Shown here: positions 1 to 64,000 of the stretch, one piece after another
Numbering within the stretch: position 1 is the stretch's first letter
How the letters are laid out: each line of letters begins with the position of its first letter
NCBI GenBank assembly: GCA_019750095.1
Contig: JAIEOW010000045.1
Span: 1 to 64,000 of the forward strand
Direction: 5' to 3'
Origin: Phycisphaerales bacterium
Lineage (GTDB): Bacteria; Planctomycetota; Phycisphaerae; Phycisphaerales; UBA1924
DNA: 64,000 nucleotides
Notes under the pieces: model-generated
Told to the model about the DNA's origin: nothing
Database searches by the model: none
Seen by the model: the letters and a program-made list of their open reading frames with translations, nothing else
Made by a program: the position numbers and the translations under genes

Positions 1-1
1 G

Positions 2-739
2 GGGCTGTTTCTATTGATCGTGGCGGTGCAGCCGGCGGAGAGCGCGTTCTTTGCGGTGCCGACGGAGCCGACGGGGAAGAACTTTGTGGATGCGTGGACG
101 AAGGGGGATCTGGCGGGGCCGCTGCTGAACAGCGTGGTGGTGACGCTGGTGCGGAGCGTGTTGAACGTGCTGCTGGCGGCGATGGCGGCGTATCCGCTGG
201 CGCGGATGAAGTTTCGCGGACGATCGACGCTGTTTGTGCTGATCCTGGCGACGATGATGATTCCGGATCAGGTGATCGTGGTGCCGATGTTCCGGACGAT
301 CGTGAGCATGGGGCTTGTGGATACGCTGGCGGCGGTGGTGATTCCGTTCAGCGTGAGTGCGCTTGGGATCTATCTGTGCAAGCAGGCGTTTGAGCGGATA
401 CCGATGAGTCTGGAAGAAGCGGCGCGGATCGACGGAGCGGGGAGCGCGGCGGTGTGGTGGCATGTGATGCTGCCACTGGCGGCGCCGACGCTGTCGACGC
501 TGGCGTTGTTCAGCATGATCGGGGCGTGGAGCGAGTTGCTGTGGCCGTTGATCGTGCTGCAGAGCGGGAGCAAGTACACGCTGCCCGTGGCGGTGAACCA
601 GTTGCTGGGTCAGTTTGCGGACAATCCGAGATTGCCGTATGCGGCGGCGGTGATGACGCTGGTGCCGATCGTGCTGGCGTTTATCGTGGCGCAGCGGTTT
701 TTGAAGCCACAGATGTTGGCGGGTGCGGTGAAGGGATGA
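2..739 (+). CDS. Carbohydrate ABC transporter permease (MalG/UgpE-like), 5'-partial; frame is open to the window start
   Basis: EAA-loop motif EEAARIDGAGSAAVWWHVMLPLA and multiple TM helices; the annotated ORF start is a TTG at 14 but the frame continues upstream. Confidence 0.85.
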   Translation, partial: GLFLLIVAVQPAESAFFAVPTEPTGKNFVDAWTKGDLAGPLLNSVVVTLVRSVLNVLLAAMAAYPLARMKFRGRSTLFVLILATMMIPDQVIVVPMFRTIVSMGLVDTLAAVVIPFSVSALGIYLCKQAFERIPMSLEEAARIDGAGSAAVWWHVMLPLAAPTLSTLALFSMIGAWSELLWPLIVLQSGSKYTLPVAVNQLLGQFADNPRLPYAAAVMTLVPIVLAFIVAQRFLKPQMLAGAVKG

Positions 740-779
740 TGGGAAAGTGACGGAGTGACGGAGTTTTGGGAGTGACGAA

Positions 780-2450
780 GTGCGCGAGATGACAGCGGAC
801 ATTCTGGTGGTTGGGGGTGGAACGGGCGGGGTGGCAGCGGCGCTGGCGGCGTGTCGGAATGGCGCGCGCGTGATCTTGAGTGAGACGACGGATTGGATCG
901 GGGGGCAATACACGGCGCAGGGGGTGCCGCCGGATGAGAATCAGTGGGTGGAGACGGTGGGGTGTTCGCGTTCGCAGCAGGCACTGCGCGAGGGTGTGCG
1001 GCGGTGGTATCGGGAGCATCGGCCGCTGAGCGATGAAGCGCGGGGGAATGTGCGATTGAATCCGGGCGGCGGATGGGTGAGCCGGTTGTGTGCCGAGCCG
1101 CGGGTGTGGCATGCGGTGATGATGGAGATGATCCGGCCGCATGTGGAGAGCGGGAAGTTGCGTGTGCTGCTGGAGCATGAGCCCGTAGCGGCGGAGATGG
1201 AAGGGGATCGGGTGCGATCGGTGACGCTACAGCCGTGCGTACGCGAGAATGGCAGCGCGCGTGGGAGCGCGATCACGGTGACGGCGAAGTTTGTGCTGGA
1301 CGCGACGGAATGGGGCGATGTGCTGGAGCTTGCAGGTGTTGAGCACGCGATCGGGGGCGAGCACCAGAACGTGTACGGCGAGTTGCACGCGCGGAGCGAC
1401 AAGACGCACCCGATGGATCAGCAGGCGTGCTCGTGGTGCTTCGCGATCGAGCATCGGCCGGGTGAGGATCATGTGATTTCGCGGCCGGGGCGGTATGAGT
1501 TCTGGAAGTCTTTTGTTCCGGAGATGCGTGATGGTTCATCGTGGACGGGGCCGCTGTTCTCGTGGACGGTGCCGAGCCATAACGCAGAGGGTCGGCGGAC
1601 GTTTCGGATGGTGCCTTGGCCGGATGAACCCGCAGCGGGTGAGTGGGAGATGTGGCGGTATCGGCGGATCGTGGATCGAGGGGCCTATCAGCGTGCGGAG
1701 GCGAAGCAGGTGTTGCCGCCAGATGTGGCGCTGATCAACATGGTGCAGATGGATTACTGGTTGCGGCCGCTGCTGGGAGTGAGCCGTGGCGAGCGGGACG
1801 CCGCTCTTGCGGAGGCGCAGGAGCTGTCACGCTCGCTGTTGTATTGGATGCAGACGGATGCGCCGCGGCATGATGGTGGGACGGGGTATCCGGGGCTGAA
1901 GCTGCGGGGTGAGGAGCTTGGCACGAATGATGGACTGGCCAAGCACGTGTATGTGCGAGAGCCGCGGCGGCTGATCGCTCGGACGATCATGACCGAGGCA
2001 CATGTCGGGACGGAGCAGCGGGAGCGCGATGGGAAGGCGACGCGTGCCATGAACTGGAGCGCGACGCCGTTCGGGACGGGTGAGCGGTTTGCCGACTCGG
2101 TGGGGATCGGGCACTACACGATCGATCTGCATCCGAGTTGTGCGGGGCGGAACAGCGTGTATGTGCCGTGTGCGCCGTTTCGGGTGCCGATGGGTGCGTT
2201 GATTCCCAAGCGTGTGCGGAACGTGCTGGCGAGCGGAAAGTGTCTTGGCGTGTCGCACGTGGTGAACGGGGCGACGCGGATGCACACGACCGAGTGGCAC
2301 ATCGGCGAGGCAGCGGGAACGCTCGCGGCGTGGTGCGCGGCGGAGGGGAAGGAGCCGCACTGGGTGCATGAGGACATCGCGCGCGTGCGGGTGGTTCAGG
2401 ATGTGCTGGCGCGGGATGGGGCGCCGATGAGTTGGCCTTGGGAGTCGTGA
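780..2450 (+). CDS. FAD-dependent oxidoreductase (FAD_oxidored family, often partnered with glycoside hydrolases)
   Basis: N-terminal Rossmann dinucleotide motif ILVVGGGTGGVAAALAACRNGARVIL; 556 aa. Confidence 0.8.
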   Translation: MREMTADILVVGGGTGGVAAALAACRNGARVILSETTDWIGGQYTAQGVPPDENQWVETVGCSRSQQALREGVRRWYREHRPLSDEARGNVRLNPGGGWVSRLCAEPRVWHAVMMEMIRPHVESGKLRVLLEHEPVAAEMEGDRVRSVTLQPCVRENGSARGSAITVTAKFVLDATEWGDVLELAGVEHAIGGEHQNVYGELHARSDKTHPMDQQACSWCFAIEHRPGEDHVISRPGRYEFWKSFVPEMRDGSSWTGPLFSWTVPSHNAEGRRTFRMVPWPDEPAAGEWEMWRYRRIVDRGAYQRAEAKQVLPPDVALINMVQMDYWLRPLLGVSRGERDAALAEAQELSRSLLYWMQTDAPRHDGGTGYPGLKLRGEELGTNDGLAKHVYVREPRRLIARTIMTEAHVGTEQRERDGKATRAMNWSATPFGTGERFADSVGIGHYTIDLHPSCAGRNSVYVPCAPFRVPMGALIPKRVRNVLASGKCLGVSHVVNGATRMHTTEWHIGEAAGTLAAWCAAEGKEPHWVHEDIARVRVVQDVLARDGAPMSWPWES

Positions 2451-2509
2451 GGCGCAAGGCGAGATCGTGTGCTTGGGGTGCCCGGGCTTGCGCCCGGGCC
2501 TCGGATTGG

Positions 2510-5500
2510 TCAGTCGGCGCGTTCGATGGCGAGGGTGACGATCTGGAAGGGTTTGATCTTGAGACGGGTGGTGTTGGTGCGTGCGTTGTGTTTGACGGGG
2601 ACGCCCTTCAGTGGGCGTTCGAGGAGGTCGACGGGTTCGGCGGACTTAACCGGAAAGCCCCAGGCGATCTCGGCGTTGTTGGTCATGCCGTCGTGGTCAA
2701 CGATGCGGACGATGAGGCGCTTGCCGTCGCGGGCGCGGGTGATGGCTTCGATGCGGCCGACGGACCATGAGCCGTGGCTGATGCGGAGGGGAGACCAGGA
2801 GCGTTGGCCGAGGGGTGCGGCGGGGGAGCGGGGGCGAGTCGATGGGAACGGGGAGACGAGAAGCGGTCGACGCTGCTGCTCGCCGGTCGCCACGGCGGCG
2901 GCGGGAGGAATGGGGCCGAAGGCATAGTCGATGGTCTGGAGTCCGATGTCGGCGGTGGAGTCTGGGTACCTGGGCGAGCGGAGGAGTGAGAGGCCGATGG
3001 TGTTCTGATGGCAGGACCATCCGAAACGATCGGGGGCGAGGAGAGCGAAATCCGCGTCCTGGCTGTGCAACGCGGCGAACTCGTGAGCGGGGACTTCGAA
3101 CATCGCGGCTTGATTTTGGGTGTTGCGATGGGTGGCGCGTTGGATGTGGCCGAACTGTGTGCCGAAGGTGCAGGTGGGGGCGTGGATGGAGGTTGGGAAG
3201 AGGACGCGGAGGAAGCGGTGCTCTTCTTGCCAGTCGATCTCAGTGTGAACGGTGACGATCTCGCTCTCGACGCCGAGGGAGAAGGTCTGGCGGATGTGGG
3301 AGCGTTTGCCCAAGGGGCGTGAGAAGCGGACGCTGGCGCGGAGGCGGCCGCGTTCGAGCCACTCGATCTCGGCGTCATCATCGATGAGCGTGGGTTTGTG
3401 GGCGTACTCGGCGTCGATATCCCAGGCGTCCCAGAGTCGAGGGCGATCCTCGAAGAGGGCGAGTTGGTTCATGGGCAGGCCTGGCGTGCAGGCGTCGAAC
3501 ATGGGCGAGCCGTCGGGGCTGCGGCGTTCGAGTGAGATGATGCGACCAGAAGAGTCGAAGGCGCAGCGCAGGAACTCGTTGGAAAACTCGAGATCGGCGC
3601 TGGAGATGCCCTTGGACCCGGTGGGAAGCGCGTCGGAGCGACGATCAGCGACCGCGATGGTGAGCGGCGGCACCGGCGCATCGCCCAAGGTGATGGCGGA
3701 GTGGTCGGCGTCGAGGTGAGCTGGCGGAGCGATCGGCGCGGGTGTGCTGGACCAGTTCATCGCCAGAAGCGGCCCGGGAATGCCGGTCGTATCGAGCACG
3801 CGGCGCCAGAGATTCATGCCCTGAGCAATTAGTGTCTCGGCGATCTGGATCGCTTCGTCGAGCTGCTTGCGTGCGTCGTCGTAGACCCAGGTGATGCTGG
3901 AGCCGGGGAGGATGTCGTGGAACTGATTGAGCAGGACGAGCTTCCAGGCGCGATCGAGCAGATCGGCGGCGGTGCGCTCAACAGCGAGCGGGAGGCGTGA
4001 TGGTCCGGCGAAGGTGAGAATCTCGGCTTGGCGCAGGAGTTCTTCGGCGCGTCGGTGTTGCTGCTTGAAACGAGCGTGGGTGGTGTAGGTGCCGCGGTGG
4101 AGTTCGAGGTAGAGCTCGCCATCGTGGGTGGGGACGGCGTGTGGGTCGATTTTGTGCGCCCGGCTCACGTCGCGATGGAGAGCCTCGCAGAACTCGGACG
4201 CAGAGGAGAAGCGGACGCGGGGGAGACCGTCGCAGTTCTCGGCGAGGTGGGCGAACTCGATGGACCAATCGGTGGGGCCGCCGCCGCCATCGCCGAAGCC
4301 AAAGGGCTGGAGCCACCGGGCACCGGCGGTGTCTGGCGAGTCGCTTGGCGCGGGTGTGCTGGGGAGGTCCTTGTTTTTGTGGGTCTTCTCGCCGCGGATG
4401 AGCTCGCGCGGGGTGTTGGTGGCGTTGTAGTCCATGCCCGGGGTCTGGTGGGCGAGGATCTGCGTGCCGTCGAGGCCGCGCCACTGGAAGGTGGTGTGCG
4501 GGAAGGCGGTGTGGCTGTTCCAGTGGAGCTTGTTGGTGATGAAGGTGTCGAGCCCGGCGAGGGCCATGATCTGCGGGAGTTGGGCGGGGAAGCCGAAGGT
4601 GTCGGGGAGATAGAGGAAGCGTTGGGCGGCGCGATCGCCGAAGTGCTTTCGCCAGTATGCGTCGGCATGGGTGATCTGGCGAATGAGGGATTCGCCGCTG
4701 GGTGCGGTGCAATCGGGTTCGATCCACATTGCGCCGCCCGGTTCCCAGCGACCCTGCATGACGCGGCGCTTGATCTGGGCGAAGAGCTCGGGGGCATCTT
4801 CTTCGACGAAGGCGTACTGCTGGGCCTGTGAGCAGAGGAAGCGGAACTCCGGATACTTCTCCATGTTGCGGAGAACGGTGGAGAACGTGCGGAGGCATTT
4901 GCGGCGGGTCTCGCGGAGGGGCCAGAGCCAGGCCGTGTCGATGTGGGCATGGCCGACGGCGTGGCAGATGGTGGCGCTGCCACCCGCGCCGCCGACGGGC
5001 GGGGAGAGTGCTTCGTCGAGTTGCTTTGCGCCCCATGCGGCGTGCGCTTGGACGTCATCATCGGGGATGGCGTCGGTGACGCGGCGGAGCACGCCGAGAA
5101 GCTGCTGCCCGCGGGAAGAGTCGGGGGCGCATTGCTTGGCGAGATCGAGGGCGAAGGCGTAACGCTGCTTGAGCCGCCAGACATCGTTGTGGCGGATGGC
5201 GATCTCGGCGCGTTCGAAAAGGCCCGGGGTTGCAGAGTTCCAGCGGCGGTGGATTTCGGGCGGGTCCCACTGGAGGCCGCGGTCGCCGAACATGTGGTTG
5301 CAGGCGGCTTCGATGTAGAGGTCGACGCGTTCATCGCCGCGGGACTTGGGGAAGAGGGTGACGGCGTCGCGGTTGACATCGAGGCCGTGGTGCGGAACGA
5401 GGCGTGTTTTGGAACGACCTGCGGGGAGCCAGAGAAGGGCTTCGGTGTCGGTGGAAAATCGCAGAGCGATCTCATGACCCTTCATGGACGCGGGGACGGT

Positions 5501-5728
5501 GCCTCGGAGTTTGAACCACGCGGTGGACCAACGCGGGCCCCAGGCGTGGCCAAGTTTGATGGGTGAGTAGCGGGCGCGGAGTGCGTGCTGGTGCGGGACG
5601 GGGTCAATGGATTGGAAGATGGCCGCGTCGAGCGGGTGGGGATCGGAGTAGATGGCGGGGTCGATGACGTCGCGGAGGAAGACGACGAAGCGTTCGAGCG
5701 TGAACGACCAGTGCTTGGCGGGATCCAT
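2510..5728 (-). CDS. Glycoside hydrolase family 38 alpha-mannosidase
   Basis: GH38 catalytic region AVGHAHIDTAWLWP; about 1070 aa; start set at the internal Met (MDPAKHWSF) because the longer ORF runs into the rpsA terminator region. Confidence 0.8.
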   Translation of the reverse strand: MDPAKHWSFTLERFVVFLRDVIDPAIYSDPHPLDAAIFQSIDPVPHQHALRARYSPIKLGHAWGPRWSTAWFKLRGTVPASMKGHEIALRFSTDTEALLWLPAGRSKTRLVPHHGLDVNRDAVTLFPKSRGDERVDLYIEAACNHMFGDRGLQWDPPEIHRRWNSATPGLFERAEIAIRHNDVWRLKQRYAFALDLAKQCAPDSSRGQQLLGVLRRVTDAIPDDDVQAHAAWGAKQLDEALSPPVGGAGGSATICHAVGHAHIDTAWLWPLRETRRKCLRTFSTVLRNMEKYPEFRFLCSQAQQYAFVEEDAPELFAQIKRRVMQGRWEPGGAMWIEPDCTAPSGESLIRQITHADAYWRKHFGDRAAQRFLYLPDTFGFPAQLPQIMALAGLDTFITNKLHWNSHTAFPHTTFQWRGLDGTQILAHQTPGMDYNATNTPRELIRGEKTHKNKDLPSTPAPSDSPDTAGARWLQPFGFGDGGGGPTDWSIEFAHLAENCDGLPRVRFSSASEFCEALHRDVSRAHKIDPHAVPTHDGELYLELHRGTYTTHARFKQQHRRAEELLRQAEILTFAGPSRLPLAVERTAADLLDRAWKLVLLNQFHDILPGSSITWVYDDARKQLDEAIQIAETLIAQGMNLWRRVLDTTGIPGPLLAMNWSSTPAPIAPPAHLDADHSAITLGDAPVPPLTIAVADRRSDALPTGSKGISSADLEFSNEFLRCAFDSSGRIISLERRSPDGSPMFDACTPGLPMNQLALFEDRPRLWDAWDIDAEYAHKPTLIDDDAEIEWLERGRLRASVRFSRPLGKRSHIRQTFSLGVESEIVTVHTEIDWQEEHRFLRVLFPTSIHAPTCTFGTQFGHIQRATHRNTQNQAAMFEVPAHEFAALHSQDADFALLAPDRFGWSCHQNTIGLSLLRSPRYPDSTADIGLQTIDYAFGPIPPAAAVATGEQQRRPLLVSPFPSTRPRSPAAPLGQRSWSPLRISHGSWSVGRIEAITRARDGKRLIVRIVDHDGMTNNAEIAWGFPVKSAEPVDLLERPLKGVPVKHNARTNTTRLKIKPFQIVTLAIERAD

Positions 5729-5766
5729 GGGGAGGGATCGTAATCGATTTGCCTGGGTGGGGGAAT

Positions 5767-5792
5767 GAAAAACGCCCCGGTGAGGGGCGTTT
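5767..5792 (-). terminator. Intrinsic terminator downstream of rpsA
   Basis: Minus-strand hairpin ACGCCCC-tcacc-GGGGCGT followed by TTTTT, just after the rpsA stop. Confidence 0.55.
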
Positions 5793-5806
5793 GGGGGTTC
5801 AGCAAA

Positions 5807-5834
5807 GGCACACAGGCGGGACGCCTGTGCCACC
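5807..5834. repeat. REP-like palindromic element GGCACACAGGCG-GGAC-GCCTGTGCCACC (copy 1)
   Basis: Perfect 8-bp stem; a near-identical reverse-complement copy is at 35539-35564. Confidence 0.6.
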
Positions 5835-5851
5835 AAAGGCGGGTAATGGGG

Positions 5852-7294
5852 TTAGAAGCCGCCCTTGAGGGTCTTGCCCTTGTCGCGTGCGGCGGCCTGG
5901 GCGCGGAGGCGGCGGAGGGCCGGGGTTTCCTTCGTGATCTCTTCGACGCTGCGCTTGGGGGTGCGGTCGTCGCCCTTTTTGCCTGGACGCTCGGGAGCGG
6001 CGACCATCGCCTTGATGCTCAGCGAGATGCGACGGGTGGTTGGGTCGATCTTGAGGACCTTGGCCTGGACGACCTGGTCGACCTTGAGCTCGTCTTGCGG
6101 GTGGTTGACGCGGCGGTGGGCGATCTCGGAGACGTGGACCAGCCCCTCGACGCCGGCGGCGACTTCGACGAATGCGCCGAACTCAGCGAGGCGGGTGACG
6201 CGGCCGTTGACCTCGGCACCTTCTTTGATGTCACCGGCGGCGGTGGTGAAGGGGTCGGCGGCGAGCTGCTTGAGGCCGAGGGAGATGCGGCTCTTGCGCA
6301 TGTCTTCCTCGTTCCACTCGATCTTGAGGACCTTGACCTTGACGGCCTGGCCTTCCTTGATGTGCTTGGCGATGGCCTGCTCGCCCATGCCGATGCGGTC
6401 GTAGGAGAGGTCAGAGACGTGGACGAGGCCGTCGACGCCGCCGATGTCGATGAAGGCACCGAAGGGCATGATCTTGCGGACGGTGCCATCGAGGACGTCG
6501 CCCTCTTTGAGCGAGGTCTTCAAACTGGTGGCACGCTGCTTGCGCTCTTCGGCGAGGATGTCGCGGCGAGAGAGGACGATGTTGCCCCGGCCGCGCTTGT
6601 CGAGCTGGCTGACCTGGCAGGTGAGCTTCTCGCCGATCATGACGGAGAGGTCTGGGATGCGGTCGAGGGAGACCTGGCTTGCGGGCATGAAGGCGCGGTG
6701 GCCGGCGACTTCGATCTCGAGGCCGCCTTTGTTCACGCCGACGACTTTGCCTTCGACCGTCTGACCGACTTCGAGGTTTTCCCACGCGGCCTTGATGACC
6801 GCACCGGGGCGGGAGCAGATGAAGATGTTCTCGCCGGCTTCGAAGCGGTCGATGGCGACTTCGAGCTGGGAGCCGACGGCGGGGAGCTCTTCGCCCTCTT
6901 TGTACTGGAGGCGGGGCATGACGCCGAGTTCTTTGGGGCCGAACTCGAGGAAGATGTCGGTGGGCCCGATGCTGACGATGATGCCGGTGCGGTGCTCGCG
7001 GCCGCCGGAGACGACGCGGGGGCCTTTGAGGGCGGCCTTGGCCGGGCCGCCGATGGGGGCGATGTCATGGCCTGGGAGCGTGATGGGGCGGGCGCCCTTG
7101 TCCTTCTTGCCGGCGGGCCCCCCACTGCCGCCGCCACCCTTGTTGGCGCCGGACTCGCGGTCCATGGCGGCCATCATCTCGTCGATCTCCTTGTTGAGCT
7201 CAGCGTCGAGCGCGGGCTTTTCCGTCGGCGGCGTTTGGCCGGCGGCAAGGGTCTCGGGGTTTGAAAGGGCGGGGTTCGAGGTGGTGGGGTCCAT
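5852..7294 (-). CDS. rpsA: 30S ribosomal protein S1
   Basis: Tandem S1 RNA-binding domains (GQTVEGKVVGV, GDVLDGTVRKIMPFGAFIDIGGVDGLVHVSD, GAEVNGRVTRLAEFGAFVEV); start at the internal MDPTTSNP, since the ORF track over-extends upstream. Confidence 0.8.
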   Translation of the reverse strand: MDPTTSNPALSNPETLAAGQTPPTEKPALDAELNKEIDEMMAAMDRESGANKGGGGSGGPAGKKDKGARPITLPGHDIAPIGGPAKAALKGPRVVSGGREHRTGIIVSIGPTDIFLEFGPKELGVMPRLQYKEGEELPAVGSQLEVAIDRFEAGENIFICSRPGAVIKAAWENLEVGQTVEGKVVGVNKGGLEIEVAGHRAFMPASQVSLDRIPDLSVMIGEKLTCQVSQLDKRGRGNIVLSRRDILAEERKQRATSLKTSLKEGDVLDGTVRKIMPFGAFIDIGGVDGLVHVSDLSYDRIGMGEQAIAKHIKEGQAVKVKVLKIEWNEEDMRKSRISLGLKQLAADPFTTAAGDIKEGAEVNGRVTRLAEFGAFVEVAAGVEGLVHVSEIAHRRVNHPQDELKVDQVVQAKVLKIDPTTRRISLSIKAMVAAPERPGKKGDDRTPKRSVEEITKETPALRRLRAQAAARDKGKTLKGGF

Positions 7295-7487
7295 GATGGT
7301 GCGTCGGCGGGGAAGGGCTCGTGTTCGAGTGGTCCGCGCGGCTCCTGAAACGATTGACCGAAGCCCGCGCGAGCGCACCATGCGCCCAGTTCGCGGGCCG
7401 AAGTCGGGGGGACAAGTGTAGTCCACACGCCGGGGTGATGCCCTTGTGCGCACAGATATCCATCCCGGGGATTCTGTCGCAATAGGC

Positions 7488-9293
7488 TCAGCTTCGCGGA
7501 GAGGCTTGTGGCTCGGGCTTGGCTTCGGTGGCAGGTTCGCGCCGAGAGGGAGTTCCCGGACCATCCTGCGAGACCATGTGTTCGAGCATGGTGCCGATGA
7601 GAGCGGTGGTTTCGGCTCCTGAAGCACCTTTGCCACCCGTCACCATGACGCGGGGGGTGATCTGGATGTTGCGCTCGCCGACGATCTTGAGGATCTCGAT
7701 CATGGCGGCGTTGGCCGAGCCGATTTGGGCGGCGATGGACTTGTAGGCCTCGCTCTGGGCGGTGGCCTTGATCTTGATCGACTCGGCCTCGGCACCGGCG
7801 GCGATGACCTGCTTGCGCTTGTCTTCTTCAGCGATCTTGACGGCGTAGGCGGCGGTGGCGAGGCGCTTCTCTTCTTCGGCCTCCTGCTGGACGCGGTTGA
7901 GCTCTTTTTCCTGCTCAGCGGCGCGCTGCTGTTCCTGGAAGGTGACCTGCTTCTGCTTGGCGATTTCGCGGTCGGTCTGGGTCTTCAGAAGATCGCCGAG
8001 CGAGAGCTGGTCGCCCACGGCGCCGATGCGGACGGCGGTGACGGTGATGCCGAAGCGGGCGAGTTGCTCTTTGAGCGTGGTGAGCGACTGCTGCTCCTGG
8101 GCGGAACGCTGCTGGACGTAGTCGAGGGCGCGGACCTTTTCGGCGTTGTTGCGGAAGATGGCGCGGACGGCGGAGTTCATGGCGTTGCGGAAGCGCTCGC
8201 CCTCGTCGTCGCCGAGTTTGGCGACAACGATCGGGGCGTCTTTGGGTTCGACGACGTACTCAACGCGGACGTCGACGGGGAAGGTGAAACCGTCGCTGGT
8301 GCGAACGGTGATCTCGCGCTCTTCGACGGCGGCATCGTGGCGCGGCGTCTTGGAGGTGGACTGCTGATCCTGGTTCTCGGGCTTGGAGCGTTTCTGGCTG
8401 GCGGCCTGGGGCTGGGGGATGTTGGACATTGAGGCGAACGATCCGGCGGCGGCGGCCGCAGAAGTGCCCTGGGCCGAGGTGTAGTGGGCGATCATCTGGG
8501 TGGTCCAGATTTCGGTGACGGTGTAGGCGTCGGTGTTGAGCGGGTATTTGCCCGGGGGAAGCGGATCAGAGAGGACGCCCATCTCGCCGAGGCGGGCGAG
8601 CTTCAGAGCTTCTTCCTCGCTCTTGGGCTTGTCTCCAGCGCCGGCGGCGACGTGGCCGACGATCTGGGTGGGGGCAGAGCCGAAGTTGGCCTTGAGGACG
8701 GCGACTTCACCGGCGAGGACTTCCGTCTGTTCAACCATGCGGACGCGGAAGAGATCGGTGTTGATCGGATATTTGCCGGGCGTGAGGACGGAGACCTGCT
8801 TGCCCTTGGCGCCGTTGCCGGTTGAGAGGAAGTACTGGGCGTCGAGCATCTGCTGGAACTGCTCGCGCGGCCATTCGGGGGCGAAGAGCTGGCCCTTGGC
8901 CATCGGCACGCCGTCGGTGGTTTCGACGAGCCCGACCTGGCCGGATTGGATCTCGATGAAGGGGACGGTCTTCACGTCATAGATGACGGGCCAATACCAG
9001 AAGTGCCAGCCGGAGCGGAGCACGGCGGCCTGGGTGCCCATCTCGCCATTGGTGGCGATGATGCGGCCGTCTTTGAGCCGGGCGCCGAAGGCGTTTTTGA
9101 CGACGATGCCGACCTCACCCGCGCCGATGTAGCGGATGGAAGCGAGGGCGAAGAAGATGAAGAGCGTGGCGACGGCGGCGAGGGCGCAGAGGGCCTTGAG
9201 GATCGGCCCGGGGGCCTTGACCGCGAGCGCGAGAATGCCCAGGGCGAGGAGAATTCCGACGATCAAGAGCAGCAGCGACAGCATCCCAAACTC
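7488..9293 (-). CDS. SPFH/band-7 (flotillin-like) membrane protein
   Basis: N-terminal TM segment, an SPFH domain, and a C-terminal E/A/K-rich coiled coil with flotillin-type repeats; start taken at MLSLLLLIVG. Confidence 0.7.
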   Translation of the reverse strand, partial: EFGMLSLLLLIVGILLALGILALAVKAPGPILKALCALAAVATLFIFFALASIRYIGAGEVGIVVKNAFGARLKDGRIIATNGEMGTQAAVLRSGWHFWYWPVIYDVKTVPFIEIQSGQVGLVETTDGVPMAKGQLFAPEWPREQFQQMLDAQYFLSTGNGAKGKQVSVLTPGKYPINTDLFRVRMVEQTEVLAGEVAVLKANFGSAPTQIVGHVAAGAGDKPKSEEEALKLARLGEMGVLSDPLPPGKYPLNTDAYTVTEIWTTQMIAHYTSAQGTSAAAAAGSFASMSNIPQPQAASQKRSKPENQDQQSTSKTPRHDAAVEEREITVRTSDGFTFPVDVRVEYVVEPKDAPIVVAKLGDDEGERFRNAMNSAVRAIFRNNAEKVRALDYVQQRSAQEQQSLTTLKEQLARFGITVTAVRIGAVGDQLSLGDLLKTQTDREIAKQKQVTFQEQQRAAEQEKELNRVQQEAEEEKRLATAAYAVKIAEEDKRKQVIAAGAEAESIKIKATAQSEAYKSIAAQIGSANAAMIEILKIVGERNIQITPRVMVTGGKGASGAETTALIGTMLEHMVSQDGPGTPSRREPATEAKPEPQASPRS

Positions 9294-9568
9294 CCTTCGG
9301 GAAGCTCGGTGCGCACCGATTGCCGATGAGCCGTCTTCCCAGCGACTTGTTGGGGTTTTCATCGGCGTTCTTGCATGTTCGGCTGGATTATCGCCCCTGA
9401 GGAAGGCGGGGTGTGGGAAGAGCGGAGAGGATGCGCGGAGTGCGCGGGCGGCGGGGCGCGAAAAGGGCCAGCGGAGGGCGCTGCGGACCTTCCGGGTGCG
9501 GTTCCGCGTGTCATGGTGATCCGCGTCGTCTCGATCCACACCCAAGACCCGCATGGGCTGGTACCTTC

Positions 9569-12352
9569 ATGGTCATGCCATCGGACACTCCTGATCCGGC
9601 TCTGGTGCTTGCCCAGCGTGCGCACGCGCTGCCGGCGGCGGAGCGGGCTGGGTTTCTTGCACGCGAGTGTCGCGGCGATGCGGTACTGGTGCGCCGGGTT
9701 GAGCGGTTGCTGGAACAGCATGATGCGAGAACCGTCGCGGGCGACGCTGGTGAACCCGTGTCGAGCACGCCCGCAACGGGCGACGAACAGCATGATCGCG
9801 TTCGCGGGCGGAAGATCGGGCGGTACACCATTCTTGATGTGCTGGGCGAGGGCGGGATGGGGACGGTGTATCTGGCGGAGCAGGACTCGCCTCGGCGGAC
9901 GGTGGCACTCAAGATGATTCGACCCGGGCTGATCACGCGGTCGTTGCTCCGGCGGTTTGAGGTGGAGTCGGGCGTGCTGGGTCGGCTGCAGCATCCGGGA
10001 ATTGCGCGGGTGTATGAAGCGGGGACAGCTCAGGTCGACGGGACGGATATTCCGTACTTTGCGATGGAGCTCGTGCGCGGGCAGACGCTGACGCAATATG
10101 CCGACACTCGCGAGCTGGACACGCGGCAGCGGCTTGCGCTTCTGGCGATGGTGTGCGACGCGGTACAGCATGCGCACACGCGCGGGGTGATTCACCGGGA
10201 TCTGAAGCCGGGGAATATTCTGGTGGAGGAGTCTGAAGAGTCCGGCGAGCGCGGGACGGCACCGATGCCCACCCGCTGGGGACCAGCGGGCCACCCAAGT
10301 GCGACGATGCTGGGGGATGCGTCGGCGTCACGGTTCGGATTGTCGGCGACACCGAAAATTCTGGACTTTGGTATCGCGCGGGTGACCGACAGCGATGTGC
10401 AGCAGGCGACGATGCAGACGGATGTGGGGCAGCTTGTGGGGACGCTGCCGTATATGAGTCCGGAGCAGGTGGCGGGGAATCCGAGTGAACTGGACACACG
10501 CTCGGATGTGTACACGCTGGGTGTGATTCTGTTTGAGCTGCTCGCCGGGCGATTGCCGCATGATGTGTCGCAGCGGACGATCCCCGAGGCGGTGCGGATC
10601 ATCGGGATCGAACCGCCGACGCGGCTGGCGTCATTGAAGCGTGAACTCCGCGGAGAGATTCAGACGATTGTCGAGAAGGCAATCGAGAAGGACAAGTCTC
10701 GACGCTATCAGTCGGCGCGTGATCTGGCCGATGACATTCGCAGGTATCTTCGCGATGAGCCGATCATGGCGCGGCCCGCGGGGACGGTGTATCGATTCAC
10801 CAAGTTTGCCAAGCGGAACAAGGGGCTGGTGGGCGGGCTGGCGGCAGCGGGTGTGATCCTTGGTCTTGGCGCGGTCGGCGTGAGTTGGCAGGCAGCGCGA
10901 GCGACGGCGGGGTGGGCCAAGGCCGAGCAGAACCTGACTTTGGCGCAGGCGGCGCAGAAGCGTGCGGAGACTGAGGCGGAGAATGCGCGGAGCGTGAGCG
11001 ATTTTCTCTCCGGGATGCTGACGAGCGTGGACCCGGAGACGGCGATCGGGCGCGAGGTGACGGCGCGGGAGTTGTTTGATGCGGCGGTGGTGAACCTGGA
11101 GTCGGGCTCGCGGCCGCCGAGTGTTGAGACGACGATCCGTGCGGCGGTGAGCCAGAGCTATCGGGGGATCGGAAAGGCGGACCTGGCGGTGCCGCATGCG
11201 CGGCGAGTGCGTGAGCTTGCGACCCGGCTGGATGGGGCGGACTCAAAGGCGGCGTATGAAGCGACTCGGAATCTGATCATCGTGCTTGCAGATGCGGGGA
11301 AGTTTGACGAAGCGGAGGAGATGGCGCGGGCCGCGCTGAAGCGTGAAACGGAACAGGCGGTGCCGGATGCGGTGCGGGTTGCGGAGGCCAAAAGCGATCT
11401 GGCGCGGGTTGCGCAGGAGATCGGCAAGGCACCGGAGAGCGTTGGGCTGCTGGAAGACGCGGTCGTGGTGCTGGCGAAGCACCGGGGCGATGAGCACTCG
11501 CAGACACTGTCGTCCCGGAACAACCTGGCGACGTGCTACAAAGCCGTGGGACGGCTGAAAGACGCGGAGAAGATGCAGCGCGAGGTGTACGAGGTGTACG
11601 CGCGGATTCACCCGGCGGAGCACCCGCTGGTGCTGAGCTCGCGGAACAACCTGGCGACGCTGCTGGAGCGGCTGGGGCAGGGGACAGAGGCCGCGGAGCT
11701 GTTTCGCCAGACGCTTGCGGCACGCGAGCGCGTGCTTGGTGCGGATCATGTGTCGACGGCGAATACGCGGCTGAACTTGGGCGTGTGTCTGGCCGGGCTG
11801 GGCAAGCCCGCAGATGCGGAGCCGTTGATCCGGGCGGCGAGCGCCGTGCTGGAGCGTCAGCTTGGGGAGGAGCATCCAAAGTCGCTCGTAGCCATGGGCA
11901 ATCTGGCGTATGTGCTGGAGGATCTGAAGCGATTGGACGAGGCGGAGACGCTGTATCGGAAGGTCGCCGAGATTCGCAAGCGCGGAGCGCGAGGCGGTGC
12001 GGACCCGGAGGTGTGGGGCGCGTTGAACAACCTGGCGATGCTGCTGATGCAGGCGGGAAAGCTGGAGGAGTCACGGGAGCAGTTCGCCGAGTTGATCGCG
12101 GCGTGCGAGAAGAGCCTGCCATCGGATCACTATGTGGTGGGCATCTTTCGGAGCAACTATGGCGAGTGCTTGACCAAGCTGGGTGAGTATGCCGCGGCGG
12201 AGGCGGCGCTGCTCAGAAGCCACACGGTTCTTGTGGACAAGCTCGGAGCGAGCCACGCACGAACGCAGAAGGTGGAATCGCGGCTGATCGCGCTGTATGG
12301 GGCGATGGGGAAGCCGGAGCTTGGGGCGAGGTATCGTTCGGGCGGGAAGTGA
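9569..12352 (+). CDS. Serine/threonine protein kinase with C-terminal TPR repeats
   Basis: Kinase motifs GEGGMGTVYLAE, ALK, HRDLKPGNILV, DFGIAR and SPEQ; a TM segment; TPR_10/12-like repeats (NNLATCY, NNLATLLERLG, LNNLAMLLMQAGK). Confidence 0.85.
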   Translation: MVMPSDTPDPALVLAQRAHALPAAERAGFLARECRGDAVLVRRVERLLEQHDARTVAGDAGEPVSSTPATGDEQHDRVRGRKIGRYTILDVLGEGGMGTVYLAEQDSPRRTVALKMIRPGLITRSLLRRFEVESGVLGRLQHPGIARVYEAGTAQVDGTDIPYFAMELVRGQTLTQYADTRELDTRQRLALLAMVCDAVQHAHTRGVIHRDLKPGNILVEESEESGERGTAPMPTRWGPAGHPSATMLGDASASRFGLSATPKILDFGIARVTDSDVQQATMQTDVGQLVGTLPYMSPEQVAGNPSELDTRSDVYTLGVILFELLAGRLPHDVSQRTIPEAVRIIGIEPPTRLASLKRELRGEIQTIVEKAIEKDKSRRYQSARDLADDIRRYLRDEPIMARPAGTVYRFTKFAKRNKGLVGGLAAAGVILGLGAVGVSWQAARATAGWAKAEQNLTLAQAAQKRAETEAENARSVSDFLSGMLTSVDPETAIGREVTARELFDAAVVNLESGSRPPSVETTIRAAVSQSYRGIGKADLAVPHARRVRELATRLDGADSKAAYEATRNLIIVLADAGKFDEAEEMARAALKRETEQAVPDAVRVAEAKSDLARVAQEIGKAPESVGLLEDAVVVLAKHRGDEHSQTLSSRNNLATCYKAVGRLKDAEKMQREVYEVYARIHPAEHPLVLSSRNNLATLLERLGQGTEAAELFRQTLAARERVLGADHVSTANTRLNLGVCLAGLGKPADAEPLIRAASAVLERQLGEEHPKSLVAMGNLAYVLEDLKRLDEAETLYRKVAEIRKRGARGGADPEVWGALNNLAMLLMQAGKLEESREQFAELIAACEKSLPSDHYVVGIFRSNYGECLTKLGEYAAAEAALLRSHTVLVDKLGASHARTQKVESRLIALYGAMGKPELGARYRSGGK

Positions 12353-12413
12353 GTGGTTCCTGCACACCGGCGTGATGCCTGTGCCACCAGATGCAGATGA
12401 CGGTGGATGCTTG

Positions 12414-14090
12414 TTATGAGTTGTCGATCTGGACGCCTGCGACGGTGGTGTCGTCGTCGAGAAATGGTCGCTGGGCGTGCTGCTGAACGAGGCGCATGAG
12501 GGTGTCGGTGACTTGCTCAGCGGTGTTGGTGAGCCGGAGCTGTTCATGGACCCGATCGACGCCGAACTCTTCGCCAGAGGGGGCGGTTTGCTCGACGAGG
12601 CCATCGGAGTAAAGGATGATTCGGTCGCCGAGAGCCAGGGGCATCTGGGTGAAGGTGTACGGTCGATCTGGGTCGATTCCAAGGGGAATGCCCCCGAAGT
12701 CCGCACCGGTCTGGGTGATCGAGTCTGAGTTCGCAGAGCGGTGGGCCCAGTGGCCGTGGCCGGCGTCGACGACGGCGAGGGTCATTTGCTGGAGGTCGAA
12801 GAGTCCGATCCATGCCGAGACGAAACGATCGAGGGGTGCGTGCTGACAGACATAGTGGTTCACATCGCGCATGGCGATGTCGAGCGGAGTGCCTCGGCGG
12901 ATCGCGGCGTGCAAGTAGGCCTGAGTGGAGGCCATGAGAATCGCCGAGCCCGCGCCATCGCCGGAGACATCGCCGATGACGACGGCGACGCGATCTTCGC
13001 CCAGATCGATGACGTCGAACAGATCACCGGCGACGAGTCGACCGGGGACGCTGCGGACGGCGTATCGCAGGCGTCCGATCTGGCCATCGGGCGGGGGCAT
13101 GATGAGTTTCTGGGCTTCACGCGCGGCGGAGAGATCTTGTTCGAGCGTGGCGCGGCGGAGTTCGAGCTCGGCGCGCATGTGCCCGGCGATGGCCATGCCA
13201 TAGACGCGCGCGAGGGCGGCGCAGTAGCCGCTGGCATCGGAGTGCACGCGGGATTCGCCGCCCCGGGCGTCGAGATACAGCAGTGAGGCGACCGTGGAAC
13301 CGACAGTGATCGGCGCACAGATCGCGGAGTGAATCTTGAGTTCGCCGATCGTGCGATCGGTGACGACGCCGGAGCCGGGGCCCTTGGCTTCGAGCACGGC
13401 GACGCGCCCCTGCGCCGCCTCAATGACCAGGGAACGGCTGATCGATGCATCGGGCCCTGCTGTGGCGTGCTCAAAGGCGACGTTGCCCTGAGCATCTGGG
13501 CAGGAGAGCACCGCGGCGCGGGCGAAGCCGGTGCCGGCGATCGCGGCGTCGAGCACGATGCGGGCCATGGCGGCGCTGTCGCTCGCTTCCATAAGTCGAC
13601 TAGTAGCGTCGATGATCTGATTGAGGCGGCGATCGCTGAGACTGGAGGTCACGGCCGTGCCGCGATCGTCGGCCATGGTCGCCATGGTGCGGAGTGCGGC
13701 GGAACCGGCATCGGAACCGGGCATGCCGGTCTTGTGTCCCTCCAGCAGCGCGCGGAAGACCCAGGGGCCGATGCGAATGAGATCGCCGTCGGCGAGTGCG
13801 ATGGGATTCTGTGATGCCAGCTTCACGCCAGAAACGACGGTGCCGCCGGAGGAGCCGAGGTCGGCGATGAACCAGCGGCCGCCCGCGCCGGAGCCGGTTC
13901 GACTGACATGCTTGAACTGGACCATCGCGTGGCGGCGCGACACGCCCTCGTGCAGGAGGCAGATGTCGCTCTCGACGGCGCGCCCGATCACCACGGGCTT
14001 TTCCGCCGTGATCGTGTACGCATTCTGGCCAGTTCCGGCGACGGTCTCCAGCTTCAGGCGGCTTTCATACGGGCTGTTGGCGCGGGGCAT
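12414..14090 (-). CDS. FHA-domain, GAF-like, PP2C (SpoIIE/RsbU-type) protein phosphatase
   Basis: N-terminal FHA domain (VVIGRAVESDICLLHEGVSRRHAMV ... GSSGGTVVSGVKL); C-terminal PP2C region (GDLFDVIDLGEDRVAVVIGDVSGDGAGSAILMA ... GDRIILYSDGL). Confidence 0.8.
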   Translation of the reverse strand: MPRANSPYESRLKLETVAGTGQNAYTITAEKPVVIGRAVESDICLLHEGVSRRHAMVQFKHVSRTGSGAGGRWFIADLGSSGGTVVSGVKLASQNPIALADGDLIRIGPWVFRALLEGHKTGMPGSDAGSAALRTMATMADDRGTAVTSSLSDRRLNQIIDATSRLMEASDSAAMARIVLDAAIAGTGFARAAVLSCPDAQGNVAFEHATAGPDASISRSLVIEAAQGRVAVLEAKGPGSGVVTDRTIGELKIHSAICAPITVGSTVASLLYLDARGGESRVHSDASGYCAALARVYGMAIAGHMRAELELRRATLEQDLSAAREAQKLIMPPPDGQIGRLRYAVRSVPGRLVAGDLFDVIDLGEDRVAVVIGDVSGDGAGSAILMASTQAYLHAAIRRGTPLDIAMRDVNHYVCQHAPLDRFVSAWIGLFDLQQMTLAVVDAGHGHWAHRSANSDSITQTGADFGGIPLGIDPDRPYTFTQMPLALGDRIILYSDGLVEQTAPSGEEFGVDRVHEQLRLTNTAEQVTDTLMRLVQQHAQRPFLDDDTTVAGVQIDNS

Positions 14091-14112
14091 GTCGCCAGCG
14101 TATCTCCGGCGT

Positions 14113-15213
14113 TCATCCCGGGCAGAACGAGCGTGTCATCTCGCGCCCGATCGCCTCACCCAGGTCGGCCATGAACGGGTCGGCGTCGCGTGCGTAGTCG
14201 TAGCGGTCGGTGTTCAGCTCTTCGGAGTCGTTGGTGTAGAGCGTGGCTGAGATGGCCCGGCGTGACGCGCTTGGGAGGTGCTCGATCACGCCGGTATCGA
14301 GCGAGAAGCCGTAGGCACGCCCGACCTTGTTCAGCACGCGCCACTCTGCACGCGGGCGGACGCGGAGCAATCCGGGTAGCAGGAACTTGTTGGATGCGCT
14401 TGCCTCGGGCGGAGGGGCGTCGAGCGCTGCGATGGTCGCGAGCATGCCTTGGTCGGCGGGCTCGAGGCCGAACCCGCTCTCGCGGCTTTCGGGTGCGAAG
14501 GCCATCATCGTCAGCACATGGAGGTCATGGAGCGAGACGCGGTTCTTCTCAGCGAAGGACATCGGGCGATCGTGATGAGCGCCAGTGCTGTCCACGTACG
14601 CACGGCCAATGCCGAGCCCGGGGATGTTGTCAGATGGAAGGTCAAGATCGCTCGTACGTTCGGCGATCTGGATCTGCCGCGCATCGGCTTGAAAGGAGAT
14701 CCTGGCTGCGCTTCGCGCGCGTTCGGGCGGCTCGTTGGCGCTGAGGCGATGGCGGAGTCGGACGCTTTTCAGACCGGCTGCCCAAGTGATCTCATGCAGT
14801 GCGCGGTGGCCGACGAGATCGTGCAGGAGATTGTGGGCAGGGTTGTCGGAGGTGAGGAAGATCTTGCGTAGCTCGCGTGCGACCGTGGTGGGTTCGGCGT
14901 CGCCGATGCGGAATGGGGTATGGACATGGGGTTCGGTGTCGGCAGACTCGCGTCTCCAGGTGGCGAGCTGTCGCAGGGCGCAGGTGGCGGAGATCAGCTT
15001 GACGGTGCTGGCGGGGTAGAAATACTCGGCGTCGGCGCGGAATGTGATGGTGCGTGTTTCGGCTGTGGCGTGAGCTTGACGATCGGGGAGCGTGCTGAGG
15101 ATAATCTGGAGGCGGTGGGTCTCGGGCTGGTCGAGCATGCGGCGGAGCGTGTCGCCACCTTGGCCGTGGCCCACACCCGTCATGAGCATGCTTTGGAGTT
15201 CGTTCGCGGGCAT
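14113..15213 (-). CDS. Class A beta-lactamase-like serine hydrolase
   Basis: SxxK motif ASTVKL and SDN motif LTSDNPAHN; start chosen at an internal Met so the gene does not overlap the divergent gene starting at 15235. Confidence 0.5.
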   Translation of the reverse strand: MPANELQSMLMTGVGHGQGGDTLRRMLDQPETHRLQIILSTLPDRQAHATAETRTITFRADAEYFYPASTVKLISATCALRQLATWRRESADTEPHVHTPFRIGDAEPTTVARELRKIFLTSDNPAHNLLHDLVGHRALHEITWAAGLKSVRLRHRLSANEPPERARSAARISFQADARQIQIAERTSDLDLPSDNIPGLGIGRAYVDSTGAHHDRPMSFAEKNRVSLHDLHVLTMMAFAPESRESGFGLEPADQGMLATIAALDAPPPEASASNKFLLPGLLRVRPRAEWRVLNKVGRAYGFSLDTGVIEHLPSASRRAISATLYTNDSEELNTDRYDYARDADPFMADLGEAIGREMTRSFCPG

Positions 15214-15234
15214 CGTGCGGTATGCTCTGACGCC

Positions 15235-16473
15235 ATGGGCGATTCGGCAAGTCCACAGCGGGTTTCGCGGCTTGTTTCGCTTGATGCGTTTCGCGGCTTG
15301 ACGATCGCCGCGATGCTGATCGTGAACAATCCGGGCACATGGGCGCACGTGTTTCCGCCTCTTCGGCACGCGGCGTGGCATGGGTGCACGCCGACTGACC
15401 TGATCTTTCCGTACTTTCTGTTCATCGTCGGCGTGGCGATGGCGTTCTCGAGTCGACTGAACCCTTCGAGCGGACTCGGGCCGCCTGAACCCGGAGATCG
15501 GCGTCGCACGATCGTTGGCGTGATCCGGCGAGCGGGGGTGCTGCTTGGTCTGGGGCTTTTGCTGAACTTCACTTCGCTGTTTCTGCGCATGCCGATTGAT
15601 TTGCACGCGCTGCGGATTCCTGGGGTGCTTCAGCGGATTGCGATCTGCTATCTGCTGGCGGCGATGGTGATGCTGTTTGTGCGCCCACGGTGGCAGCTTG
15701 GACTTGGGGTGATCGTTCTGCTCGGGTATTGGGCCGCGCTCACCCTTCTGCCGAGCGGCGTGGACCCTGGCGAGCGACTGACGCAGAGCGGCAATCTGGT
15801 AGCGCGCGTTGACCGTCTGTTGCTGGGATCATCGCACATGTATCGCGGCACCACGCCGTCGCCGCATGATCCGGAGGGATTGCTCAGCACGCTGCCCGCG
15901 CTCGTCACGACGCTCATCGGCGTGTGGACTGGGCGGTTTCTCAGGCGTGCGGCCTCGCCTCGTGGCGCAGGGGTTTCCGTCCGGCTTGGCATTGCCGGAG
16001 TCGCGATCGGATCGCTCGGATATGCGTGGCATGCTTTGTCGGAGCCCTTCGGGTTTCCGCTGAACAAGGAGCTTTGGACGAGTTCGTACGTGCTGTTCAC
16101 GGCGGGGTGCGCGATGTGCACGCTCGCAGTGTGCCACATGCTGTGCGAAGTTCTGCCCGTCAAGGGCACCGGCGTATGGCGACATGTCGGCCGACGCGTG
16201 CTCTGGCCGGCGGAAGTCATGGGGCTGAACGCGATTCTGGCGTTTGTGGGTTCGGGTCTGCTTGCGCGTGCTCTTCAACTGGTGCGCATCACCGGTGCTG
16301 ATGGCCAAGACCGTGCGTTGTCGGCGGTGATCTATGAACGGGTGTTCAAGGCACCGCTGTCGCCCACGTTTCCGCCGGAAGTCGGCTCGGTCCTCTACGC
16401 TCTTTCGATTCTTGCGATCTGGTGGGTCATCTGCTATGTGCTCTATCGCGGACAATGGTTCTGGAAGATATAG
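15235..16473 (+). CDS. DUF5009/DUF1624 membrane acyltransferase-like protein (heparan-alpha-glucosaminide N-acetyltransferase-like), copy 1
   Basis: N-terminal motif RLVSLDAFRGLTIAAMLIVNNPG ... FPYFLFIVGVAMAFS; multi-pass membrane protein. Confidence 0.7.
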   Translation: MGDSASPQRVSRLVSLDAFRGLTIAAMLIVNNPGTWAHVFPPLRHAAWHGCTPTDLIFPYFLFIVGVAMAFSSRLNPSSGLGPPEPGDRRRTIVGVIRRAGVLLGLGLLLNFTSLFLRMPIDLHALRIPGVLQRIAICYLLAAMVMLFVRPRWQLGLGVIVLLGYWAALTLLPSGVDPGERLTQSGNLVARVDRLLLGSSHMYRGTTPSPHDPEGLLSTLPALVTTLIGVWTGRFLRRAASPRGAGVSVRLGIAGVAIGSLGYAWHALSEPFGFPLNKELWTSSYVLFTAGCAMCTLAVCHMLCEVLPVKGTGVWRHVGRRVLWPAEVMGLNAILAFVGSGLLARALQLVRITGADGQDRALSAVIYERVFKAPLSPTFPPEVGSVLYALSILAIWWVICYVLYRGQWFWKI

Positions 16474-16480
16474 CCGACGC

Positions 16481-17623
16481 GTGATTCGCGGCGTGATCGC
16501 GATGGGTGCGATGCTGGCGCTCGGCGTTGTGCTGCCGGCGTGCTCGGGCTCGCGGAGCGCGGGTGAAGCATCGAGCGTTCGAGCCCAGACGATCATCGAC
16601 GGGAAGTCGCCGCTTGGCGTGCGGCTGCCGGGCATGTCGCAGCGTTCGGCGGACTTGGGGCTGACTTTCGACGGAATGAGCGCTCTCTTCACCTGTGTTG
16701 GAGAGCCGATCGGGTGCGATCGGGGCTTCCACGACGCGCTCTTGGCGTTCAATGCCGCCGTACCGGCGGGTGAGGGGCTTCGCGTTGAGCTGCGTGTGAG
16801 TCCGGATCGTTCTGGCGAGGCGTGGTCGCCGTGGCTGACGCTGGCGACGTGGGGAGAGGGCACGCGGTTCGCCGCACCTGTGCGCAGTTTCGTGCTCCCG
16901 ACTGGGCAGGCGGGGAAGATCGACATCGACTATTTCACCGCGCCGCGGCCGCATCTGTATCACCGGCTGCAATACCGCCTGTTGGCCACCATTCCTGGAG
17001 TACGAGTCGATAGGGTTTCGGTCGCACTGGACGATGAACGTGGGTGGACTTTTCGCGACACGACTCGTGAGCCGAGCGATGCGCGTGATTCCACGGTGCC
17101 GTTCCGCACGCAGAAGACGCCGGACGCCGCACTCTCGGGGAGACTCTGCAGCCCGACCAGCGTGGCGATGGTGCTTGCGCATCACGGCGTAGAAGTGCCG
17201 GTGGCGACGGTCGCCGAGATCGCTCGCGATCCGGAGTTTGATCTGTATGGGAACTGGCCTCGCAACATTCAGGCCGCGGCGTCGCTCGGCGTGCCGGGCT
17301 TCCTCACGCGGATCAGCGATTGGTCGCAGGTGGACGCACTGTTTGATCAGGGACTGCCGATCATCGCGAGTATTCAGGTGTCCAATGGCGAGCTGCCGGA
17401 AGCACCGTATGACTCGACCGGCGGACACTTGATCGTCCTGACCGGATTCACGCCCGAGGGCGATGTGCATGTGAACGACCCCGCCTGCGGCACCGAAGCC
17501 GAGGGGCGACGGGTGTACTCGCGCAAGAATCTGACCAATGTCTGGCTGTCGCGCACCGGCGGCACGGCGTATGTGCTGCTGGGTAGAAAGGGCCAAATGG
17601 CCAATGAGCACATGGCCAAATGA
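16481..17623 (+). CDS. Peptidase C39-like (Peptidase_C39_2) lipoprotein
   Basis: Signal peptide with lipobox (LALGVVLPAC); putative catalytic Cys in CSPTSVAMVLAHHG; C-terminal GGHLIVLTGF..GDVHVNDP; a GTG start at 16481 or an ATG at 16502. Confidence 0.55.
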   Translation: MIRGVIAMGAMLALGVVLPACSGSRSAGEASSVRAQTIIDGKSPLGVRLPGMSQRSADLGLTFDGMSALFTCVGEPIGCDRGFHDALLAFNAAVPAGEGLRVELRVSPDRSGEAWSPWLTLATWGEGTRFAAPVRSFVLPTGQAGKIDIDYFTAPRPHLYHRLQYRLLATIPGVRVDRVSVALDDERGWTFRDTTREPSDARDSTVPFRTQKTPDAALSGRLCSPTSVAMVLAHHGVEVPVATVAEIARDPEFDLYGNWPRNIQAAASLGVPGFLTRISDWSQVDALFDQGLPIIASIQVSNGELPEAPYDSTGGHLIVLTGFTPEGDVHVNDPACGTEAEGRRVYSRKNLTNVWLSRTGGTAYVLLGRKGQMANEHMAK

Positions 17624-17703
17624 GAACCAGCCAGACCTGATGCACTCTTCAATCGGCGAGACCACCCTTGTGCCTTTCTGCCACTTTTTGACCATTTGCT
17701 CAT

Positions 17704-18957
17704 TTGCCATATGGTGATTTCCCCATGCCCCCCACTCGCCTTCTTTCGCTCGACGCCTTTCGCGGCATGGTCATCGTCGTCATGTTCCTGGTGAACGTGG
17801 GTGGGACGGACCCTGCGTTCTCGCTCGGACTGTGGGCGCCGAAACATGCACAGAGTTGGATGCCGCACATGGGGTGGAACGATGGGCGGATGGGCAACGG
17901 ACTCGCGGACTATGTGTTTCCGTGGTTCTTGTTCATCGTCGGTGTGGCGATTCCGTTCTCGATGGGCTCTGGGCGCGGCCAGGCGCAGGCGGCGTGGATG
18001 CGTATCGCCATGGCGTTCAAGCGCGGCTTGATCATCTATCTGCTCGGGTCGCTGCTGTGGGCGGCAAGCATCGGATACCTGCCGCGGGATGCGGCGGCAC
18101 GGTGGAACGGGCCGATTACGTCGAGCATTTTTCTGCACTGGGACATTCTGCCCCTGATCGGGTTTGGGTACTTCTTCGCGGTGCTCATGCAGCACACGCC
18201 AAGGTGGGCTCGGCTCACGTTTGTCGTGCTTGTGCTGGCGTTCAAGTTCTGCACGTTGAAGATGTTCGTGCCCGAGGGTTCGGGCACGTGGGTCGATGCG
18301 CTCGCGAACAAGACGTCGCTTCACCACACGCTGGGGTCCAAGCTCGGGCTCTCCGGGCCGTTTGGCAACTGGACGATCACCCTGATCAATCAGGGGTTCG
18401 CATTCGCATCGCTCGTCGTGCTGGGTGCGCTCTCGGGGGAGATTCTCCGGGATGAGCGTCTTGGCATGGGCAGACGAGCGGCCAGCCTTGCGGGTGCCGG
18501 CGGGATTGCCTGCGTCATCGCACTCGCGTGGTGGCTCATCAGTGACTTTCCATTCAGCAAGGACTTCGTGTCCTCGACGTACATTCTCATCACGGCCGGG
18601 AGCGCGGCGGTGCTGCTCGCGGGGTGCTTCTGGCTGGTCGACATCAAGAAGTGGACATCGCTCAGCCCGCTGCGGATTCTCGGCGTGAATGCACTGGCCG
18701 CATACTTCCTCGCCGAGTTTCTGTGGAAGACGGTGCTCATGCAGTGGCAGGTCATTCTGCCGCCCGGATTTCAGCCGCAGACCCTGGCGGCAGGGGCCAA
18801 GCCGGAATCGGCACTCGCCATCACCGCGTTCAAGGCGTGGCTGCAGCACTGGACGACGCCGACACTCGGCACGTTTCTGCTGGTGGGGCTGTACATTCTC
18901 TTTTACTGGCTCATCGCTCTGGTTCTGTATCGCAAACAGTGGTTCATCAAGGTCTGA
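17704..18957 (+). CDS. DUF5009/DUF1624 membrane acyltransferase-like protein (HGSNAT-like), copy 2
   Basis: RLLSLDAFRGMVIVVMFLVNVGG ... FPWFLFIVGVAIPFSMG; paralog of the 15235-16473 gene. Confidence 0.7.
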   Translation: MPYGDFPMPPTRLLSLDAFRGMVIVVMFLVNVGGTDPAFSLGLWAPKHAQSWMPHMGWNDGRMGNGLADYVFPWFLFIVGVAIPFSMGSGRGQAQAAWMRIAMAFKRGLIIYLLGSLLWAASIGYLPRDAAARWNGPITSSIFLHWDILPLIGFGYFFAVLMQHTPRWARLTFVVLVLAFKFCTLKMFVPEGSGTWVDALANKTSLHHTLGSKLGLSGPFGNWTITLINQGFAFASLVVLGALSGEILRDERLGMGRRAASLAGAGGIACVIALAWWLISDFPFSKDFVSSTYILITAGSAAVLLAGCFWLVDIKKWTSLSPLRILGVNALAAYFLAEFLWKTVLMQWQVILPPGFQPQTLAAGAKPESALAITAFKAWLQHWTTPTLGTFLLVGLYILFYWLIALVLYRKQWFIKV

Positions 18958-18962
18958 AACCC

Positions 18963-20762
18963 ATGTCCATGTCGGCTCCCCTGCTTCTTCCCACGCCCAT
19001 GCATGTTGAGTTCACGGGCGAGCGCGTCGCGCTTCCAGCGGTGCCGACGCGGGAGAGCTTGCCGTTCTCTGTTGAGAATCAGAAGCACTCGGACTCTCCG
19101 GAGGCGTACACGCTCCGCATCGGTCGGCATCCAGAATCGATCCAGGCCACGGGCAACACGCCGAAGGGAGAGCGGCACGCTCGGGCGACGCTGGACCAGC
19201 TCATTCGGCAGTACGGCACAACTCTGCCTGTGGGCGAGGTGCGAGACGCTCCGTCGTTCGCCGTGCGCGGGCTGATGCTGGATGTTTCGCGGGACAAGGT
19301 GCCGACGATGGCGCAGCTCACCGATCTGGTGGTGCTGATGAGCGCGTTGAAGTTCAACCACTTGCAGTTGTACACCGAGCACACTTTCGCATATGCGGGT
19401 CATGAAGATGCGTGGCGGGATGCGTCGCCGATCACGCCGTCGGAGGCCCGGTGGCTGAGTCAGTTGTGCGCGGGGTTCGGGATCGAGCTGTGCCCGAATC
19501 AGAACTGCTTCGGGCATCTGGCGCACTGGCTGAAGCAGCCGAGGTATGAGCATCTCTCCGAGATCGAGGGTGACGGCGTGTGGAAGTTCCTGCACTGGGA
19601 GCGGCGCGGACCTTTCTCACTCTGCCCGACGGAGCCCAGATCGCTCGATTTTGTCTCTGATCTGCTGCACCAGCTCACGCCGAACTTTCCGCACTCAAAG
19701 AGCGTGAACATCGGGTGCGATGAGACGTTTGATGTCGGCTTCGGGCGTTCGCTCGCGGCGGTAAAGAAGCGGGCCGCGGAGTTGGTGGCCAGCGGTTCAA
19801 CAGAGGCAACCGCGGAGTCCGCGGCACGGGCCGAGCTGTACACCGACTTTGTCTGTTCGATCGCCAGGGTCTGCAACGATTTGGATCGACGCCCCATGAT
19901 GTGGGCCGACATCGCGCTCTCGCACCCGGAACAACTCGCTCGGCTACCCAAGAACATGCTCGGCCTCGCGTGGTGGTACGAGCCCACCGAGAAGTTTGAG
20001 CAGTGGGTCACGCTCTTGCGCAACGCCGGGCTGGAAGCGTGGGTCTGTCCGGGCACATCGAGCTGGCGGAGCATCACGGGTCGCACAACAGAGCGACGTG
20101 GCAACCTCGCCGACGCGGCCGAGCAGGGCCTGCGTGCCGGTGCCTCGGGCTATCTCGCATGCGATTGGGGAGATTTGGGCCATCGCCAGCAATGGCCAAT
20201 CACGCTGATGGGGATCGCGCACGCGGCTCATGCCGCGTGGAACGCCCCCGCGGCCCGCAGCTTCGACGCACAAGCGGCTTCGCTTCACGTGCTGGCGGAC
20301 CCAACGCTCACACTCGGCCCGTGGCTGGAAGAACTTGGCGATGCGGACTTGCCCATTCGCCAGGCGGTGAAGCTCACCAACGCCACGGCACTCTTCAACG
20401 ACCTGCACCCGCCGGTGCCCGCCGCGCTCAAGCCGGGAGAGCGGTGCATCAAGGCGGACGTGCCTCTGTGGACCACCGTGCGTGCTCGGCTGGGTGAACT
20501 GGAGTCGGCAACCATCGCTTCGACGGACGCACGCATCGCGGCGGAGTGCCAGCACGCGCTCACCGAAGCCGTCTTCGCGTGCGACCACGCGATGATCATG
20601 CGCAAACCCCACCCAACCACCGTAGAGCGAGCGGAGCTTGCGGCCCGGTGTGCCCGCATCCGCACTGATCACGAGAAGCTGTGGCTCATGCGCAATCGCC
20701 CGGGCGGGCTCGCCCATGCGAGTTCCTACTACGACGCGCTGTGCACCGCACTCAGCGTTTGA
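18963..20762 (+). CDS. Glycoside hydrolase family 20-like beta-N-acetylhexosaminidase
   Basis: GH20 catalytic-domain signatures RGLMLDVSRD and NIGCDETFDVG; start at MSMSAPLL, 6 bp after the preceding stop. Confidence 0.65.
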   Translation: MSMSAPLLLPTPMHVEFTGERVALPAVPTRESLPFSVENQKHSDSPEAYTLRIGRHPESIQATGNTPKGERHARATLDQLIRQYGTTLPVGEVRDAPSFAVRGLMLDVSRDKVPTMAQLTDLVVLMSALKFNHLQLYTEHTFAYAGHEDAWRDASPITPSEARWLSQLCAGFGIELCPNQNCFGHLAHWLKQPRYEHLSEIEGDGVWKFLHWERRGPFSLCPTEPRSLDFVSDLLHQLTPNFPHSKSVNIGCDETFDVGFGRSLAAVKKRAAELVASGSTEATAESAARAELYTDFVCSIARVCNDLDRRPMMWADIALSHPEQLARLPKNMLGLAWWYEPTEKFEQWVTLLRNAGLEAWVCPGTSSWRSITGRTTERRGNLADAAEQGLRAGASGYLACDWGDLGHRQQWPITLMGIAHAAHAAWNAPAARSFDAQAASLHVLADPTLTLGPWLEELGDADLPIRQAVKLTNATALFNDLHPPVPAALKPGERCIKADVPLWTTVRARLGELESATIASTDARIAAECQHALTEAVFACDHAMIMRKPHPTTVERAELAARCARIRTDHEKLWLMRNRPGGLAHASSYYDALCTALSV

Positions 20763-20808
20763 AACACGGGGCGAGACACGCCCCGCCCCGCGGCCTGCAC
20801 GAACAAAT

Positions 20809-20845
20809 GGAGGCGAGCCAATCGCTCGCCTCCTTCTCGTTTTCG
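20809..20845 (+). terminator. Intrinsic terminator (convergent intergenic region)
   Basis: GGAGGCGAGC-caat-GCTCGCCTCC followed by TTCTCGTTTTCG. Confidence 0.5.
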
Positions 20846-20876
20846 CTTCTGGATTATGGTCTTCCGGACCGCCCGC

Positions 20877-21944
20877 TCAGCCCTTGGCGATCGCCAGCCG
20901 CATCTCGTCGAGCACGCTCTTGGCAAGCCCGGCCTCCTCGGCTTTCTTCAGCAGCTTTTTCGCGATGTCCAGGCGACCCTCGCTCTGGGCCAGCACGCAC
21001 GCGACGAAGTACGCGCTCGCAGTCTTCGTGCGATTGGCCATCGCCATCACCTTGGTGAACCGGGCACGGTGGGTCATCTCGCCGCCAGCCAGAATCTCCG
21101 TTTCGATCGGCGTCCGCGCCAACATGGGCTGATCCAGATAGGCCTGCATCACCACGGCGACCGCCTGCTCGGTCTTGCGCTGCTCCAGCAGCGCAACACC
21201 CAGCAGCCGTTTGGCCCCGGCATCGTCGGGTTCCGCGGCCAGGTGCGCTTCCAGCCGATCCACGGCCCGATCGGCATCACCTGTGTACAGCGACCACTCG
21301 GCACGCTCAACCAGCGTCAGTTCACGCTGCGGCTGCTGAACCGGTTGCCCGCTTGACGCGAGCAAACGCGGATCCGGCGTATACACACGCTCAGGGCCGA
21401 TGGTCTGGTACGACGTCCAGTACCCGGGCCAATACCACCCGTTGGTGTAGTACCAGTACGGAGATTGGTGTCGGCCATACCGATAGCCGGCCCGCACGCC
21501 GAGACGGAATCCGTCCCGAAAATCATCGGTGATCACGCCGCCGCTGATCGTGGTTCCGATGCCGTTCTGATTGATCTGCACGCCATCGTTGATCACCACA
21601 TCGCGCGTCGGGCGCACAAGTGAACTCTGTGTGTTGTCGCCCACGGGGCGAATGATCGGCCTTGGCACAAACACGTCGCCGGTGCGTGGCGGCGGAGTCT
21701 TCAGCCGCGTGCGCCAGGAACCATCGCCGCCGAAGGACCGGATGCTGGGCATCTGGGCCGGGACGCCTTGGATCGGGCTCGAGGGTGCCGGGCGGAAAGA
21801 CGTGGGCTGGGCCAGCGCGGGTGCCGGCACTGGGGGTGGCGTTGCCCCCCCACCACTCCCCGTGGCCTGACCAATCGCCCCGGAGGCCATACCAACCACC
21901 CCTGCAAGCATCCAAGCCGCGCGTCGCGATTCGTGCATGTTCAT
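20877..21944 (-). CDS. Hypothetical secreted protein with C-terminal TPR-like helices
   Basis: Signal-peptide-like N-terminus, a Gly/Pro-rich segment, an aromatic-rich segment (YWYYTNGWYWPGYW), and a helical C-terminus; no family recognised. Confidence 0.4.
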   Translation of the reverse strand: MNMHESRRAAWMLAGVVGMASGAIGQATGSGGGATPPPVPAPALAQPTSFRPAPSSPIQGVPAQMPSIRSFGGDGSWRTRLKTPPPRTGDVFVPRPIIRPVGDNTQSSLVRPTRDVVINDGVQINQNGIGTTISGGVITDDFRDGFRLGVRAGYRYGRHQSPYWYYTNGWYWPGYWTSYQTIGPERVYTPDPRLLASSGQPVQQPQRELTLVERAEWSLYTGDADRAVDRLEAHLAAEPDDAGAKRLLGVALLEQRKTEQAVAVVMQAYLDQPMLARTPIETEILAGGEMTHRARFTKVMAMANRTKTASAYFVACVLAQSEGRLDIAKKLLKKAEEAGLAKSVLDEMRLAIAKG

Positions 21945-22087
21945 GGTCCTACTCCGCGTCGTTTGTGGACTCGTCACCGCAGATTCATCATACGTAAGCC
22001 ACGCTCATCGGCTCCCACCCCGGTCCGGAACACCCTTCCCCTTTACAAACATCCGACAAACTGGCAAGACCCCGATACACTCACGCC

Positions 22088-22768
22088 ATGCTTGTTCTGA
22101 AGCCTGATGAGTGCCGCGTGCTTGGCGTACTGATCGAAAAGGCCCAGTCCACGCCTCAGCAGTATCCGCTCACATTGAACGCCTTGGTCAGCGGCTGCAA
22201 CCAGAAGAACAACCGCCTTCCCGTGGTCGAATGGGACGAAGAGCGGGTGTATGACGCGATCGACACACTCCGCGCTAAGCGGCTGGTGAACGAGGTGAAC
22301 CTGACGGGCAGCCGGGTGCCGAAGTTCAAGCACAACGCTCGCGAGACGCTCTCGGTTGACACACCACAACTGGTGATTCTGGCGGAGTTGTTGCTGCGCG
22401 GGCCGCAGACGTTGGGCGAGTTGCGGACCAATGCCTCGCGGATGCATCCGCTGGAATCGCTCGATGTGGTGCAGAGCACGCTGCAGACGCTGATGGCCCC
22501 ACAACGCACCGAACCGCTGGTTCAGGAGCTTCCTCCGCCACCGGGCTCTCGGGCCAAGTTGTTTGTGCAACTGATCTGCCCGGGTCTGCACGCGATTCCG
22601 AGCATGTCGCCGGACGAGGCGGGCCACGCCGAGCCCCGACACGCGGCTCAGGCCGCCGACCCATCGTTGATCGAGCGGGTCACCCGGCTGGAGGCCGAGA
22701 ACGAGCGATTGCGCTCCGCGATCGCCGCCCTCGCCGACTCGGCCGGGCTCCCGAACCCTTTGGGCTGA
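22088..22768 (+). CDS. YceH/DUF480 (UPF0502) family protein
   Basis: N-terminus LKPDECRVLGVLIEKAQSTPQQYPLTLNALVSGCNQKNNR closely matches the YceH family consensus. Confidence 0.75.
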   Translation: MLVLKPDECRVLGVLIEKAQSTPQQYPLTLNALVSGCNQKNNRLPVVEWDEERVYDAIDTLRAKRLVNEVNLTGSRVPKFKHNARETLSVDTPQLVILAELLLRGPQTLGELRTNASRMHPLESLDVVQSTLQTLMAPQRTEPLVQELPPPPGSRAKLFVQLICPGLHAIPSMSPDEAGHAEPRHAAQAADPSLIERVTRLEAENERLRSAIAALADSAGLPNPLG

Positions 22769-22789
22769 AAACCCGGTACGCTTGCTCCC

Positions 22790-23527
22790 ATGATGCACCG
22801 TCTGGTTGTCGGTCTGCTCGCTCTCACCACCCTGGCACTGCCCGGGTGCGCACTGTTTCGCTCTGAACCCGGCGGAGTGCTGACGGCCGTCAGCACCGAT
22901 GGGTCGCGCGAGCTCGCCCCAACTTTCACCACCGCCGCATATTCGTTCACCGATGAGAACACCGCCGAGGTCTTCCTGACCGACCTGCCGCGGGAGCGGA
23001 TCGAGGACCCGCGCGACATGTTGGGAACCGCGCAGGGAGTCATCCTGCATCTGCACATCTTCCTGGACCCATCGCCCGGTGACACCCCGATCGACGCCAC
23101 TGCGTGCAACGTGACGATTCGCCAGCTTGTCGTCACTGGAACGACGGGCGAGACCGGCACAGTCTCACCCACCATGGGCCTTTACGCCGGCGGCGGGTTC
23201 GTGCTGCTTCGCGGCTCGATCGGGGATGCGTCGATCACCGGCTCGATGACCGGCGGTTCTTATCGGCTGACCCGTTCCACCCCGGGCTTTGCCGATCGCC
23301 TCGGCGCGGGCAAGATCGCAGGTCGATTCTCAGCGACCCAGGACCCCGATCTCGCCCGCTCGCTCTCGGCTCGATTTGAATCGCTCGTGCGCAAGATGCC
23401 CGCTCCGGTGATGGAGCCCGATCCGACGATCAAGCCGATGCCGATTCGCGTGAAGCCGCCGGGGGGTGGTGGTGGAAGCGGTCGCAGTTCCGGATCAGGT
23501 GCGACCCCTCCACCAAAGTCGCCCTAA
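22790..23527 (+). CDS. Hypothetical lipoprotein
   Basis: Signal peptide with lipobox LALPGC; no recognisable domain. Confidence 0.4.
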   Translation: MMHRLVVGLLALTTLALPGCALFRSEPGGVLTAVSTDGSRELAPTFTTAAYSFTDENTAEVFLTDLPRERIEDPRDMLGTAQGVILHLHIFLDPSPGDTPIDATACNVTIRQLVVTGTTGETGTVSPTMGLYAGGGFVLLRGSIGDASITGSMTGGSYRLTRSTPGFADRLGAGKIAGRFSATQDPDLARSLSARFESLVRKMPAPVMEPDPTIKPMPIRVKPPGGGGGSGRSSGSGATPPPKSP

Positions 23528-23545
23528 AATGCTTCGGAGGTTCGC

Positions 23546-23851
23546 TTGCCGCGCAAGACCCGTCGAACAACCCTGGCCCAACTTCGCAAGGTCTTGGCGA
23601 AAGACCCCGGATCGCTGTCACAGGTCAAGGAGCCGATCCGTGTCTCCATCCGAGGTCGAGACGCGGTCGTGATTGTCGACGCGCAGGAGTATGACCGACT
23701 TCGTGCTCGAGAAGACCGTGAGATCGACGCTGCGGTCCGCCGTGGCGAGCGCGAGGCCGAGCTTGGCCTGGGGCGACCTTGGAAGGAGGTTCGAAAGGAC
23801 TTCGTCGATGGTGTGCCCTTGATCAAATCCAAGCGGAGGCGATCGGCCTAA
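23546..23851 (+). CDS. Type II antitoxin, Phd/YefM-like
   Basis: PIRVSIRGRDAVVIVDAQEYDRL fits the Phd/YefM fold; located directly upstream of a ParE/RelE-like toxin. Confidence 0.5.
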   Translation: MPRKTRRTTLAQLRKVLAKDPGSLSQVKEPIRVSIRGRDAVVIVDAQEYDRLRAREDREIDAAVRRGEREAELGLGRPWKEVRKDFVDGVPLIKSKRRRSA

Positions 23852-23871
23852 CTGGGGGCTCGTGCTCATTC

Positions 23872-24180
23872 ATGCCAGTCAGATTTCGAGTCACTGTTTT
23901 CTCACAGGCCACTGAAGACCTTCAGGCGATTTCGGAGTACATCGCAATCGCTTCGCCTCTGAACGCGCGGCGTATGCGACAACGCCTCGCTGATGCGATC
24001 GATGCGCTGGAGTTCATGCCGGCGATCCATCCAGTTGCCCCCGAAAAGGACCCGAAACGACGCCTCCTCCGCAACGCGCTGGTTGGTCCATACCGGATTG
24101 TCTTTGCTGTGGTTGGTCGCGAGGTGCGTGTGTACACCATTCGCCATACCGCTCAACGTCCTCTCCGCCGCCTCCCCTAA
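23872..24180 (+). CDS. Type II toxin, RelE/ParE family
   Basis: C-terminal YRIVFAVVGREVRVYTIRHTAQRP is typical of ParE/RelE; about 100 aa. Confidence 0.6.
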   Translation: MPVRFRVTVFSQATEDLQAISEYIAIASPLNARRMRQRLADAIDALEFMPAIHPVAPEKDPKRRLLRNALVGPYRIVFAVVGREVRVYTIRHTAQRPLRRLP

Positions 24181-24196
24181 CCAATCATGCTGGCGT

Positions 24197-25330
24197 TCAC
24201 CCTCCGCGTTTCCACCACGCCTCGACAACACTCTCCGCAGCCCCGCGATAGAGCACGCGCAGATGCTCGTCGCTCAGCCCGATCCCGCGCAGCTTCGGCG
24301 CGCTCATGGCGTCAAACTTCGTCGGCTGCACCATCATCAGATCCGGGTCGGCGATCGGTGAGTCCATGTCCACGCCTGTTTCGAACATCGCCCGCAAAGC
24401 CCAGTAGCGGCTCGCATACAGATCCAGCGCGCTCTCCGGGCTGTCGGCGAGGTCGGCCATGGGCGACTGGCTGGTCTTCTGCGGCTTCAGGTGGTCTTCT
24501 TGCACCACGATGTCCGAGCCGAAGAGCAGCCGCCCGCTCCACTTCTCAAAGAACGCTCGCACCGCGCTGGCATCGTGCTCGCCGAGCGCTCGAACCACCC
24601 ACTTGGTCGCGCTCGTATCCAGATACAGGTTTGGATGGCGTGTCAGCAACCCATCGAGAAATCCAAGGTCCTCCGGCCACCCGCCCATATGGGCGGCGAT
24701 CCAAGGGTTGGTAAACCGATCCAGCATCCGCTCAAGCCCCGCATACTGCTCGAGCTTGGTGCCGAAGCGCTTCGGGTCGTTGTACTTGGTCTGGAACCAC
24801 GTGTCCGGATCGGCGATGTGGATCATGTACATCATCCCGAGCCGCTCGCCCACCTCGCAGGCGCGGATGCGCCACGGCGCATCCACCTCGGCAAGATCGG
24901 TCGCGCCATAGGGAAGAGCGGCGATCTCGGGGATGATCTCGCGCAGCCGCGGGCTCGCCCAGAGTTTCAGCATCCGGGCATCGTGCTTATCCCGAAACTC
25001 TTCGATCACGCGGATGTACCCGTCGCGAAACGCCTGATAGCGACTCGTCGCCATGAAGGTCGGAAACGCGATGAATCGCACGCTCGAACCCATTTCCTGC
25101 CGAACCGTGTCGCAGTTGGGCAACTGCGTCATCGTGTACGTGCGCTCGATGCCGAACATCGCGCGGACTTTCGCGTACACGCGGCAGGTCTCGGCACCGT
25201 TCAGGTGGGCGTGGGCGTCAATGATCGGACAGACCGGTTTCCCCAGCGCGGTCGCGGCGCGCCCATAATCCCAGGCGTACCTGTTGCACGCCCGCCGCAC
25301 TCCGCTGCCATTCAGACCGTCAAGCCGCAT
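24197..25330 (-). CDS. Amidohydrolase-family (TIM-barrel metal-dependent hydrolase) protein
   Basis: IIDAHAHL metal-binding motif near the N-terminus; 377 aa. Confidence 0.6.
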   Translation of the reverse strand: MRLDGLNGSGVRRACNRYAWDYGRAATALGKPVCPIIDAHAHLNGAETCRVYAKVRAMFGIERTYTMTQLPNCDTVRQEMGSSVRFIAFPTFMATSRYQAFRDGYIRVIEEFRDKHDARMLKLWASPRLREIIPEIAALPYGATDLAEVDAPWRIRACEVGERLGMMYMIHIADPDTWFQTKYNDPKRFGTKLEQYAGLERMLDRFTNPWIAAHMGGWPEDLGFLDGLLTRHPNLYLDTSATKWVVRALGEHDASAVRAFFEKWSGRLLFGSDIVVQEDHLKPQKTSQSPMADLADSPESALDLYASRYWALRAMFETGVDMDSPIADPDLMMVQPTKFDAMSAPKLRGIGLSDEHLRVLYRGAAESVVEAWWKRGG

Positions 25331-26648
25331 CGGAGAGACTATAGACGCTCATCGATCCATCTCCGACCTCGACCCTCCCGCTCCGCCACCTCCAGCCGCG
25401 CCGACCCAGCCAGAGTTGGACAAAGCCGATCCCGCGGATCTTCCGCTTCTGTCCACGAAGACGGATGTGCGGGTGGTGCTGGCCCACGACTGGCTTGTCG
25501 GCTATCGCGGCGGAGAAGCCGTGCTCGATGCAATCGCCCGGGCGCTTGGTCCACGATGCAGGATTGTCGCGCTGCTCACCATGTTTGATGATGGTCGGCC
25601 GCTGACCCCGGCCATCGATGCGATCCCGAAGCGCACCTCGTTTCTGAATCGTCTCCCGGGCAAAGACGCGATGCGCCGCTGGCTGCTCCCGCTCTATCCG
25701 CGTGCGGTGGAGGGGCTTTCACGCACGCTCGCGGCGATCCACGCCCGCGAACGGATCGACCTGCTCGTCTCGACATCTTCCGCGGCGATCAAAGGGCTCA
25801 AGCCGCCGCCGGGTGTGCTTCATGTCTGCTACTGCCACTCACCGGCGCGATACCTCTGGTCGCAAGCCGACGAGTATGCACTGGGGCGTGCCGGCATGCT
25901 GCGATCGCTGGGGCTCACACTCTTCGGGTCGAATCTCCGTGCGTGGGATCGCGCAACCGCCGCGCATGTGCATCGGTTCATTGCCAACTCCACCCACACC
26001 GCACGGCTGATCAAGTCGGCGTATGACCGCGATGCGGACGTGCTCTTTCCGCCGGTGCGTACCGAGTATTTCACTCCCCCGCCGCCCGTTGGTCCCGCCG
26101 CGCCGCGCGCCAACTGGCTGTTCGTCGGCGCGCTGGAGCCGTATAAACGCGTTGATCTGGCCATCGCCGCGGCGCGTCTCGCAAATGTCGATCTCACGAT
26201 CATCGGCGATGGCTCGATGCGGGCCGATGTCGAACGAGCGCGCGCTGAGCAGTCCGGTTCATCCGCGACGATTCGATATCTGGGCCGCGTATCGGACGCG
26301 GAACTGCGCGAGGCCTATTGCTCGCACCGCGTGCTGCTGTTTCCGCAGGTTGAGGACTTCGGCATCGTCGCCGCCGAGGCCATCGCCTGCGGCCTTCCCG
26401 TCGTGGCACGCCGCGCGGGCGGAGCGCTCGACATCGTGCAGGATCAGCACACCGGCCGATTCATCGCCGAGCCCGCCACGCCCGCGGGCATCGCCGAAGC
26501 CGCCAATCTGGCCTCGAAGATCGATCGGCCCGACAACTTTCGGGCCTCCGCGGAACGCTTCACAGATCGCGCATTCGAACTCGGCCTGCTCGCCGCAATT
26601 CGTCGCGCCGGGGGCACGAAGAGCGGCGGCCCTAGCCCTGCGGCTTAA
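25284..26648 (+). CDS. Glycosyltransferase family 4 (GT-B)
   Basis: RVVLAHDWLVGYRGGE N-terminal domain and EDFGIVAAEAIACGLPVVARRAGGALDIV C-terminal motif; the true start may be the in-frame GTG at 25467 (the maximal ORF overlaps the convergent amidohydrolase). Confidence 0.75.
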   Translation: MHARRTPLPFRPSSRIGETIDAHRSISDLDPPAPPPPAAPTQPELDKADPADLPLLSTKTDVRVVLAHDWLVGYRGGEAVLDAIARALGPRCRIVALLTMFDDGRPLTPAIDAIPKRTSFLNRLPGKDAMRRWLLPLYPRAVEGLSRTLAAIHARERIDLLVSTSSAAIKGLKPPPGVLHVCYCHSPARYLWSQADEYALGRAGMLRSLGLTLFGSNLRAWDRATAAHVHRFIANSTHTARLIKSAYDRDADVLFPPVRTEYFTPPPPVGPAAPRANWLFVGALEPYKRVDLAIAAARLANVDLTIIGDGSMRADVERARAEQSGSSATIRYLGRVSDAELREAYCSHRVLLFPQVEDFGIVAAEAIACGLPVVARRAGGALDIVQDQHTGRFIAEPATPAGIAEAANLASKIDRPDNFRASAERFTDRAFELGLLAAIRRAGGTKSGGPSPAA

Positions 26649-26738
26649 AGTGCGGCATTTGCTGCTCACGGCCTCCGAGGCAACACCGCCTGTGAGCGCA
26701 TCACGGCCCGCCCCCTGCACCACGAAATGCACGCGGAC

Positions 26739-27440
26739 TCACTGCGCAAACGCACCGGGTGTGGAGTCTTCGCCGGGTCTGTTCGACGGAGCGATCGCGC
26801 TGTAAGGGGCAGATCCCCCAGCCGATTCGGGTACGGTGACCCGCGCGTTCAGCACCATCCCGACATAGATCTCATGGTCGCTCTCCAAATCCATGTGCCG
26901 AATCACCTGGCAATCCAGCACCATGGACGAGCGCTTCAGGATCGGCGAACCGGTGACGAGCGTCATCGTTTCCAGTGTGTCAAACGGATCGGCGGTCGAG
27001 GGTGCGGTCAACCCGCCGTCGTCCTCGGCGAACTTGCGCATCAGCAACCGATTCCCGCGATCCACCGCGCACAGCGCAAACGCTCGGCTGTCCCGGATCA
27101 GCGTCGCCAATCGCTGCCCGATCGGCACCGCCACACACACGCACACCGGCGACCCCGAGCATCGCATCACTCGGCTCACCAGAATGCCCGAGCGACGATT
27201 CTCAAACCCCGACGTCATCAGACACGAGGACGTTGGCAGCATGCCAACCGCTCGCTCGATATCAGGGATCGCCTCTGGCACGATCTGCAGCACTCGATCA
27301 CGCTCGCGTTCACGATCTGAACGATCCTGGCGGCGCGGGCGGCGACTCGCGCCCGGCCCTTCAAGCCCGGCGTCGCGTCCAAACTCCCGGGCTGGTCCCC
27401 ACGTGGCCATGACGCCTCCTGAACAACCCGAGTCTAACAC
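26739..27440 (-). CDS. Flavin reductase-like FMN-binding domain protein
   Basis: Pattern LPTSSCLMTSGFEN...GILVSRVMRCSGSPVCVCVAV...AFALCAVD...IYVGMVL is consistent with PF01613; start uncertain. Confidence 0.45.
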   Translation of the reverse strand: MLDSGCSGGVMATWGPAREFGRDAGLEGPGASRRPRRQDRSDRERERDRVLQIVPEAIPDIERAVGMLPTSSCLMTSGFENRRSGILVSRVMRCSGSPVCVCVAVPIGQRLATLIRDSRAFALCAVDRGNRLLMRKFAEDDGGLTAPSTADPFDTLETMTLVTGSPILKRSSMVLDCQVIRHMDLESDHEIYVGMVLNARVTVPESAGGSAPYSAIAPSNRPGEDSTPGAFAQ

Positions 27441-27554
27441 CTAAATCCGGGGAATGCCTGAACTTGCGCGTTTCTGGCCGAGCCTTTGCGCTTCCGGACC
27501 TTTGTCCACAGGCCATCCACTTTCATGAAATTTTGAGTGAATAACCCCATGCAG

Positions 27555-27574
27555 TGTTGCATTATGGGGCAAAG
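27555..27574 (+). promoter_or_regulatory. Putative MraZ operator (direct TGGGG repeats with 10-bp periodicity) in the mraZ promoter
   Basis: TATGGGGCAAAGTGGGGCAT lies about 40 bp upstream of mraZ; MraZ proteins bind spaced GTGGG direct repeats. Confidence 0.35.
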
Positions 27575-27611
27575 TGGGGCATAATCCCATCAACCGCTGC
27601 GAGGTTCTCCC

Positions 27612-28079
27612 GTGCTCTTCACCGGCTATTCCGAGCACACCATCGACGGGAAGCAGCGATTGGCTGTTCCGGCCAAGTACCGCAATCTGTGGTCCAAGGA
27701 GCGTGACGGCACGGCTTGGATCTGCATCCCCTGGCCTACAGGGCATCTTCGGCTCTACACCGAGAACTACTTCAACACCGTCGGCGAATCCGGCACGCTG
27801 ACACTCACCCCCGACCGCGACACCGCCGAGCTGGAATCACGCCTGTTCTCGCTGGCCGAACGACTGGAAATGGACTCTGCCGGGCGCATCAGCATTCCGA
27901 AGCATCATCAGGAGCTTGCCAACTTGAAGTCAGAGGCCGCCGTGATCGGCGCCCGCAACCGCCTTGAAGTGCACGACCTGACCCGCTGGAAGGCGGGAAT
28001 GACGCAGGGCTTCCAGGCGATGCAAGAACTGGTGGAACGCGTGCAGCAGCGTTCGCCGAATCGCCCGGGGCTTGCGTAA
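27612..28079 (+). CDS. mraZ: Transcriptional regulator MraZ
   Basis: Two MraZ/SpoVT-AbrB-type halves; DGKQRLAVPAKYR and AGRISIPKHH motifs. Confidence 0.85.
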   Translation: MLFTGYSEHTIDGKQRLAVPAKYRNLWSKERDGTAWICIPWPTGHLRLYTENYFNTVGESGTLTLTPDRDTAELESRLFSLAERLEMDSAGRISIPKHHQELANLKSEAAVIGARNRLEVHDLTRWKAGMTQGFQAMQELVERVQQRSPNRPGLA

Positions 28080-28377
28080 GTCGCCTCGCGGAGAGCACTC
28101 CCCCACTTTGCCCGGAGACGGGCCAGAACCGTGGGATTGACAATCTGAGACCCTGTCCTTTGATGGACCATTTGTACCGCTGAGAGGCCATCGGCGACCG
28201 CGTGCGAACGGACTCGCGGCCCGACCCCCGGCGGCGTTTTTCAGGCCGCCTCGCGTGCAAGGACGCATGCGAGTCACGGACGCACGGCTACGGACGGCCG
28301 AAGCGTGGCCTGAGTGAGAGTGAACGCCGCTGAACGGACCAATCACGCCCCGCCCGAGGGCCTTTTCAGCACGAAGC

Positions 28378-28411
28378 GCTCGGCCGACCCGCCACCGGCC
28401 GAGCGTTTTTT
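28378..28411 (+). terminator. Intrinsic terminator inside the mraZ-otsA intergenic region
   Basis: GCTCGGCCG-acccgccac-CGGCCGAGC followed by GTTTTTTCTT. Confidence 0.6.
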
Positions 28412-28643
28412 CTTGCGCGGGCAAGCCTCTCCGCAACTCCTTCGATCATTATGGGTAGACGTTTAGGGAGAACCCACGCCCGGCGGTTGCGGGTTGCGCG
28501 GCTGTCGGCGTGTCGTGTGAAATGCCGGGCTGGCCCGAGAGCATTTCCAGTTGTGGCGGTCGATGCACGGAGGTGTTGTCGGCGACACGCGAGAGATCTG
28601 ATTGAGGGCATCTCTGCGACGAGTGTCACTCTCGAAAGGATTC

Positions 28644-30023
28644 ATGCCTGGACGCTCCAAACTCATCGTCGTCGCCAATCGACTCCCCGCGTCGCGGATG
28701 GGCAAGGGTGCTTCTGCGCGGTGGGAGCGAAGCCCGGGAGGGCTGGTCTCTGCGATGGAGCCGGTGCTTGCCGAACGCGGCGGCGTCTGGATCGGCTGGG
28801 ACGGAGGTGCCGGGCCAGCACCGCGTCCCGCGCGGATAGGCGAAATCGACCTGCGGGCCGTTGGACTTTCGCGTTCTGAGGTCGAGACGTATTACCACGG
28901 GTTCTGCAACACGACCGTCTGGCCGCTTTACCATGACGCGATCATCAACCCGGAGTTTCATCGGGGCTGGTGGGAACCATATCAGGCGGTAAACAAGCGC
29001 TTTGCACTCGCCACAGCACGGGCGTATCGCAAGGGAGATCTGGTCTGGGTGCATGACTATCAGTTGCAGATGGTCCCAAAGTTTGTGCGCGAGCGTAAGC
29101 CGGGCGCGAGGATCGGCTTTTTCCTGCACATTCCATTCCCGCCCGACGAGCTCTTCGCCTGGCTGCCCTGGCGGAGCGCGATTCTGCGCGGGCTGCTCGG
29201 AGCTGATGTCGTCGCTTTTCAGACGCAGGCCAGTGCTGAGAACTTCGTACGCGTCGCCAAGCGATACGTGGCTGCTGAGGGAACCGAGCGCGAGCTGTCT
29301 TTCCAGGGTCGCGTCATCCGAATCAAGGCCTGCCCGATCTCCATCGCAACGAACGAGTTCGAGCAGGCAGCGGGGTCCTCGGAAATCAACCGCCGCGCCG
29401 TCGAGATCAAGCGGCAACTCGCTGGTCGCAAAGTACTGCTCGCGGTGGACCGTCTGGACTACACCAAGGGCATACCGCTGCGGCTGCTTGCGTTCGAGGA
29501 GTTGCTGAAAGAGCGCGTGCTTTCTGCGAACAAAGTGGTCATGATCCAGATCGCCGTGCCCAGCCGCGAGGTCGTTCCCGGATACGGCGAAACGCGTCAG
29601 GAAGTCGAGCGGATCGTGGGCCGGATCAACGGCGAGTACAGCCATCCCGGAAAGGTCGCGGTGCACTATTTCAGACGCTCACTGGCGCGGGAAGAGCTGA
29701 TCGCGTATTACCTCGCGGCCGACGTGATGCTGGTCACTCCGCTGCGTGACGGCATGAATCTGGTCGCGAAGGAATACGTTGCGTGCAGAACCGACAACTC
29801 GGGGGTTCTGGTGCTCAGCGAGTTTGCCGGGGCTGCTCGCGAACTCCGACGCGCCCTGCTGGTCAATCCTCGGGATCTGGAGACCATGAAGAAAACGATG
29901 GTCGACGCCGTGCGCATGCTCAAGGAAGATCAAGTGATGCGCATGGCCGTACTGCGATCGAACGTGCGTCGCCATGATGTTCATGACTGGTCACGTGAGT
30001 TTCTTGAGGCCCTTCCAGACTAG
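28644..30023 (+). CDS. otsA: Alpha,alpha-trehalose-phosphate synthase (UDP-forming), GT20
   Basis: [42 protein letters not shown] and GADVVAFQT are all OtsA hallmarks. Confidence 0.9.
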
Positions 30024-30035
30024 ACCGGATCGCCC

Positions 30036-32579
30036 ATGCTCCCATCACGAATCAACTCGATGGCGATGTCACCGCTCTTGCTGGTGGCCTCCGACTTTGA
30101 CGGGACCATATCACCTCTGGCTCCGTCGCCCGATGAGGCACGAGCCGATCCACGTTGCATGGCTGCTCTGACCCGACTGGCCCGGCTGCCCTGCACCGCC
30201 GTTGCGATCATCTCGGGGCGGCCATTGAAATGGCTGAAGCAGCGCACCGAGACCATCTCCGGCATTCAACTCTTCGGAAGTCATGGCGCGGAGGATGGAT
30301 CGGCTTCCGAAAGTTCCAGCAAGGCGGAGGCCGAAGTGCGAGTGATGCAGATCGCGAGCTCGCTTGAGCCCATAGCGGCCCGCTGGCCGGGGTGCCTCGT
30401 GGAACGCAAGCCCTTTGGGGTCGCTCTGCATTACCGCAGGGCCGACCCCGCATACACCGAAGCGATCATTGATGCCACGCTGGCGGTCGCGCGGAACGAT
30501 TCCTCTATCGCGGTGCGGATGGGTTCGATGGTCGTTGAGTTGTGCGTTTCGTCCAAGAACAAGGGCGATGCGCTGCAACGCGCGATACACCTTGCCGGGG
30601 CCAGGAACACGGTGTTTCTCGGCGACGACCTCACCGACGAGGACGCCTTCGCGGTGCTTGGCGATAGTGATCTGGCCATTCGGGTTGGCGAGGGTCAGAC
30701 GGCGGCACCGTTTCGGGTGGATGGGATTGAGAGTGTTGCCGATGCGCTCGCCGCGCTTGCCGATCAGCGCGAACGCTGGGTCCCCGAGCGCGTTCTGGTC
30801 CCGATCCAGCACCACTCCATTCTCTCCGACCAGCGCACACTGGCCTTGGTCACCCCATCGGCTCGGATCACATGGCTCTGCGTGCCCCGGATCGATTCTT
30901 CATCGCTCTTTGCCGAACTTGTGGGCGGGCCGCAAGCCGGGTACTTCGCCATTGAGCCCGAGAACGGCGCGACACCAACGGGCCAGACGTACAACGCCGA
31001 TTCCATGCTTCTGTCCACCCAGTGGCGTGACTTCGTGGTCACAGACTATCTGGACTGTTCAGGCGGCCGCGCTTTTCAACGGGCGGGGCGGAGCGATCTG
31101 GTGCGTGTGATCGATGGGCGGGGACGGGTTCGAGTTCTCTTCGCACCCCGACCCGACTTCGGAAGAGCCCCGGCGACACTCACGTCGCGTCCGGAGGGAA
31201 TCGAGATCGATGCCGGCGGCGATCCATGCGTTCTCCACGCTCCGGGGCTCTCGTGGAAGCTCATCGCCGACGGCGTGCATGTGACCGCCGAGGCCATCGC
31301 CGACCTGAGCATGCTCGGAGGATCGCTGACGCTCGAACTCCGATACGGCACGGCAAACCTCCGACCCTCGGTCGTGCCCGAACCACAGCGACGCGCCCAG
31401 ACCCAGCGGCTGTGGTCCGGCTGGACGGGAGCACTGAGATTGCCCGCGCAGCACCGAGACGTTCTGGCCCGCAGTGCTCTCACGATCAAGGCCTTGTGCA
31501 ATGGCCCAGGTGGGGCCATCGCCGCGGCCGGAACCACCAGTCTGCCAGAACAACTCGGGGGCGTACGCAACTGGGACTATCGCTTTTGCTGGCCGCGCGA
31601 TGCCGCGATGGCCGCGACGGCGCTGCTGCGGCTCGGAAACACCGGCCACGCGATGAAGCTTACCGAGTGGCTCGTTGGCATCGTGGATCGCCTGGACTCT
31701 CCGGAGCGTCTGCGCCCGATCTATGCGGTTCAGGGTGAGGAACTCGGGTCTGAGGCCGAGATCGGCGGGCTCTCCGGCTATGCCGGCAGCCGACCGGTGC
31801 GCATTGGGAACGCCGCCGCGCAGCAGGTGCAACTTGACGTCTTCGGCCCCGTCACGCACATGGTTGCGAGCATGACCGAACGTGGTGTCCCGGTCTCTCC
31901 CGATGCTTGGCGGCTCGTGCGGGCGATGGTTCGCGCGGTGGAGGCGCGGTGGGAGGAGCCCGACCACGGCATTTGGGAGGTCCGAGGACCGCGGCGGCAC
32001 CACGTCCACTCGAAGGTCATGTGCTGGCATACGGTGGACCGCGCGCTGGTTGTTCACGATGCCATGCTGGGAAAGGACAACTTCGAGTGGCGAGCGCTGC
32101 GCGATCGCATAGCCGCGGAGGTGCTGGATCGCGGATGGAACCGCCAGGTCGCAGCGTTTACCGGGGCGTACGAAACTTCGGCACTGGACGCCGCGGTGCT
32201 CGCGGTGGGATTGTGCGGCCTCGTGCCGGTTGCTGACCCGCGCTGGGCGGCGACCGTCGAAGCGATCGAACGCTCCTTACGCGACGGCGCAACGGTCTAC
32301 CGGTATCGCGGCGACGACGGCTTGCCCGGAACCGAGGGCGGATTTGTCATCTGCGCTTGTTGGCTGGTGGAAGCGATGGTCACACTCGGACGCTTGGACG
32401 ACGCTCGGAAGCTCTTCGATGACATCCTCCTCCAGGCCGGGCCAACCGGTCTGTTCGCCGAACAATGGGACCAAGCCCAGCACGTTGCTCTCGGCAACTT
32501 TCCACAGGCATACTCGCATCTTGGAGTCATCAATGCGGCACTGGCGCTTGCGGGGTCAAGCCGGACCGGCTCTGCTTAA
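30036..32579 (+). CDS. otsB: Trehalose-6-phosphate phosphatase (HAD, OtsB) fused to a glycoside hydrolase family 15 (glucoamylase/trehalase-like) domain
   Basis: N-terminal LLVASDFDGTISP and GDDLTDEDAF are HAD motifs I and III; C-terminal WDYRFCWPRDAAMAATALLRLG plus an (alpha/alpha)6 region match GH15. Confidence 0.8.
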   Translation: MLPSRINSMAMSPLLLVASDFDGTISPLAPSPDEARADPRCMAALTRLARLPCTAVAIISGRPLKWLKQRTETISGIQLFGSHGAEDGSASESSSKAEAEVRVMQIASSLEPIAARWPGCLVERKPFGVALHYRRADPAYTEAIIDATLAVARNDSSIAVRMGSMVVELCVSSKNKGDALQRAIHLAGARNTVFLGDDLTDEDAFAVLGDSDLAIRVGEGQTAAPFRVDGIESVADALAALADQRERWVPERVLVPIQHHSILSDQRTLALVTPSARITWLCVPRIDSSSLFAELVGGPQAGYFAIEPENGATPTGQTYNADSMLLSTQWRDFVVTDYLDCSGGRAFQRAGRSDLVRVIDGRGRVRVLFAPRPDFGRAPATLTSRPEGIEIDAGGDPCVLHAPGLSWKLIADGVHVTAEAIADLSMLGGSLTLELRYGTANLRPSVVPEPQRRAQTQRLWSGWTGALRLPAQHRDVLARSALTIKALCNGPGGAIAAAGTTSLPEQLGGVRNWDYRFCWPRDAAMAATALLRLGNTGHAMKLTEWLVGIVDRLDSPERLRPIYAVQGEELGSEAEIGGLSGYAGSRPVRIGNAAAQQVQLDVFGPVTHMVASMTERGVPVSPDAWRLVRAMVRAVEARWEEPDHGIWEVRGPRRHHVHSKVMCWHTVDRALVVHDAMLGKDNFEWRALRDRIAAEVLDRGWNRQVAAFTGAYETSALDAAVLAVGLCGLVPVADPRWAATVEAIERSLRDGATVYRYRGDDGLPGTEGGFVICACWLVEAMVTLGRLDDARKLFDDILLQAGPTGLFAEQWDQAQHVALGNFPQAYSHLGVINAALALAGSSRTGSA

Positions 32580-32675
32580 CCTCCGTGACCTGCTGATTCC
32601 ACCTTGCGTCTCGACAGCCCGCTTGCCTTCGCGGTCCACAACGCCCGCAACCACGCCACCCTGTACACTCCATCA

Positions 32676-35534
32676 ATGCCCGACCAGACCATCCCCAAGC
32701 AGCTCACCAGCGGCCCGGGTAACGATCCGCGGCCGAATCCGGAGCGGGATCGGTTGATTGCCGACCTGAAGCGGGAGAAGAACTGGAAGCGTTGGGGGCC
32801 GTATCTGGCCGAGCGGCAGTGGGGAACGGTGCGCGAGGATTACTCGGCCGATGGGTCGTGCTGGTCGTACTTTCCGCATGAGCATGCGCGGAGCCGGGCG
32901 TATCGGTGGGGTGAGGACGGGCTGCTTGGGATCACCGATCGCGAGTGTCGGCTGTGCTTTGCGCTCGCGCTGTGGAATGGGCGCGATCCGATCCTGAAGG
33001 AGCGGCTCTTCGGGCTCACGGGGCCAGAGGGCAACCACGGCGAGGATGTGAAGGAGCAGTACTTTTACCTCAACTCAACGCCGACGCACTCGTACATGCG
33101 GGCGAGTTACAAGTATCCGGTGCGCGAGTTTCCGTATGCGCTTCTGACCAGCGAGAACCGCGCCCGCACGCGCGAGCAGCCGGAGTTTGAGCTGGAGGAC
33201 ACCGGCATCTTCGACCACGGCCACTGGGACGTGATGATCGAATACGCCAAGAACACGCCCGACGACATGCTCGTGCGGGTGAGCATCACCAATCGCTCGC
33301 CAAATGTCGAGACGATCCATGTTCTGCCGCAGGCGTGGTTCAGGAACACGTGGGTGTGGGGCTGCAATCACGAGGGGTGCTGGATCAAGCCGCACATGGA
33401 GCTGGTCGCCGAGCCATCCCCGACGGCGGAGTCGGAGGTGGCGACAGATCATGAGTCGCTCGGCAAGGTGCGCATCCTGTATGGTCGGGCATCGGACGGA
33501 GCAAAGCCGACGATGCTCTTCACCGACAATCACACCAACACCGAGCGCTGCTTCGGCGTGCCCAACCAGACGAGCTTCCTGAAGGACGCCTTCCACGACC
33601 GCGTGATCCACGGCAAACAGAGTGCGGTGAACCCGCGGCAGATGGGGTCCAAATGCGCGGGGTGGTACACCCTGACGATCGCACCCGGCGAGAGCATGAC
33701 GATCCCGTGTCGCATCGTTCAGGTGGCACCCGCGGGCGCGATCCAGTCGTATCCGATCCGGGCGATGGGCCTGAGCGCGTTCGACGCGATGTTCGAACGG
33801 ACGTTCGCCGACCGCATCGGCGAGATGCAGCGGTTTTATTCCACCGGGCGGCTGGGCACGTTGAACGCCGAGGAACGCAACGTCGCGCTGCAGGCATATG
33901 CGGGGCTCTTGTGGAGCAAGCAGTTCTATCACTTCATCGTCGCCGACTGGCTGGATGGCGATCGCGATCAGCCGCCGCCGCCCCCCGAGCGCAAGCGCAC
34001 CGGAGTTGGCGGGGCTCGGAACACCGAATGGCGGCACATGTACGCCCGCGACGTGATCCTGATGCCCGACAAGTGGGAGTATCCGTGGTTCGCGGCGTGG
34101 GACCTCGCGTTTCACTGTGTCGCGGTGAGCCACATCGATCCGCATTTGGCCCAGCAACAACTGCTGCTCATGATGCGGGAGTGGTACATGCACCCGTCGG
34201 GGGCGATCCCCGCGTATGAGTTTGCGTTTGGCGATGTGAACCCGCCGGTGCACGCGTGGGCGTGTTGGCGGGTGTATCAGATCACCGGCAGCCGCGGCGC
34301 GAGCGGACCGGGGCAGCGCAACAGGGACTTTCTCGCCCGCGCGTTCCACAAGCTGCTGCTCAACTTCACCTGGTGGATCAACCGCAAGGATCCCGAGGGC
34401 CGCAACATCTTCGGCGGGGGCTTCCTAGGTCTGGACAACATCGGCGTGTTTGATCGCAGCCAGAAGCTACCCGGCGACCACACGCTGGAACAGGCCGACG
34501 GCACGGCGTGGATGGCGTTCTTCTGCGGCACGATGCTCAGCATGGCGCTGGAGCTTGCGCGTGAGGACCCCGCGTATGAAGACGTCGCGAGCAAGTTCTT
34601 CGAGCACTTCATCGCGATCGTCGACGCGATGAATGGATTCCAGGCCGAGGGCCTGTGGGATGAACTCGACGGGTTTTACTACGACCATCTGCGCGTCGGC
34701 GACGGAGCGGGAGAGTCGGTGCCCTTGCGCGTGCGCTCGATGGTCGGGATCATCCCGCTGCTCGCCGCCGAGGTGCTGGAAGAGAACCTGATCGCGCAGC
34801 TTCCCGGCTTTCAGAAGCGCATGAACTGGTTCCTGGAGCACCGGACCGATCTGGCCAAGCACGTCAGCTTCATGTCCACCACCGATGGCCATGAGCACGC
34901 GCTCCTGGCCATCCCCTCGCGCGAGCGGCTGGAGCGCGTGCTGAAGTATGTGCTGGATGAGAACGAGTTCCTCTCGCCCTTCGGCCTGCGCTCGCTCAGC
35001 AAGGTGCATCAGGCCAAGCCCTTCGTGCTCGCCACGCCCGATGGGCAGCGACACGTGGTCGACTATCAACCCGGCGAATCCACCACCAGCATGTTCGGGG
35101 GCAACAGCAACTGGCGCGGACCGGTCTGGATGCCGCTGAACTATCTCCTGATCGAGGCGCTCGACCGCTACCACCACTTCTACGGCGAGCGGTTCACCAT
35201 CGCGTGCACGCTGGGCGGCAAGAAGCGGGAACTGTCACTCGCCGAGATCGCGCACGAGCTTCGCCGGCGGCTCTGCTCGATCGTTCTGCCAGGGGCCGAT
35301 GGCCACCGGCCGTGTTTCGGTGTGCATGAGACGGGCGACACCCGATCCGCGCCTGCACGCGTGATGACCGAGCGTTTCGCGACAGATCCCGCGTGGAAGG
35401 GACTCGTGAACTTCCACGAGTACTTCCACGGCGAGACGGGCCGCGGGCTTGGCGCAAGCCACCAGACCGGATGGTCCGCCCTTGTGGCGCAGATGCTGAA
35501 GGAGATGAGCTTGAAGGGGCAGGCGAAAAGCTGA
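32676..35534 (+). CDS. GH63-family glycoside hydrolase (mannosylglycerate/glucosylglycerate hydrolase-like)
   Basis: N-terminal WKRWGPYLAERQWGTVREDYS...YFPHEHARSRAYRWGEDGLLG signature of bacterial GH63/MGH enzymes; about 950 aa. Confidence 0.65.
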   Translation: MPDQTIPKQLTSGPGNDPRPNPERDRLIADLKREKNWKRWGPYLAERQWGTVREDYSADGSCWSYFPHEHARSRAYRWGEDGLLGITDRECRLCFALALWNGRDPILKERLFGLTGPEGNHGEDVKEQYFYLNSTPTHSYMRASYKYPVREFPYALLTSENRARTREQPEFELEDTGIFDHGHWDVMIEYAKNTPDDMLVRVSITNRSPNVETIHVLPQAWFRNTWVWGCNHEGCWIKPHMELVAEPSPTAESEVATDHESLGKVRILYGRASDGAKPTMLFTDNHTNTERCFGVPNQTSFLKDAFHDRVIHGKQSAVNPRQMGSKCAGWYTLTIAPGESMTIPCRIVQVAPAGAIQSYPIRAMGLSAFDAMFERTFADRIGEMQRFYSTGRLGTLNAEERNVALQAYAGLLWSKQFYHFIVADWLDGDRDQPPPPPERKRTGVGGARNTEWRHMYARDVILMPDKWEYPWFAAWDLAFHCVAVSHIDPHLAQQQLLLMMREWYMHPSGAIPAYEFAFGDVNPPVHAWACWRVYQITGSRGASGPGQRNRDFLARAFHKLLLNFTWWINRKDPEGRNIFGGGFLGLDNIGVFDRSQKLPGDHTLEQADGTAWMAFFCGTMLSMALELAREDPAYEDVASKFFEHFIAIVDAMNGFQAEGLWDELDGFYYDHLRVGDGAGESVPLRVRSMVGIIPLLAAEVLEENLIAQLPGFQKRMNWFLEHRTDLAKHVSFMSTTDGHEHALLAIPSRERLERVLKYVLDENEFLSPFGLRSLSKVHQAKPFVLATPDGQRHVVDYQPGESTTSMFGGNSNWRGPVWMPLNYLLIEALDRYHHFYGERFTIACTLGGKKRELSLAEIAHELRRRLCSIVLPGADGHRPCFGVHETGDTRSAPARVMTERFATDPAWKGLVNFHEYFHGETGRGLGASHQTGWSALVAQMLKEMSLKGQAKS

Positions 35535-35538
35535 CTTT

Positions 35539-35564
35539 GGTGGCACAGGCGTCCCGCCTGTGCA
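35539..35564. repeat. REP-like palindromic element (copy 2, reverse orientation of 5807-5834)
   Basis: GGTGGCACAGGCGTCCCGCCTGTGCA is the reverse complement of the element at 5807-5834. Confidence 0.6.
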
Positions 35565-35991
35565 ACGAGGAGCATCGAGTGATACGGATCCCAGTTGCGA
35601 TCGGGCATGGGATCCACCGTGATTTCAATCTGGGCTTGGCCGACCTTGGTCCTCAGCCCGAAGGGTTGATCGTCAGTAGCCGGGGCGTGAGCGAGGCTTT
35701 GCGAGCCACCCCCGGAAAGCGTGTTGCGAAACATCTGGTTGTTTATCTGTGATGGCACGCCGAAGGCGTGCTCGATGCGCGTCCGCCGAGCAGCACAGCG
35801 AGCACTCCTTCGGAGTGCCCTGGATCCCACCTCCGCGGCGACCCAAACGTCTTCTTCTTCCGGGCGTGTCGCTGCGCTCCACGCCCGGCTACTGACGATC
35901 AGCCCTTTGGGCTGACCACAGATCACATTCTGTGTGCCGCACAATGCTGTAGTGCACGGATCGCACGCAAAACAGCATGAGGACACGTCGC

Positions 35992-37068
35992 CTATAGCAG
36001 CATCTCGGCGATCTGCACCGCATTCAGCGCGGCACCCTTGCGCAGCTGGTCGCCGCAGATAAACAGGTCAAACGCGATCGCGGGCTGGTCGTAGTCCGCG
36101 GCCGTCGCGCTCGCGGGCAAGCGCGAGGCGTCGGGGCGGATGCGACCGACAAGTACATCGTCTTTGCCGCTGGCCTTCAGCGGCGTGGGGAAGAGGTTGG
36201 CCGCGCGATCGTCGACGACCCGGACACCCGGGAACTTGGACAGCACCTCGCGGACCTGGGCCGTGGTCGCGGGTGTCTTCAAGGTCACGTTCACGCTCTC
36301 GGCGTGGGCGCGTCGCACGGGCACGCGGATGCACGTCGCACTCAGCGCCGCCGAGGGATCGTTCCAGATCTTGCGCGTCTCCAGGATCACCTTGCTCTCT
36401 TCGACGTTCAGGCCCGTCACGGGATCGACGGCGGTGTTGTGGCTGAACAGGTTGAACGCGTACGGCTCGTGAAACACGCCGCCCGTCTCGATCCCGGGGC
36501 GCACCACTTTGCCCGCCAGATCATCGCGGGTCTGGGCTTCCAGTTCGTCCATGCCCTTGGCCCCGGCCCCGCTGGCGGCCTGATACGTGCTGACGATCGT
36601 GCGCTCCACGCCAAAGGCCCGGCGGATCGGCGTGAGCGCCATCAGCAGGATGATCGTCGAGCAGTTGGGGTTCGCGATCACGTTGGGCAAGCTCGCCGAG
36701 GCGTGCAGGTTGCGGATCGACTCCGGATTCACCTCCGGAATCGTCAGCGGCACGCCGTCGGACATGCGAAACGCCGACGAGTTGTCCACGATCACGCACC
36801 CGGCCTTGCCCGCGGCGGGGGCAAACTCCTTGCTGATCGACGAGCCCGCGCTGAACAGAGCGATGTCCACGCCGCGCAGCGACTCGTGCGTCAGCGGTTC
36901 GACGGTCAGCGTGCCCCCGCGATACGGCAGCTGCTGTCCCGCCGAGCGGGGCGAGGCGAGGGCTTTGATCGTCCCATGCGGGAACTTCCGCTGCTCAAGG
37001 ATCTCGAGCATCTCTCGGCCAACGGCGCCGGTGGCTCCGGCAACAGCGATCGTGGGTGTCTTGTTCAT
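35992..37068 (-). CDS. asd: Aspartate-semialdehyde dehydrogenase
   Basis: IAVAGATGAVGREMLEIL NAD-binding motif; active-site region SNPNCSTIILLMAL; C-terminal dimerisation domain. Confidence 0.9.
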   Translation of the reverse strand: MNKTPTIAVAGATGAVGREMLEILEQRKFPHGTIKALASPRSAGQQLPYRGGTLTVEPLTHESLRGVDIALFSAGSSISKEFAPAAGKAGCVIVDNSSAFRMSDGVPLTIPEVNPESIRNLHASASLPNVIANPNCSTIILLMALTPIRRAFGVERTIVSTYQAASGAGAKGMDELEAQTRDDLAGKVVRPGIETGGVFHEPYAFNLFSHNTAVDPVTGLNVEESKVILETRKIWNDPSAALSATCIRVPVRRAHAESVNVTLKTPATTAQVREVLSKFPGVRVVDDRAANLFPTPLKASGKDDVLVGRIRPDASRLPASATAADYDQPAIAFDLFICGDQLRKGAALNAVQIAEMLL

Positions 37069-37261
37069 ACGCAAGATCGGAGCGTACGCCCATCCGAGGC
37101 CTGGGCGCGAGCCCTGGCACCAACGACGACTGAGCACCCAGTTCCATCGGGGTGGCGGGTTGTACTCCCTTGACTTCCAGCGGGCGTGCGCCGCAGGTGC
37201 CTAGGCTCGCGCCCGGGCCTCGGATTGAATATCCTTTCAGGCACGGTTCACGCCGTGACCC

Positions 37262-38626
37262 TTGAGGTGCTGCATGCTGCTTTCCCTGCCCGCCGTGCTC
37301 TCGATCACCCTGACGAGCGTCTGTGCGATCGCGCAGCCCGCGCCCGATCCGATGTCGAGCCGCCTCGACCTGACCAGCTCGACCAAAGCCGCGGACACGG
37401 GCAAGGCCCCGCCCCCGATCTTCACCGACCTCACCCTCGCCGACGCTCTGGCCAAGAACACCGGCGAGCATCTGCTGATCGTCAAGTTCACCGCCGAGTG
37501 GTGCGGCCCCTGCAAGCAGATGGACCGGACCACCTGGCGCGACCAGCGGGTGATCGACTGGGTCAAGCAGCACGGCACGGCGATCCAGGTCGACGTCGAC
37601 AAGCGTCCGGATGACGCCAAGAGCAACCGCATCTCGGCGATGCCGACCACCGTCGTCTTCAAGGAGGGCAAGCCGATCCAGCGGCGCGTCGGGTTCATCA
37701 CGGCGGATCAGATGCTGACCTTCCTGTCCTCGGCCAAGAACCCTAATCAGGGCCAGCACGAGGCGCAGGTGAAGCCCGCCGAGGGCGGCGCAGCGCCCAA
37801 GGCCGCGATGTCGATGCAGGATCGCCTCCGCGCCGCCCGTGATCTCGCCGACAACGACAAGCGCGATCAGGCCACCAGCGAGTACGTCTGGCTCTGGAAG
37901 AACATTCTTGAGCACGAGCCCTCGATGTACGGCGTGCGCCGCTCGTTCATGACCGGCGACATGCAGCGGCTGGCCTTTGTGCACAAGCCCGCGTCGGAGG
38001 CATTTGCCGCGTTGCGTGATGAAGCCGAGACGCGCCTCAAGGGGCCAGACAAGACTTTCGAGGATCTTCTGGATTGGATCGCGCTCAACGGCGTGGTCGA
38101 TCAGCAGGACAAGACCCTGGCGTGGTTCGATCGGATCAAGGGCGACGCCGACAGCGGGCCGACACTCAAACGCGTCGGGTTCACGATCGATCAGTTGCTG
38201 ATCGACAGGGGCCGCTGGGCCGATCTCGCGCTGATCTGGCCCGACCCGCTCGGCACGCTCAAGAACGAACGCGACCTCTGGCTCAACATGCCCAACATGG
38301 GCGGCGACGCGGAGCGCAAGGCCGAGCTCGATCGCATGAGCCGCAACACGGTCCGCACCAAAGCCGCCCAGATCTACGTCTCGCAGCTCGCCATCGGCAA
38401 GCCCGACGTCGCCCAGCGGGTCCAGGACGACGCGCTGAAGGCCGACGACACGCCCGAGATGCGCATCGCCCTCGTCAAGCTCGCGCTCAAGGCCAAACTC
38501 GCCCGTCCCGAGCACGACGCGCTGCTCAAATCCGCGATCCGCCCCGACAACCCCCCCGCTCTTTCCACCGAGATCGAGCGTCTCCAGGCCGAACTCGCCG
38601 CCGCGCTCGCCAAGGGCACGGGCTGA
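37262..38626 (+). CDS. Secreted thioredoxin-domain protein
   Basis: Signal peptide; thioredoxin fold with a WCGPC active site (FTAEWCGPCKQM); long helical C-terminal extension. Confidence 0.7.
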   Translation: MRCCMLLSLPAVLSITLTSVCAIAQPAPDPMSSRLDLTSSTKAADTGKAPPPIFTDLTLADALAKNTGEHLLIVKFTAEWCGPCKQMDRTTWRDQRVIDWVKQHGTAIQVDVDKRPDDAKSNRISAMPTTVVFKEGKPIQRRVGFITADQMLTFLSSAKNPNQGQHEAQVKPAEGGAAPKAAMSMQDRLRAARDLADNDKRDQATSEYVWLWKNILEHEPSMYGVRRSFMTGDMQRLAFVHKPASEAFAALRDEAETRLKGPDKTFEDLLDWIALNGVVDQQDKTLAWFDRIKGDADSGPTLKRVGFTIDQLLIDRGRWADLALIWPDPLGTLKNERDLWLNMPNMGGDAERKAELDRMSRNTVRTKAAQIYVSQLAIGKPDVAQRVQDDALKADDTPEMRIALVKLALKAKLARPEHDALLKSAIRPDNPPALSTEIERLQAELAAALAKGTG

Positions 38627-38704
38627 TCGCACGCCCTTGCCGCCCGCACATCTCGGCGAACCACCAGCGGCAGCCGCGCGGGCAACTCGTCTAAACCGCC
38701 CGCT

Positions 38705-40219
38705 ATGCCGACCCCCTCCCGCCCCGCCCCGACCACCCGAGCCAACGCCCCCCTCACCATGCCCTTCCGCGGCGTGCTCGACATGATCGGCAACACGCCG
38801 ATGCTCGAGCTCTCCAGGCTCGACACCGGGTCTCCCGACATCCGGCTCTTCGGCAAGATGGAGCTGATGAACCCGGCGGGGTCGATCAAAGACCGCATCG
38901 GGCTCGCGATGATCGAGGCCGCCGAGCGCGACGGGCGGCTCAATCCCAACGCCACGCCCACGCCGACGATCATCGAGGCGACCGCGGGCAACACGGGCCT
39001 GGCCCTCGCGCTCGTCGGCAAGCAGCGTGGCTACCACATCAAGTTCGTCATGCCCGACAAGATGTCGCAGGAGAAGATCCAGCACCTGCGGGCGATGGGC
39101 GCCGAGGTGATCCTCACCCGCTCCGACGTCGAGAAGGGCCACCCCGAGTATTACCAGGACATGGCGGCCGCGCTTGCCAAGACCATCCCGAACTCGCTCT
39201 ACGTGAACCAGTTCGGCAACCTCGACAACCCCAAGGCGCACTACGACACCACGGGCCCGGAGATCTGGAAGCAGATGGAGCCCGTCGGCGGCATCGACGC
39301 GTTCGTCTGCGGCGTCGGCTCCGGCGGCACGCTCTCGGGCGTGGGCAAGTTCCTGCGCGAGAAGAACCCCGCGTGCAAGCTGATCCTGGCCGACCCGGCG
39401 GGCAGCATCCTCACGCCGCTGGTGAACGAGGGCAAGGTGGTCAAGCCCGGCTCGTGGCTGGTCGAGGGCATGGGCGAAGACTTTGTGCCCGACATCTGCG
39501 ATCTCAAGCTCGTCAGCGAGGCGATCGCCGTCACCGACGCCGAGGCCTTCTTCGCCGCGCGTGAACTGCTGGCCAAGGAGGGCATCCTCAGCGGCTCCAG
39601 CACCGGGTGCATTCTCTCCGCCGCGCTGACCTATTGCCGCAAGATGGCGGCCCACAAGAAGGTTGGAGGGGGGGGCCCCATGAACGTCGTCACGCTCATC
39701 TGCGACAGCGGGGCCAAGTACCTGTCCAAGATGTTCAACGACTTCTGGATGATCGACAACGGCTTCATCAAGCGGGAAAAGACCGACGACCTCCGCGACC
39801 TCATCGCCCGCCGCCACGACTTCAACGAGGACCACACCCTCCGCGAGACCGACCCGGTGCGCAACGTCATCAAGCGCATGGGCATGTACGGCGTCAGCCA
39901 GATGGTCGTGAAGGACGAGTCCGGCAAGGTCTCGGGCATCGTCGACGAGGGCGACATCCTGCTCGCGGTGAACATCGACGGCGGGGGCCGGGGGGGCGAC
40001 GAGAAACACCCGGGCGAGGGCGGCGCGTTCGACCGCCCCGTGAGCGACTTCATGACCCGCCGCCTCGAGACCATCCGCCCCGAAGCCCCGGTCAGCGCAC
40101 TCATGCCCATCTTCCGCGCCGACCGCGTCGCGATCGTCGTCGACAAGCAGGGCACGTACTTCGGGCTGATCACCAAGTTCGACATGATCAACTACCTGCG
40201 CTCGCAGCTGGTGCGGTGA
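38705..40219 (+). CDS. Cystathionine beta-synthase (PLP-dependent CysK-like domain plus a tandem CBS pair)
   Basis: GNTPMLEL, the lysine motif SIKDRIG and GNTGLALA; C-terminal CBS domains; contains G8 and G7 homopolymer tracts. Confidence 0.85.
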   Translation: MPTPSRPAPTTRANAPLTMPFRGVLDMIGNTPMLELSRLDTGSPDIRLFGKMELMNPAGSIKDRIGLAMIEAAERDGRLNPNATPTPTIIEATAGNTGLALALVGKQRGYHIKFVMPDKMSQEKIQHLRAMGAEVILTRSDVEKGHPEYYQDMAAALAKTIPNSLYVNQFGNLDNPKAHYDTTGPEIWKQMEPVGGIDAFVCGVGSGGTLSGVGKFLREKNPACKLILADPAGSILTPLVNEGKVVKPGSWLVEGMGEDFVPDICDLKLVSEAIAVTDAEAFFAARELLAKEGILSGSSTGCILSAALTYCRKMAAHKKVGGGGPMNVVTLICDSGAKYLSKMFNDFWMIDNGFIKREKTDDLRDLIARRHDFNEDHTLRETDPVRNVIKRMGMYGVSQMVVKDESGKVSGIVDEGDILLAVNIDGGGRGGDEKHPGEGGAFDRPVSDFMTRRLETIRPEAPVSALMPIFRADRVAIVVDKQGTYFGLITKFDMINYLRSQLVR

Positions 40220-40239
40220 GATTGGAACGCGAAGTTCGC

Positions 40240-41040
40240 GAAGTTCTCGAAGGAAGGCCTGAACGCGGAGACGATGCAGGAGGGGCGGAGGGACGCGGAG
40301 AGATGGCTTTGGGTTCGAGGCATTGAGGCAGGGAATCAAGGCAGGAACGCGGAGGAGATGCGGGAGGGGCGGAGGAGCGCGGAGGGATGGCGTTGGGTTT
40401 GAGGCATTGATTCAGGGGATCTAGGCATCAACGCAGAGGAGAGGCAGGAGACGCAGAGGAACGCAGAGAGATGGCCTTGGGTTTGAGGCATTGAGGCGGG
40501 GGATCGAGGCGGGAACGCGGAGGGGATGCGGGAGGGGCGGAGGAGCGCGGAGAGATGGCTTTGGGTTTGAGGCAGTGAGGCGGGGGATGAAGGCATTCAC
40601 GCAGAGGAGAGGCAGGAGACGCGGAGCAACGCAGAGAGATGGCCTTGGATTCAAGCCAAATGCATTGAAGTCATCGATTCCTTGGCTCAAACCAAAACGC
40701 CTCCCTCCGCGTCCCTCCGCCCCTCCCGTCTCGCCTCTGCGTTCCTGCCTTGAACCCAACGCCATCCCTCCGCGTCCCTCCCCCCCTCCTGCATCTCCTC
40801 CGCGTTCCCGCCTTGAACCCAACGCCATCTCTCCGCGTCCCTCCCCCCTCCTGCATCTCCTCCAAGTTCCTGCCTTGAACCCAACGCCATCCCTCCGCGT
40901 CCCTCCGCCCCTCCCGTCTCGCCTCCGCGTTCCTGCCTTGAACCCAACACCATCTCTCCGCGTCCCTCCCCCCCTCCGCGTTCCTGCCTCCCTTCGCGTC
41001 CATCGCGCCCTTCGCGTTTCCATCTCCTCCACCGTTCCAT
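40240..41040. repeat. Palindromic tandem repeat array: about 5 direct copies of an approximately 84-bp unit, then about 5 copies in reverse-complement orientation
   Basis: Units end in GATGGCNTTGGGTTTGAGGCA; the forward block is 40254-40650, the symmetry centre is about 40655-40680, and the inverted block is 40690-41040. Confidence 0.8.
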
Positions 41041-41046
41041 CCCGCA

Positions 41047-41240
41047 CAGGAACAACCGACTCGGGCCACGGAACAGCTCGCCCGGACCTTGGCACCTTTC
41101 ACTCGCGCCCAGCAACGGCTCAACCGTTCCACGCACCGGCTCGGCCGTGCCGAGGCACCGCCCACCCGTTCCGAGGCACGGCTCGATCGTCCCCTGGAAC
41201 ACCTCGACCGTTCCCAGGAACGGCTCTCCCGTTCCCGAGC
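41047..41240. repeat. Tandem array of about 8 copies of a 21-bp unit containing the inverted motif GGAAC-N7-GTTCC, immediately upstream of the 41278 gene
   Basis: Recurring ggctcNNccgttccNaggcac units, e.g. AGGAACGGCTCTCCCGTTCC. Confidence 0.7.
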
Positions 41241-41277
41241 GCTTCAGTGCCCCGCTTGCTGAGCCGATACCCGCGGC

Positions 41278-41970
41278 ATGCCCGACTACATCCCCCGCTC
41301 CGACGCCGAGTACGCCGCGTACATGCAGCACTTTGTGCCCGCGCTGGACTATTGGTGGAGCCGGCAGGGCCTTGATCCCGGCACGCTCGACGAGCTGCTC
41401 TACGCCGCCGGCGACTTTGACGCCGCCTACGCCGCGCACATCGCGCAACAGGCCGCCGCCGAGGGCGCCCGCCACGCCAAAGACGCCGCCCGCGCCCGCC
41501 TGACCGCCGCCGTGCGGCCGCTGGTCAGCTTCGTGCAGAGCTACCCCGCAACGACCGACGCCGCGCGGGCCGAACTGGGCATCACCATCCGCCCCCCAAA
41601 GGGCACGCCCGCCCGCACGCCGTCGTCGCGCCCGCTCGCGCTGGTGGAGAGCGGGCAGCGGCTCACGCACCAACTGCGGCTGGTGGATGAGTCCACGCCG
41701 ACCCGCCGCGCCCGGCCCGCGGGCGTGCTCGGGGCCGAGGTGTGGGTGAAACTCGTCGCCCCCCCCAATGCGGACACCCCCGCGCCGACCGACCCCGCCC
41801 GTGATCCAAGTAGTTTCACGTTCCTGACCATGACCACCCGCCCGAGTTTCCGCGCCGAGTTCAAGGCGGGCGAGGGCGGAAAAACCGCCGTCTACATGGC
41901 CCGCTGGATCAACACACGCGGCGAAAAGGGGCCGTGGTCGGAGATCACGACGGCGACGGTGGCGGCGTAG
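41278..41970 (+). CDS. Hypothetical protein, paralog A of a pair flanking the RM gene
   Basis: 230 aa; shares the N-terminal M-x-DYIP, LGIT, TPTRRARPAGV and C-terminal RW..GE.GPWSE...AT.AA motifs with the 46090 gene; no family recognised. Confidence 0.5.
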   Translation: MPDYIPRSDAEYAAYMQHFVPALDYWWSRQGLDPGTLDELLYAAGDFDAAYAAHIAQQAAAEGARHAKDAARARLTAAVRPLVSFVQSYPATTDAARAELGITIRPPKGTPARTPSSRPLALVESGQRLTHQLRLVDESTPTRRARPAGVLGAEVWVKLVAPPNADTPAPTDPARDPSSFTFLTMTTRPSFRAEFKAGEGGKTAVYMARWINTRGEKGPWSEITTATVAA

Positions 41971-42030
41971 GGCATCGACACGCCGTCCGCAGGACCCGCT
42001 GCGCGGGAAAGACCGGCACCGATGTTTGTC

Positions 42031-42145
42031 GTCTTCGCCCCAACGGGGCGCAGGGATGTAGCCACGGGTGAAGCCCGCGCTTTGCGGGCGCAACCCGTGG
42101 AAAGCGTGTCCCCCGCGCGGGACTGCCCCGGAGGGGCAGAGGGGG
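42031..42145. repeat. Left inverted repeat flanking the RM gene (hairpin-containing)
   Basis: About 85% identical, in reverse complement, to 45780-45868 over about 78 bp; contains the stem CCACGGGT...ACCCGTGG. Confidence 0.7.
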
Positions 42146-42146
42146 C

Positions 42147-45100
42147 TTACTTGAGTGGGATCGTCTTCTTGGCGCAGGCGGCGTAGTTGGCGTTCAAGTC
42201 GTCGGCGAGTTCCAGCAGTGCGGCGATGCGGCGGACGATCTCCGAGACGTAGACCAACTCATCGCCGGTGAGCGGGCGACCGAGGATCGCCTTTTCCCGG
42301 TACGAAAGCCACTTGTTCACGACGGGATAACCGCCGAGCGTCAACGCCCACGCGTCATTGGGCACGTTGCGCCAACCGACGCGCTCGTTGATCCACACGT
42401 CCACCGCGCCTTCGGGATCGGCGTCGTTGGGCGTGACTTTGCCCTCGCGCATCGAGACGCGGCCCTGCTTGTCCACGCTCGCCCAACCGCCGTCCACGAT
42501 CATGTCCTCGTCCGGGTCGATCTGGCCGCCGCCGACCTTGAACGGCACCGCGAGCGAGCGGAGGGCGGCGCGAATCTTGCCCGACGTAACGCCTTCGACG
42601 GCCCGGCCCGGCATAAGCAGGTCCGCGACCAAACGGCCCAGCTTGGCGGAGGTGACGAGCGTCTTGGCTTCGGTCGGCACGGGCACGCGGGGCCAATCGA
42701 CGCGGAGGGCGTCGTGGTTCTGCTGGGCGTAGGCGGGCGCGGCGAGGGCGGCGATGCAGTGAAAGAACACCTCGTCGTTGTGGCTCAGTGCGGCATCGGT
42801 CCAGCCGTGGCCGTCCTTGGTGCGGCCCTTGACACCGTGCGCCTCGCAGATGCGTTCAAGCCACCTCTCTTCCACCCCCGGGCCGATGGATTCGCCCATG
42901 AGCGATTCGTGACGACGCCGCATCGGGAAGTAAGTCGCGTAGGGGTCGAAGAAGTAGTACGAGCCGATGTGCTCGGTGACGACTGGAATCGGGAACTCTT
43001 CGTGCCGGGGCTTCTGCGTACACGCGAGGAAAAGGTTTTCCGGGAAGGCGTTCTCGGCGAACTCGGGACGGCGGCGATGCACGAGCTTCAGCCTGTCCTC
43101 ATCAAACATGTAGCGAGTGTCGAAGGGTTGCCATGCGATAGGCACGACCTTCTTTGGATCGTACTTGAGCTTCTTGGCCTTTGCTTGGGCTCTGACGGAA
43201 GATGCCTCGTATCCCGCTTCGTCGGTCATCAAGTCGGCACAGGCTTCCGCAAGGTCCGCGTCCGACACGGACTTGTCGAAGTACGCCTTCATGCGTTCTT
43301 CCAGCGGTGCGCGGTCCATGTCCACCAGTGCCCGGCCCCGTCCCGGCTGCACGCCCTTGAACGATTCGCCGAGCAAGGCGGGCAAAGTGGGCCACACCAT
43401 CCACTGGGCCGATCGTCGGGTGGGAAGAAGCGACCAACGCCCCTCCAGCGTGGGCGCGGCCTCGCGCGGATTGCCCTCCTTGCGGTCTTTGACCGAAGCC
43501 AGAAGCCGCTCGCGGCGTTTCTCGGCGGACGCGTCGTCGAAATCGCGGAACTCGACGCGGGCCACCGTAGCGGTGCTGGCTTTCTTGTCTCCGGCTCCCT
43601 TCTTGACCATCGTGGCGATGGCGGTACCGATCCGGATACCGGGCGATGTGCCCCGCATGGCGAACACCGTCTCGCTGGCCGCGCCGTCCGGGGCACGCTC
43701 TTTGGCCTTGCGGTCGCCGTGGAGGTTGTCCACGTAGATGGTGTCGAACCCTTGGAGCAAGCGTTCGCGCATGAGGACGTGGGGGATGCCGTTGAGCCAC
43801 GAATAGTTGCTGATGTAGCACACGATGCCGCGCCGCCCCACATCGCCGATGCGCCGCTCGGCCAATCGGAAGAAGCGGATGTAGGGATCATCGAGCGTCT
43901 GCTTGCGGATGCCGAACCGCTCGTTCAGCCCTTCCTTGTACGGTCGGATCAAGTCGCCCTCTTCGTCAAGGGCCACGCCCTTGTTGCCCCGGTACGGCGG
44001 GTTGCCCAGGACCACGAGGATCGGCGCTTCCCGCTTGATCTTGGCGGCGCGGTCCTGCTCGTCTTGCAAGAACCCGAAGGCCAGCGTGCCTTTGGCCCCT
44101 TTGGGCGGCTCCCAACCCGTGAGCGCGTTGGTGAGGTAGACGCTTACCCGCTCATCCTTGCCGAGTTTGCCGCCGAGTCCGCGAAGCAGGATGCCGAGTT
44201 GCAGGTGCGCGACCACGTAGGGGGCGGTCAAAATCTCGAACCCGAAGACGCGCTCGCAGAGGGCTTTCTTCACCTTCGACACGGCGAGCGCGCCGTGCCC
44301 CTGATCGTCGAGCGTGGCGTGGATGCGGCGGGCCACTTCAAGCAGGAACGAGCCGGTACCGACGGCGGGATCAAGCACGAACACGCGGTCATCGGCCAAT
44401 CCGTCCTTGATGCCGAGTTCCGAGCGAAGCAGGTGGTCCACCCGTTCGACCATGTAGCGCACGATCTCCGGGGGCGTGTACCACACGCCCAGTTCTTCGC
44501 GGAGTTCGGGGTCGAACGCTTCAAGGAAGGGCTCGTAGAAGAGCGTGATGGCGTGGTCGGCGTCGAAAGACGCGAAGAACTCGGCGTGATTCACGCGGTT
44601 GAGGCTCGCGGCGGCCCATTCGAGCGTCTCCCGAAGGTCGAGGTCTTTGAGTCGCGTGGGCTTTGCGACTTCGTCAAAGAGGTTGGCGATCAGTGGCAAG
44701 TCCAAGTGCTCGGACGCGCGCCGCCAGTCGAACGCGGGCGGCTTCCTGCCCTTGGGCAGCCCGGCCTTCCAGAGCATCCAAGCCGAGAACAGGCCGTAGA
44801 ACAAGGTCTGGACGAGCGACGAGCGGAAAAACCGCATTCCCTGTTCGTCGGTGAAGGTCAACCCCAGCGTCCGCTCGAAGGCTTCCTGAAGGGGCTTCAA
44901 GTCGTCGATCGAGTGCCGACCGAGCCGGCGCTTGGCCTCGCGGGCGTGGCGGGCCAAGTCCGCCGCCAAGTCCTTGGGCTTGACGATGGGCGAAGGGCGA
45001 GCGAAGACGCCTTCGAGGTAGTCCGTCAGCCCCTGCTCGTGTTCCTCGGCGAGCTTGGCAGGCTTGGCCCTCCAGAAAGCCTCGGATGTCGCGCTCAGGC

Positions 45101-45500
45101 GATAGCGGGTTTCGACTTTGGCCTCGCCCGTCTCGGCATCGCGGGCGACGAACACGAACTCTCGAAAGTTGGTCACCAGCACGAAGCCGTAGCGCTTCCA
45201 ATACTTGGACACTTGGTCCCCGGAGGCGGTGTCATGAATGTTGTCCTTGGTGCCCTTGACCTCAACAACCAGCCGCAGATTCCCCGACTTCTTTTCGAAG
45301 ATGCCAAGGTCCGGCTGGCCCGCGCCCTCCTGCTTCAGCTCCATCGTCGCAAAGAGTTCCGGGTCGAAGTCCTCGCCTATTGCGGTAAGCAAGGCTTCGA
45401 GTTTGCTCTTGTAGGACTGCTCGGCCGTGGCCTTGCCGGTGCCGTGCACATCATGCAGGCCTTCTAAGTATGCAAGGACGGGTGATTTCTTCTTTGACAT
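42147..45500 (-). CDS. Type IIG (MmeI-family / Type IIL) restriction endonuclease fused to an N6-adenine DNA methyltransferase
   Basis: N-terminal PD-(D/E)xK-like region (DLGIFEKK...LVVEVKG ... FVLVTNFREF, compare MmeI YVLVCDFQRF); gamma-class methyltransferase motif I VLDPAVGTGSFLLEV and motif IV LGNPPYRGNKG; 1117 aa. Confidence 0.8.
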   Translation of the reverse strand: MSKKKSPVLAYLEGLHDVHGTGKATAEQSYKSKLEALLTAIGEDFDPELFATMELKQEGAGQPDLGIFEKKSGNLRLVVEVKGTKDNIHDTASGDQVSKYWKRYGFVLVTNFREFVFVARDAETGEAKVETRYRLSATSEAFWRAKPAKLAEEHEQGLTDYLEGVFARPSPIVKPKDLAADLARHAREAKRRLGRHSIDDLKPLQEAFERTLGLTFTDEQGMRFFRSSLVQTLFYGLFSAWMLWKAGLPKGRKPPAFDWRRASEHLDLPLIANLFDEVAKPTRLKDLDLRETLEWAAASLNRVNHAEFFASFDADHAITLFYEPFLEAFDPELREELGVWYTPPEIVRYMVERVDHLLRSELGIKDGLADDRVFVLDPAVGTGSFLLEVARRIHATLDDQGHGALAVSKVKKALCERVFGFEILTAPYVVAHLQLGILLRGLGGKLGKDERVSVYLTNALTGWEPPKGAKGTLAFGFLQDEQDRAAKIKREAPILVVLGNPPYRGNKGVALDEEGDLIRPYKEGLNERFGIRKQTLDDPYIRFFRLAERRIGDVGRRGIVCYISNYSWLNGIPHVLMRERLLQGFDTIYVDNLHGDRKAKERAPDGAASETVFAMRGTSPGIRIGTAIATMVKKGAGDKKASTATVARVEFRDFDDASAEKRRERLLASVKDRKEGNPREAAPTLEGRWSLLPTRRSAQWMVWPTLPALLGESFKGVQPGRGRALVDMDRAPLEERMKAYFDKSVSDADLAEACADLMTDEAGYEASSVRAQAKAKKLKYDPKKVVPIAWQPFDTRYMFDEDRLKLVHRRRPEFAENAFPENLFLACTQKPRHEEFPIPVVTEHIGSYYFFDPYATYFPMRRRHESLMGESIGPGVEERWLERICEAHGVKGRTKDGHGWTDAALSHNDEVFFHCIAALAAPAYAQQNHDALRVDWPRVPVPTEAKTLVTSAKLGRLVADLLMPGRAVEGVTSGKIRAALRSLAVPFKVGGGQIDPDEDMIVDGGWASVDKQGRVSMREGKVTPNDADPEGAVDVWINERVGWRNVPNDAWALTLGGYPVVNKWLSYREKAILGRPLTGDELVYVSEIVRRIAALLELADDLNANYAACAKKTIPLK

Positions 45501-45779
45501 CCTGTCTCCGAAGATTGAGGTTGGTTGGACGGCATTGTACGGTCAGTTCACCGCCAATGCCGGGGCTGCCGCCCCCGGCACCCCCGCTCAAGGCACTCGG
45601 AATGCACGACGATCGCGGCGGGCGGTTCTCTTCCGGGCAGGGAGAGGTGCGGAGAGGGCGGCACGCCCTCTCTGCATCAGCGCGACACAGTGACGGATAG
45701 GTTGGAAACCAGTCCCGGTTGAGCGGGTGTCGGTGGACGGGAGCTTCCTCCGCCCCTGCCGGGGCGGGTCGGGGTGATT

Positions 45780-45868
45780 CACGCTGTCCACGGGTTGCGC
45801 TGCGCTCCACCCGTGGCTACAGCCCGGCGCCCCTCCGGGGCGAAGAGTGAGCGGAGCGGGGCGAAGAG
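45780..45868. repeat. Right inverted repeat flanking the RM gene
   Basis: Reverse complement of 42031-42108; lies about 280 bp upstream of the RM start codon. Confidence 0.7.
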
Positions 45869-46089
45869 GCGCGGCGGTTCATCCTCATATATGTTCCGAC
45901 TCGGTGTGCTCTGTGTCTCTGTGGTGAAAATTCCTGGGGCCGGTGAAGTCGAGCATTTCTCTTGCCGACAAAACCGAAAGTGTCCTCCGCGTGCCGATTG
46001 ACGGCTTGGGTAGCGGCTTGACGCCCCAGCGCAGCGTGTGCAGGGCAGCACGAGCAAGCCGCCGAATCCATTGATGGAGACACTGAATC

Positions 46090-46749
46090 ATGGCTGACTA
46101 CATCCCCGGCCCCGATGCGTCGTTTCAGGCTTGGCAATCCAACTTTGTGACCTACGCCAACGCCAATCTCGCCGCGCTCGGGCTCACCGCGCCGGACATG
46201 GCCCCGATCACGGCCGCGCAGACCGCTTGGGCCACCGCCTTTCCGGCCCACGTCACCGCCGTCAACGCGGCCAAGGCCGCGAAACAGACCAAGGACGAGG
46301 CCCGGGCCGCGTATGTCGCGGTGATCCGGCCGCTCGTGCGCCGGCTGCAGGCGTCCGCCGTGGTGAGCGATGCAGAGAAGGCGTCGCTCGGCATCACCGT
46401 CGCGCAGGCCCCGACGCCCATCGGCGCGCCCACCACGGCCCCCATCTGCTCCATCGAGTGCGGCAACCGCCTCCAGCAGACCCTCCGCTTTGTCGACTCC
46501 GCCACGCCCACACGCAAGGCCAAGCCCGCGGGCGTCATGGGCGTCGAGATCTGGAACAAGGTCGGCACCACGCCCCCCGCTGGCGAGGCCGACCTCCGCT
46601 TCGTCGCCGTGGACACCAACGCGCCGTACGTCATGAACTTTGACTCCGCCGACGGCGGCAAGGTCAACTATGTCTGGATGCGATGGGTCAGCCCCACCGG
46701 CGAGCGCGGGCCGTGGAGCGAGCAGGCCCAGGCGACCATCGCGGCCTAA
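46090..46749 (+). CDS. Hypothetical protein, paralog B of the RM-flanking pair
   Basis: 219 aa; about 35-40% identical to the 41278 gene by manual alignment. Confidence 0.5.
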   Translation: MADYIPGPDASFQAWQSNFVTYANANLAALGLTAPDMAPITAAQTAWATAFPAHVTAVNAAKAAKQTKDEARAAYVAVIRPLVRRLQASAVVSDAEKASLGITVAQAPTPIGAPTTAPICSIECGNRLQQTLRFVDSATPTRKAKPAGVMGVEIWNKVGTTPPAGEADLRFVAVDTNAPYVMNFDSADGGKVNYVWMRWVSPTGERGPWSEQAQATIAA

Positions 46750-46834
46750 CGCCCCGATCATCGACAGCACATGCAGAACCTCCAACGGCCCCGGCACATG
46801 CTGGGGCCGTTGTGCTGCGCGACGGCAGGGGTGA

Positions 46835-47115
46835 TCGTTTCAAGGCTGGGTTTGAACGCGAACGGCGCGAAGGACTCGAAGGAAGGCAGGAACGCGAAGG
46901 GGGGGAGGGAGGTGCGGAGGAACGCGGAGGGAGGCGTGTGGGATCGAGCCAGAGAATCCCGGCCTTGAACCCAGGACCATCCCTCTGCGTTGCTCTGCGC
47001 CTCTTGTCTTTCCTCTGCGTGGATGCCTTGATCCCCCGCCTCGATGCCTCGAACCCAAGGCCATCTCTCCGCGCTTCTCCGCCCCCCTCCGCATCTCTCC
47101 GCGTTCCTGTCTTCC
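46835..47115. repeat. Second, shorter palindromic repeat array of the same 84-bp family (one forward unit, about 2 inverted units)
   Basis: GAAGGCAGGAACGCGAAGGGGGGGAGGGAGGTGCGGAGGAACGCGGAGGGAGGCG, then inverted copies CTTGAACCCAAGGCCATCTCTCCGCGC... Confidence 0.65.
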
Positions 47116-47175
47116 AAAGAGCCCATCGCGCGGTATGCTGCGGCATCGCTCGCGTCCGTCGCCCACATCAGGAGC

Positions 47176-47853
47176 ATGACCATGCCCCGCCTCGGCCCCA
47201 CCTCGCCCGCCGACCATGTTGATCAGCCCGTGCATCCGCCGCTGGACCTGGCCAAGTGGATCCGCACCAACGCCAAGCATCTCAAGCCGCCGGTGAGCAA
47301 CAAGCAGTTGTTTGTGGAGAGCGACGACATGGTCGCCTTTGTCTCCGGCGGGCCCAACACGCGCAACGACTATCACTTGAACCCGACCGAAGAGCTGTTC
47401 TATCAGCTCAAGGGGACGATCGCCGTGCGGATTCGCCCGCTCGACGGCTCGCCGCCGCGGGATGTGGTCATCAAGCAGGGCGAGCTCTTCCTGCTCCCGC
47501 GGTGGGTGCCGCACCGTCCGCAGCGCCCGGCGAACACGCTCGGGCTCATCATCGAGTTTCCGCGGCCCAAGGGCCAGCTTGACGGGCTCCGCTGGTACTG
47601 CCCCAAGTGCGACCATCTCGTCCACGAGGCGCGCTGGCGGCTGAAGAAGATCGACGAAGACCTCAAGATCATCATGGAAGCGTTCTGGGGCGGGCCCGCC
47701 AAACGCCGCACGTGCACCGCCTGCGGCCACGTGATCGAACGCGCGGGCGCGATCGAGCTCAAGGGCGGCAAGGTCAAGGCCACGGCCCGCACATCCGGCA
47801 AACCGCGCGGCGGTGCCAAGCCCGCGTCAACCCGGCCGCGCTCGCGATCCTGA
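47176..47853 (+). CDS. 3-hydroxyanthranilate 3,4-dioxygenase
   Basis: Cupin core NPTEELFYQLKG...GELFLLPRWVPHRPQR; C-terminal rubredoxin-like CPKCDH...CTACGH. Confidence 0.8.
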   Translation: MTMPRLGPTSPADHVDQPVHPPLDLAKWIRTNAKHLKPPVSNKQLFVESDDMVAFVSGGPNTRNDYHLNPTEELFYQLKGTIAVRIRPLDGSPPRDVVIKQGELFLLPRWVPHRPQRPANTLGLIIEFPRPKGQLDGLRWYCPKCDHLVHEARWRLKKIDEDLKIIMEAFWGGPAKRRTCTACGHVIERAGAIELKGGKVKATARTSGKPRGGAKPASTRPRSRS

Positions 47854-47867
47854 TACCGTTGCGTGCG

Positions 47868-49058
47868 ATGCCCACCATCGACGTTCACACCCACATCCTC
47901 CCGCGTCCCTCGGCCTGGCCCGATTGGACACGCCGCTTCGGCTACGCCGGATGGATCCAGCTCGCCGAGCACCCGGCCACCGCCGGTTGCGCCCGCTGCG
48001 CCACCATGCTGCGGGTGGAGCAGGACGACCACGGACGCGCCGCCATCGATGACCGCGGCACGCCACGCACCACCAGCTTCCGCACCATCCAGGAAAACTG
48101 CTGGAATCCGCACGCTCGGCTGGACGACATGGCCGTTGCCAACGTCGACGCCCAGGTGCTGAGCACCGTCCCCGTGATGTTCGGCTATTGGGCCCGCCCC
48201 AAAGACACACTCGAGATCGCGCGCTGGCTCAACGACGATCTCGCCGAGGTCTGCCGCCAGACGCCAAGCCGCTTTGCGGGCCTCGGCACCGTGCCTTTGA
48301 ACGATGTCGATCTCGCCACGCGCGAGCTGGAACGCTGCATGGGCGAGCTCGGCTTCGCCGGCGTGCAGATCGGGACCAACGTGAACGGTCGAAACCTGGG
48401 CGACGCTGCGCTCCGCCCCTTCTTCGCTCGCGCCGCCGCGCTCGGCGCCGCCGTGTTCGTGCATCCATGGGACATGCTCGGCGCCCGCTTCGGTCAGACG
48501 GCCCGCAGCGATCCATCGATCCCCGCACCGCCCCTCGCCGAGCCGCGCTACGCCGACTTCTGGGCCGCCTGGCTCGTCGGCATGCCCGCCGAGACCTGCC
48601 TGGCCCTCAGCCACGTACTCATGAGCGGCATGCTGGATGATCTGCCCACGCTCCGCATCGGCTTCGCCCACGGCGGCGGCTCATTCCCCGGCACCATCGG
48701 CCGCATCGAGCACGGCTTCCACGCGCGCCCGGATCTCTGCCAGACCCGCACAAAGCGTCCGCCCCGGCAGTGGCTGCGCAGTGCCGACGCAACGCCCACC
48801 CGATTCTTCGTCGACGCGCTCGTGCACGATCCGCTCGCCCTCGGCACACTCATCACCCTCATCGGCGAAGACCGCATCATGCTGGGCTCGGACTATCCCT
48901 TCCCGCTCGGCGAAGATCGCCCGGGCGAACTCATCCGATCAATGCCCGGCCTCAGCCCATCCGCGCTCGATCGACTCCTCGGCGGCTCCGCGCTCGAGTT
49001 TCTCGGCGCAGCCGGGAATCGACTGCTCCACCCCGCCACACGCACGAACACACCATGA
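47868..49058 (+). CDS. 2-amino-3-carboxymuconate-6-semialdehyde decarboxylase (ACMSD, amidohydrolase_2)
   Basis: MPTIDVHTHILP metal-binding N-terminus; WPDWTRRFGYAGWIQL; FVHPWDM; GSDYPFPLGE. Confidence 0.8.
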   Translation: MPTIDVHTHILPRPSAWPDWTRRFGYAGWIQLAEHPATAGCARCATMLRVEQDDHGRAAIDDRGTPRTTSFRTIQENCWNPHARLDDMAVANVDAQVLSTVPVMFGYWARPKDTLEIARWLNDDLAEVCRQTPSRFAGLGTVPLNDVDLATRELERCMGELGFAGVQIGTNVNGRNLGDAALRPFFARAAALGAAVFVHPWDMLGARFGQTARSDPSIPAPPLAEPRYADFWAAWLVGMPAETCLALSHVLMSGMLDDLPTLRIGFAHGGGSFPGTIGRIEHGFHARPDLCQTRTKRPPRQWLRSADATPTRFFVDALVHDPLALGTLITLIGEDRIMLGSDYPFPLGEDRPGELIRSMPGLSPSALDRLLGGSALEFLGAAGNRLLHPATRTNTP

Positions 49059-49092
49059 CCCTGCCGCACATCATTCTGCCCTGGAGCCCGGC

Positions 49093-50052
49093 TTGACCCT
49101 CCTGCCCGCCATCTTCACTTCGTTGCTGATCGCGACCGCAACGCCCGACCCCGACCCGCCCGCACCGCCGACGCCCCCCGCGCAGCCCGCCGCCAACGCG
49201 AGCGAACCGATCAAGAACGACCTGCTCGATCTTGATCCTTGGGCTCGATTGGCCGCCCCCGAGATCGAGCGGCTCACCGCCCGATCCTTTACCAAGCTCC
49301 CGCCGATCCGCGTTGTCTCCGAAGACGATCTCGCCACCACGCTCGCCAAGCCGATGCGAGAGGCCATGATCCGCATGCGGGCCAACGTCAAGCGCGACGG
49401 CACGCCCATGAGCGATCTGGAGATGACCGTCCGCACGCGCAGCCAGGCCTATCGCGTCGCCGCACGAACACTTGGGCTGTATGACCACGACCAGAAGGTC
49501 ATCCTGGTCATCCCCCAGACCGCCGAAAAGCTGGGAAAGAAGCGGGCCTGGTCTCCCGAAACGATCCGTCGAATCACCCGACTTGCCCTTGCACACGAGT
49601 TGGTCCACGCACTCCAGGACCAGACCGCCGACCTCGCGGTTCGGCTGGACGCCCTCAGCGGCGAACCCGAAAAGTGCCTCATGGCGGTCAGCGAAGGGCA
49701 CGCCGTCGTGGTCACCGACGCCCTTGCCGAGACCCTCGGGTGGTCCACCGCCAACATGGTCCTCAATGGTCTCGTTACCGGCGTCGAAGAGCCCGCTCCT
49801 GGAACCACGCCCGGCACACCGCCCCCTCCGCCGATCGATCTGCACGGCTCGCCCTCGGCCAGCGTCTATCAGTCGGGTGCCGCGTTCGTGCGTCACCACG
49901 CCGGCACATCGCTCCCCAAGGCATGGTCCCTGCTCGCCTCGCCGCCGAAGGCCTGGGCCGACGTTCTGGACCCCAAGCGATTCGCCCCGCCCGCTCTGGA
50001 CCCCGCCGACCCCCAAGCCAAGCCCAATTCCGAGCCCGCAACCACACCCTGA
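49093..50052 (+). CDS. Hypothetical secreted protein with an HExxH motif
   Basis: Putative TTG start followed by a hydrophobic signal-like segment and a Pro-rich linker; LAHELVHALQD may be a zinc-peptidase motif. Confidence 0.35.
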   Translation: MTLLPAIFTSLLIATATPDPDPPAPPTPPAQPAANASEPIKNDLLDLDPWARLAAPEIERLTARSFTKLPPIRVVSEDDLATTLAKPMREAMIRMRANVKRDGTPMSDLEMTVRTRSQAYRVAARTLGLYDHDQKVILVIPQTAEKLGKKRAWSPETIRRITRLALAHELVHALQDQTADLAVRLDALSGEPEKCLMAVSEGHAVVVTDALAETLGWSTANMVLNGLVTGVEEPAPGTTPGTPPPPPIDLHGSPSASVYQSGAAFVRHHAGTSLPKAWSLLASPPKAWADVLDPKRFAPPALDPADPQAKPNSEPATTP

Positions 50053-50106
50053 CAAACCCGGCGCAGGTTTTCGAGTCGCTTTCCGGCGCAGGTCGATATC
50101 CCCCGA

Positions 50107-51768
50107 ATGTTGCGCCCCGGCCAAGCTGTTGCTCTCTGCGCTCTGGCGCTGCTCACCATCGGTGTTGTGATGGTGAACAGCGCGGGCATGAGCGTTGATC
50201 CCAAAGAACCCCTCACCATCGACGGCATTCTGCTGTCCAAATCCACCGTCTATGCCGGGCTCGCCGTGCTCGCCATGGCGATCGGCGCGTTCTTTCCGAT
50301 TCGCCGACTGCTTCCCAGCGGGCTGCGCAGCTCTCGGCTGGCCTCCGCGCCCGACGACGTCACCGCCATTGACGCCCGATTGTTCTCGCCACGCTGGTTC
50401 GCCGCGATCTTCCGCGAGTATGCCAAGCTCTGGCCGCTCTGGCTCGGCGTGCTCGGGCTGGTGACCATCCTGATTCTTGTGTATGTCCCGGGCATCGAGC
50501 GCCCGCGCAACGGCTCGCACCGCTGGATCACCCTCCACCTGCCCGGGCTTGATTCCATCCAGCCCAGCGAACTCGCCAAGTGGGGCGTGCTCGCCCTCGT
50601 TGCCTGGTACGGCGCTCGACACGCTCGCCGCATGAAGTCCTTCTGGCTCGGGCTCGCCCCAGCGCTCGCCGCCGTCGGACTTGTCGCGGGCGTGATCGTG
50701 CTGGAAGACCTCGGCACTGGCGCGCTGGTGGCGGCGGCCGCGGGCGTCATGCTCCTTGCCGCGGGGTGCCGGTTCTGGCACATGCTGGTGCTCATGCCCG
50801 TGCCGCTGGCGCTCGGCGTGCTGGCGATCGTGACCAACGAGTATCGCATGCACCGCATCGAATCATTCCTGAACCCCTACCTTGAGCCGCAGGGCAAGGG
50901 GTTCCACATGATCCAATCCATGAGCGCAGTCGCCGGGGGCCAGATCTTCGGGCGCGGCCTGGGCCACGGCTTGCAGAAGTTCGGCTACCTCCCCGAAGAC
51001 ACCACCGACTTCCTGTTCGCAATCGTCTGCGAAGAGCTGGGCGTTGCCGGCGCGGGCATCGTGCTGTTTCTCCTGGGCTCGCTCATCTGGGCCGTCTGGA
51101 TCGTCACGCGGCGTGAGACGAATCCCCTGCTAAAACTGCTTGGCGTGGGCGTGATGGCGACCATCGGGATTCAGGCCGTCATCAACCTTGCCGTGGTCAC
51201 CGGGCTCGGCCCGACCAAGGGCATCGCGCTCCCCCTGCTCTCTTCCGGCGGCACGGGGTGGATTCTGACCGCCGCCGCGCTCGGCCTGATCATCTCGATG
51301 GATCGCCACCGCAGTGACTCCGCGGTTGAAGGCGATGACGAAGCTCCTCGCACCGCGCCGAGCGTTCAGATGCTGGGCGCGATGGCCGTTTCCGCCGTGG
51401 CGACCCCGGCGTTTGCTGAACAGTCTCATGACGCCGGATCCGACCCGTCGGCGCGCACCGCAATGCCCGAGAGCATCTCGGAGGCAACGCCTGACGATGT
51501 GATTGACGCGCCCGCCGAACCCGAAGCATCCCAGTTCGCCAATGACACAATCATCGAAGAACCCGGGACGATCCCGCAGGCGGAAGAACCCGAACCTCCC
51601 GCAGCAGCCAAGCCCGTGAAGCCCACATCGCGCCGCCACAGCGATCAGACTGGCCTGCTCTTTGGCGACCTCGCTGAACCACCCGCGACCACTCCAGACG
51701 TCGTCATCACCGATTCCGCCCGCGAATGGCTCGACGAGACCGACCGGGCCGAGAAACGCGAAGACTGA
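50107..51768 (+). CDS. ftsW: SEDS-family peptidoglycan glycosyltransferase FtsW/RodA, with a long acidic low-complexity C-terminal tail
   Basis: Multi-TM protein; SEDS motifs GQIFGRGLGHG and PTKGIALPLLSSGGTGW. Confidence 0.85.
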   Translation: MLRPGQAVALCALALLTIGVVMVNSAGMSVDPKEPLTIDGILLSKSTVYAGLAVLAMAIGAFFPIRRLLPSGLRSSRLASAPDDVTAIDARLFSPRWFAAIFREYAKLWPLWLGVLGLVTILILVYVPGIERPRNGSHRWITLHLPGLDSIQPSELAKWGVLALVAWYGARHARRMKSFWLGLAPALAAVGLVAGVIVLEDLGTGALVAAAAGVMLLAAGCRFWHMLVLMPVPLALGVLAIVTNEYRMHRIESFLNPYLEPQGKGFHMIQSMSAVAGGQIFGRGLGHGLQKFGYLPEDTTDFLFAIVCEELGVAGAGIVLFLLGSLIWAVWIVTRRETNPLLKLLGVGVMATIGIQAVINLAVVTGLGPTKGIALPLLSSGGTGWILTAAALGLIISMDRHRSDSAVEGDDEAPRTAPSVQMLGAMAVSAVATPAFAEQSHDAGSDPSARTAMPESISEATPDDVIDAPAEPEASQFANDTIIEEPGTIPQAEEPEPPAAAKPVKPTSRRHSDQTGLLFGDLAEPPATTPDVVITDSAREWLDETDRAEKRED

Positions 51769-51771
51769 CGC

Positions 51772-52917
51772 ATGGCACGCACGTTTGTCTTTGCCGGCGG
51801 CGGCTCTGGGGGACACATCTATCCGGGGCTCGCCATCGCCGAGGAGATGCGACGGCTGAGCGCCGATACGCCGCCTCGCATCGTCTTCGTCTGCTCCAGC
51901 AGGCCGCTGGACGCGACGATTCTCACCACTGCAGGCGAGTCCTTCATTCCCTCCCCGGCCCAGCCGCTGTATGCCAGACCCTCGGGCCTCTGGCGCTTCG
52001 TCCTCGGCTGGCGCAAGGCCATGCGCCAGAATTGCACCACGCTTCGCGAGCTGCAAACCTCGGCACGAACCGCTCGACTGGACACCGGCGTCCACGTCGT
52101 CGCCATGGGCGGCTTCGTCGCCGCGCCGATGATTGCCGCGGCTCGAAAACTCGGGCTGCCCACCACCATGGTCAACCTGGACGCCGTACCGGGCAAGGCC
52201 AATCGCTGGCTCGGGCGTCGCGTGGATCGTGTTTTCACCGCCGCCAGAGTGCTTCCCGGCTCGGCCCGTGCCGCAAGCTGGGTTCAGGTTCCACCCATCG
52301 TCCGCGCTGGAGCCCGCACCACGCTCTCGCCCGAAGAGTGCAGGCGATCGCTCAGCATTCCCGACGGCCATCGCGTGCTCGTCGTCACGGGCGGCAGCCA
52401 GGGCTTGCGCTCGCTCAACGATTTTCTGGTCGCGTTCGCGGGTTCCCCGCGGGGAAAACAGGCCCTGAACGACCGATGGACGATCCTGCACCAGACCGGC
52501 CGAAAGTTCGAAGACGCCGTGCGCGCCGCGTACCAGTCGGCTGGTGTCCACGCCTCGGTCCACGCGTTCAGCGACGCCATGGGGCTCTGGTGGGGCGCGG
52601 CCGACGCCGCCGTCTGCACCGCCGGCGCGGGCAATGTCGCTGAGATCTGGGTCAACCGCGTCCCCGCCCTGCTGCTCCCCTTCCCTCACCACAAAGACGA
52701 GCACCAGAAGCACAACGCCGCCCCACTCACCGAATGCAGCGGCTCGATCCTCGGTGTCGATCTGATCGAGCCCGCGCAGAACATCACCCGCAACGGCCCG
52801 GCGCTGCTGGAATTGCTCACCTCCGACGAACACCGGAAGCAACTCCGCCTGAATCTGAACAAGCTCGGTCCCGCCGACGGCGCAACCCGGATCGCCCGGG
52901 CGTTATTGGACGCCTAA
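51772..52917 (+). CDS. murG: UDP-GlcNAc:undecaprenyl-PP-MurNAc-pentapeptide N-acetylglucosaminyltransferase
   Basis: FAGGGSGGHIYPGLAIAEE N-terminal motif; GT28 C-terminal domain; starts 4 bp after ftsW. Confidence 0.85.
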   Translation: MARTFVFAGGGSGGHIYPGLAIAEEMRRLSADTPPRIVFVCSSRPLDATILTTAGESFIPSPAQPLYARPSGLWRFVLGWRKAMRQNCTTLRELQTSARTARLDTGVHVVAMGGFVAAPMIAAARKLGLPTTMVNLDAVPGKANRWLGRRVDRVFTAARVLPGSARAASWVQVPPIVRAGARTTLSPEECRRSLSIPDGHRVLVVTGGSQGLRSLNDFLVAFAGSPRGKQALNDRWTILHQTGRKFEDAVRAAYQSAGVHASVHAFSDAMGLWWGAADAAVCTAGAGNVAEIWVNRVPALLLPFPHHKDEHQKHNAAPLTECSGSILGVDLIEPAQNITRNGPALLELLTSDEHRKQLRLNLNKLGPADGATRIARALLDA

Positions 52918-52996
52918 CCCAACCCACTTTGCCAACGCGCCACGATCTCACACCCCCGATGTTGGTCCGGCTTGGGAACGGGTTAGAATTGGCACA

Positions 52997-53707
52997 ATGA
53001 GCCAGCCGACCCCCGGCACCATCGCCGCTTCCAACCCGCTGACCTGCGTGATCTGGCATGCCGGCGCGGCTGAGCTTCCCGGCGAGCTGCTCACCAGTCT
53101 CTCACGCCGCATCGGTCGCATGCGTGTCTGCACCAACGCCTACGCCGCCTTCGCCGAGGTATGCAAACTTCAGCGCGCCCACCGCCTCGCCGCACCGGCG
53201 ACGACTGCCGCAACGCTGCGCGGGCCAAATGGCGTGGTCCTCGTGCTTGTGCAGCCCACCCAGCTCGCCGAGATTCCCGGCGTCATCGATGCCATCGAGC
53301 TCTACGCCCCCGGCACCGCTCTGTGGTGTTATGACCGGAGCGCGAACCCGAAGCTCCGCGGCGTCGTCTCAGGAGATGTGCAAGCATGGCGCGGCGAAAG
53401 TTCTGATCCATCCCCCGAACCGGCGCCTTCGCCCGTGCGTGTGCGAGAGATTGTACCACCAACGTTGACCATGCCGGTGATCCACACGCGCCCAGTGCCG
53501 GACGTCGCACCCCGCCCACTGCCCACATCAAGCGGGCCGCCGCAGATGCGATTGGTGGGAACCGAAGATGTCCACGAGCCAGCGCAGCATCGCCCCCCGA
53601 CAGGCGTTGGCGGACCGCTCTCGGAGGAAGAACTCCGGATGCTGCTCTCGGATGATCCGCCAGCGCCCCCCCTGCCAGGGCCGCGTGGAGGGGGTGATCG
53701 GCGATGA
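52997..53707 (+). CDS. Hypothetical protein
   Basis: 236 aa with a Pro-rich C-terminus; overlaps the start of the following GGDEF gene by 4 bp, suggesting an operon. Confidence 0.35.
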   Translation: MSQPTPGTIAASNPLTCVIWHAGAAELPGELLTSLSRRIGRMRVCTNAYAAFAEVCKLQRAHRLAAPATTAATLRGPNGVVLVLVQPTQLAEIPGVIDAIELYAPGTALWCYDRSANPKLRGVVSGDVQAWRGESSDPSPEPAPSPVRVREIVPPTLTMPVIHTRPVPDVAPRPLPTSSGPPQMRLVGTEDVHEPAQHRPPTGVGGPLSEEELRMLLSDDPPAPPLPGPRGGGDRR

Positions 53708-55035
53708 CCACCTCAAATCCATTGAGTAGTGAAAATCCGCGCTCGGATGGCGCGGGGGCTTTCGCTCCTCGTTTTGAGGCACGGGTGGTGCTGGTCGGGC
53801 GGACGGGGCTCGAGTCGGTCCTGCGTATGGATCGCGGACTTGAGCTTGCGCGGGCGCGCGGCCCGCTGGACGCAATTGCTGAACTTGCCGAGATGACCTT
53901 TCCGGATGATCTTCGCCCGGCCACGGTGATTCTGGCGGCCGATACGGTGCCGACTCAGCAGATCGCGTCGTTTGCGAATGCGTTGCGTGCGATCGAGCCG
54001 CGTGTGCGCGTGATGGGCGCTGGCACAGGTCGATCCGCCGCAGGGCTGGATGGGGTTGTTCCTGAGTCCATCTCAGCACCTGCTCTGGGTCGGCTGGTGC
54101 GGGGCATTGCCGAGCCGGTCGTCGCGAGTGCGACGGTGCCGGACCGGACTTCGGACACTTCTACGTCAAAGCCAACGGTCGCGGCGGGTCCGCTGGAAGC
54201 GATGCTCGCCGGTCAGGACGTTCTCGCGGCGGCGCTCGCTGAACTCTCGCGCGTGGTCGGTTCGCCCTGCACCTTTGCTCCAGCTCGCGTCGCGGGAACG
54301 AATCCTCAGCCGGCTGTCCCGCTGGCCGGGACCACAGTACGGCGTGGATCCCGCGTGCTTGGCACGCTCTCGGCAAAGGGCGTCTCCCCGGCGGTACTGG
54401 AAGAGCACGCGCCATGGCTCGCTGGCTGGATCGCCCTCTCGGCCCAGCAAGATCAGCTCCGGCGAGCGGCGTTTACCGATGAGTTGACGGGCGCGTGGAA
54501 TCGCCGATACTTCACGCGGTATCTGGCCGCCGCACTCGCACACGCGCGAGACGCGCGGAACAACGTCTCGCTCATGGTCTTCGACGTCGACAACTTCAAG
54601 ACGTACAACGATCGCTTCGGGCACGCGGCGGGCGATGAGATTCTTGCCGAGATGGTGAAGCTCCTGGGAAGCGTGATTCGTCCGACCGATCGCGTCTGCC
54701 GCATCGGCGGCGACGAGTTCGCCGTGATCTTCCACGACCCCGAAGGCCCGCGCAAGCCTGGGACCACGGCTCCGCTCGGGCCAAACTCGATCGCCCAGAT
54801 CGCCAGTCGTTTTCAGAAGCAGGTCTGCGAGCACCGGTTCCCCCGGCTCATGGACCAGGCCCCGGGCACGCTGACGATCTCGGCCGGGCTGGCAACCTTC
54901 CCATGGGACGGAGCGACTCCCGAGCAACTCCTCGAACGCGCCGACGCGCTGGCTCTGCAGAGCAAGCGCCAAGGCAAGAATGTCATCACCTTTGGCCCGG
55001 GGGCTATGCGCGTCTGCGACATCGATCTGGCCTGA
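53704..55035 (+). CDS. Diguanylate cyclase (GGDEF domain) with an uncharacterised N-terminal sensor region
   Basis: DELTGAWNRRYF, FDVDNFKTYND and RIGGDEFAVIF. Confidence 0.85.
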   Translation: MTTSNPLSSENPRSDGAGAFAPRFEARVVLVGRTGLESVLRMDRGLELARARGPLDAIAELAEMTFPDDLRPATVILAADTVPTQQIASFANALRAIEPRVRVMGAGTGRSAAGLDGVVPESISAPALGRLVRGIAEPVVASATVPDRTSDTSTSKPTVAAGPLEAMLAGQDVLAAALAELSRVVGSPCTFAPARVAGTNPQPAVPLAGTTVRRGSRVLGTLSAKGVSPAVLEEHAPWLAGWIALSAQQDQLRRAAFTDELTGAWNRRYFTRYLAAALAHARDARNNVSLMVFDVDNFKTYNDRFGHAAGDEILAEMVKLLGSVIRPTDRVCRIGGDEFAVIFHDPEGPRKPGTTAPLGPNSIAQIASRFQKQVCEHRFPRLMDQAPGTLTISAGLATFPWDGATPEQLLERADALALQSKRQGKNVITFGPGAMRVCDIDLA

Positions 55036-55060
55036 TCCTGTAGGATTCCCTCTCCTTCGC

Positions 55061-56065
55061 ATGGGCAACGATCCACCCCATTCCCAGCTCACGCGCGACG
55101 CCGATCGCCCGCTGGGAGCCATGCTCGAACCTCTGCTCATCGCCGCGTGTGATGGGCGTCTGAGCCAGATCAACTGGTTCACGTCCGCATGGCAGGCGGG
55201 AGGTTCGTCGACAGGTCTGGCGACGTTCACCACGCCCGATGGCCAGACCCATGACGTGATCGCCAAGCTGCCCGTCGGGCCCCTGGAACACCGCTGGACG
55301 ACCGCCGTCGGCGGCGTGCGCGAAGATGGCACGCGCGTCTGTGAATCTGTTCCGCGCGTTCTGGCCGCCGGCACAACGCTGGGCAGCTATGACCTGGCCT
55401 GGATCATTGAAGAACGCCTGGAACCTACGCCGCTGAGTGCGCACCTGGATGAGCACGCCCCACGCGAACTGCTGCACGCAGCGGTGCATTGGTACGACGC
55501 GGCGGGCAAGGCCCGGGACATCGCGTCCGCCGAACCACCGGCGCAGAAGGACTGGGAAACACTGATCGCCAAGGGCCGCGAGATCGCCCACAGTCACGGG
55601 ATCGCCGAGGAACAACGCTGGAACGGCGCGATCCGCACCGTCCAGCGCCACCTTGGCGAGCTGATCCGTCGATGGAATGATCGCCCGATCACCACCTGGT
55701 GCCATGGCGACCTGCACTTTGGCAATGCCCTCCGTCGACCCGGCGCCAAGCCGGGTGATGGCTGCGTTCTGATCGACCTTGCGCTGGTCCATCCTGGCCA
55801 TTGGGTTGAGGATGCCGTCTATCTCGAACGCCTGTACTGGGCCAAGCCCGATCTGCTCCGGGGGGTGAAGCCCGTCAGTGAGATGGCCAGAGTCATGCGA
55901 GAACGCCACATGCTCCACGGCGAGGACTACGCGATGCTCGCCAACATCCGAAGGGTGCTCATGGCCGCGAGCGTTCCGGCGTTTCTGAACCACGAAGGGC
56001 ATCCCAAGTACGTTCACGCGGCGTTGGAGATCCTGGAGAAGCTCCTGCCGCAGGTCGTGCACTGA
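55061..56065 (+). CDS. Phosphotransferase-family (APH/choline-kinase-like) protein
   Basis: WCHGDLHFGNAL catalytic motif and a following LIDLALV segment. Confidence 0.5.
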   Translation: MGNDPPHSQLTRDADRPLGAMLEPLLIAACDGRLSQINWFTSAWQAGGSSTGLATFTTPDGQTHDVIAKLPVGPLEHRWTTAVGGVREDGTRVCESVPRVLAAGTTLGSYDLAWIIEERLEPTPLSAHLDEHAPRELLHAAVHWYDAAGKARDIASAEPPAQKDWETLIAKGREIAHSHGIAEEQRWNGAIRTVQRHLGELIRRWNDRPITTWCHGDLHFGNALRRPGAKPGDGCVLIDLALVHPGHWVEDAVYLERLYWAKPDLLRGVKPVSEMARVMRERHMLHGEDYAMLANIRRVLMAASVPAFLNHEGHPKYVHAALEILEKLLPQVVH

Positions 56066-56277
56066 CCATCGCGAAGGGCTGATCTGAGATCAGATTGCCT
56101 GACTTTTCGACTCATTTTGATGCCCCCCCGGCATGACTTTAGGGGTAATCACTGACTACTGAGACTCCTTGCTGGCCGAGATCACTTCCGAGCATGATGG
56201 TGAGCTACTACACTTGCATCGGTTCAAAGAGCGGTCTGGCGGGGGTTTGGAACAGTCATTGGAAGGATGGTGGCGAC

Positions 56278-56463
56278 ATGGAGGCATTTGAACGCATTAA
56301 GAAGATCATCGCCGAGTGCGAGGAAGACCTGCGGAAGGCCGTCGGCGGGAACAAAGCCGCCCAGACGCGCGTGCGCAAGTCGATGCAGGAGATCAAGGAC
56401 GCGGCCCAGCAGGTGCGCGTGGGGATGCTCGAGGCCCGCGAGAGCGAGGTCAAGAAGGATTGA
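56278..56463 (+). CDS. Small helical hypothetical protein (61 aa)
   Basis: AAGGA-like ribosome-binding site upstream of MEAFERIKKIIAECEEDLRKAVGGNKAAQTRVRKSMQEIKDAAQQVR; first gene of an apparent three-gene operon. Confidence 0.35.
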   Translation: MEAFERIKKIIAECEEDLRKAVGGNKAAQTRVRKSMQEIKDAAQQVRVGMLEARESEVKKD

Positions 56464-56490
56464 GTTCCTCCAAAGAGACCTCGTCCAACC

Positions 56491-57033
56491 ATGACCACCG
56501 CACCCGTGGGCAAGCTTGATTCCAGCCAATCCCCGATCGCATCACCGAGCGACGGACTCTGGCCCAAGAACCTGATCTTGGACCTGTCGGCGATCGATCT
56601 GTCGGCGCGCGTCATGGGTCGGGAGGAGTTGGAGGGGTGGCTGCCGCACCGGGGCGAAATGGCGCTTCTGGACGCGATTGTCTGGAACTCACCGGATCAC
56701 AAGCAGGGCGTGGCCATCAAGAAGACTCGGGCGGATGAGTTCTGGGTACCGGGGCACTTTCCGGGTCGCCCGATGATGCCCGGTGTTCTGCAGATCGAAG
56801 CCGCGGCCCAGCTTGCGGTGTATCTGTACAACGCCAGGCGAAAGCAGCAGCTCACCGCGGCATTTACTCGTATCGACGAGTGCTCGTTCCGGAACATGGT
56901 TGTGCCGGGCGACGACGTGTATCTGCTCTGCCAGGAGATCCGGTGGACGCGACGCGGGTTTGAGTGCCACGTCCAAGGCGTGGCGAATCACAAGCTGACC
57001 TTTGACGCCCACATCCAGGGCTTGTCGGTGTGA
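56491..57033 (+). CDS. FabA/FabZ-like 3-hydroxyacyl-ACP dehydratase (hotdog fold)
   Basis: HFPGRPMMPGVLQIEAAAQ active-site region. Confidence 0.7.
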   Translation: MTTAPVGKLDSSQSPIASPSDGLWPKNLILDLSAIDLSARVMGREELEGWLPHRGEMALLDAIVWNSPDHKQGVAIKKTRADEFWVPGHFPGRPMMPGVLQIEAAAQLAVYLYNARRKQQLTAAFTRIDECSFRNMVVPGDDVYLLCQEIRWTRRGFECHVQGVANHKLTFDAHIQGLSV

Positions 57034-58277
57034 GCACTCCCGAATCGGGGCTGATCGCTCTGGATGTCGGCGGAGAACGCTTCGAGCGTCCGCTGAACGG
57101 GGTGATGGATGATGATGCAACTCTTCAACTTCCGCCTCAGGCCGGCGTGCTGGTGCTGGAGGCGAGCGATGGCCGCACCGTGCTTGTGGCGACGACGGCG
57201 AATCTGCGCGACCTGACGCGCCGGCGGCTTGGCCCGATCGAACCGGGGGAACGCTCGGCGAGTGCAGATGTGCGCGACCTGTGCGCGGGCGGACGACTGA
57301 TCGCGATTCGAACCGGCTCGGCGCTGGAGACCGATGCGGTGTATCTGCGGCTGGCGCGAGAGCGGCTGGAGCACGCCGCTCGGATCGTGAGCGAGCGGTG
57401 GCGCGCGTGGTTCGTGCATGTTGATCCGGATGCGGAGTTTCCGGAATGGACGAAGACGAACCTCGTCGGACTCGTGCGCACACGCTCGGCGGGGACTTCT
57501 GTCACAGGACGAATCGATACGGGTGTGTTGCTGGGGCCGATTCCGAATAAGGACGCCGCGGGGCGATTCATCGAGCACGCGATCGATGCGTTTGATCTGT
57601 GTCGATTCCATCACCTGCTCGTTCAGGCTCCGAGCGCAGTGGCGTGCGCGTACAAGGAGATGGGGCGATGTCCGGCACCATGTGATGGCAGCGAGTGGAT
57701 GGCCGCGTATCGGGAACGGACGCGCCGGGCAGTCGCGGCACTCTCTGGGCGGATCGAAGCGAAGGCGGCGGAGTTCGAGGCCGCGCAGAAGTCCGCCGCG
57801 GAACTCCAGGAGTTTGAGCACGCGGCTCAATACAAGCGGATGCTCGAACGGATCAAACCGCTGCGGGCCAAGACCTTTGCCGAGGTCGATCAACTGAGCA
57901 CGTGGCAGCGGTTGCTGGTGCTCCGCGGCGAGGCCAAGGGGAGCGTGCGGATCGGCGTGATGGATCGCGGCAATCTCTGGCGTGTCGGCGACGTCGAAGC
58001 CAAGGACTCGGGCGCGGTGCGGGCGATGTGCGCACTCGCAAGATCGCACGCGGCGCAGTTGCTCAGCACGCCAGTGCAAACGATCGAACAGTCGCGGATC
58101 GACAGCATTGCTTTGGTGTCGCGCTGGCTGCAGATGTCGACGAAGAAACGCGGCGGGGTCGCGATCGCCTTTGGGGATGGGTTTGAGGGCGAGGCGGTGA
58201 AGGCGGCTCGACCTGTCGCAAAGATCGATGATGCAGAGGTTGACGTGGACGCGCAAGAGATTGATGGGCTTGGGTAG
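57030..58277 (+). CDS. UvrC N-terminal-like protein (degenerate GIY-YIG plus UVR-like helix)
   Basis: AGVLVLEASDGRTVLVATTANLRDLTRRRL resembles the GIY-YIG core but lacks the tyrosines; ELQEFEHAAQYKRMLERIKPL resembles the UVR domain. Confidence 0.4.
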   Translation: MSTPESGLIALDVGGERFERPLNGVMDDDATLQLPPQAGVLVLEASDGRTVLVATTANLRDLTRRRLGPIEPGERSASADVRDLCAGGRLIAIRTGSALETDAVYLRLARERLEHAARIVSERWRAWFVHVDPDAEFPEWTKTNLVGLVRTRSAGTSVTGRIDTGVLLGPIPNKDAAGRFIEHAIDAFDLCRFHHLLVQAPSAVACAYKEMGRCPAPCDGSEWMAAYRERTRRAVAALSGRIEAKAAEFEAAQKSAAELQEFEHAAQYKRMLERIKPLRAKTFAEVDQLSTWQRLLVLRGEAKGSVRIGVMDRGNLWRVGDVEAKDSGAVRAMCALARSHAAQLLSTPVQTIEQSRIDSIALVSRWLQMSTKKRGGVAIAFGDGFEGEAVKAARPVAKIDDAEVDVDAQEIDGLG

Positions 58278-58340
58278 ATCGCGCGCGTTGAGAGAAGAGG
58301 CACACGCTGGGGACCAGCGTGCCACACAGATGCACGGGTG

Positions 58341-59169
58341 CTATCGCACGCCGAAGAGTCTTGCGGTGTTGGCGTTGATCTGCTCGTGGAAGCTCTCGAA
58401 CGAGACGCCGCGGAGAGCGGCGAGATTGCGTGCGGTGTCGGCGGCATAGGCCGGCACGCACGGGCGCTTGCCGCGATGAGGCAGCGGCGGGAGGAACGGG
58501 GCGTCGGTCTCGATCATGATGCGATCGGCGGGAACGAGTGCGCACGCGGTGCGGACGTCGGCCGCGCTGGGATAGGTGGCGATGCCTGTGAAGCTGATGC
58601 ACGCGCCGAAGTCGAGAACACGCCGCGCCTCGGCGGGGGTGCCGGTGAAGCAATGAAAGACGAATCGCTCCGCGGGGAGCGTGCTGGACTTGAGGATTGG
58701 CATCAGATCATCGAACGCCTCGCGGCAGTGAATGACGACGGGCAGGCCGGGCTTGCCGATGCCGCCCGGGCCGGCGTGATTGACGCTGATGATGAACGCG
58801 AGTTGCTCTTCGAGCACGCGTAACTGGATGGCTTTTGCCGGCGTGGGATAGTGATTGTCGAGCCCAAGCTCTCCCCATGCGACACACTTGGGGTGACTGG
58901 CAACGGTGCGGAGACTCTCCCAGACATGCTGGGTGCCAGTCTTGCTGCTCGCTCGCGGATCAGCGGTATCTGAGTACAGCGGGTGAACACCAGATGAGCA
59001 CCAGACGCGCTCGTGTGCTTTGGCGATCGCCAGGGCGTCGAGACAGTCCAGCGTGGTGGTGCTGATGGTGATGCATCCCGAGACTCCGGCTCGGCTCGCG
59101 TCATCGAGCGTGGGGCCGATACGATCGATGAAGTCGGGAAACGTCAGATGGCAGTGCGTGTCGATCATG
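58341..59169 (-). CDS. tatD: TatD-family metal-dependent hydrolase
   Basis: MIDTHCHL, GELGLD and VIHCREA motifs; start at the internal Met, because the ORF track over-extends into the divergent neighbour. Confidence 0.85.
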
Positions 59170-59189
59170 CGTGAAGAAGGAGCGGGCGG

Positions 59190-60695
59190 ATGAACGTGCT
59201 CGAACGGCGAATGGTACGGGTGCTGGCCGCGACGCTTGCGATGGTTGTCGCGTTCGGGCTGCCCTCGGGCGTGCTTGCGCAGCAGGAGACCCGCGAGCAG
59301 TGGTACGTGCTGATGATGCAGGACAAGCGGGCCGGGTGGATGCGGACGCTGGAACAGCGGCGCGAGGGCAAGCTGGTGTCCTCTGCAGAGATGGAGATCC
59401 GGATCAAGCGTGATCGGCTGACGGTGCCCATCGGCATCTCGACCGAGTTTGTGGAGACACCGGAGCACGAGCCGGTGAGCATGACGAGCACGATGAAGCT
59501 TGGGCAGTTGCCGCAGGTGACGCGGTACCGCTTTCTGCCCGATGGGGTCGAGGTGGAATCGATCAGCGGTGGCAACAAGCAACAGGCCAAGCGCGATCGA
59601 CCGGCGGGAGAGTGGAGCACGCCGCGAAAGGTGGCTCGGCTCATCGAAGAGGGCATCGCGGCGGGCAAGACCGAGTTCAGCACACGCTCGCTCGATCCGA
59701 GCACGGGCCTGACCCCGGCGACGATGACGATGAAGCTGGTCGAGAAGACCACCCTTGAAGTGATGGGCAAGGTGGTGCCGGCGATCAAGTGGACCACAAC
59801 CACGTCGGCCATCCCCGGCGAGAGCGTGCAATACACCGACGAGAAGGGCGAAGCACTCCGGACGGAGACAAGCATCGGCGGGATGACGATCGTGGTCATC
59901 CGCGCGGATCGGGCACTGGCGATGAGCGGGCTTGAAGCTCCGGAGATTCTCAACGCGTCGATGATCTTGCCGGACAAGCCGATCGACGATGCGAGGAGCC
60001 GAATGACGGGCGTCTTCTTGATTCGTACCACGGCTGACCAGCTCTCGGACTTGCCCACCGTGGGTGCGCAAACCTCCGAACGGGTTGATCAACGGACAGT
60101 TCGCGTCCGCATCGACGCGCTCGGATTGTCGCCAGCGTCGAAAGCGGACATCGACGATCCCAGGTACCGCTCATCGTCAGCGATGATCACGAGCGATGAT
60201 GCTCGGGTGAAACAGGCCGTGCTCGAAGCGCTCAAGGGAAGGCAGCAGTCTCAGAAAGTGGAGCAAGCGATGCTACTGCGGACCTTTGTGGGCAGGTACA
60301 TCAGCAAGAAGACGATGGATGTCGGGTTCGCAACCGCCGCCGAAGTCGCGCAGACACGTCAAGGGGATTGCACCGAACATGGCGTGCTCCTTGCCGCGAT
60401 GCTGCGAGCCGCGGGCATTCCCTCTCGCGTGGTGAGCGGATTGATCTATGTCGATGGCATCAAAGACGGCAAGGGCGCGTTCGGATATCACATGTGGGCG
60501 CAGGCTCTGGTCGATGTGGGTGGAAAGCCGGTGTGGATGGATCTTGACCCGACCTTGGGCGTGGTCAAACGAACCGACGCCACGCACATCACTTTGCAGA
60601 CGCTGGCCATGGCCGACGGCGAGACGATCAACGCGCTGGTGGACATCGTGCCGACGATGGGCAAGCTGAGCATCACGGTGGAAGGCGTGGAATGA
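59190..60695 (+). CDS. Secreted transglutaminase-like cysteine protease domain protein
   Basis: Signal peptide; Cys-His-Asp core QGDCTEHGVLLAAMLRAAGIPSRVVSG...GYHMWAQALVD...MDLD. Confidence 0.75.
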   Translation: MNVLERRMVRVLAATLAMVVAFGLPSGVLAQQETREQWYVLMMQDKRAGWMRTLEQRREGKLVSSAEMEIRIKRDRLTVPIGISTEFVETPEHEPVSMTSTMKLGQLPQVTRYRFLPDGVEVESISGGNKQQAKRDRPAGEWSTPRKVARLIEEGIAAGKTEFSTRSLDPSTGLTPATMTMKLVEKTTLEVMGKVVPAIKWTTTTSAIPGESVQYTDEKGEALRTETSIGGMTIVVIRADRALAMSGLEAPEILNASMILPDKPIDDARSRMTGVFLIRTTADQLSDLPTVGAQTSERVDQRTVRVRIDALGLSPASKADIDDPRYRSSSAMITSDDARVKQAVLEALKGRQQSQKVEQAMLLRTFVGRYISKKTMDVGFATAAEVAQTRQGDCTEHGVLLAAMLRAAGIPSRVVSGLIYVDGIKDGKGAFGYHMWAQALVDVGGKPVWMDLDPTLGVVKRTDATHITLQTLAMADGETINALVDIVPTMGKLSITVEGVE

Positions 60696-61687
60696 GCGAA
60701 TACGACGCAGCTTCACCGGGCGGGGACGTTGTGCCGGGGGATCTGCCGCGCTTGCCGATGAGGCCGCTCGATGGACACAAGGGTGTGTTTGGTAAAGTGG
60801 CGGTCGTCGGCGGGTGCGCAGAGGGCGCGGTGCGGATGGTGGGTGCCCCCGCGCTCGCGGCGACCGCCGCGTTGCGATCAGGGTGCGGGCTGGCGCGGAT
60901 CGTCGCGCCTTCGGCGATCATCGGCGAGGTGCTGGCGATATGTCCGAGCGCAACGGGGATCGCTCTGGCAAGTGAGGCGCTGACGGGCGTCGTGATTCCG
61001 CACGATGCCGCCGAGGCACTCGACGGCGTGATCGAGAGTTGTGACGCGCTGGTGATCGGGCCCGGCATGGGTCAGAGTCTGGCGACCCAGACGCTCGCGC
61101 TTCGCGCCGTGCAGCAGGAGCGTGTGCCGGTGGTGGTGGATGCCGACGCGATCAACGCACTTGCGGCGATTCCGGAGCTGATCCGCGATCTGCGCGGCGC
61201 GTGCGTGCTGACGCCGCACCCCGGAGAGTTCAGGCGACTCTGCGCGGGACTTGGATTGAAGAATGATCTTGGGCTGAGCCAATCTCGTTTGAGCGCGTGC
61301 GAGCAGATGGCCCAACGGCTGGGGTGCATCATCGTGCTCAAGGGTGCCGGCACCGTGGTCTCTGACGGCTTGCGCACGTGGACCTGCGGCACGGGGCATC
61401 CGTGCATGGCGACGGCGGGCACCGGCGATGTGCTTGCTGGGCTGCTGGGGGGCATCATCGCGCAGGCGTGTGCGACGGTGGATCAGATGCAGATGCGATC
61501 ACGGGTGCCGCAGATGCCCAGGGACCCTGCGCGACCGTTCGATCTGTACGACGCGGCGCGGATGAGCGTGTGGGTGCATGGCCGCGCGGGCGAGCTGTGG
61601 GCGGACCATCGCGGAGCCGAGGCGGGGTTGCTCGCGATGGAGCTTGCGGAGCTTCTGCCGCAGGCGATGCAGATGGTGCGCACGTAG
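60692..61687 (+). CDS. ADP-dependent (S)-NAD(P)H-hydrate dehydratase (YjeF C-terminal domain family)
   Basis: HKGVFGKVAVVGG, VVVDADAIN, LTPHPGEF and ATAGTGDVLAGLLGG. Confidence 0.8.
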   Translation: MSEYDAASPGGDVVPGDLPRLPMRPLDGHKGVFGKVAVVGGCAEGAVRMVGAPALAATAALRSGCGLARIVAPSAIIGEVLAICPSATGIALASEALTGVVIPHDAAEALDGVIESCDALVIGPGMGQSLATQTLALRAVQQERVPVVVDADAINALAAIPELIRDLRGACVLTPHPGEFRRLCAGLGLKNDLGLSQSRLSACEQMAQRLGCIIVLKGAGTVVSDGLRTWTCGTGHPCMATAGTGDVLAGLLGGIIAQACATVDQMQMRSRVPQMPRDPARPFDLYDAARMSVWVHGRAGELWADHRGAEAGLLAMELAELLPQAMQMVRT

Positions 61688-61690
61688 CGG

Positions 61691-62329
61691 CTATTGCAAC
61701 TGTCGCGGTCCGGCGGAGGCGACGAGGCGGATCGTCGGCGCGTCGTTCCCGACGCCGATGCGCATGTCGGCATCATCGCGCGGGGCGACGGTGAGGTCCA
61801 TGGTCGCTTTCATCAGCCGAGGGCCGGGCTCATATTGCAGCACAAAGGCGCACTCGCGAACATTGCGGAGGAGCGGGCGCTGCTGCAGAACGCTGCCGTT
61901 GTCGGCATCGGTGAGGATGTACCAGAGTTCAAACTCGCCCGGCGCGCCGACGGCGTCTCGACGCTCCAGCCGCGTGACGCGGTTGAGTCCGGCAAGGCGG
62001 TCTTCCTCGCTGATGAACTCCATGAAGTTGCTGGTCATGGGGTTCTGGCTGGCGTCGAGCACGTCCGCGGGCGCGGGGCCGAACTGTGAGCCCGTGCGGA
62101 TCATCGCGAGCACGCGGTGAACGACGATGCGGCTGACAACGTGTGTGGACGCGGACTCACTGGTGTGCTTGTAGCTCCGCCACGAGGCGTCGAATGCGCT
62201 GAATGTGGCGGCGAGCAGCGTCGCGCTGATGGTGAGCGCAACGAGCATCTCGACGATGCTGAAGCCCTTTCGAGCTGCGGTGGGAGCGGTCCCGGCGCGG
62301 GCGACGATGTTGCGGGTTCCTTGACGCAT
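61691..62329 (-). CDS. Prepilin-type N-terminal cleavage/methylation domain protein (pseudopilin)
   Basis: KGFSIVEMLVALTIS class-III signal peptide. Confidence 0.7.
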   Translation of the reverse strand: MRQGTRNIVARAGTAPTAARKGFSIVEMLVALTISATLLAATFSAFDASWRSYKHTSESASTHVVSRIVVHRVLAMIRTGSQFGPAPADVLDASQNPMTSNFMEFISEEDRLAGLNRVTRLERRDAVGAPGEFELWYILTDADNGSVLQQRPLLRNVRECAFVLQYEPGPRLMKATMDLTVAPRDDADMRIGVGNDAPTIRLVASAGPRQLQ

Positions 62330-64000
62330 CAGTGCACACCCTCTCGATAGCTCATGAGCAAGTCGACGCCGGACAGCGGGAGCATGATGCCGTCGGGCAT
62401 TGGGATGTTGGGGTTGTAGTTCACCTCAACGCGGCCGTAGCCGTAGAAGGGGATTGGTGTGGAGCCCGGCGGCTGTGCCTGGCTTGAAGAGACATCGGGG
62501 ATGCCGTCGCCGTTGGTGTCGTATCCAACGATGCGCTGGCCGCCGACGACGGGCAGGGAGTTGGGATCAGTGGATTCTCCGTCGCCATCACCGGAGCCGA
62601 AGTATCCGAGGGTGACATTGAAGTTGGCGGGGTTGCCGACGGCCTGGCCCTGCTGGAGCATGGGACCCTGGCCGAAGACGGGGTTGTAGGTCATGAAGAG
62701 CGCACCATCGACGCGGGCCGAGCCACGGATGTCGAGCACGCCGGCGACGATGGTGCCGCTAAGCTGGACGTTCTGAGCGGTGGTCGAACTGGTGCCGCTG
62801 AACGTGTCGGTCGGGGCGTTGAAGGTACCGACGTCAACGGAGTAGTTGGGCAGCAGCATGCTGCTCTTGGAGATCTCGGCCAGGTCATCGCTGTCGGGGT
62901 TGACGGCGGTGTTGTTGGGTTCGTCAGGATTCACGGTCGTGAAACGTGTCGAGCCGGTGAACTGCAGCTTGTTGCGGATGTTTGTGAACTGCGTGGGCGT
63001 GTCGCTCACGATCGAGCCAACGAAGAGGCAGTTGTGGAAGCGGATGTTGTTGGAGTAACGCTTGGTGTCGCGGTTGGTGCCCGTCTGGATCGTGCCGTTG
63101 ATCACCGGCGGATCGGGGAACGAGGCGTAGTTGGCGGGACCATCGGTGACGTTACCGGAGGTGTATCGGAGGAAGTCGCTCTTGTCGAGGGGATTGACCT
63201 TGGCGATGGGGCGACCGGAAGAGGCGCTCCACTCCATCTGGCCGTAGAGCGACCAGTTGACGTGCGTGTTGTCCGTGTAGGAACGCACGAACGTGACGCC
63301 GATGAACTTGCAGTTGATGAACAGAGCGTTGGTGCCCGTGGGGATCTGGACGTTCTTGAAGGTCATGTTGATGTAGCGCGGCCGGTAGTAGTAGTCCGAC
63401 GCCGTGGGGCTGTTGAAGGGCATCGCCTCCCAGATCTGCATGCCGGTCTGCGAGTACACAGTGGCGGGATCAAGATCGGCGCGATAGAAGCGCGGGCCGG
63501 AGCCGGTGTGCACGGCCTGCTCATAGGACGCCAAGCTGGCGGAAGAGACGCCGAGCTGCGTGGCGACCTGCTGACTGAACGAAGCTCCGTCGGCGATGTT
63601 CTTCAGCGAGCCGGCGGCGTTGGAAAATGACGACTCGTCGATCGCGGGGAGTTCGTCATCGGTTGCGCCAAAGCGTGTGGGCGTCTGGCCGGTCGGGGCG
63701 ACGATCGGACCCTGCAACTGGCTGGCATAGGACCCGCCGCGGGCACTCGCCCAGGCGGCGGCGGACGTTCGGAACATCATTCGCCCGCGGAGCTTGGCGT
63801 ACTGGTCCTTGCCGTTGATCACGCCGTCGCGCCAACCGAGAACGCGGTCGTTGGCATCGAGCATCGCGCTGGCCGGTGTCAGCCGATTGTTATCGTTGGC
63901 ATCGGCAAACCCGGAGACACCGTTGCGATTGCGGTCGGGGTTGCCGTTGTCAATCAGCAGCGCGAGGTCGAGGTCGGCGGTGAACTCACTGGGCCGCCCG
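62329..64000 (-). CDS. Large secreted Thr/Asn/Gly/Asp-rich protein, 5'-partial (frame open to the window end), co-oriented with the pseudopilin
   Basis: No stop codon in frame between 63864 and 64000; the N-terminal part is Asp/Asn-rich (DLDLALLIDNGNPDRNRNG, possibly calcium-binding-like); overlaps the pseudopilin start by 1 bp. Confidence 0.4.
   Translation of the reverse strand, partial: GRPSEFTADLDLALLIDNGNPDRNRNGVSGFADANDNNRLTPASAMLDANDRVLGWRDGVINGKDQYAKLRGRMMFRTSAAAWASARGGSYASQLQGPIVAPTGQTPTRFGATDDELPAIDESSFSNAAGSLKNIADGASFSQQVATQLGVSSASLASYEQAVHTGSGPRFYRADLDPATVYSQTGMQIWEAMPFNSPTASDYYYRPRYINMTFKNVQIPTGTNALFINCKFIGVTFVRSYTDNTHVNWSLYGQMEWSASSGRPIAKVNPLDKSDFLRYTSGNVTDGPANYASFPDPPVINGTIQTGTNRDTKRYSNNIRFHNCLFVGSIVSDTPTQFTNIRNKLQFTGSTRFTTVNPDEPNNTAVNPDSDDLAEISKSSMLLPNYSVDVGTFNAPTDTFSGTSSTTAQNVQLSGTIVAGVLDIRGSARVDGALFMTYNPVFGQGPMLQQGQAVGNPANFNVTLGYFGSGDGDGESTDPNSLPVVGGQRIVGYDTNGDGIPDVSSSQAQPPGSTPIPFYGYGRVEVNYNPNIPMPDGIMLPLSGVDLLMSYREGVH

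Follow-up and report, generated by a model that had tools for sequence, protein, structure and literature searches.

A new family of palindromic tandem-repeat elements brackets a restriction-modification island in an uncultured Phycisphaerales bacterium

Palindromic repeat arrays at the two borders of a defence island raise the question of what such elements are, and whether their position has anything to do with the arrival of the island. The locus considered here lies in a 64-kb stretch of DNA (the window) from the metagenome-assembled genome (MAG) of an uncultured Phycisphaerales bacterium. Pfam and related searches identified the content of the window as chromosomal housekeeping genes, and no transposase, integrase or tRNA was found in the 64 kb. 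One element, E1, follows a cystathionine-beta-synthase-like gene (CBS), starting 3 nt past its stop codon. A smaller relative, E2, precedes a 3-hydroxyanthranilate 3,4-dioxygenase gene (3-HAO; exact protein MBY0311383.1). Between them lies an island that carries a Type ISP restriction-modification (RM) gene (Table 1). It is fairly probable, in our judgement, that E1 and E2 are lineage-specific modular palindromic repeats and that the island recombined into a pre-existing copy, leaving chimeric joints.

Table 1. Features of the E1-E2 locus and its flanks (window coordinates)
Feature	Coordinates	Strand	Description and basis
CBS gene	38705..40219	+	Left chromosomal flank; Pfam PALP + CBS domains
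E1, whole	40223-41027		Lead, five forward 84-bp units, centre, five inverted units, inverted lead
E1 lead-in	40223..40258	+	Three degenerate CGCGAAG sub-repeats; lead-in alignment
E1 forward arm	40254..40668	+	Five 84-bp units; Tandem Repeats Finder (TRF), inverted-repeat search, unit profile
E1 forward unit starts	F1 40254, F2 40338, F3 40422, F4 40506, F5 40590	+
E1 centre	40655..40682		Hairpin loop; axis near 40668/40669; degenerate 21-bp tail of F5
E1 inverted arm	40669..40989	-	R5 to R1; TRF, inverted-repeat search, unit profile
E1 R5	40669-40751	-	Innermost inverted unit; tail retained
E1 R4, R3, R2	40752-40814, 40815-40876, 40877-40939	-	63-bp units without the 21-bp tail
E1 R1	40940-40989	-	12-nt deletion
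E1 lead-out	40990..41027	-	Inverted copy of the lead-in
21-bp mini-palindromes	41049..41237	+	About nine, GGAACGG-N5-CCGTTCC type; upstream of hyp230
hyp230	41278..41970	+	First island gene; 230 aa; GC3 0.90
Type ISP RM enzyme	42147..45500	-	Island cargo; Pfam N6_Mtase + Type_ISP_C
hyp219	46090..46749	+	Last island gene; 219 aa; predicted helical hairpin + FN3-like domain
Terminator-like hairpin	46781..46810	+	After hyp219; read from sequence
E2, whole	46853-47125		One forward and two inverted units; nhmmer unit profile, alignments
E2 lead-in	46853-46887		Divergent, incoming type
E2 forward unit	46883-46960		Followed by centre c2
E2 inverted units	46948-47029, 47031-47112		B type, A type
3-HAO gene	47182..47853	+	Right chromosomal flank; Pfam

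E1 consists of two opposed blocks of tandem units. TRF places the forward array at 40254-40648 with a period of 84 (4.7 copies, 80% matches, score 503); it switches back and forth between subtypes A and B, giving a 168-bp higher-order repeat (85% matches). The inverted array is placed at 40696-40977 with a period of 63 (4.5 copies, 88% matches) and a higher-order period of 125 bp. Thirty inverted pairs connect the two blocks, with arms of 69-87 nt that are 80-92% complementary, and a unit profile recovers five forward and five inverted units in 40254-40989 (E = 1e-9 to 5e-21), although for E1 the exact count rests on one MAG assembly. A preliminary description of the locus had proposed a palindromic array of forward, then inverted tandem units, with the 84-bp forward units forming a 168-bp repeat, and all of these analyses agree with it. 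Its inverted units of about 70 bp lacking a 16-bp tail must be corrected: they are 63 bp long and lack a 21-bp tail, which the innermost unit keeps, four of the five being 63-bp tail-less forms. The same description set CRISPR aside, rightly, as the units are contiguous without spacers, half of them are inverted, and no cas-like domains occur in the neighbouring genes.

The units are composed of 9-11-nt sub-repeats of the CGCGGAGG/AGGC type, and are 72% purine; the forward arm of E1 is 48% G. Core motifs occur 4 and 10 times, compared with 0 expected from shuffles. A unit is not self-complementary, and pairing takes place only between opposite arms. Only three canonical G-quadruplex motifs are present, all in the inverted arm of E1. 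The leads at the two ends of E1 (40218-40270 against 40974-41026, 53 nt) are 79% complementary and constitute terminal inverted repeats of about 37-53 nt, a feature added here to the first description, which offered no mechanism. No direct target-site duplication is evident at the E1 ends. An element is built from a lead, tandem units of 84 bp in variable number, a loop, a second variable set of units in inverted orientation (84-bp or 63-bp tail-less), and the lead again, inverted.

The unit profile matches only the E1 units and E2 (46883-47112) in the 64 kb, which substantiates the earlier claim of a weaker copy of the same family beyond the RM island; the right lead of E2 is degenerate. Outside the window, a degenerate 22-mer of the unit has 0 matches in GTDB representative genomes, 0 in IMG/VR and two in JGI metagenomes, both of them chance matches inside unrelated coding sequence. 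A blastn search against plasmids and phages gave no matches, and the unit profile found none either, whether in the cassette loci described below or in the 80 CBS loci from Phycisphaerales that were scanned. No further copies are present in the same-species loci L091-L093 and L098, and long local inverted repeats in 1.5 Mb of Phycisphaerales loci are limited to the E elements and two other places. The family is therefore found only in one Phycisphaerales lineage, with one known locus, and in the window, the same-species loci and the collections searched there is no sign of the genome-wide satellite against which the preliminary description had cautioned. E1 and E2 represent a new sequence family of unusual architecture within a known kind of repeat.

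Related strains show the same site without the island. L093, with flanks about 98% identical to the window, has the order trx-CBS-432 bp-3HAO; its intergenic region contains a lead, three forward units, an E1-type centre, one inverted unit and the E2 right flank, and is thus a chimera of E1 on the left and E2 on the right. L098 and L099, with flanks 90-94% identical, have the order trx-CBS-333 bp-3HAO with an E2-type element of one forward and two inverted units. The L098 element aligns to window positions 46847-47777 at 94%, and E2 from its first unit onward is orthologous to this single element. The first 30 nt or so of the E1 lead-in are similar to the L098 (chromosomal) lead. In these empty-site strains 3-HAO adjoins CBS; this adjacency is confined to strains carrying an element, and no element-free orthologous site was found. 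Synteny with the nearest GTDB relative, L001, stops at 40221, and since that species has neither the array nor the CBS-3HAO adjacency, the comparison is uninformative. The bracketing of the island by two arrays, as first described, is meaningful because at this site the sister strains have only one element and lack the island.

Unit numbers differ between the strains: five forward and five inverted in E1, one and two in E2 and in L098/L099, three and one in L093. Hence, while the count of five plus five originally given for E1 is upheld by the unit profile, the symmetry it implied is incidental. Each arm varies in unit number (1 to 5) independently of the other, and the variation among strains is rapid. 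The L098 forward unit shares a 26-nt core (GCGGAGAGCGGCAGAGAGGGGCGGAG) without mismatch with the reverse-complemented outer inverted unit, and this core differs from both arms of the orthologous E2 in the window, a pattern suggestive of concerted evolution of the element arms.

The segment between the chimeric left and right copies measures about 6.6 kb in the window strain. It consists of the greater part of E1, the 21-bp mini-repeats, hyp230, the Type ISP RM gene, hyp219 and the incoming-type lead. The mini-palindromes (TRF: 41108-41236, 6.1 copies) belong to the island and not to the 84-bp family; in L083, L087, L088 and L101, homologous genes are likewise preceded by analogous 21-bp arrays. 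Hyp230 and hyp219 are paralogs (36% identical), and 562 homologues of hyp230 were found, mostly in Phycisphaerales. The RM gene shares 87.6-89.5% nucleotide identity with copies in L088 and L100, which have other contexts. In L088, the cassette with the RM gene at 87.6% stands in another genome context, and blastn homology to the window stops at 41285 and 46813, so that E1 and E2 lie just outside the cassette. The Logan contig L100, which contains the RM gene, also has a different context, and the right end of E1 was not confirmed there. The hyp230-cargo-hyp219 cassette recurs in many Phycisphaerales genomes in differing contexts, with the hyp219-family gene as a highly conserved member and a variable cargo of conflict and defence genes (e.g., RM, Fic and SUKH immunity). 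No E-family element was found at cassette borders in the other genomes examined. The cassette is accompanied by 21-bp arrays and a conserved upstream motif, and this conserved cassette with its variable cargo is the more intriguing by-product of the analysis. The cassette may serve more generally as a vehicle or hotspot for defence genes.

We infer that donor DNA brought in the island together with a diverged member of the family, which recombined with the resident element. The integration crossover would lie in the lead segment near CGAAGGAAGGC, an assignment that draws on some 35 nt of sequence, where few positions are diagnostic. A circle integrating in Campbell fashion and a double crossover would lead to the same outcome. 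E1 is not a fresh duplicate of E2, because their outer units are only about 78% identical as against 93-98% for the strain flanks, and it would therefore come from a separate, older copy of the family. That donor copy is postulated, since one genomic site is known for the family. The later loss in L093 would have joined an E1 inverted unit to the outer inverted unit of E2, with the junction probably in CTCCGCGTTCC. This junction is a mosaic (R5-inner, R4-like outer, E2 flank), so that two or more events, or another progenitor array, must be assumed. Recombination appears to be homology-driven, and the fragility of long palindromes as hairpins or cruciforms probably helps it. Counting against homology, an identity of about 78% between elements is a poor substrate for RecA-type recombination, and given this value a dedicated recombinase acting on the elements is conceivable.

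The elements resemble several known systems in part. BOX elements of Streptococcus pneumoniae are modular intergenic repeats of the form boxA-(boxB)n-boxC that are predicted to form a stem-loop if transcribed (PMC3049150). The E family resembles them in that the terminal modules pair (the E1 leads), the internal tandem modules vary in number between strains, and the length varies strongly. However, its internal modules of 63-84 bp form two opposed pairing blocks, whereas the boxB modules form a single direct array that is not part of the stem; a genome contains more than 100 BOX copies as opposed to one known locus for the E family, and pattern scans and BLAST found no sequence homology to pneumococcal or streptococcal box modules. 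With REP, BIME and REPIN sequences (REPINs: PMC3116915, PMC3337134) the elements share an extragenic position just after stop codons, a hairpin made by inverted copies of a unit, and restriction to a lineage. In those families the unit is itself a short imperfect palindrome of about 20-40 nt, present as singlets or alternating doublets, whereas the E unit of 63-84 nt is not self-complementary and occurs in tandem blocks. Those families have tens to hundreds of dispersed copies per genome; for the E unit, the 64 kb contain two adjacent sites. No Y1_Tnp homologue (RAYT) was detected in the window by tblastn. A related genome, L083, has a Y1_Tnp gene flanked by 130-nt inverted repeats.

Pairs of MITEs bracket and mobilise gene cassettes, for example in integron mobilisation units and MITE-flanked integrons. 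Here too, two small non-autonomous inverted-repeat copies, E1 with terminal inverted repeats in the form of its leads, bracket a cargo that is present or absent between strains. In contrast to MITE pairs, one copy is orthologous to a resident element, the joints are chimeric, and neither target-site duplication nor transposase was seen, which points to recombination between elements and not to composite transposition. Long chromosomal palindromes are fragile and recombinogenic, and their hairpins are cleaved by SbcCD in E. coli. E1 is likewise a palindrome, interrupted, with arms of several hundred base pairs, rapid structural change and recombination events inside it, but its arms pair imperfectly (80-92%) and their units are out of register (84 versus 63 bp), so that hairpin extrusion should be lower. 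The MIRU-type VNTRs of mycobacteria also have intergenic tandem units of 50-100 bp, size classes that differ by block deletion (84 and 63 bp in E1), periods that are multiples of three, and copy numbers that differ between strains. They are direct arrays only and have been proposed to be translated or translationally coupled, while the E arrays are palindromic and have stop codons and no codon signal. Taking these likenesses together, the best reading of the E family, and one to which we give reasonable credence, is a BOX/REPIN/MITE-like modular palindromic repeat that serves as a recombination substrate.

A coding function was rejected, although the periods (84, 63 and 21) are all divisible by three. 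All frames have a GC3 of 0.58-0.69, compared with 0.90-0.95 in the neighbouring genes, with no frame-specific signal; the forward arm has stop codons in all frames, and a translated ORF from the array has no homologue among 5.8 billion proteins. The absence of a credible coding frame had been noted at the outset, together with the possibility of a very long hairpin, and the predicted folding is in line with the latter. As RNA, E1 has a predicted MFE of -580 kcal/mol compared with -359 +/- 9 for shuffles (z = -25). The corresponding predictions are -155 kcal/mol for E2 (z = -6), -174 for the L098 element (z = -9.3) and -219 for the L093 element (z = -11.7), all relative to shuffles. A known structured RNA was rejected as well: Rfam gave no gathering-level match in the window, and the sub-threshold matches (42 bits, where the gathering score is 168) were to miRNA-precursor models from plants and animals and are explained by the generic long hairpin. 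Selection for a strand-specific RNA through G-U pairs was likewise discarded, as the strand bias is not consistent.

REP/BIME, ERIC and BOX elements have been proposed to act at the 3' ends of transcripts. The main role of the E elements could similarly be transcriptional, with a long 3' hairpin after CBS stopping transcription, insulating it or shielding the mRNA 3' end, and with the border position being incidental; we regard this as possible but rather unlikely. Each of the three strain types has the element beginning 3 nt past the CBS stop codon. Its other end lies shortly before a stretch with TATGCT that precedes 3-HAO and is conserved in another species. A strong outer stem is present in all variants whatever the unit number, the L098 arms stay nearly perfectly complementary, and such a function has been proposed for BOX-type repeats (PMC3049150). 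On the other hand, there is no U-tract and no terminator-like match in a promoter/terminator consensus scan (in itself uninformative), the nearest species lacks any such element after CBS, and an 800-nt array goes far beyond the needs of termination. Moreover, both strands are predicted to fold about equally, which points to a DNA palindrome and not to a strand-specific RNA; as modelled, E1 and E2 are palindromes at the DNA level that would form a long hairpin as single-stranded DNA or as RNA of either strand. As a repeat that serves as a recombination substrate, the element may have a second role in terminating or insulating transcription after CBS, which the data do not require.

More doubtful still is the idea that the elements are dedicated attachment sites of hairpin type for a circular cassette element (21-bp array, hyp230, cargo, hyp219) with a putative recombinase, in analogy with integron attC or the folded attP of CTX phage. 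The leads show an attL/attR-like chimeric pattern and the empty site looks precise. The variable-cargo cassette occurs in many Phycisphaerales genomes in different contexts, and in a circular form the incoming element would sit between the cassette 3' end and the 5' repeat array. However, the cassettes of the other genomes examined have no E-family element beside them, the island and window contain neither integrase nor transposase, and structure prediction for hyp219 gave no recombinase fold but only a helical hairpin and an FN3-like domain. With respect to attC in particular, there is no integrase in the island or its neighbours, the leads lack a GTTRRRY core, and cassettes in other genomes lack E elements; a dif/Xer-like or integron-like core was not seen in the lead by eye. 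Furthermore, the L093 deletion junction and the integration junction lie at different positions of the element, which fits homology rather than a fixed core site. It thus seems improbable that the E elements are hairpin attachment sites of a previously undescribed Phycisphaerales cassette-exchange platform. If they were, cassettes, each with an operator-like 21-bp array, would move as circles and integrate at palindromes without a known integrase, as an integron-like system of new parts.

A protein-binding platform of phased G-rich sub-repeats, centromere-like or nucleoid-organising, is very unlikely. The 9-11-nt sub-repeats from which the units are built and the two opposed blocks recall plasmid centromeres, which have iterated sites, but Pfam analysis of the genes near E1 found no partition or DNA-binding gene, unit number ranges from 1 to 5 among near-identical strains, and the family is absent from related species. 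Least likely of all is an assembly artefact (a chimeric palindrome or collapsed repeats in a MAG). The contig does come from a metagenome, and arrays of this kind are difficult to assemble. However, the arms have different unit lengths and only 80-92% complementarity, unlike perfect artefactual fold-backs. L093, assembled independently from another sample, matches the window exactly over the centre and adjoining units (40506-40727), and two further independent assemblies (L098 and L099) agree on a palindromic E2-type element, all of which speaks for the palindrome being real, as first described.

In the favoured reading, recombination between modular repeats, the locus is a clean natural example of a small palindromic repeat used as landing and take-off site by a defence island. 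Three related strains would show the site with its resident element, the site filled by the island between chimeric joints, and the scar after loss, so that the history can be read directly from sequence. Two opposed tandem blocks between inverted leads are a new architecture among bacterial modular repeats, and to our knowledge modular repeat elements are essentially undescribed in the phylum of the host. For MAGs of these organisms, assemblies may break or mislead at such loci.

E1 and E2, which lie on either side of the restriction-modification (RM) island, are real, non-coding copies of a lineage-specific modular palindromic repeat. The forward block of E1 has a period of 84 bp (4.7 copies, 80% matches, score 503) with a 168-bp higher-order period (85%), and the inverted block a period of 63 bp (4.5 copies, 88% matches) with a 125-bp higher-order period (Tandem Repeats Finder). 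A repeat search linked the two blocks by 30 inverted pairs with arms of 69-87 nt and 80-92% complementarity. A unit profile built from aligned E1/E2-family units and run across the 64-kb window matched all the forward and inverted units of E1 (E = 1e-9 to 5e-21) as well as those of E2, with no further match in the window. Two core motifs of the unit occur 4 and 10 times, compared with zero in shuffles. These results agree with the preliminary description, which reported an array of ~84-bp units, forward and then inverted, and a second, weaker copy beyond the RM gene. Its count of five plus five units also stands, but not its size for the inverted units (~70 bp without a 16-bp tail): they measure 63 bp because a 21-bp tail (GAGGCATTGAGGCGGGGGATC) is missing. 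Only the innermost retains this tail, and the degenerate tail of forward unit 5 forms the palindrome's loop. The inverted leads, terminal segments that bound E1, are 79% complementary. The stop codon of the CBS-domain gene lies 3 bases ahead of the element. In B-type units every internal sub-repeat differs from its A-type counterpart by one recurrent substitution, CGG to CAG (GCGGAGG to GCAGAGG), which amounts to four changes per unit; this points either to conversion spreading a variant sub-repeat or to transitions tied to sequence context.

Features of the window and of comparable loci in other genomes, with elements and genes of the window in chromosomal order
Feature	Position	Remarks
8-bp tandem repeats	17587-17710	AAATGGCC and TTTGCCA types (TRF)
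ORF	17692-18957	start overlapped by the 8-bp repeats
Thioredoxin-family gene
CBS gene	38705-40219	+ strand
E1	40223-41027	lead, 5 forward units, centre, 5 inverted units, inverted lead
E1 leads	40223-40258; 40990-41027
E1 forward block; units	40254-40648; 40254-40668	A-type 40338-40421, 40506-40589; B-type 40422-40505, 40590-40668
E1 inverted block; units	40696-40977; 40669-40989
21-bp mini-palindromes	41049-41237	about nine; GGAACGG-N5-CCGTTCC
Cassette	41278-46813	hyp230-family gene, variable cargo, hyp219-family gene
hyp230		230 aa
Type ISP RM gene	42147-45500	strand opposite to hyp230
Non-coding stretch		590 bp
hyp219 upstream motif	~45975-46075
hyp219		219 aa
Terminator-like hairpin
E2	46853-47125	1 forward and 2 inverted units within 46883-47112
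3-HAO gene	47182-47853	+ strand; 3-hydroxyanthranilate dioxygenase
21-bp arrays elsewhere	L083 6190-6280; L087 2493-2668; L088 15473-15671; L101 6543-6660
RM gene elsewhere	L088 10001-13357; L100 1116-4604
Inverted repeats in L083	8351-9635	~130 nt, around a Y1_Tnp gene
84-bp tandem repeat in L088	9512-9695	2.2 copies, 88% matches

The window, which comes from a metagenome-assembled genome (proteins MBY0311377-97, locus tags K2W85_048xx-049xx, by exact protein matches), is ordinary chromosome with genes for ribosomal protein S1, FtsW, MurG, glycosidases and the like, and no transposase or integrase was found in it. Its GC skew is strongly positive (+0.25 to +0.35) across the first ~6 kb and remains positive until ~19 kb; the cumulative skew turns over at ~19-20 kb and ~55-56 kb, possibly reflecting gene orientation or a replication-related switch. 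The 8-bp repeats lie directly upstream of an ORF.

As proposed earlier, the array is not a CRISPR, since its units have no spacers, and it holds no credible coding frame: GC3 is flat at 0.58-0.69 in all frames versus 0.90-0.95 in the adjoining genes, stop codons occur in every forward-arm frame, and a search of 5.8 billion proteins found no relative of the translated array ORF. It is no known RNA either; Rfam gave no gathering-score match anywhere in the window, and its hits to the array were miRNA-precursor models only, far below threshold, which mirror a generic long hairpin. A tRNA search of the window found none. The array sequence had no match in plasmid and phage collections. A degenerate 22-mer taken from the unit core was absent from GTDB representative genomes and from IMG/VR, and its two matches in JGI metagenomes were chance ones, both within unrelated coding sequence.

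The nearest GTDB genome (CBS 93% identical in amino acids, ~83% in DNA) is syntenic as far as the CBS stop codon, past which it has different sequence and no array; it says little about the element, and closer relatives in Logan assemblies are much more informative. L093, a sister strain without the island whose flanks are ~98% identical to the window, has the order thioredoxin, CBS, 432-bp spacer, 3-HAO, and its spacer consists of a lead, three forward units, an E1-type centre, one inverted unit and the E2 right flank. It is identical to the window over 40506-40727, which spans the palindrome axis. The assembled sequences thus provide independent confirmation of the axis of E1 and make an assembly artefact unlikely; the count of five plus five units comes from one assembly. 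L098 and L099, two independent assemblies with flanks 90-94% identical to the window, share this gene order around a 333-bp spacer that is an E2-type element (lead, one forward unit, centre c2, two inverted units), matching window 46847-47777 at 94%. The first ~30 nt of their lead are E1-like, not E2-like. Sister strains therefore carry one element and no island at the same site, in keeping with the earlier observation that the two arrays bracket the RM island. Outer units differ more between E1 and E2 (~78% identity) than the flanks do between these strains (93-98% identity), so E1 is not a fresh duplicate of E2; it derives from a separate, older family member, so that two or more loci of the family must exist, or have existed, in the gene pool.

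RNA folding upheld the very long hairpin envisaged for E1, with a predicted minimum free energy of -580 kcal/mol (shuffles -359 +/- 9; z = -25). The values were -155 kcal/mol for E2 (z = -6 versus shuffles), -174 for the L098 element (z = -9.3) and -219 for that of L093 (z = -11.7). In all four predicted folds the outermost inverted unit is the partner of the lead and the outermost forward unit. The two strands are predicted to fold about equally well, which favours a DNA-level palindrome over an RNA specific to one strand. The two arms of the L098 element share an identical 26-nt core that matches neither arm of the orthologous E2, a sign that one arm has converted the other or that pairing is under selection. 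Expansion is independent in the two arms, which have separate higher-order repeats: one grows by 84-bp units and the other by 63-bp units without the tail. That both reached five units in E1 is therefore coincidental. In this clade, long local inverted repeats are a great rarity: 1.5 Mb of fetched loci contained them in these elements and two other places only.

Comparison established the element architecture, rapid change in unit number, occupied and empty alleles and chimeric joints. We infer from these that E1 and E2 are the recombination joints of the RM island, and that the island was probably gained and lost by recombination between family elements; the donor element is likewise deduced, from the one locus of the family studied. 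In the most economical history, the ancestor would have had a single element of E2 type, and the window lineage would have gained ~6.6 kb comprising the rest of E1, the 21-bp array, hyp230, the RM gene, hyp219, the terminator and an "incoming" lead. The integration joint would lie within the lead near CGAAGGAAGGC; because it falls there, both copies would be chimeric, E1 combining the resident lead with the incoming body and E2 the incoming lead with the resident body. Recombination between two members of the same family, through circle integration or a double crossover, would be expected to leave such a pattern. Loss of the island in L093 may have joined an inverted unit of E1 to the outer inverted unit of E2, with the junction in CTCCGCGTTCC, accompanied by further rearrangement among inverted units. 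Because the integration and deletion junctions differ in position, we favour homology-driven recombination, RecA-type or via another recombinase, over a fixed-core site-specific reaction. In E. coli, hairpins extruded by long palindromes are cleaved by SbcCD; by analogy, breaks provoked by the palindrome itself may stimulate recombination between elements.

A second possible role, not exclusive of the first and rated lower, concerns the transcript of CBS: the element may terminate or insulate transcription behind the gene, or protect the 3' end. The element always starts directly after the CBS stop codon and ends just ahead of a conserved TATGCT stretch upstream of 3-HAO, and similar roles have been proposed for BOX, REP and ERIC elements (PMC3049150), but no U-tract was found in it. 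It seems improbable that the elements serve a new cassette-exchange system for Phycisphaerales defence genes as its attachment sites.

Besides serving as putative joints, E1 and E2 enclose a cassette that recurs elsewhere. In L088 (GCA_016716165.1, Phycisphaerales), an RM gene 87.6% identical in nucleotides to that of the window lies between hyp219- and hyp230-family genes in a different chromosomal context; homology ends shortly before E1 and E2 are reached, at window positions 41285 and 46813, and L088 has no E element. The hyp230/hyp219 pair also surrounds Fic in L087, SUKH/SMI1 and a Y1 transposase in L083, and GRDP-like and TauD genes in L084, again with no E elements. Since these cassettes are without it, the E element is a feature of the species' chromosome and a particular donor, not a general cassette part. 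The arrangement recurs in L083, L084-L087, L088-L090 and L101-L105, and conflict genes may use it as a hotspot or vehicle. The RM cargo itself appears to move horizontally, to judge from copies of 87.6-89.5% nucleotide identity that have different neighbours in other Phycisphaerales genomes; in L100 the gene falls into two ORFs, of 218 and 896 aa. The bounding genes, hyp230 and hyp219, are paralogs with 36% identity. Conservation of hyp219 is unusually high: its amino acid identity is 77-94% between species in which that of CBS is 65-93%. Two copies can occur within 6 kb. Searches of Pfam, PHROG and NCBIfam gave no match for hyp219, which is modelled as a long helical hairpin with an FN3-like domain. 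Its conserved non-coding upstream motif (GTGYCCNCCGCGTGCCGATYGACGGCTYGGGTAGCGG, a variable 26-47 nt, then GCRAGCCGCCGAATCCA) is found at the matching position in L083, L084, L087, L088 and L101-L103. A 7-bp helix in this motif (CGGCTYG/CRAGCCG) is kept in 8/8 sequences with one compensatory pair (U-A in five, C-G in three). The motif has no Rfam match; it is a candidate for a promoter element or a cis-regulatory RNA of hyp219-family genes. Four to ten tandem 21-bp mini-palindromes precede every hyp230-family gene examined. Their half-sites vary by species (CTCCGG/CCGGAG, GTCGCG-type, GTCCA/TGGAC) while the 21-bp period is constant, and the arrays resemble co-evolving operators or binding sites, or else a series of small hairpins within a 5' leader. 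The Y1_Tnp gene inside the L083 cassette (150 aa) is IS200/IS605- or RAYT-like, and the 84-bp tandem repeat of L088, non-coding and between hyp219 and the RM gene, is unrelated to the E unit.

Pneumococcal BOX elements have pairing terminal modules, variable internal tandem modules, strain length variation and a predicted stem-loop (PMC3049150), and sharing all of these makes them the closest working likeness of the E element, which also resembles the REPIN/BIME hairpin repeats (PMC3116915, PMC3337134). It belongs to neither family: its sequence is unrelated, its unit is not a short palindrome, its internal modules stand in two opposed blocks, no RAYT was seen in the window, and it is known from one locus. 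E1 and E2 bracket a cassette as MITE pairs do, but here one copy is the resident orthologue, the joints are chimeric and no target duplication was seen. The E element is thus a new sequence family with an unusual architecture, belonging to a known kind of element.

Follow-up and report, generated by a model that had tools for sequence, protein, structure and literature searches.

A rigidly phased 21-bp repeat array heads a strain-variable defence cassette of Phycisphaerales phages

Plasmid partition and replication systems are known to use phased repeat arrays that also serve as operators. The iterons of plasmids P1, F, R6K, pSC101 and RK2 are direct repeats of 17-22 bp, present in 3-9 copies at a spacing of about 21-22 bp and specific to their initiator; they are bound by Rep monomers and found beside the rep gene, an AT-rich region and DnaA boxes. 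The sopC site of F, located after sopB, is composed of 12 repeats of 43 bp, each with a 16-bp inverted repeat for SopB. ARG boxes are 18-bp palindromes lying 3 bp apart, which gives a 21-bp period, and two boxes make up an operator. The cognate protein is known for both sopC and the ARG operators, and in the case of sopC it is encoded alongside. At the RNA level, the ToxI units are near-identical stretches of about 36 nt that are transcribed, followed by a terminator and processed by the ToxN endoribonuclease.

At parC of plasmid R1, about ten short tandem repeats are arranged around a promoter, where they are cooperatively bound by ParR dimers and serve as operators; these 11-bp direct repeats form two sets of five on either side of a 39-bp promoter gap, and ParR and ParM are encoded downstream (PMC2241845). 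In P2-like phages and P4-like satellites, hotspots hold variable anti-phage genes at a fixed position between conserved phage genes (PMC9122126). The aba (anti-BstA) element, a single 63-bp sequence, overlaps the beginning of bstA and corresponds to the variant of BstA (PMC8585504).

We describe here a repeat array of about 200 bp, conserved and strictly phased, at the head of a so far undescribed defence cassette that Phycisphaerales phages carry and that varies between strains. Literature searches found no description of either the cassette or the array.

The repeat array and its cassette in the window

The window, by which we mean the whole 64-kb stretch of DNA that was analysed, comes from a Phycisphaerales MAG (Planctomycetota). 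The features of the locus are listed below.

38705-40219: cystathionine beta-synthase (CBS) gene
40218-41026: large palindromic block, abutting the array
40747-47109: segment of about 6.36 kb missing from a conspecific empty site (L321)
41033-41242 (+): 21-bp repeat array, ten in-phase units read in register
41117-41137: array unit GGCTCAACCGTTCCACGCACC
41138-41158: array unit GGCTCGGCCGTGCCGAGGCAC
41201-41221: array unit ACCTCGACCGTTCCCAGGAAC
41222-41242: array unit GGCTCTCCCGTTCCCGAGCGC
41217-41235: dyad GGAACGGCTCTCCCGTTCC
41243-41270 (+): putative promoter-like frame in phase with the array, proposed from conservation and spacing
41243-41249 (+): putative -35-like element TTCAGTG
41264-41270 (+): putative -10-like element CCGATAC, followed by 7 nt and then the ATG
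41278-41970 (+): gene A, 230 aa
42031-42115: left copy of a REP-like element (GGGGCGCAGGGATGTAGCCACGGGTGAAGC), flanking the cargo and inverted relative to the right copy
42147-45500 (-): cargo gene, type IIG / type ISP restriction-modification enzyme of 1117 aa
45798-45858: right copy of the REP-like element, inverted
45980-46089 (+): conserved region 5' of gene B, without 21-bp periodicity
46090-46749 (+): gene B, 219 aa, paralogue of A (36% identity)
46784-46811 (+): conserved hairpin 3' of gene B (AACGGCCCC...GGGGCCGTT), right limit of the homology between loci
46862-47134: second palindromic block, smaller and made of the same type of repeats as that at 40218-41026, across the cassette from it

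Identity at a lag of 21 nt, computed over 189-nt windows, peaks for the whole 64 kb at 41048-41236, almost exactly where an earlier sequence-only reading had reported a block of tandem 21-bp repeats with an internal dyad upstream of gene A. The block is real: lag-21 identity reaches 0.63, compared to 0.31 +/- 0.04 in the background (z = 7.7), the same stretch gives 0.30 at lag 20 and at lag 22, and none of 1000 dinucleotide shuffles reached the observed identity at any lag from 6 to 59. Tandem Repeats Finder reported 41108-41236 with a period of 21, 6.1 copies, 68% matches and a score of 97. That reading had counted about eight repeats; the period and the position stand, and the units read in register are ten, of which the six promoter-proximal ones (41117-41242) are well conserved and the four distal ones (41033-41116) degenerate. 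The 3' edge of the array lies 35 nt from the ATG at 41278, close to the 40 bp first estimated, and two more in-phase 21-nt frames extend from this edge to the start codon. Upstream of gene B (46090), where repeats had been said to be absent, the top lag-21 value is indeed 0.37 and no 21-bp periodicity was found. A coding repeat was rejected, as all ORFs crossing the array have GC3 values of 0.60-0.76, compared to 0.84-0.96 in real genes, and the frame of gene A is closed just upstream.

The unit consensus is GGCTCGA followed by CCGTTCCnaGGMAC. Because GGAACGG and CCGTTCC alternate, dyads of two kinds follow one another along the window array, CCGTTCC-N2-GGAACGG of 16 bp and GGAACGG-N5-CCGTTCC of 19 bp, and each unit holds a dyad-symmetric core of 12-16 bp, a size that suits a dimer. 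The array shares with iterons the tandem arrangement of units of the 17-22 bp class at a spacing of about 21-22 bp. The 19-nt dyad pattern, allowing up to 3 mismatches, has 14 matches in the 64-kb window compared to 2.3 expected, with seven in-phase sites at 41070-41217 and three scattered elsewhere; outside the array, the window core and the 19-nt dyad have essentially no occurrence within the window.

Gene A is separated from the CBS gene by a 1058-nt intergenic region. Its start at 41278 is supported by a 100% identical database protein of 230 aa, annotated as hypothetical, and by the alignment of homologues; an exact look-up of the window protein returned no entry. Protein A has an N-terminal long helical hairpin and a C-terminal fibronectin-III (FN3) sandwich. 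It was assigned to no family of Pfam, PHROG or PADLOC, and had no match among INPHARED phages or PLSDB plasmids.

The sequence-only reading missed the context of the array, which is an insertable defence cassette. In a conspecific strain whose CBS protein is 99% identical and whose flanks are about 97% identical, the CBS gene is directly followed by the 3-hydroxyanthranilate dioxygenase gene. This empty site indicates that the array, gene A, the restriction enzyme gene and gene B make up a single indel. Where it ends is ambiguous within a repeated C(C/T)GCGTTCCTG motif of the species-specific palindromic repeat block, and loss by deletion between the flanking repeats is no less likely than insertion. 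The large block (40218-41026) consists of 4.7 copies of an 84-nt purine-rich repeat and 4.5 copies of a 63-nt repeat, which are mutual reverse complements, around an AT-rich centre near 40650-40700; it is partly retained at the empty site. Neither the viral contigs nor any of the fetched loci contained the 84/63-nt unit.

Conservation of the array and turnover of its cores

Protein A has more than 500 homologues, nearly all in Phycisphaerales, and about 45 loci were fetched from genomes, metagenomes and IMG/VR. Genes with at least 43% identity were taken as A-type, giving 41 non-redundant loci that include five IMG/VR viral contigs. An array precedes gene A in 37 of these 41 loci, with a lag-21 (or lag-42) identity of 0.48-0.80 over a 147-nt stretch. 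The corresponding values upstream of 21 typical B paralogues are 0.31-0.44, and no array is found there. Three weaker matches (35-41% identity) also have arrays and are probably divergent A-type genes.

The phasing of the array is conserved to the base. In loci with GTCGCG cores, adjacent cores are spaced by 21 in 80 cases and by 42 in seven, and never by 20 or 22, and 11 of 12 loci hold 9-10 in-phase units despite unrelated left flanks. The phase is never broken by an indel, although units diverge by about 35%. A period of exactly 21 bp, i.e. two helical turns, places all the cores on one face of the helix.

The sequence of the cores varies from locus to locus (GTCGCG..CGAC, GGAGC..GCTCC, and CCGTTCC..GGAACGG in the window). 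Palindromic core families have the common form CCG-NNN-N4-NNN-CGG, in which the inner bases differ by locus (CCGTCG..CGACGG, CCGGAG..CTCCGG and, in the window, CCGTTC..GAACGG). At least 12 loci have the core GTCGCGTCCGAC(GG), at least 10 have GGAGCGTGYTCC and L007 has CCGGAGACGTCTCCGG, whereas CCGTTCCnnGGAACGG is found only in the window; several further cores occur among the loci. One locus (L010) has two arrays with different cores, the second facing inward from the other side. A scan of IMG/VR with the 16-bp window palindrome gave 96 single chance matches and no array, and scans of the same database with the two main patterns of frame plus core retrieved only five viral contigs, all already known. 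When metagenomes were scanned with the bare frame ACTGAAGT-N14-GCCGAT, which is unspecific, 120 of 120 matches were due to chance, with neither periodicity nor an A gene.

The interleaved frame is fixed, while the dyad cores are replaced wholesale between loci. The promoter-proximal 7-nt spacers, which read (...)TTGATTY, CTGAAGT, GCCGATG and CGATTC(...), are common to the core families, and the cores of 12-14 nt between them are entirely different. Within them, the frame CTGAAGT-N14-GCCGATG is constant across families; the pattern CT[GCT][AC]A[GCA][TCG]-N14-[GCT]C[CG]GAT occurs upstream of gene A at 25 of 40 loci, compared to 0 of 21 for gene B and a rate of 0.9% among random segments. The GAT of the frame lies at 9, 90, 111, 132 or 153 nt from the nominal ATG, in steps of 21; the distance of 9 is found in the window, L031 and L032, and L019 shows by eye the same short spacing (GCCGATG-N8-ATG). 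A standard sigma-70 consensus scan found no promoter. Judged from conservation and spacing only, CTGAAG could act as a -35-like element and GATnnn as a -10-like element with an 18-nt spacer. Such a promoter would have one core inside its spacer and one or two just downstream in most loci. In the window, where TTCAGTG and CCGATAC are the putative counterparts of the two frame elements, the core position between them is degenerate and the good cores all lie upstream of the -35-like element. At loci with the short distance, including that of the window, the mRNA of A may be leaderless or nearly so.

The number of units speaks to the proposal, also made by the sequence-only reading, that the repeats are a contingency minisatellite. 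Between species, units are gained and lost, the distance to the ATG shifts in 21-nt steps, and three consecutive identical units in L082 are a sign of recent duplication; such observations would be expected of a hypervariable minisatellite or of a functionless product of neutral slippage. However, nine contigs (L216-L224) from eight samples, all encoding the same A protein, agree fully in copy number and sequence, and so do the members of two further strain pairs (L003/L004 and L083/L084). The near-constant number of units, the unbroken phase of units so divergent and the retention of the array with gene A in 37 of 41 loci point the same way, and we regard a minisatellite as highly improbable. 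That reading had named an invariant copy number, together with the absence of a conserved dyad from orthologous loci, as contrary to its proposals: the former was found, the latter was not, since orthologous loci do carry dyad arrays of different sequence.

Conservation of the period without conservation of the sequence could also mean that the array is a sequence-independent architectural element, whose two-turn period would curve or stiffen the DNA upstream of a promoter while cores drift and homogenise. No binder is encoded in cis, in line with this idea, and the comparable array of R1 parC is intrinsically curved (PMC2241845). A wedge model, which uses approximate parameters and is a weak test, made the window array no more curved than 48 of 100 shuffles and singled out only 4 of 20 arrays. 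Moreover, independent core families are all dyads with a common outer CCG/CGG, which curvature does not need. An architectural role of this kind is quite improbable.

Tandem direct repeats placed directly 5' of a gene in an anti-phage context might instead act as RNA, either as a structured 5' leader or, in the manner of type III toxin-antitoxin systems, as a repeated RNA similar to an antitoxin. Each core is able to form a 5-6 bp hairpin with a tetraloop, and palindromic core families fold far better than shuffles. Such strong folding, however, is equal on both strands, as DNA palindromes must give; among the 37 arrays folded, those of the GTCGCG family, which is the commonest, have z values close to 0 on either strand, and the sense strand of the window is no better folded than shuffles (z -1.3). 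The units are 21 nt long and 60-70% alike, compared to near-identical units of 34-40 nt, no terminator separates the repeats from gene A, and protein A has an FN3 fold and not that of an endoribonuclease (ToxN/AbiQ). Rfam gave, over 40000-47400, only spurious sub-threshold matches of microRNA models on the flanking palindromes and none on the array, most of which would not be transcribed with A if the promoter frame is real. We consider an RNA-level element very improbable.

Settings of the cassette and the candidate binding protein

In an all-against-all comparison of the flanks, conservation between loci was limited to the array, A and B, the last together with some 110 nt on its 5' side and the hairpin after it; the order is array, A, variable anti-phage cargo, B, hairpin. 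Protein B is about 85-90% identical between loci. The cargo between A and B is a type IIG restriction-modification enzyme, Dcm with Vsr and a MORC-like ATPase, AAA_21 with DUF3226, an NmeDI-like nuclease, Dam with a SacI-like restriction-modification system, a GT4-conflict/radical SAM protein or large helicases, and it is often bracketed by inverted copies of REP-like elements. The cassette thus holds variable defence cargo between conserved flanking genes, which is what defines a defence hotspot. It is found in temperate phages of Phycisphaerales, where it directly follows the capsid gene (L088, L090), follows a helicase gene of the replication module (L086, L089) or is divergent from the large terminase gene (L087), and as an isolated chromosomal insertion, within the kdp operon in L082 and next to housekeeping genes elsewhere.

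Several of these features would fit a cis site for movement or maintenance of the cassette, such as an iteron-type origin, a centromere-like site, a packaging site or a recombinase-binding end used by a helper phage protein. Nine to ten tandem 21-bp units resemble plasmid iterons and centromere arrays. On the left, homology between loci whose flanks are unrelated stops at the distal edge of the array, and in viral contigs the capsid or helicase ORF that precedes the array lacks its own stop codon and continues into it. The position after the replication-module helicase gene in L086 and L089, the inward-facing second array of L010 and the presence of the cassette as an indel between strains may be added. 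Against these stand the lack of any initiator, partition NTPase, centromere-binding protein or recombinase conserved with the array, and the lack of match of A and B to any initiator family in Pfam, PHROG, PADLOC or solved structures. No AT-rich unwinding region is found in 40990-41300 (minimum of 55% GC per 40 nt), and the DnaA box TTATCCACA, with up to 2 mismatches, is absent from 40200-41400. An origin or element end would need neither the fixed orientation nor the 21-nt steps to the start of A nor the promoter-like frame. The neighbouring phage modules differ and yet the array is always beside A, and the indel junctions of the window fall in the flanking species-specific repeats, away from the array. 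A site for movement or maintenance is unlikely in our view.

Operator sites for a dimeric regulator, the other proposal of the sequence-only reading, are the best-supported reading, with dyad cores and two-turn phasing kept across about 40 loci despite complete core turnover, and with the promoter-like frame. As judged from these sequence features, we give an about even chance to the array being a cooperative operator array for a putative dimeric DNA-binding protein that acts in trans. A sequence-specific dimer, which might come from the host, from a resident prophage or from an incoming phage, would bind cooperatively to about ten phased sites along roughly 200 bp, and the bound array, joined in phase to the promoter of A, would set the transcription of A and possibly of the cargo. 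Cores within the -35/-10 spacer and at the first downstream positions, as in most loci, suggest the layout of a repressor. In the window, with the good cores upstream of the -35-like element and the leader missing, an activator would be equally suited. Protein binding, the assignment of the promoter and the direction of regulation are what we infer here.

Which protein might read the cores was approached through the genes that accompany them. No gene for a candidate binder was found in the cassette, A and B being the only genes conserved nearby, and no DNA-binding fold was detected in protein A. Residues 1-60 of A are as similar between core types as within them (identity 0.64 and 0.65, respectively), and the same holds for the first 60 alignment columns of B (0.83 in both cases); A and B were rejected as cognate binders because they do not co-vary with core type. 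It should be noted that the N-terminal arm of A (MARSGEH versus MARGGSN) does follow core type, except in L086, which combines GGAGC cores with the MARSGEH arm; this exception indicates that the association of arm and core reflects physical linkage of adjacent DNA. The cores were also rejected as recognition sites of the cargo enzymes, since the same core family pairs with many cargoes: GTCGCG accompanies helicase, methyltransferase, NmeDI-like and Dam/SacI-like cargo. The absence of co-variation in cis means that the binder, if any, acts in trans. A search for the dyad near other genes, as the sequence-only reading had advised, found it only in the array within the window; within about 10 kb of the other loci the GTCGCG core is likewise essentially confined to arrays. 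As the core motif was seen only in arrays, neither a regulon nor a regulator gene under its own control is indicated. The two core types of L010 would require several binders per genome. Genes for an XRE-type repressor with an ImmA-like protease and for a sigma factor are present in one of the carrying phages (L089); these are candidates only.

Short DNA-acting cognate elements 5' of a prophage defence locus have a precedent in BstA (PMC8585504). By analogy, the array could be a self-marker or decoy at the DNA level, whose sites would titrate or license a protein of the carrier phage or of an invader, core swaps then changing the cognate specificity. Diversification of core types in a constant frame, the presence of different types in one genome, the confinement of the motif to arrays and the defence genes carried by the cassette would agree with this. 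However, the BstA element matches the variant of the adjacent protein, and here A, B and the cargo do not track the core, which makes a self-marker improbable. Related to both this analogy and the operator reading, the array might be the recognition head of a portable cassette, its swappable cores being read by trans proteins supplied by phages (a resident repressor, a helper or an invader), so that the cassette would be switched on or marked as self depending on the phage present; we think this distinctly unlikely.

Comparison with known systems

As a whole, the cassette resembles the hotspots of P2-like phages and P4-like satellites in that cargo is exchanged between otherwise similar elements (PMC9122126). 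It differs from them in that the framing genes A and B are paralogues and uncharacterised, and in that the cassette also occurs alone in chromosomes and at varied places of phage genomes. To our knowledge, a phased repeat array at the head of P2/P4 hotspots has not been described. The array goes with a family of uncharacterised FN3 proteins, more than 500 in number, between which variable anti-phage genes lie, in a phylum that has received little study. Being compact and easily recognised, the cassette can serve as a marker in the search for new defence genes in Planctomycetota. Strains that are 97% identical differ in whether they have it, which implies turnover on short time scales.

Like aba, the array lies at the 5' end of a defence locus, has variant sequences and would, if its putative action on DNA is correct, operate at the DNA level; unlike aba, it is a periodic array of 200 bp whose core does not track the adjacent proteins. 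Tandem direct repeats 5' of a gene in an anti-phage locus are likewise found in ToxI, the defining features of which the array lacks. Its spacing is like that of iterons, without a rep gene, an AT-rich region or DnaA boxes. Similarly to sopC and the ARG boxes, it consists of tandem palindromic sites, and the spacing of the ARG boxes is also 21 bp; here there are ten units. Taken together, these comparisons leave the array without the features that define the origin, centromere and type III antitoxin families.

If the array is a control element, it offers a handle on the regulation of phage-borne defence genes, on a protein family reading CCG-N10-CGG dyads, and on how specificity may be exchanged at ten sites at once while a promoter stays fixed. 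Should its swappable cores be read by proteins that phages supply, it would represent a DNA-encoded phage-sensing switch with diversifying specificity and not an ordinary autoregulated operator.

The layout would be similar to that of a partition centromere with an embedded promoter if the promoter frame is real. In common with R1 parC, about ten repeats are interleaved with a (putative) promoter over a total of 160-200 bp. The differences are the 21-bp units with dyad cores and the downstream genes, which encode an FN3 protein and a restriction enzyme and neither a ribbon-helix-helix protein nor an NTPase. An array of this type, without the usual partition or replication partners of phased operator arrays, is closest in kind to promoter-embedded iteron arrays such as R1 parC (PMC2241845).

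Repeats bordering the cassette

The cassette (21-bp repeat array, gene A, variable anti-phage cargo, gene B and hairpin) is flanked on either side by palindromic blocks built of GGAACGCGGAGRGA-type tandem repeats:

window 40218-41026, left palindromic block
window 46862-47134, right palindromic block

The left block consists of 84-nt units, an AT-rich centre and then 63-nt units reverse-complementary to the first. Both unit lengths are multiples of 21, and the flanking blocks are without an internal 21-nt period. The junctions of the cassette indel fall within these flanking repeats, and one shorter palindrome is retained at the conspecific empty site (L321 3117-3548). No further copies of the GGAACGCGGAGRGA-type motif were found in the 64 kb beyond the two blocks, and the motif was absent from all other fetched loci and from the viral contigs.

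Upstream of the A orthologue of another fetched locus, L085 (9560-9960), the 21-bp units are present as a forward set (four copies of GCCGCCCCCCGCTTTCGCGCGT) and a reverse-complement set (six units), which together make a palindrome with 87-nt arms. These palindromic sets are preceded by an array with a 42-bp period, and a related G-rich repeat is also found before the B-like gene (14311-14344).

Regarding base composition, the GC skew of the window is unusually strong and positive within positions 1-20000, with values of 0.13-0.35 per kb across roughly the first 17 kb, drops to about zero and then becomes negative around 20 kb, and climbs again past 56 kb.

Gene-end fragments and small elements in and around the cassette

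In several loci, including L006, L022 and L024 and those listed below, B or A is followed by a fragment or duplicate of the 3' end of an A-type or B-type gene:

L003 ~9590-9700, 3'-end fragment or duplicate
L012 14481-14564, 3'-end fragment or duplicate
L083 13208-13451, 3'-end fragment or duplicate

L012 carries an 84-nt pseudo-copy of the A-/B-type 3' end with an internal stop, and in L083 the end of B is duplicated together with its hairpin (177 nt). These copies suggest that the conserved region encoding the C-terminus has recombined repeatedly.

The ends of many metagenomic contigs (L221-L224, L035, L038 and L060) fall in or beside the array or the conserved 3'-terminal part of A-type genes. 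Evidently, these repeats break short-read assemblies, and cassette counts from MAGs are therefore underestimates.

In several loci, a REP-like element (GGGGCGCAGGGnTGTAGCCACGGGTGAAGC) stands in inverted orientation on either side of the cargo gene or genes between A and B; its copies could act as bidirectional terminators or as sites of cargo exchange:

window 42031-42115 and 45798-45858, inverted pair
L082 10792-10830 and 15085-15123, inverted pair

In L001 and L012, a 65-aa gene bounded on both sides by 30-nt inverted repeats (ATTCACCACAGAGGCACAGAGAACACAGAG; L012 7644-7673 and 7919-7948, corresponding to L001 ~5665-5970) is inserted between the array and A. This insert resembles a small mobile element or a MITE. 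In the window, a similar sequence, CTCTGTGTCTCTGTGGTGAA, precedes B (45905-45935).

Chromosomal and viral settings

In L082 (8400-16107), the cassette and an Abi_C gene, the latter upstream of the array, are sited between kdpD and kdpC, so that the kdp operon is split. In the viral contigs, the ORF that precedes the array, coding for a helicase or a capsid protein, lacks its own stop codon and reads through the array:

L086 8735-9853, read-through ORF
L089 7617-8735, read-through ORF
L088 7645-9891, read-through ORF
L090 380-2482, read-through ORF

These ORFs usually terminate at the TGA of TGACTGAAGT and gain a heptad-like tail (...GNTLREVGNMLQAARSVFQIGWSLFQLI...), which we take to be a putative accidental extension at a recombination junction. 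The cassette-carrying phage L089 also has genes for an XRE-type repressor with an ImmA-like metalloprotease (279-1372) and for an RNA polymerase sigma factor (3773-4351), both candidates for trans-acting partners of the array or its promoter.

Follow-up and report, generated by a model that had tools for sequence, protein, structure and literature searches.

Why should a restriction-modification (RM) gene lie between two co-oriented genes that resemble each other? The question is raised by one locus of the window, the 64,000-nt stretch of a Phycisphaerales contig that was analysed as a whole. An earlier note on this DNA had proposed three genes, and ORF calling confirmed them as real and in the orientations described, the RM gene being convergent with the upstream paralog (p230) and divergent from the downstream one (p219), with GC3 of coding type in all three (p230 0.90, RM 0.84, p219 0.91). 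The module is sited between a CBS-domain gene and a dioxygenase gene, and its features are as follows.

41278..41970, + strand: ORF of the p230-type paralog, 230 aa, upstream bracket of the putative hotspot
41878..42147, + strand: junction block with sharp homology boundaries, comprising ~90 nt from the end of p230, 60 nt of spacer and a REP-like element
42032..42142, + strand: REP-like element, three GC-rich hairpins, reaching to within 5 nt of the RM stop codon
42147..45500, − strand: RM enzyme gene, 1117 aa, the one cargo gene of the window's putative hotspot copy
45540..46089, + strand: conserved non-coding stretch preceding p219, in which invariant GC hairpins, the inverted REP, a CTCTGTG-rich block and a TTGACGG block form a mosaic
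45747..45846, − strand: inverted copy of the REP-like element (inverted repeats I1 and I4), lying 247 nt 5' of the RM start codon
46090..46749, + strand: p219-type paralog, 219 aa, downstream bracket of the putative hotspot
46750..46835, + strand: terminator-like hairpin downstream of p219 (ACGGCCCC...GGGGCCGT), the right edge of DNA-level conservation

Judged by its sequence, the 1117-aa protein is a common single-polypeptide Type IIG/IIL RM enzyme, comprising a PD-ExK nuclease (QPDLG at residue 62, EVK at residue 80), a gamma-class N6-adenine methyltransferase (motif I, DPAVGTGSFL, at residue 377; motif IV, NPPY, at 500) and a Type-ISP-like C-terminal specificity, or target-recognition, domain. 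That it is a fused nuclease-methyltransferase, as had been proposed, is upheld by PADLOC, in which REase_MTase_IIG matched at 2.9e-96 and a second model matched over its full length at 1.1e-73. Its placement in the MmeI family is not: in the Pfam search MmeI_N (18.2 bits) and MmeI_Mtase (15.7 bits) fell below the cut-off of 27, MmeI_TRD and MmeI_C had no match, and the C-terminus was instead matched by Type_ISP_C (118 bits, 5.5e-34), with N6_Mtase at 5.6e-9. The enzyme thus has the one-chain order of 7lo5 and, by architecture, MmeI (N-terminal PD-ExK, gamma N6A methyltransferase, C-terminal specificity region), but differs from MmeI in these domains. Of the four sequences brought up by a search of the PDB (7lo5, LlaBIII, LlaGI and a Type I methyltransferase subunit), none carries the name MmeI; the best match among solved homologues is 7lo5 (E 4.6e-31, residues 316-646), which is named in the PDB only as an 'adenine-specific DNA methyltransferase' and is presumably DrdV. 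With the Type ISP enzymes LlaGI and LlaBIII (matching structures PDB 4xqk, 8.9e-23, and 5ffj, 1.9e-21) it has the methyltransferase and Type_ISP_C in common, and the alignments are confined to their methyltransferase regions; however, it is ~450 aa shorter and lacks the helicase-like ATPase motor, no helicase domain being found by Pfam. Homologues number at least 8000 at E<=1e-20, the best 120 of these being for the most part ~1100 aa long and, by their source names, spread over several phyla, and close relatives among the matches listed carry the NCBI name 'type ISP restriction/modification enzyme'. By analogy with 7lo5 and other Type IIL enzymes, the C-terminal domain should bind an asymmetric site, the NPPY methyltransferase should methylate an adenine within it, and the N-terminal PD-ExK nuclease should cut unmodified DNA at a fixed distance.

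The flanking proteins are true paralogs of an unannotated family, as had been suspected: they are 36% identical over their full length (BLASTP, E 1e-46) and match no PADLOC, Pfam, NCBIfam or PHROG model. The motifs quoted for them were all found (MxDYIP, LGIT, TPTR(R/K)A(R/K)PAGV, GE(K/R)GPWSE and AT(V/I)AA), and most are invariant across 47 family members. The fold consists of an N-terminal helical hairpin and a C-terminal FN3-like half, in which no catalytic signature was seen. p230 is 100% identical to the Phycisphaerales MAG protein K2W85_04875, with orthologues that share 57-74% identity and for the most part have 227 aa; within the family p219 is the best conserved, and at 77-94% identity it is under strong purifying selection. 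The two paralogs belong to separate, old lineages, each with orthologues of its own across Phycisphaerales (p219-p219 median identity 77%, p230-p230 44%, cross-clade 37%).

A simple account of such a pair, and the first of two offered in the earlier note, is that the RM gene was inserted with a long target duplication whose two copies have since diverged. An RM gene between two homologous, co-oriented genes is indeed the expected arrangement. However, long target duplications are near-identical direct repeats of >30 bp (Furuta et al., 2010, PMC2853133), and p230 and p219 are 55% identical in nucleotides and nowhere agree over more than 12 consecutive nt. Given this divergence and the separate orthologues of each paralog, the pair is not a target duplication. 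Further, both lineages are paired in dozens of genomes around other cargo, and the RM block in common with a second locus, L089 (41996-45612), excludes the coding bodies of both paralogs, which leaves insertion with duplication scarcely credible.

The pair-plus-RM pattern is nonetheless meaningful, as had been claimed, although for a different reason, namely that the pair marks a recurrent site of variable cargo. The arrangement is not a one-off: a co-oriented p230...p219 pair brackets 1.4-9 kb of differing cargo in 23 other distinct loci of other genomes, as well as in L089 and L173, nearly all of the related loci coming from MAGs. The window's RM gene is absent from nearly all of them, and cargo is unrelated from genome to genome. 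The 138 interior genes, called with a purpose-made GC3-based ORF picker, include many methyltransferases and restriction enzymes (HaeII, BsuBI/PstI, EcoRII, XamI, Bpu10I and a true MmeI enzyme), Vsr, HepT/MNT, ThsB-TIR and AAA_15/21 genes (OLD, Gabija, AriA, AbiL), an SLFN helicase with DUF7687, HNH nucleases and seven IS200-like Y1_Tnp genes. The 108 genes closest to the pairs on their outer sides have housekeeping functions and include just one methylase, and almost no outer flanking gene is common to two pair loci. Turnover of the cargo appears to be slow, since one species kept identical cargo in eight samples, and neither an empty slot nor strain-level cargo polymorphism was seen among the loci compared.

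This constant company of defence-type genes, together with the selection on p219 and the frequency of FN3 domains in phage receptor-binding and tail proteins, might suggest that the paralogs are themselves defence components (sensors, anti-restriction or specificity factors) serving whichever effector lies between them. However, the interior genes represent mechanistically unrelated systems and also include AcrB/HlyD efflux pumps, GT20/trehalase, a P-type ATPase and some transporters, and the paralogs match no PADLOC defence model. In addition, cargo genes occur in either orientation, and hairpins of the REP or terminator-like kind stand between them and the paralogs. The RM family is itself widespread, and in L092, where the contig stops just past the RM gene, a close homologue (81%) adjoins RmuC and no family-sized (~220-aa) gene was called upstream. 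A role as general defence components is therefore improbable on these observations, and the suggestion in the earlier note that the paralogs are partners of the RM or defence module is not supported; the pair is neither the scar of an insertion nor a set of partners peculiar to the RM enzyme.

DNA conservation begins at the p230 start codon and ends ~85 nt beyond the p219 stop. On the left, the 270-nt junction block is ~96% identical to L061 (93-100% per 30-nt window) with sharp edges on both sides, whereas the p230 gene bodies have only ~55-70% nucleotide identity and the DNA past 42147 is unrelated. On the right, the region upstream of p219 matches L054, L019, L010, L077, L052 and L048 at 71-80% identity along 400-550 nt; its indels are not multiples of 3, and RNAalifold gave mostly invariant pairs with a covariation term of +2.7. 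The hairpin beyond p219 is 73-85% identical for ~65-85 nt past the stop in L005, L022, L039, L044, L013, L042, L059, L017, L043 and L038. The REP-like elements, ~110 nt with three hairpins, form an inverted pair around the RM gene (72% identity over 114 nt; DNA fold −36.8 kcal/mol, z −2.7, for the + copy and z −3.3 for the inverted one), and 17 copies were counted in the 96 kb within pair intervals, as compared with 2 in the 366 kb outside. Inverted copies of the element enclose a Y1 transposase in 8 related loci, and do so in 28 of the 30 metagenomic Y1 loci as well, and the Y1/REP unit may be a visitor to the site and not its driver, since 27 of those 30 lack family genes.

Downstream of intact family genes the 3' end of the gene is repeated once or more in the same orientation, with foreign genes between, although in the window the interval from p230 to p219 contains no such remnant. 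All but one of 60 remnants are co-oriented with p219, and they end at the stop codon with 5' edges that range from ~-30 to more than -200 nt; because these edges vary, there is no single crossover point. The presence of partial copies downstream of full-length genes at many loci could also be read as a set of silent cassettes, by which gene conversion would vary the C-terminus of the family protein, as in pilE/pilS antigenic variation, with the defence genes as bystanders. However, the segment that is copied is not a variable one but belongs to the better-conserved portions of the protein and holds many of its invariant residues, many copies are interrupted by stop codons or frameshifts before their last 60 nt, and no signal peptide is visible in the protein sequences. 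Such a system is thus very improbable.

Mobility of the entire p230...p219 unit, with paralogs encoded at its ends and cargo moving as a block between sites and genomes, is possible but doubtful. It would account for the 2-3 modules per genome at non-syntenic positions among housekeeping genes, the many family matches at contig ends, the extent of DNA conservation and the occurrence of the same palindromic repeat arrays on either side of the window's module. It would also suit L089, which resembles the window in its internal organisation and has the order p230 / HNH-AP2 / RM / p219 with an RM gene 74% identical to that of the window and entirely different outer flanks. However, terminal inverted or direct repeats were missing around the module in 21 of 23 testable loci, no transposase or integrase is consistently present within it, and the helix-plus-FN3 fold offers no catalytic signature. 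Within-genome p219 copies are, moreover, old: in four of the five genomes that could be compared they share 68-85% identity, whereas the best match from a different genome reaches 82-96%. They are therefore not recent transposition products, although one genome showed the reverse (95% against 91%).

Taken together, the conservation of the pair, the diversity and defence enrichment of the cargo, the REP geometry, the 3'-end remnants and one mosaic block favour a recombination-driven hotspot. Cargo would most likely turn over by recombination at conserved junction DNA, formed on the left by the p230 3' end and the three-hairpin REP-like element and on the right by the ~550-nt hairpin-rich region upstream of p219. 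Several observations count against this account: no recombinase recurs consistently at the loci, the 3' end of p230-type genes is not uniformly their best-conserved stretch, cargo turnover is slow, and most metagenomic Y1/REP units lie apart from family genes. Selfish elements targeting these junctions would probably help, candidates being the HNH-AP2 endonuclease, whose gene directly follows p230 in four loci (with a 3' remnant next in two of them), and the IS200-like Y1 transposase between the same inverted REPs. The latter recalls REPtrons (RAYT/IS200-like Y1 transposase plus inverted REPs), as relatives have a 150-aa Y1 and inverted three-hairpin REPs; however, in the window the inverted pair lies around the RM gene, with no Y1 gene present, and the elements are confined to the hotspots and not dispersed, with only two copies in the 64 kb of the window. 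Integration at gene 3' ends with replacement of the end is familiar from tRNA-targeting islands and from e14 and phage 21 in icd. Co-oriented 3'-end copies with foreign genes between resemble both this and RM insertion with long, variable target duplication (PMC2853133), but no integrase was seen in the Phycisphaerales cassettes, the 5' edges of the copies vary and the window has no such remnant.

For minimal mobile elements, exchange by recombination in conserved flanks is the accepted model. Those of Neisseria (Saunders and Snyder, 2002, cited in PMC1538595) and the defence hotspots flanked by conserved genes in P. aeruginosa (core defence hotspots, PMC10250203), E. coli (PMC10121019) and P2/P4 (PMC9122126) are, as far as their abstracts describe them, alike in having conserved flanks around differing, RM- or defence-enriched whole-gene cassettes. 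Against the same abstracts, the Phycisphaerales locus differs in that its flanks are each other's paralogs, that it has 2-3 non-syntenic copies per genome, that co-oriented flank-gene 3'-end remnants accumulate, and that its REP-like hairpin elements are locus-specific. The window may thus hold, with a probability of about 60%, one copy of a recurrent, multi-copy, recombination-driven hotspot of uncultured Phycisphaerales, the cargo of which consists mostly of anti-phage or selfish genes.

The p230 and p219 genes, the upstream and downstream paralogs, together with the restriction-modification (RM) gene that lies between them, are best read as one copy of a multi-copy hotspot for variable cargo. 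We give this reading a probability of roughly 0.6, and under it the RM enzyme would be the present cargo of this particular copy. The parts of the locus are as follows.

41278-41970, + strand: p230, open reading frame of 230 aa
42032-42142, + strand: REP-like element, about 110 nt of DNA with three GC-rich hairpins, 5 nt from the stop codon of the RM gene
42147-45500, - strand: RM gene, open reading frame of 1117 aa, convergent with p230 and divergent from p219
45747-45846, inverted: second copy of the REP-like element
46090-46749, + strand: p219, open reading frame of 219 aa

All three reading frames are present just as the earlier note had described them, orientations included, and their third-position GC is of the coding type (0.90 in p230, 0.84 in the RM gene and 0.91 in p219). 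The nuclease and methyltransferase motifs that had been read from the large protein are likewise all present, with the PD pair of the nuclease motif at residues 63-64 and E-V-K at residues 80-82, and with methyltransferase motif I (DPAVGTGSFL) at 377 and motif IV (NPPY) at 500. Nuclease, methyltransferase and a specificity region of its own are combined in one polypeptide, the arrangement that defines Type IIG; the PADLOC model REase_MTase_IIG (PDLC03610) matches the protein at 2.9e-96, and a second model, PDLC03631, spans its full length (residues 21-1077, 1.1e-73). Assignment to the MmeI family, which had also been proposed, did not survive the Pfam HMM scan, in which MmeI_N reached 18.2 bits and MmeI_Mtase 15.7 where 27 are required, and MmeI_TRD and MmeI_C gave no match. 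In their stead, Type_ISP_C was found at residues 715-1071 (5.5e-34), and N6_Mtase was found as well. A PDB sequence search returned no chain named MmeI; the closest solved relative was 7lo5 (4.6e-31), which the PDB names only as an adenine-specific methyltransferase and which we take to be the Type IIL enzyme DrdV. Also among the closest solved relatives were the Type ISP enzymes LlaBIII and LlaGI, with alignments restricted to their methyltransferase regions, and a Type ISP identity was rejected because the Pfam scan of the RM protein gave no SF2 helicase-like motor domain. Judged by its sequence, the protein is MmeI-like in architecture and, by Pfam criteria, outside the MmeI family; a genuine MmeI enzyme is the cargo of another copy of the hotspot (MmeI_Mtase 7.6e-89, MmeI_TRD 1.6e-74). 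At least 8000 homologues of the RM protein were scored, and the best of those listed are mostly of about 1100 aa, with source names from several phyla and descriptions as "N-6 DNA methylase" or "type ISP restriction/modification enzyme". On the strength of the family scans, the solved relatives and this wide distribution, it is predicted to be an ordinary single-chain Type IIG/IIL enzyme, known in kind. Both it and p230 are 100% identical to NCBI MAG proteins. Between the window (42147-45612) and the related locus L089 (5889-9505), the N-terminal and methyltransferase part of the RM gene is 85% identical and the C-terminal specificity part only 72%, which suggests that the target-recognition domain may be diverging faster or being swapped between the two genes.

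The two flanking proteins are homologous to one another, as had been claimed (36% identity over a full-length alignment, E 1e-46), and every motif quoted for them is present. Their placement outside recognised families also stands, as neither paralog found a credible counterpart in HMM searches of Pfam, NCBIfam, PADLOC and PHROGs, and no model from these collections fits p230, p219 or 47 members of their family; a PDB profile search with the family gave no credible match to solved structures, and looking up the members of clusters with remote family representatives yielded no protein names. More than 400 relatives of p219 were found, the best 120 listed being nearly all of 219 aa, and p230-type proteins are 57-74% identical and mostly of 227 aa. 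All named sources of these relatives are Phycisphaerales or Planctomycetota. When 1.84 billion cluster representatives (50% identity clusters) were searched with the family profile, 6034 clusters passed a threshold of E<=1e-3, and 605 the stricter one of E<=1e-30. With no more than 5 viral contigs out of 2.9 million encoding it, the family is not a typical phage gene. No signal peptide is visible in the paralog sequences, and a role as DNA mimics was dropped because neither protein is acidic, their pI values being 7.7 and 8.9. Within the N-terminal motif M-x-x-Y-(I/L/M)-P-x-x-D, P6 and D9 are invariant in the 47 aligned family proteins, and all 47 end in A-T-(V/I)-A-A (window 41956-41970 in p230 and 46735-46749 in p219). 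A terminal Ala-Ala is reminiscent of ssrA-type degradation tags.

The pair recurs, and it is old. In the family alignment, p219-type and p230-type proteins form two cleanly separated clades, with median identities of 77% among p219-type proteins, 44% among p230-type proteins and 37% between the clades. A scan that took one genome per GTDB species yielded 79 family loci, and at 23 distinct loci other than the window, p219 is preceded on its own strand, at a distance of 1.4-9.2 kb, by a full-length p230-type gene; L089 and L173 are two further pair loci, and many genomes hold two or three. In four of the five comparable genomes, the p219 copies within a genome are 68-85% identical, as against 82-96% for the best between-genome matches, the fifth being reversed (95% within, 91% between). 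As within-genome copies are less alike than the best matches between genomes, several p219 lineages must be old. The earlier note had offered insertion of the RM gene with a long target duplication as the origin of the flanking pair. Such an event is marked by near-identical direct repeats of more than 30 bp and by a single copy in a related genome (Furuta et al. 2010, PMC2853133). By contrast, p230 and p219 are 55% identical at the nucleotide level with a longest identical run of 12 nt, and relatives carry both paralogs with other cargo rather than a single undisrupted paralog; target duplication is essentially contradicted and retains next to no probability. A reading of the partial 3'-end copies described below as antigenic-variation cassettes is essentially contradicted as well, and is very improbable.

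Evidence that the interval between the paralogs behaves as a hotspot comes from comparing its contents with its surroundings. Cargo reading frames were called with our own GC3-based picker and then scanned with Pfam and PADLOC. Among 58 genes from clean pairs, RM functions (N6_Mtase, Eco57I, N6_N4 and C5 methylases; HaeII, BsuBI/PstI and EcoRII nucleases; Vsr) are found together with other defence-type genes (AAA_15/21 ATPases matching OLD, Gabija, AriA and AbiL models, DUF3226, a Schlafen-like helicase with DUF7687, and SUKH), with selfish or mobility genes (HNH_3 with AP2; Y1_Tnp) and with non-defence genes (AcrB/HlyD, GT20/trehalase, P-type ATPase). A further 80 genes within family arrays add D12 methylases, XamI, Bpu10I, genuine MmeI, HepT/MNT, ThsB-TIR, HNH_2 and four more Y1_Tnp. 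The 108 genes immediately outside the arrays are housekeeping genes (histidine kinases, GroEL, Clp, MraW, DHQ synthase, ATP synthase), with a DNA methylase in only 1 of the 108, and relative to these neighbours defence and selfish genes are enriched inside. As expected of a hotspot, the cargo is different in every species-level genome (23 other loci, L089 and L173). Within one species it is identical in 8 samples, so that the turnover observed is one between species rather than between strains; no empty slot or strain-level cargo polymorphism was found among the comparison loci, nearly all of which are MAG contigs. In the P0016 species (L173-L180), the cargo consists of two genes (5732-6304 and 6548-7612) for proteins of 190 aa and 354 aa that have no Pfam family and are identical in 8 samples from different studies; the two are a candidate for an unknown defence pair. 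Given the diversity of cargo, it is quite improbable that the paralogs work together with it, and the suggestion that they are functional partners in a defence module loses most of its appeal. An integron was rejected, as the cargo occurs in both orientations and what recurs at the boundaries is the 3' end of a gene and not an attC-like site. No integrase family was present among the 25 commonest of 58 and the 25 commonest of 48 cargo families, a sample in which a rare integrase could be missed. Homology around a cargo gene common to L007 and L042 stops at the coding region and gives no junction information.

It is possible, if unlikely, that the whole p230-to-p219 unit is itself mobile. The module positions are non-syntenic, the outer flanking genes being almost never common to different loci, and searches with the window flanks at the DNA and protein levels found no syntenic loci or empty sites; exact-sequence look-ups with the CBS-domain protein and with p219 yielded no record. 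In L089, an RM gene 74% identical to that of the window has the same placement relative to p219 and p230, while the outer flanks are RecG and PolX there and CBS-domain and dioxygenase genes in the window. Both observations would suit a mobile unit; however, terminal repeats are generally lacking, no recombinase is a consistent part of the loci, and the within-genome copies are old. In the window itself, palindromic tandem-repeat arrays stand on both sides of the module (40220-41030 and 46850-47135), the left running through about five units of 84 nt and then about five in reverse complement, spaced at 63 nt, and the right a shorter (+)/(-) pair. The array unit has no further copy elsewhere in the 64 kb or in the loci fetched for comparison, and analogous bracketing arrays were seen only in L008; terminal repeats were dropped as a general bracket of the module because they are present only in these two. 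An Rfam scan of 40000-47500 gave only miRNA-type matches, which are artefacts of the palindromic arrays. Short tandem arrays with a 42-nt period adjoin p230-type genes in other genomes, just upstream in L016 (4146-4329) and L018 (6726-6900) and beside the inverted copy in L034 (8425-8531). The periods of 42, 84 and 63 nt are multiples of 21 nt, and the sequences are mutually unrelated. Along the window, GC skew starts out strongly positive, with values up to +0.35 in the first ~19 kb, and is then slightly negative to near zero over ~20000-55000 and positive again over 56000-64000, which probably reflects gene-strand blocks.

Returning to the hotspot reading, the REP-like elements mark the interval closely. 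Only the two copies exist within the 64-kb window, and across the loci 17 copies fall inside pair intervals (96 kb) against 2 outside (366 kb). In 8 related loci an inverted pair of elements surrounds a gene for a 150-aa IS200-like Y1 transposase, which invariably runs antiparallel to the family genes. These 8 loci have the layout of a REPtron; the window has no Y1 gene between its inverted elements, and the RM gene stands there in the place that the Y1 gene takes in the related loci. In a metagenome scan of the Y1 clade, 28 of 30 members have the inverted elements and only 3 of 30 have family genes nearby. An obligate link of the transposase to the family was rejected, given that 27 of the 30 Y1 loci are without family genes, which makes the Y1/REP unit an independent element, often resident in the hotspot.

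The junctions between family genes and cargo carry conserved DNA of their own. Immediately before p219, a stretch of about 550 nt made up of hairpins that do not vary keeps 71-80% DNA identity in six other loci; both its indel lengths and RNAalifold mark it as non-coding, and RNAalifold gave no covariation in support of a global RNA fold there. Past the p219 stop codon ~85 nt are conserved, including a terminator-like hairpin; upstream of p230 no conserved DNA was found. Two blocks upstream of p219 in seven loci, one invariant and CTCTGTG-rich (GTTCCGnCTCTGTGTGCTCTGTGTCTCTGTGGTGAAAAT, window 45880-45915) and one conserved (TTGACGGCTTGGGTAGCGG, window 46009-46028), may be promoter or regulatory sequence; a sigma-70 scan of this region found nothing, and promoter and terminator scans gave nothing above shuffled background. 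For recent recombination or transfer with a junction as its boundary, on at least one occasion, direct evidence is provided by L061, a related locus whose positions ~8250-8521 match window 41878-42147 as a 270-nt block of ~96% identity (93-100%). This block consists of the last 90 nt of p230, the spacer and the REP-like element, whereas the two p230 gene bodies are only ~55-70% identical in nucleotides and the downstream genes are unrelated. Its right edge is the RM stop codon, and identity drops to background exactly at the cargo junction.

Probes made from the 3'-terminal 60 nt of each paralog gene revealed 60 partial 3'-end copies in the loci, some cut by contig ends, of which 59 are co-oriented with p219. 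The stop codon is their end, their 5' edges range from about -30 to beyond -200 nt, and in many of them the sequence that precedes the final 60-75 nt has decayed. In several loci, L043, L015 and L063 among them, such copies alternate with single foreign genes. An averaged conservation profile does not show the 3' end to be uniformly the best-conserved part of p230-type genes, and for this reason general 3'-end homogenisation is not claimed. A gene of ~700 aa with HTH, HNH_3 and AP2 lies directly 3' of a p230-type gene, on the same strand, in four loci (56-66% identical).

L089 9510-11627, strand of the p230-type gene: HTH/HNH_3/AP2 gene
L051 3428-5584, strand of the p230-type gene: HTH/HNH_3/AP2 gene
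L014 4289-6382, strand of the p230-type gene: HTH/HNH_3/AP2 gene
L016 5192-7327, strand of the p230-type gene: HTH/HNH_3/AP2 gene

In two of the four, a p230 3' remnant follows. This layout is as would be expected if such a nuclease gene had inserted at the end of the p230 gene, and its product is a candidate site-specific selfish nuclease.

Cargo in the hotspot would most likely change through recombination at the conserved junctions, a process that the selfish elements residing there may promote. A more far-reaching proposal, which we put forward only tentatively, is that the family gene 3' end and the REP hairpins form the dedicated attachment site of an undescribed Phycisphaerales cassette-accretion platform, in which a trans-acting nuclease or recombinase would capture and shuffle single-gene defence cassettes, each event leaving a co-oriented 3'-end copy. 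Candidate enzymes would be the HNH-AP2 protein encoded directly after p230-type genes and the Y1 transposase that accompanies the REP elements, and the paralogs may be maintained as carriers of the site or as participants in the process.

In function, the locus is akin to the defence hotspots that lie between conserved genes (PMC10250203, PMC10121019, PMC9122126) and to the minimal mobile elements of Neisseria (cited in PMC1538595). It appears to differ from those systems in that its flanks are mutually paralogous, that several copies occupy non-syntenic sites in one genome, that 3'-end remnants of the flanking genes pile up within it, and that its REP-like elements are confined to it. Its value lies in this setting and not in a routine RM enzyme. 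A conserved marker pair pinpoints variable, defence-rich cargo in a phylum whose defence systems are almost unexplored, and the p219 type is easily found, being 77-94% identical across the order among the best 120 relatives listed. As the cargo includes many genes without a known family, such as those for the 190-aa and 354-aa proteins of L173, the pair could guide a search for anti-phage genes in Planctomycetota metagenomes. The paralogs themselves represent a large unannotated family, with ~6000 clusters at 50% identity and no Pfam family. If the 3'-end/REP junction is a real recombination site, the locus would be a new kind of cassette-capture locus.

Follow-up and report, generated by a model that had tools for sequence, protein, structure and literature searches.

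Why does a restriction-modification gene lie between housekeeping genes of a Phycisphaerales chromosome with a long palindromic repeat array on either side, and did these arrays take part in bringing it there? The locus belongs to an uncultured Phycisphaerales bacterium. The window, by which we mean the whole stretch of DNA analysed (64 kb), is part of an 82,559-bp NCBI contig of a metagenome-assembled genome (MAG). An earlier note on this DNA had described a second, degenerate copy of an 84-bp palindromic array at 46835-47115. We refer to the two repeats as array A and array B and list them with their surroundings in Table 1.

Table 1. Arrays, cassette and adjoining backbone genes (positions in the window; a point in the strand column marks the palindromic arrays)
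Feature	Position	Strand	Description
Cystathionine beta-synthase (CBS), left backbone gene	38705-40219	+	PALP and CBS domains
Array A	40220-41025	.	806-bp foldback; terminal modules enclose five forward units (period 84) and five inverted ones (period 63)
Six tandem 21-bp palindromic operator-like repeats	41108-41236	+	GGAACGG-N5-CCGTTCC; precede paralog A and form the left end of the conserved cassette
Paralog A	41278-41970	+	230 aa; no known family
Cargo, single-polypeptide Type IIG / Type ISP restriction-modification enzyme	42147-45500	-	1117 aa
Paralog B	46090-46749	+	219 aa; predicted N-terminal helical hairpin and C-terminal FN3 domain
Conserved hairpin (46783-46812) and last conserved cassette bases	46783-46835	+	Right end of the cassette, 3′ of paralog B
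Array B	46849-47128	.	Imperfect 280-bp foldback palindrome; left arm purine-rich, right arm pyrimidine-rich
Cassette-proximal terminal module of array B	46849-46882	+	Tip TTTGAAC and three sub-repeats of about 9 nt, GCGAACGG / CGCGAAGGA / CTCGAAGGA
Unit B_f1	46883-46958	+	Sole forward unit of array B, adjoining the centre; nhmmer E 1.5e-12
Unit B_r1	46962-47029 (nhmmer match 46955-47029)	-	Inverted, CAGAG subtype; nhmmer E 4.4e-15
Unit B_r2	47030-47113 (nhmmer match 47039-47113)	-	Full 84-nt inverted unit including the 21-nt tail; nhmmer E 7.7e-15
Distal terminal module of array B	47114-47128	-	About 16 nt shorter than a full module
3-Hydroxyanthranilate 3,4-dioxygenase (3-HAO), right backbone gene	47182-47853	+	

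Both arrays are built from the same kind of unit, in which GGAAC and four sub-repeats of about 10 nt of the GCGGAG type are followed by GATGGCNTTGGGTT, with or without a 21-nt tail. Their terminal modules have a tip, TTGGAAC or TTTGAAC, and then three sub-repeats of about 9 nt of the GCGAAG type. Folded as DNA over its whole 806 nt, array A reaches -311.6 kcal/mol (z -20.8), and it is the strongest foldback among the 1.53 Mb of Phycisphaerales DNA examined. The 84-bp consensus unit matches the window solely at 40254-41018 and 46883-47113, and a unit-profile HMM found 13 units, 10 in array A and 3 in array B; no further unit in the window scored better than E = 3. The window thus holds only two copies of the array. 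We rejected a CRISPR array, as the units are contiguous, diverged and palindromically arranged, and also an intrinsic terminator: the scan found no terminator-like site in either array, and no T-run or U-tract follows the arms. Searches of Rfam 15 gave only sub-threshold matches, to miRNA-precursor hairpins of plants and animals (31-42 bits against gathering scores of 137-168).

Array B is a palindrome with arms of 90 nt (46862-46951 and 47045-47134) that are 71% complementary, the left arm being 50% G and the right arm 44% C. It is predicted to fold into one long hairpin, both as DNA (-76.5 kcal/mol, z -4.7) and as RNA (-158 kcal/mol, z -6.1). Its outer inverted unit, B_r2, is 87% identical to the 84-bp consensus. 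Terminal modules with a tip and three GCGAAG-type sub-repeats are found at both ends, the outer one being short: this distal module equals the terminal module of array A as far as ...CCATCGCGC and then passes into sequence common to locus L111. Array B recurs base for base in a Logan assembly (L110) from the same strain, which is 99.99% identical over 11 kb, and the array is thus not an artefact of one assembler. The region flagged by the earlier note does contain the repeat copy, with all four quoted strings at their places and with the proposed order of one forward unit, a centre and two inverted units recovered by the unit-profile HMM matches. However, the true extent of the copy is about 46849-47128, and 46813-46835 is the conserved end of the cassette.

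In a pairwise blastn alignment, array B matches array A with 78% identity over 246 nt (E 6e-52, 188 bits). As a null we used 100 arm-wise dinucleotide shuffles that kept the purine/pyrimidine skew; these averaged 27.4 and never exceeded 42.5 bits, and 207 natural 300-nt windows of the same sequence gave at most 29.7 bits. A score of 188 bits against such values indicates that the match is not low-complexity GGAGG noise, and the alignment extends beyond the GGAGG runs, so the description as a second, degenerate copy holds. Array A aligns better with the reverse complement of array B (global score 338; blastn 188 bits) than with array B as it stands (263 and 82.5 bits), and the units then correspond in order: B_r2 to A_f4, B_r1 to A_f5 (84%), centre to centre and B_f1 to A_r1 (81%). 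A_r1 is also the best match of B_f1 among all units, and for B_r1 the best match, A_f5, is followed closely by A_f3 at 83%. The best-conserved parts of the two arrays are the tips that face the cassette, where 46855-46910 and the reverse complement of 40963-41018 are 91% identical over 56 nt. Array B therefore reproduces, in inverted orientation, the central part of array A plus the terminal modules; it is a true but shortened copy of array A. Since array B is inverted relative to array A, the symmetry of the composite layout, which had been called rough, is stronger than claimed.

Identity among all units ranges from 60 to 94%. Within array A it reaches 94%, whereas corresponding units of arrays A and B are 78-84% identical, suggesting that array A expanded recently and that the split between the arrays is old. 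At a divergence of about 18-22%, any joint origin of the two is old as well. Their longest common exact run is 18 nt, and thus they are now too diverged to recombine with each other. With this short run and the inverted orientation, direct repeats of the attL/attR type were rejected.

We found no further array in the collections searched. An exact degenerate-pattern scan of GTDB representative genomes recovered no array copy. A scan of JGI metagenomes gave 18 single matches, all of them due to chance and with no wider similarity around them. Three scans of IMG/VR contained no array, two being blank and one giving chance matches in coding DNA, and blastn against phage and plasmid collections found no array match. 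No instance of an array-cassette-array unit at another site was found in any of these collections.

We investigated where the similarity to related genomes ends on each side. Left and right boundaries were set with two different relatives. On the left, nucleotide homology to the closest relative (L026, with a CBS 93% identical in amino acids) covers 32663-40221 and is lost at the outer edge of array A, one base short of it. On the right, homology to the closest relative (L111, with a 3-HAO 89% identical in amino acids) starts at about 47127-47129, the outer edge of array B. From the inside, the left part of the conserved cassette starts at the 21-bp operator-like repeats directly after array A, and the right-side homology to cassettes elsewhere ends at 46825-46835 (46835 in L117). 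Since backbone homology stops at the outer edges and cassette homology at the inner edges, the arrays make up the whole of both junctions, and the segment that differs from related genomes is the array-cassette-array unit from 40222 to about 47128. These comparisons place the arrays exactly at both joints of the backbone with an acquired cassette of phage type. The suggestion that the arrays bound a variable region is thus supported by the homology ends at 40221 (L026) and about 47127 (L111), with one relative per side, and the proposed succession of array, paralog A, restriction-modification gene, paralog B and array is correct, the paralogs being 36% identical and the enzyme of Type IIG/ISP.

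The genes farther out on both flanks are housekeeping genes, and the site itself is rearranged. A cystathionine gamma-lyase homologue is present in the CBS locus of 61 of 80 relatives, directly after CBS where inspected; its lack in the window indicates the rearrangement. The gene downstream of CBS in L026 is also absent from the window. We looked for an empty site among the 80 CBS loci fetched, and none has CBS and 3-HAO within 10 kb of each other (0/80); likewise, paralog A, paralog B or the restriction-modification gene is found within 10 kb of CBS in 0/80. Neither array, nor the segment as a whole, is surrounded by a convincing direct repeat that could be a target-site duplication, the flanks sharing only a 5-nt GCGGT, and no transposase, integrase or RAYT gene was found in or beside the segment.

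The inner module is well represented elsewhere. Its cargo in the window has Pfam Type_ISP_C (5.5e-34) and N6_Mtase domains and matches PADLOC REase_MTase_IIG (2.9e-96). REP hairpins of the true GTAG type flank this cargo at 42040-42110 (REP 42058) and 45776-45842 (REP 45803). Paralogs A and B are related to each other (36% identity, E 1e-46); neither has a match in Pfam, PHROGs, NCBIfam or PADLOC, and the PDB sequence search was also blank. Paralog A is 100% identical to an NCBI hypothetical protein (locus tag K2W85_04875), with the next homologue at 74% identity. The AlphaFold2 model of paralog B has a mean pLDDT of 85.9, and fold searches with it returned FN3 matches that include phage tail proteins. 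Paralog B has 424 homologues (E <= 0.001); the best 120 of the 424 are 77-94% identical, and all organism-named ones among these 120 are from Phycisphaerales or Planctomycetota. By this measure (the best 120 of 424), paralog B is more conserved than CBS, for which identity does not exceed 78% once one close relative is set aside. We found no match to paralog B in the phage and plasmid collections.

Every context that could be read has one layout, in which paralog A (227-234 aa) is followed by one or two variable genes and then by paralog B (219 aa); cargo and neighbours differ at each location read. The cargo is a SUKH gene with a Y1 transposase in L001, two genes of unknown function in L002 and L003, GRDP with TauD in L004-L006 (in L004 the cassette splits an RND efflux operon), Fic in L007 and a 1546-aa helicase with an MTES_1575 nuclease domain in L117. 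In the IMG/VR phage-like contigs L106-L109, a GT4-radical SAM fusion and others are carried, and terminase, capsid, helicase and methylase genes lie alongside. Arrays of 21-bp repeats, analogous but of other sequence, precede paralog A in L001, L002, L007 and L117, and the hairpin after paralog B is also found in L002, L007, L106 and L117. Judged from gene content and distribution, the inner module is a phage-derived travelling cassette of 5.8 kb that is widespread in Phycisphaerales and in phage-like contigs. No arrays or other long repeats were found to flank the cassettes in the other genomes examined. As no other cassette is array-flanked, the arrays are not part of its usual travel.

Starting from weak matches of the arrays to L080, we found small intergenic foldbacks at many loci of Phycisphaerales. 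An arm of this family has a tip (TTCACC, TTGAAC or TGGAAC) and about three tandem sub-repeats of 8-10 nt (RCRGAG or GCGAAG), and is mirrored by an arm ending in ...GGTGAA. This tip-plus-sub-repeat grammar is common to the arrays and to L038, L041, L042, L051, L080 and L117. We counted 58 sub-repeat clusters in 1.53 Mb (27 of 118 sequences), against 0-2 in shuffles. The arm of the inner foldback in L038 is 84% identical to the tip module of array B over 31 nt. Against composition-matched shuffles, similarity to the arrays is high for the inner element of L038, three elements of L080 and L051 (z 5.5-9.7), and just 0.8-2.7 for L029, L041, L117 and the L038 element after CBS, so the family is heterogeneous. 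Members are normally about 150-500 bp long with one arm module per side; the arrays exceed this norm, array A by 5 + 5 extra units and array B by 1 + 2, and no comparable array was found at other loci in the 1.47 Mb scanned. Given the same arm grammar and the similarity to the family, the 84-nt unit is best read as an amplified arm module of the family, and the arrays appear, from these sequence comparisons, to be related to this wider family as over-expanded members without an ORF. They are an expanded variant of palindromic or foldback intergenic repeats in a lineage for which the literature searched has no such description; neither these repeats nor the family were found described there.

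At one orthologous site the family looks vertically inherited, and its arms co-vary: GCGGAG/CTCCGC in L041, GCAGAG/CTCTGC in L042 and GCCGAG/CTCGGC in L052. This co-variation indicates selection for pairing and suggests a structural role rather than mobility. A GxxExxY gene (TIGR04256) lies between the arms in L042 and L052, and no ORF is present at the same site in L038 and L041. Several family members lie 8-45 nt upstream of start codons. In the spacer 3′ of CBS, L029 and L038 have complete foldbacks, and L060 and L080 have related arms rich in pyrimidines. About 28 CBS loci seemed to have a foldback tip after CBS; this was mostly the motif GCGCGGTGATGCC inside the cystathionine gamma-lyase gene, and genuine foldbacks or arms of them occur in the spacer in about 5 loci. 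Whether or not the arrays were entry joints, Phycisphaerales, an almost unstudied order of the Planctomycetota, is thus found to have an intergenic foldback family whose sub-repeat arms co-vary and, in some members, surround a GxxExxY nuclease gene.

We tentatively favor the reading that the arrays are expanded foldbacks of this family, inverted sisters that form both joints of the cassette and were substrates of the event that installed it, although we hold it with somewhat less than even confidence. The arm modules would have been amplified in tandem in this genome, giving the 63- and 84-nt units, and the arrays may then have been substrates of the event that placed the cassette here. In that event, a segment with a foldback at each end may have moved, or foldback copies of a donor and of the chromosome may have recombined. 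Integration via palindromic repeats would leave the array centres mutually inverted, as they are. The arrays would probably persist today as hairpin-forming spacers that separate the cassette from its housekeeping neighbours, perhaps with an insulating effect. Because no transposase, target duplication, further copy or empty site was found, the causal role of the arrays in installing the cassette is one that we infer. If the arrays are indeed entry joints of the cassette, the locus would offer a rare example of cargo carried by long foldback repeats in bacteria, and would show how a phage-borne defence module can become fixed between housekeeping genes without an integrase.

The main rival has a lower, though by no means negligible, probability. 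It takes the arrays as local structured RNA or DNA elements, such as 3′ stabilisers, terminators, 5′-UTR hairpins or RNase III sites, which slippage expanded, their link with the cassette being a coincidence. The family is common, as the 58 clusters in 27 of 118 sequences attest; the position of several members upstream of start codons and the arm co-variation at the L041/L042/L052 site fit such elements, and both arrays fold far better than shuffles. Moreover, given the small foldbacks after CBS in L029 and L038 and the related arms in L060 and L080, array A could be an old resident of this spacer, unrelated to the cassette. On the other hand, array A has no closer relative than array B and vice versa, the two are the sole copies in 64 kb, and they lie inverted face to face and fill exactly both gaps between backbone and cassette. 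A terminator function is at odds with the blank scan inside the arrays and the lack of a U-tract after either of them, and a conserved hairpin belonging to paralog B already lies immediately before array B. We give little credence to a further possibility, that the arrays are protein-binding platforms which extend the 21-bp operator-like repeats, with GGAACG half-sites for the same lineage-specific factor. GGAACG or CGTTCC occurs once per unit and continues into the operator region at spacings that include 63, 125, 42, 42 and 21; both unit periods, 84 and 63, are divisible by 21; and of the 12 occurrences of GGAACGCGAAG with one mismatch (2.3 expected), 10 lie inside the arrays. However, the phase drifts (positions modulo 21 are 0, 0, 20, 8, 20 and 7), the operator sites, unlike those of the arrays, are local palindromes, and array B is far from any operator. 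There is also no candidate DNA-binding protein, paralog B being modelled as a helical hairpin with an FN3 domain.

Two other explanations can be nearly dismissed. Assemblers and amplification are known to fail on long palindromes, the source is a MAG, and in the second assembly of this strain a break falls at 46784, immediately ahead of array B, so one could regard the palindromes as foldback chimeras or as collapsed or mis-joined repeats. This is very unlikely: array B, though not array A, is present with 11 kb downstream at 99.99% identity in the second assembly, the arms are only 71-75% complementary and the units 60-94% identical, unlike a chimeric foldback of one template, and elements in unrelated assemblies follow the same grammar and are significantly similar to the arrays. 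That the repeats encode a repetitive protein is also very unlikely, although the periods of 84, 63 and 21 are all divisible by three, some frames across array B are free of stops and ORFs of 150-290 codons overlap the arrays. ORFs of this length are ubiquitous in DNA of 66% G+C, every frame across array A has 2-8 stops, and inverted arms would need two unrelated reading frames. GC3 in the arrays is 0.59-0.72 in all six frames, against 0.80-0.96 for the genes of the window. Both arrays are non-coding.

Among known systems, the favored reading of the arrays as joints of the cassette recalls the foldback (FB) elements of Drosophila and other eukaryotes. These have long inverted arms of tandem sub-repeats, arm lengths that vary with copy number and a small or absent central spacer; paired FB elements can bracket intervening DNA and, in Drosophila, mobilise it. 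The arrays share the inverted arms of tandem sub-repeats, the length variation by repeat number, the near absence of a spacer and the bracketing of DNA by a pair. In contrast to FB elements, they are bacterial, have no sequence relationship to them and have amplified a whole arm module to units of 63-84 nt; neither a target duplication nor an associated transposase was found here, and mobility is only proposed. The segment has one trait of a composite or foldback transposon, two inverted repeat copies abutting the ends of the cassette, and lacks those of movement: a second-site unit, an empty site among the 80 CBS loci and a transposase. The bolder view that it is a bacterial counterpart of foldback-mediated transposition, in which two such elements took up and carried along a phage defence cassette, and that the family is an undescribed mobile or self-maintaining palindromic element with co-varying arms and an optional GxxExxY PD-(D/E)XK nuclease as its own enzyme, is one that we consider improbable.

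The arrays resemble MITEs in being short, non-coding intergenic elements with terminal inverted repeats and a strong hairpin potential, and the foldback family, like MITEs, has ORF-bearing members (GxxExxY in L042 and L052) and ORF-less ones. Unlike MITEs, the arrays have no target-site duplication or recognisable parent IS here, and the arms of the family are tandem sub-repeats of 8-10 nt rather than a transposase-binding TIR, with apparent vertical inheritance at one site and compensatory arm changes. With the REP/BIME repeats of RAYT (Y1) systems, the arrays share intergenic palindromic repeats clustered in arrays. However, the array units measure 63-84 nt instead of 20-40 nt and have no GTAG or CGTC head, their orientation flips once at the centre and does not alternate, and the window has no RAYT gene; the Y1_Tnp gene in the L001 cassette goes with REPs rather than with arrays of this kind.

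For the cassette, as distinct from the arrays, the closest parallel is with the defence-gene hotspots of P2 and P4 of E. coli, which lie between conserved phage or satellite genes. In both, two conserved genes bracket one or two variable, mostly defence-type genes, and the module is found inside phage-like contigs; the cargo here comprises Type IIG restriction-modification, Fic, SUKH, helicase-nuclease and GT4-radical SAM proteins. Unlike those of P2 and P4, the bracketing genes are paralogues of one another, of unknown function (predicted helical hairpin plus FN3), and the module also occurs alone in chromosomes and carries the 21-bp operator-like array. This conserved two-paralogue bracket around variable defence-type genes, in phages and chromosomes alike, is independent of any role of the arrays in entry. 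Either the bracket or the foldback family could mark new defence genes in Phycisphaerales. Finally, palindromes of 0.3-0.8 kb like these arrays are likely break points in metagenome assemblies.

We found that two paralogous genes (paralog A, 227-234 aa; paralog B, 219 aa) bracket one or two genes that are highly variable and mostly of defence type, and that this bracket is conserved between the window and other loci. Among the cargo encoded between the paralogs are Fic, TauD, a Type IIG RM enzyme, a GT4-radical SAM protein, a helicase-nuclease, and SUKH together with a RAYT. Phage-like contigs carry the module, and it also stands alone in chromosomes; in one case it interrupts an RND efflux operon. 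The module appears to be an accessory-gene hotspot carried by phages and restricted to the Phycisphaerales. Paralog B is predicted to be a helical hairpin plus FN3 protein.

Coordinates of the module, its associated repeats and an orthologous foldback site (L-numbers, compared loci or contigs; L106-L109, phage-like IMG/VR contigs)
Feature	Window	Compared loci	Remark
Bracket and cargo	41278-46835	L001 6437-10660; L002 7382-10660; L004 7874-10660; L007 2739-5807; L117 10001-16408; L106-L109	
21-bp-period repeats	41108-41236	L001 6179-6350; L002 7132-7312; L007 2469-2654; L117 9440-9640	upstream of paralog A
GTAG-type REP hairpins	42040-42110 (+); 45776-45842 (-)		GTAGCCACGGGTG...
Hairpin upstream of paralog B	45640-45685		inside wider conserved block 45552-45682
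Foldback at one common site		L042 12806-13275; L052 12700-13190; L038 13015-13180; L041 12869-13060	

A-type genes have left 3'-end remnants in two places: after paralog B in L117 (16502-16585) and within the cargo region of L001 (8208-8297). The 3' ends of paralogs A and B have a conserved stretch in common (GGGCCGTGGAGCGA...GCGACGGTGGCGGC). Together, the remnants and this shared stretch hint that the cargo may be swapped by recombination at the 3' ends of the A and B genes. In the window, the restriction-enzyme gene is flanked by REP hairpins that are inverted relative to each other, and a REP doublet occupies a different spacer (35653-35915). Members of this REP family also lie around the Y1_Tnp (RAYT) gene of the L001 cassette (8351-9632).

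Upstream of every paralog A in the window, L001, L002, L007 and L117 are 6-10 tandem repeats, each containing a short palindrome that depends on the lineage (GGAACGG..CCGTTCC, CCGTCGC..GCGACGG or CTCCGG..CCGGAG). These repeats resemble a cooperative operator array that may co-evolve with a putative binding protein. Paralog A varies far more than paralog B does, with best homologues at 74% and 94%, respectively. The hairpin 5' of paralog B (GCGGAGAGGGCG-GCA-CGCCCTCTCTGC) matches no Rfam family; it shows 89-96% identity in the phage-like contigs L107-L109, where it is better conserved than the adjoining coding sequence. A solo, pyrimidine-rich foldback arm (CTCTGTGTCTCTGTGGTGAA) is also located upstream of paralog B, at 45899-45927. 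In L117 (9667-9967), this subtype occurs as a complete foldback around a 65-aa ORF, with the operator repeats on one side and paralog A on the other.

CBS and cystathionine gamma-lyase form the reverse transsulfuration pair. Among 80 relatives with a CBS locus (L026-L105), 61 also have a gamma-lyase homologue there, directly 3' of CBS in the loci inspected. No such homologue is present in the 64-kb window, and a different gene occupies this position in the closest relative, L026. In the window lineage, the pair is broken precisely at the start of array A (40219-40222).

In four genomes (L042, L052, L038 and L041), a foldback with co-varying sub-repeat arms occupies an identical site, and the gene downstream begins MNHAARIIDANANR. 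Two of the four foldbacks contain a GxxExxY (TIGR04256, PD-(D/E)XK-type) gene; the other two are empty. This shows a conserved palindromic frame with compensatory arm changes, within which an ORF is gained or lost.

The same-strain Logan contig L110 begins at window position 46784, within the hairpin 3' of paralog B. Such a start point would be expected if the cassette end has more than one context in the sample, since the assembly graph would then branch at the cassette edge.
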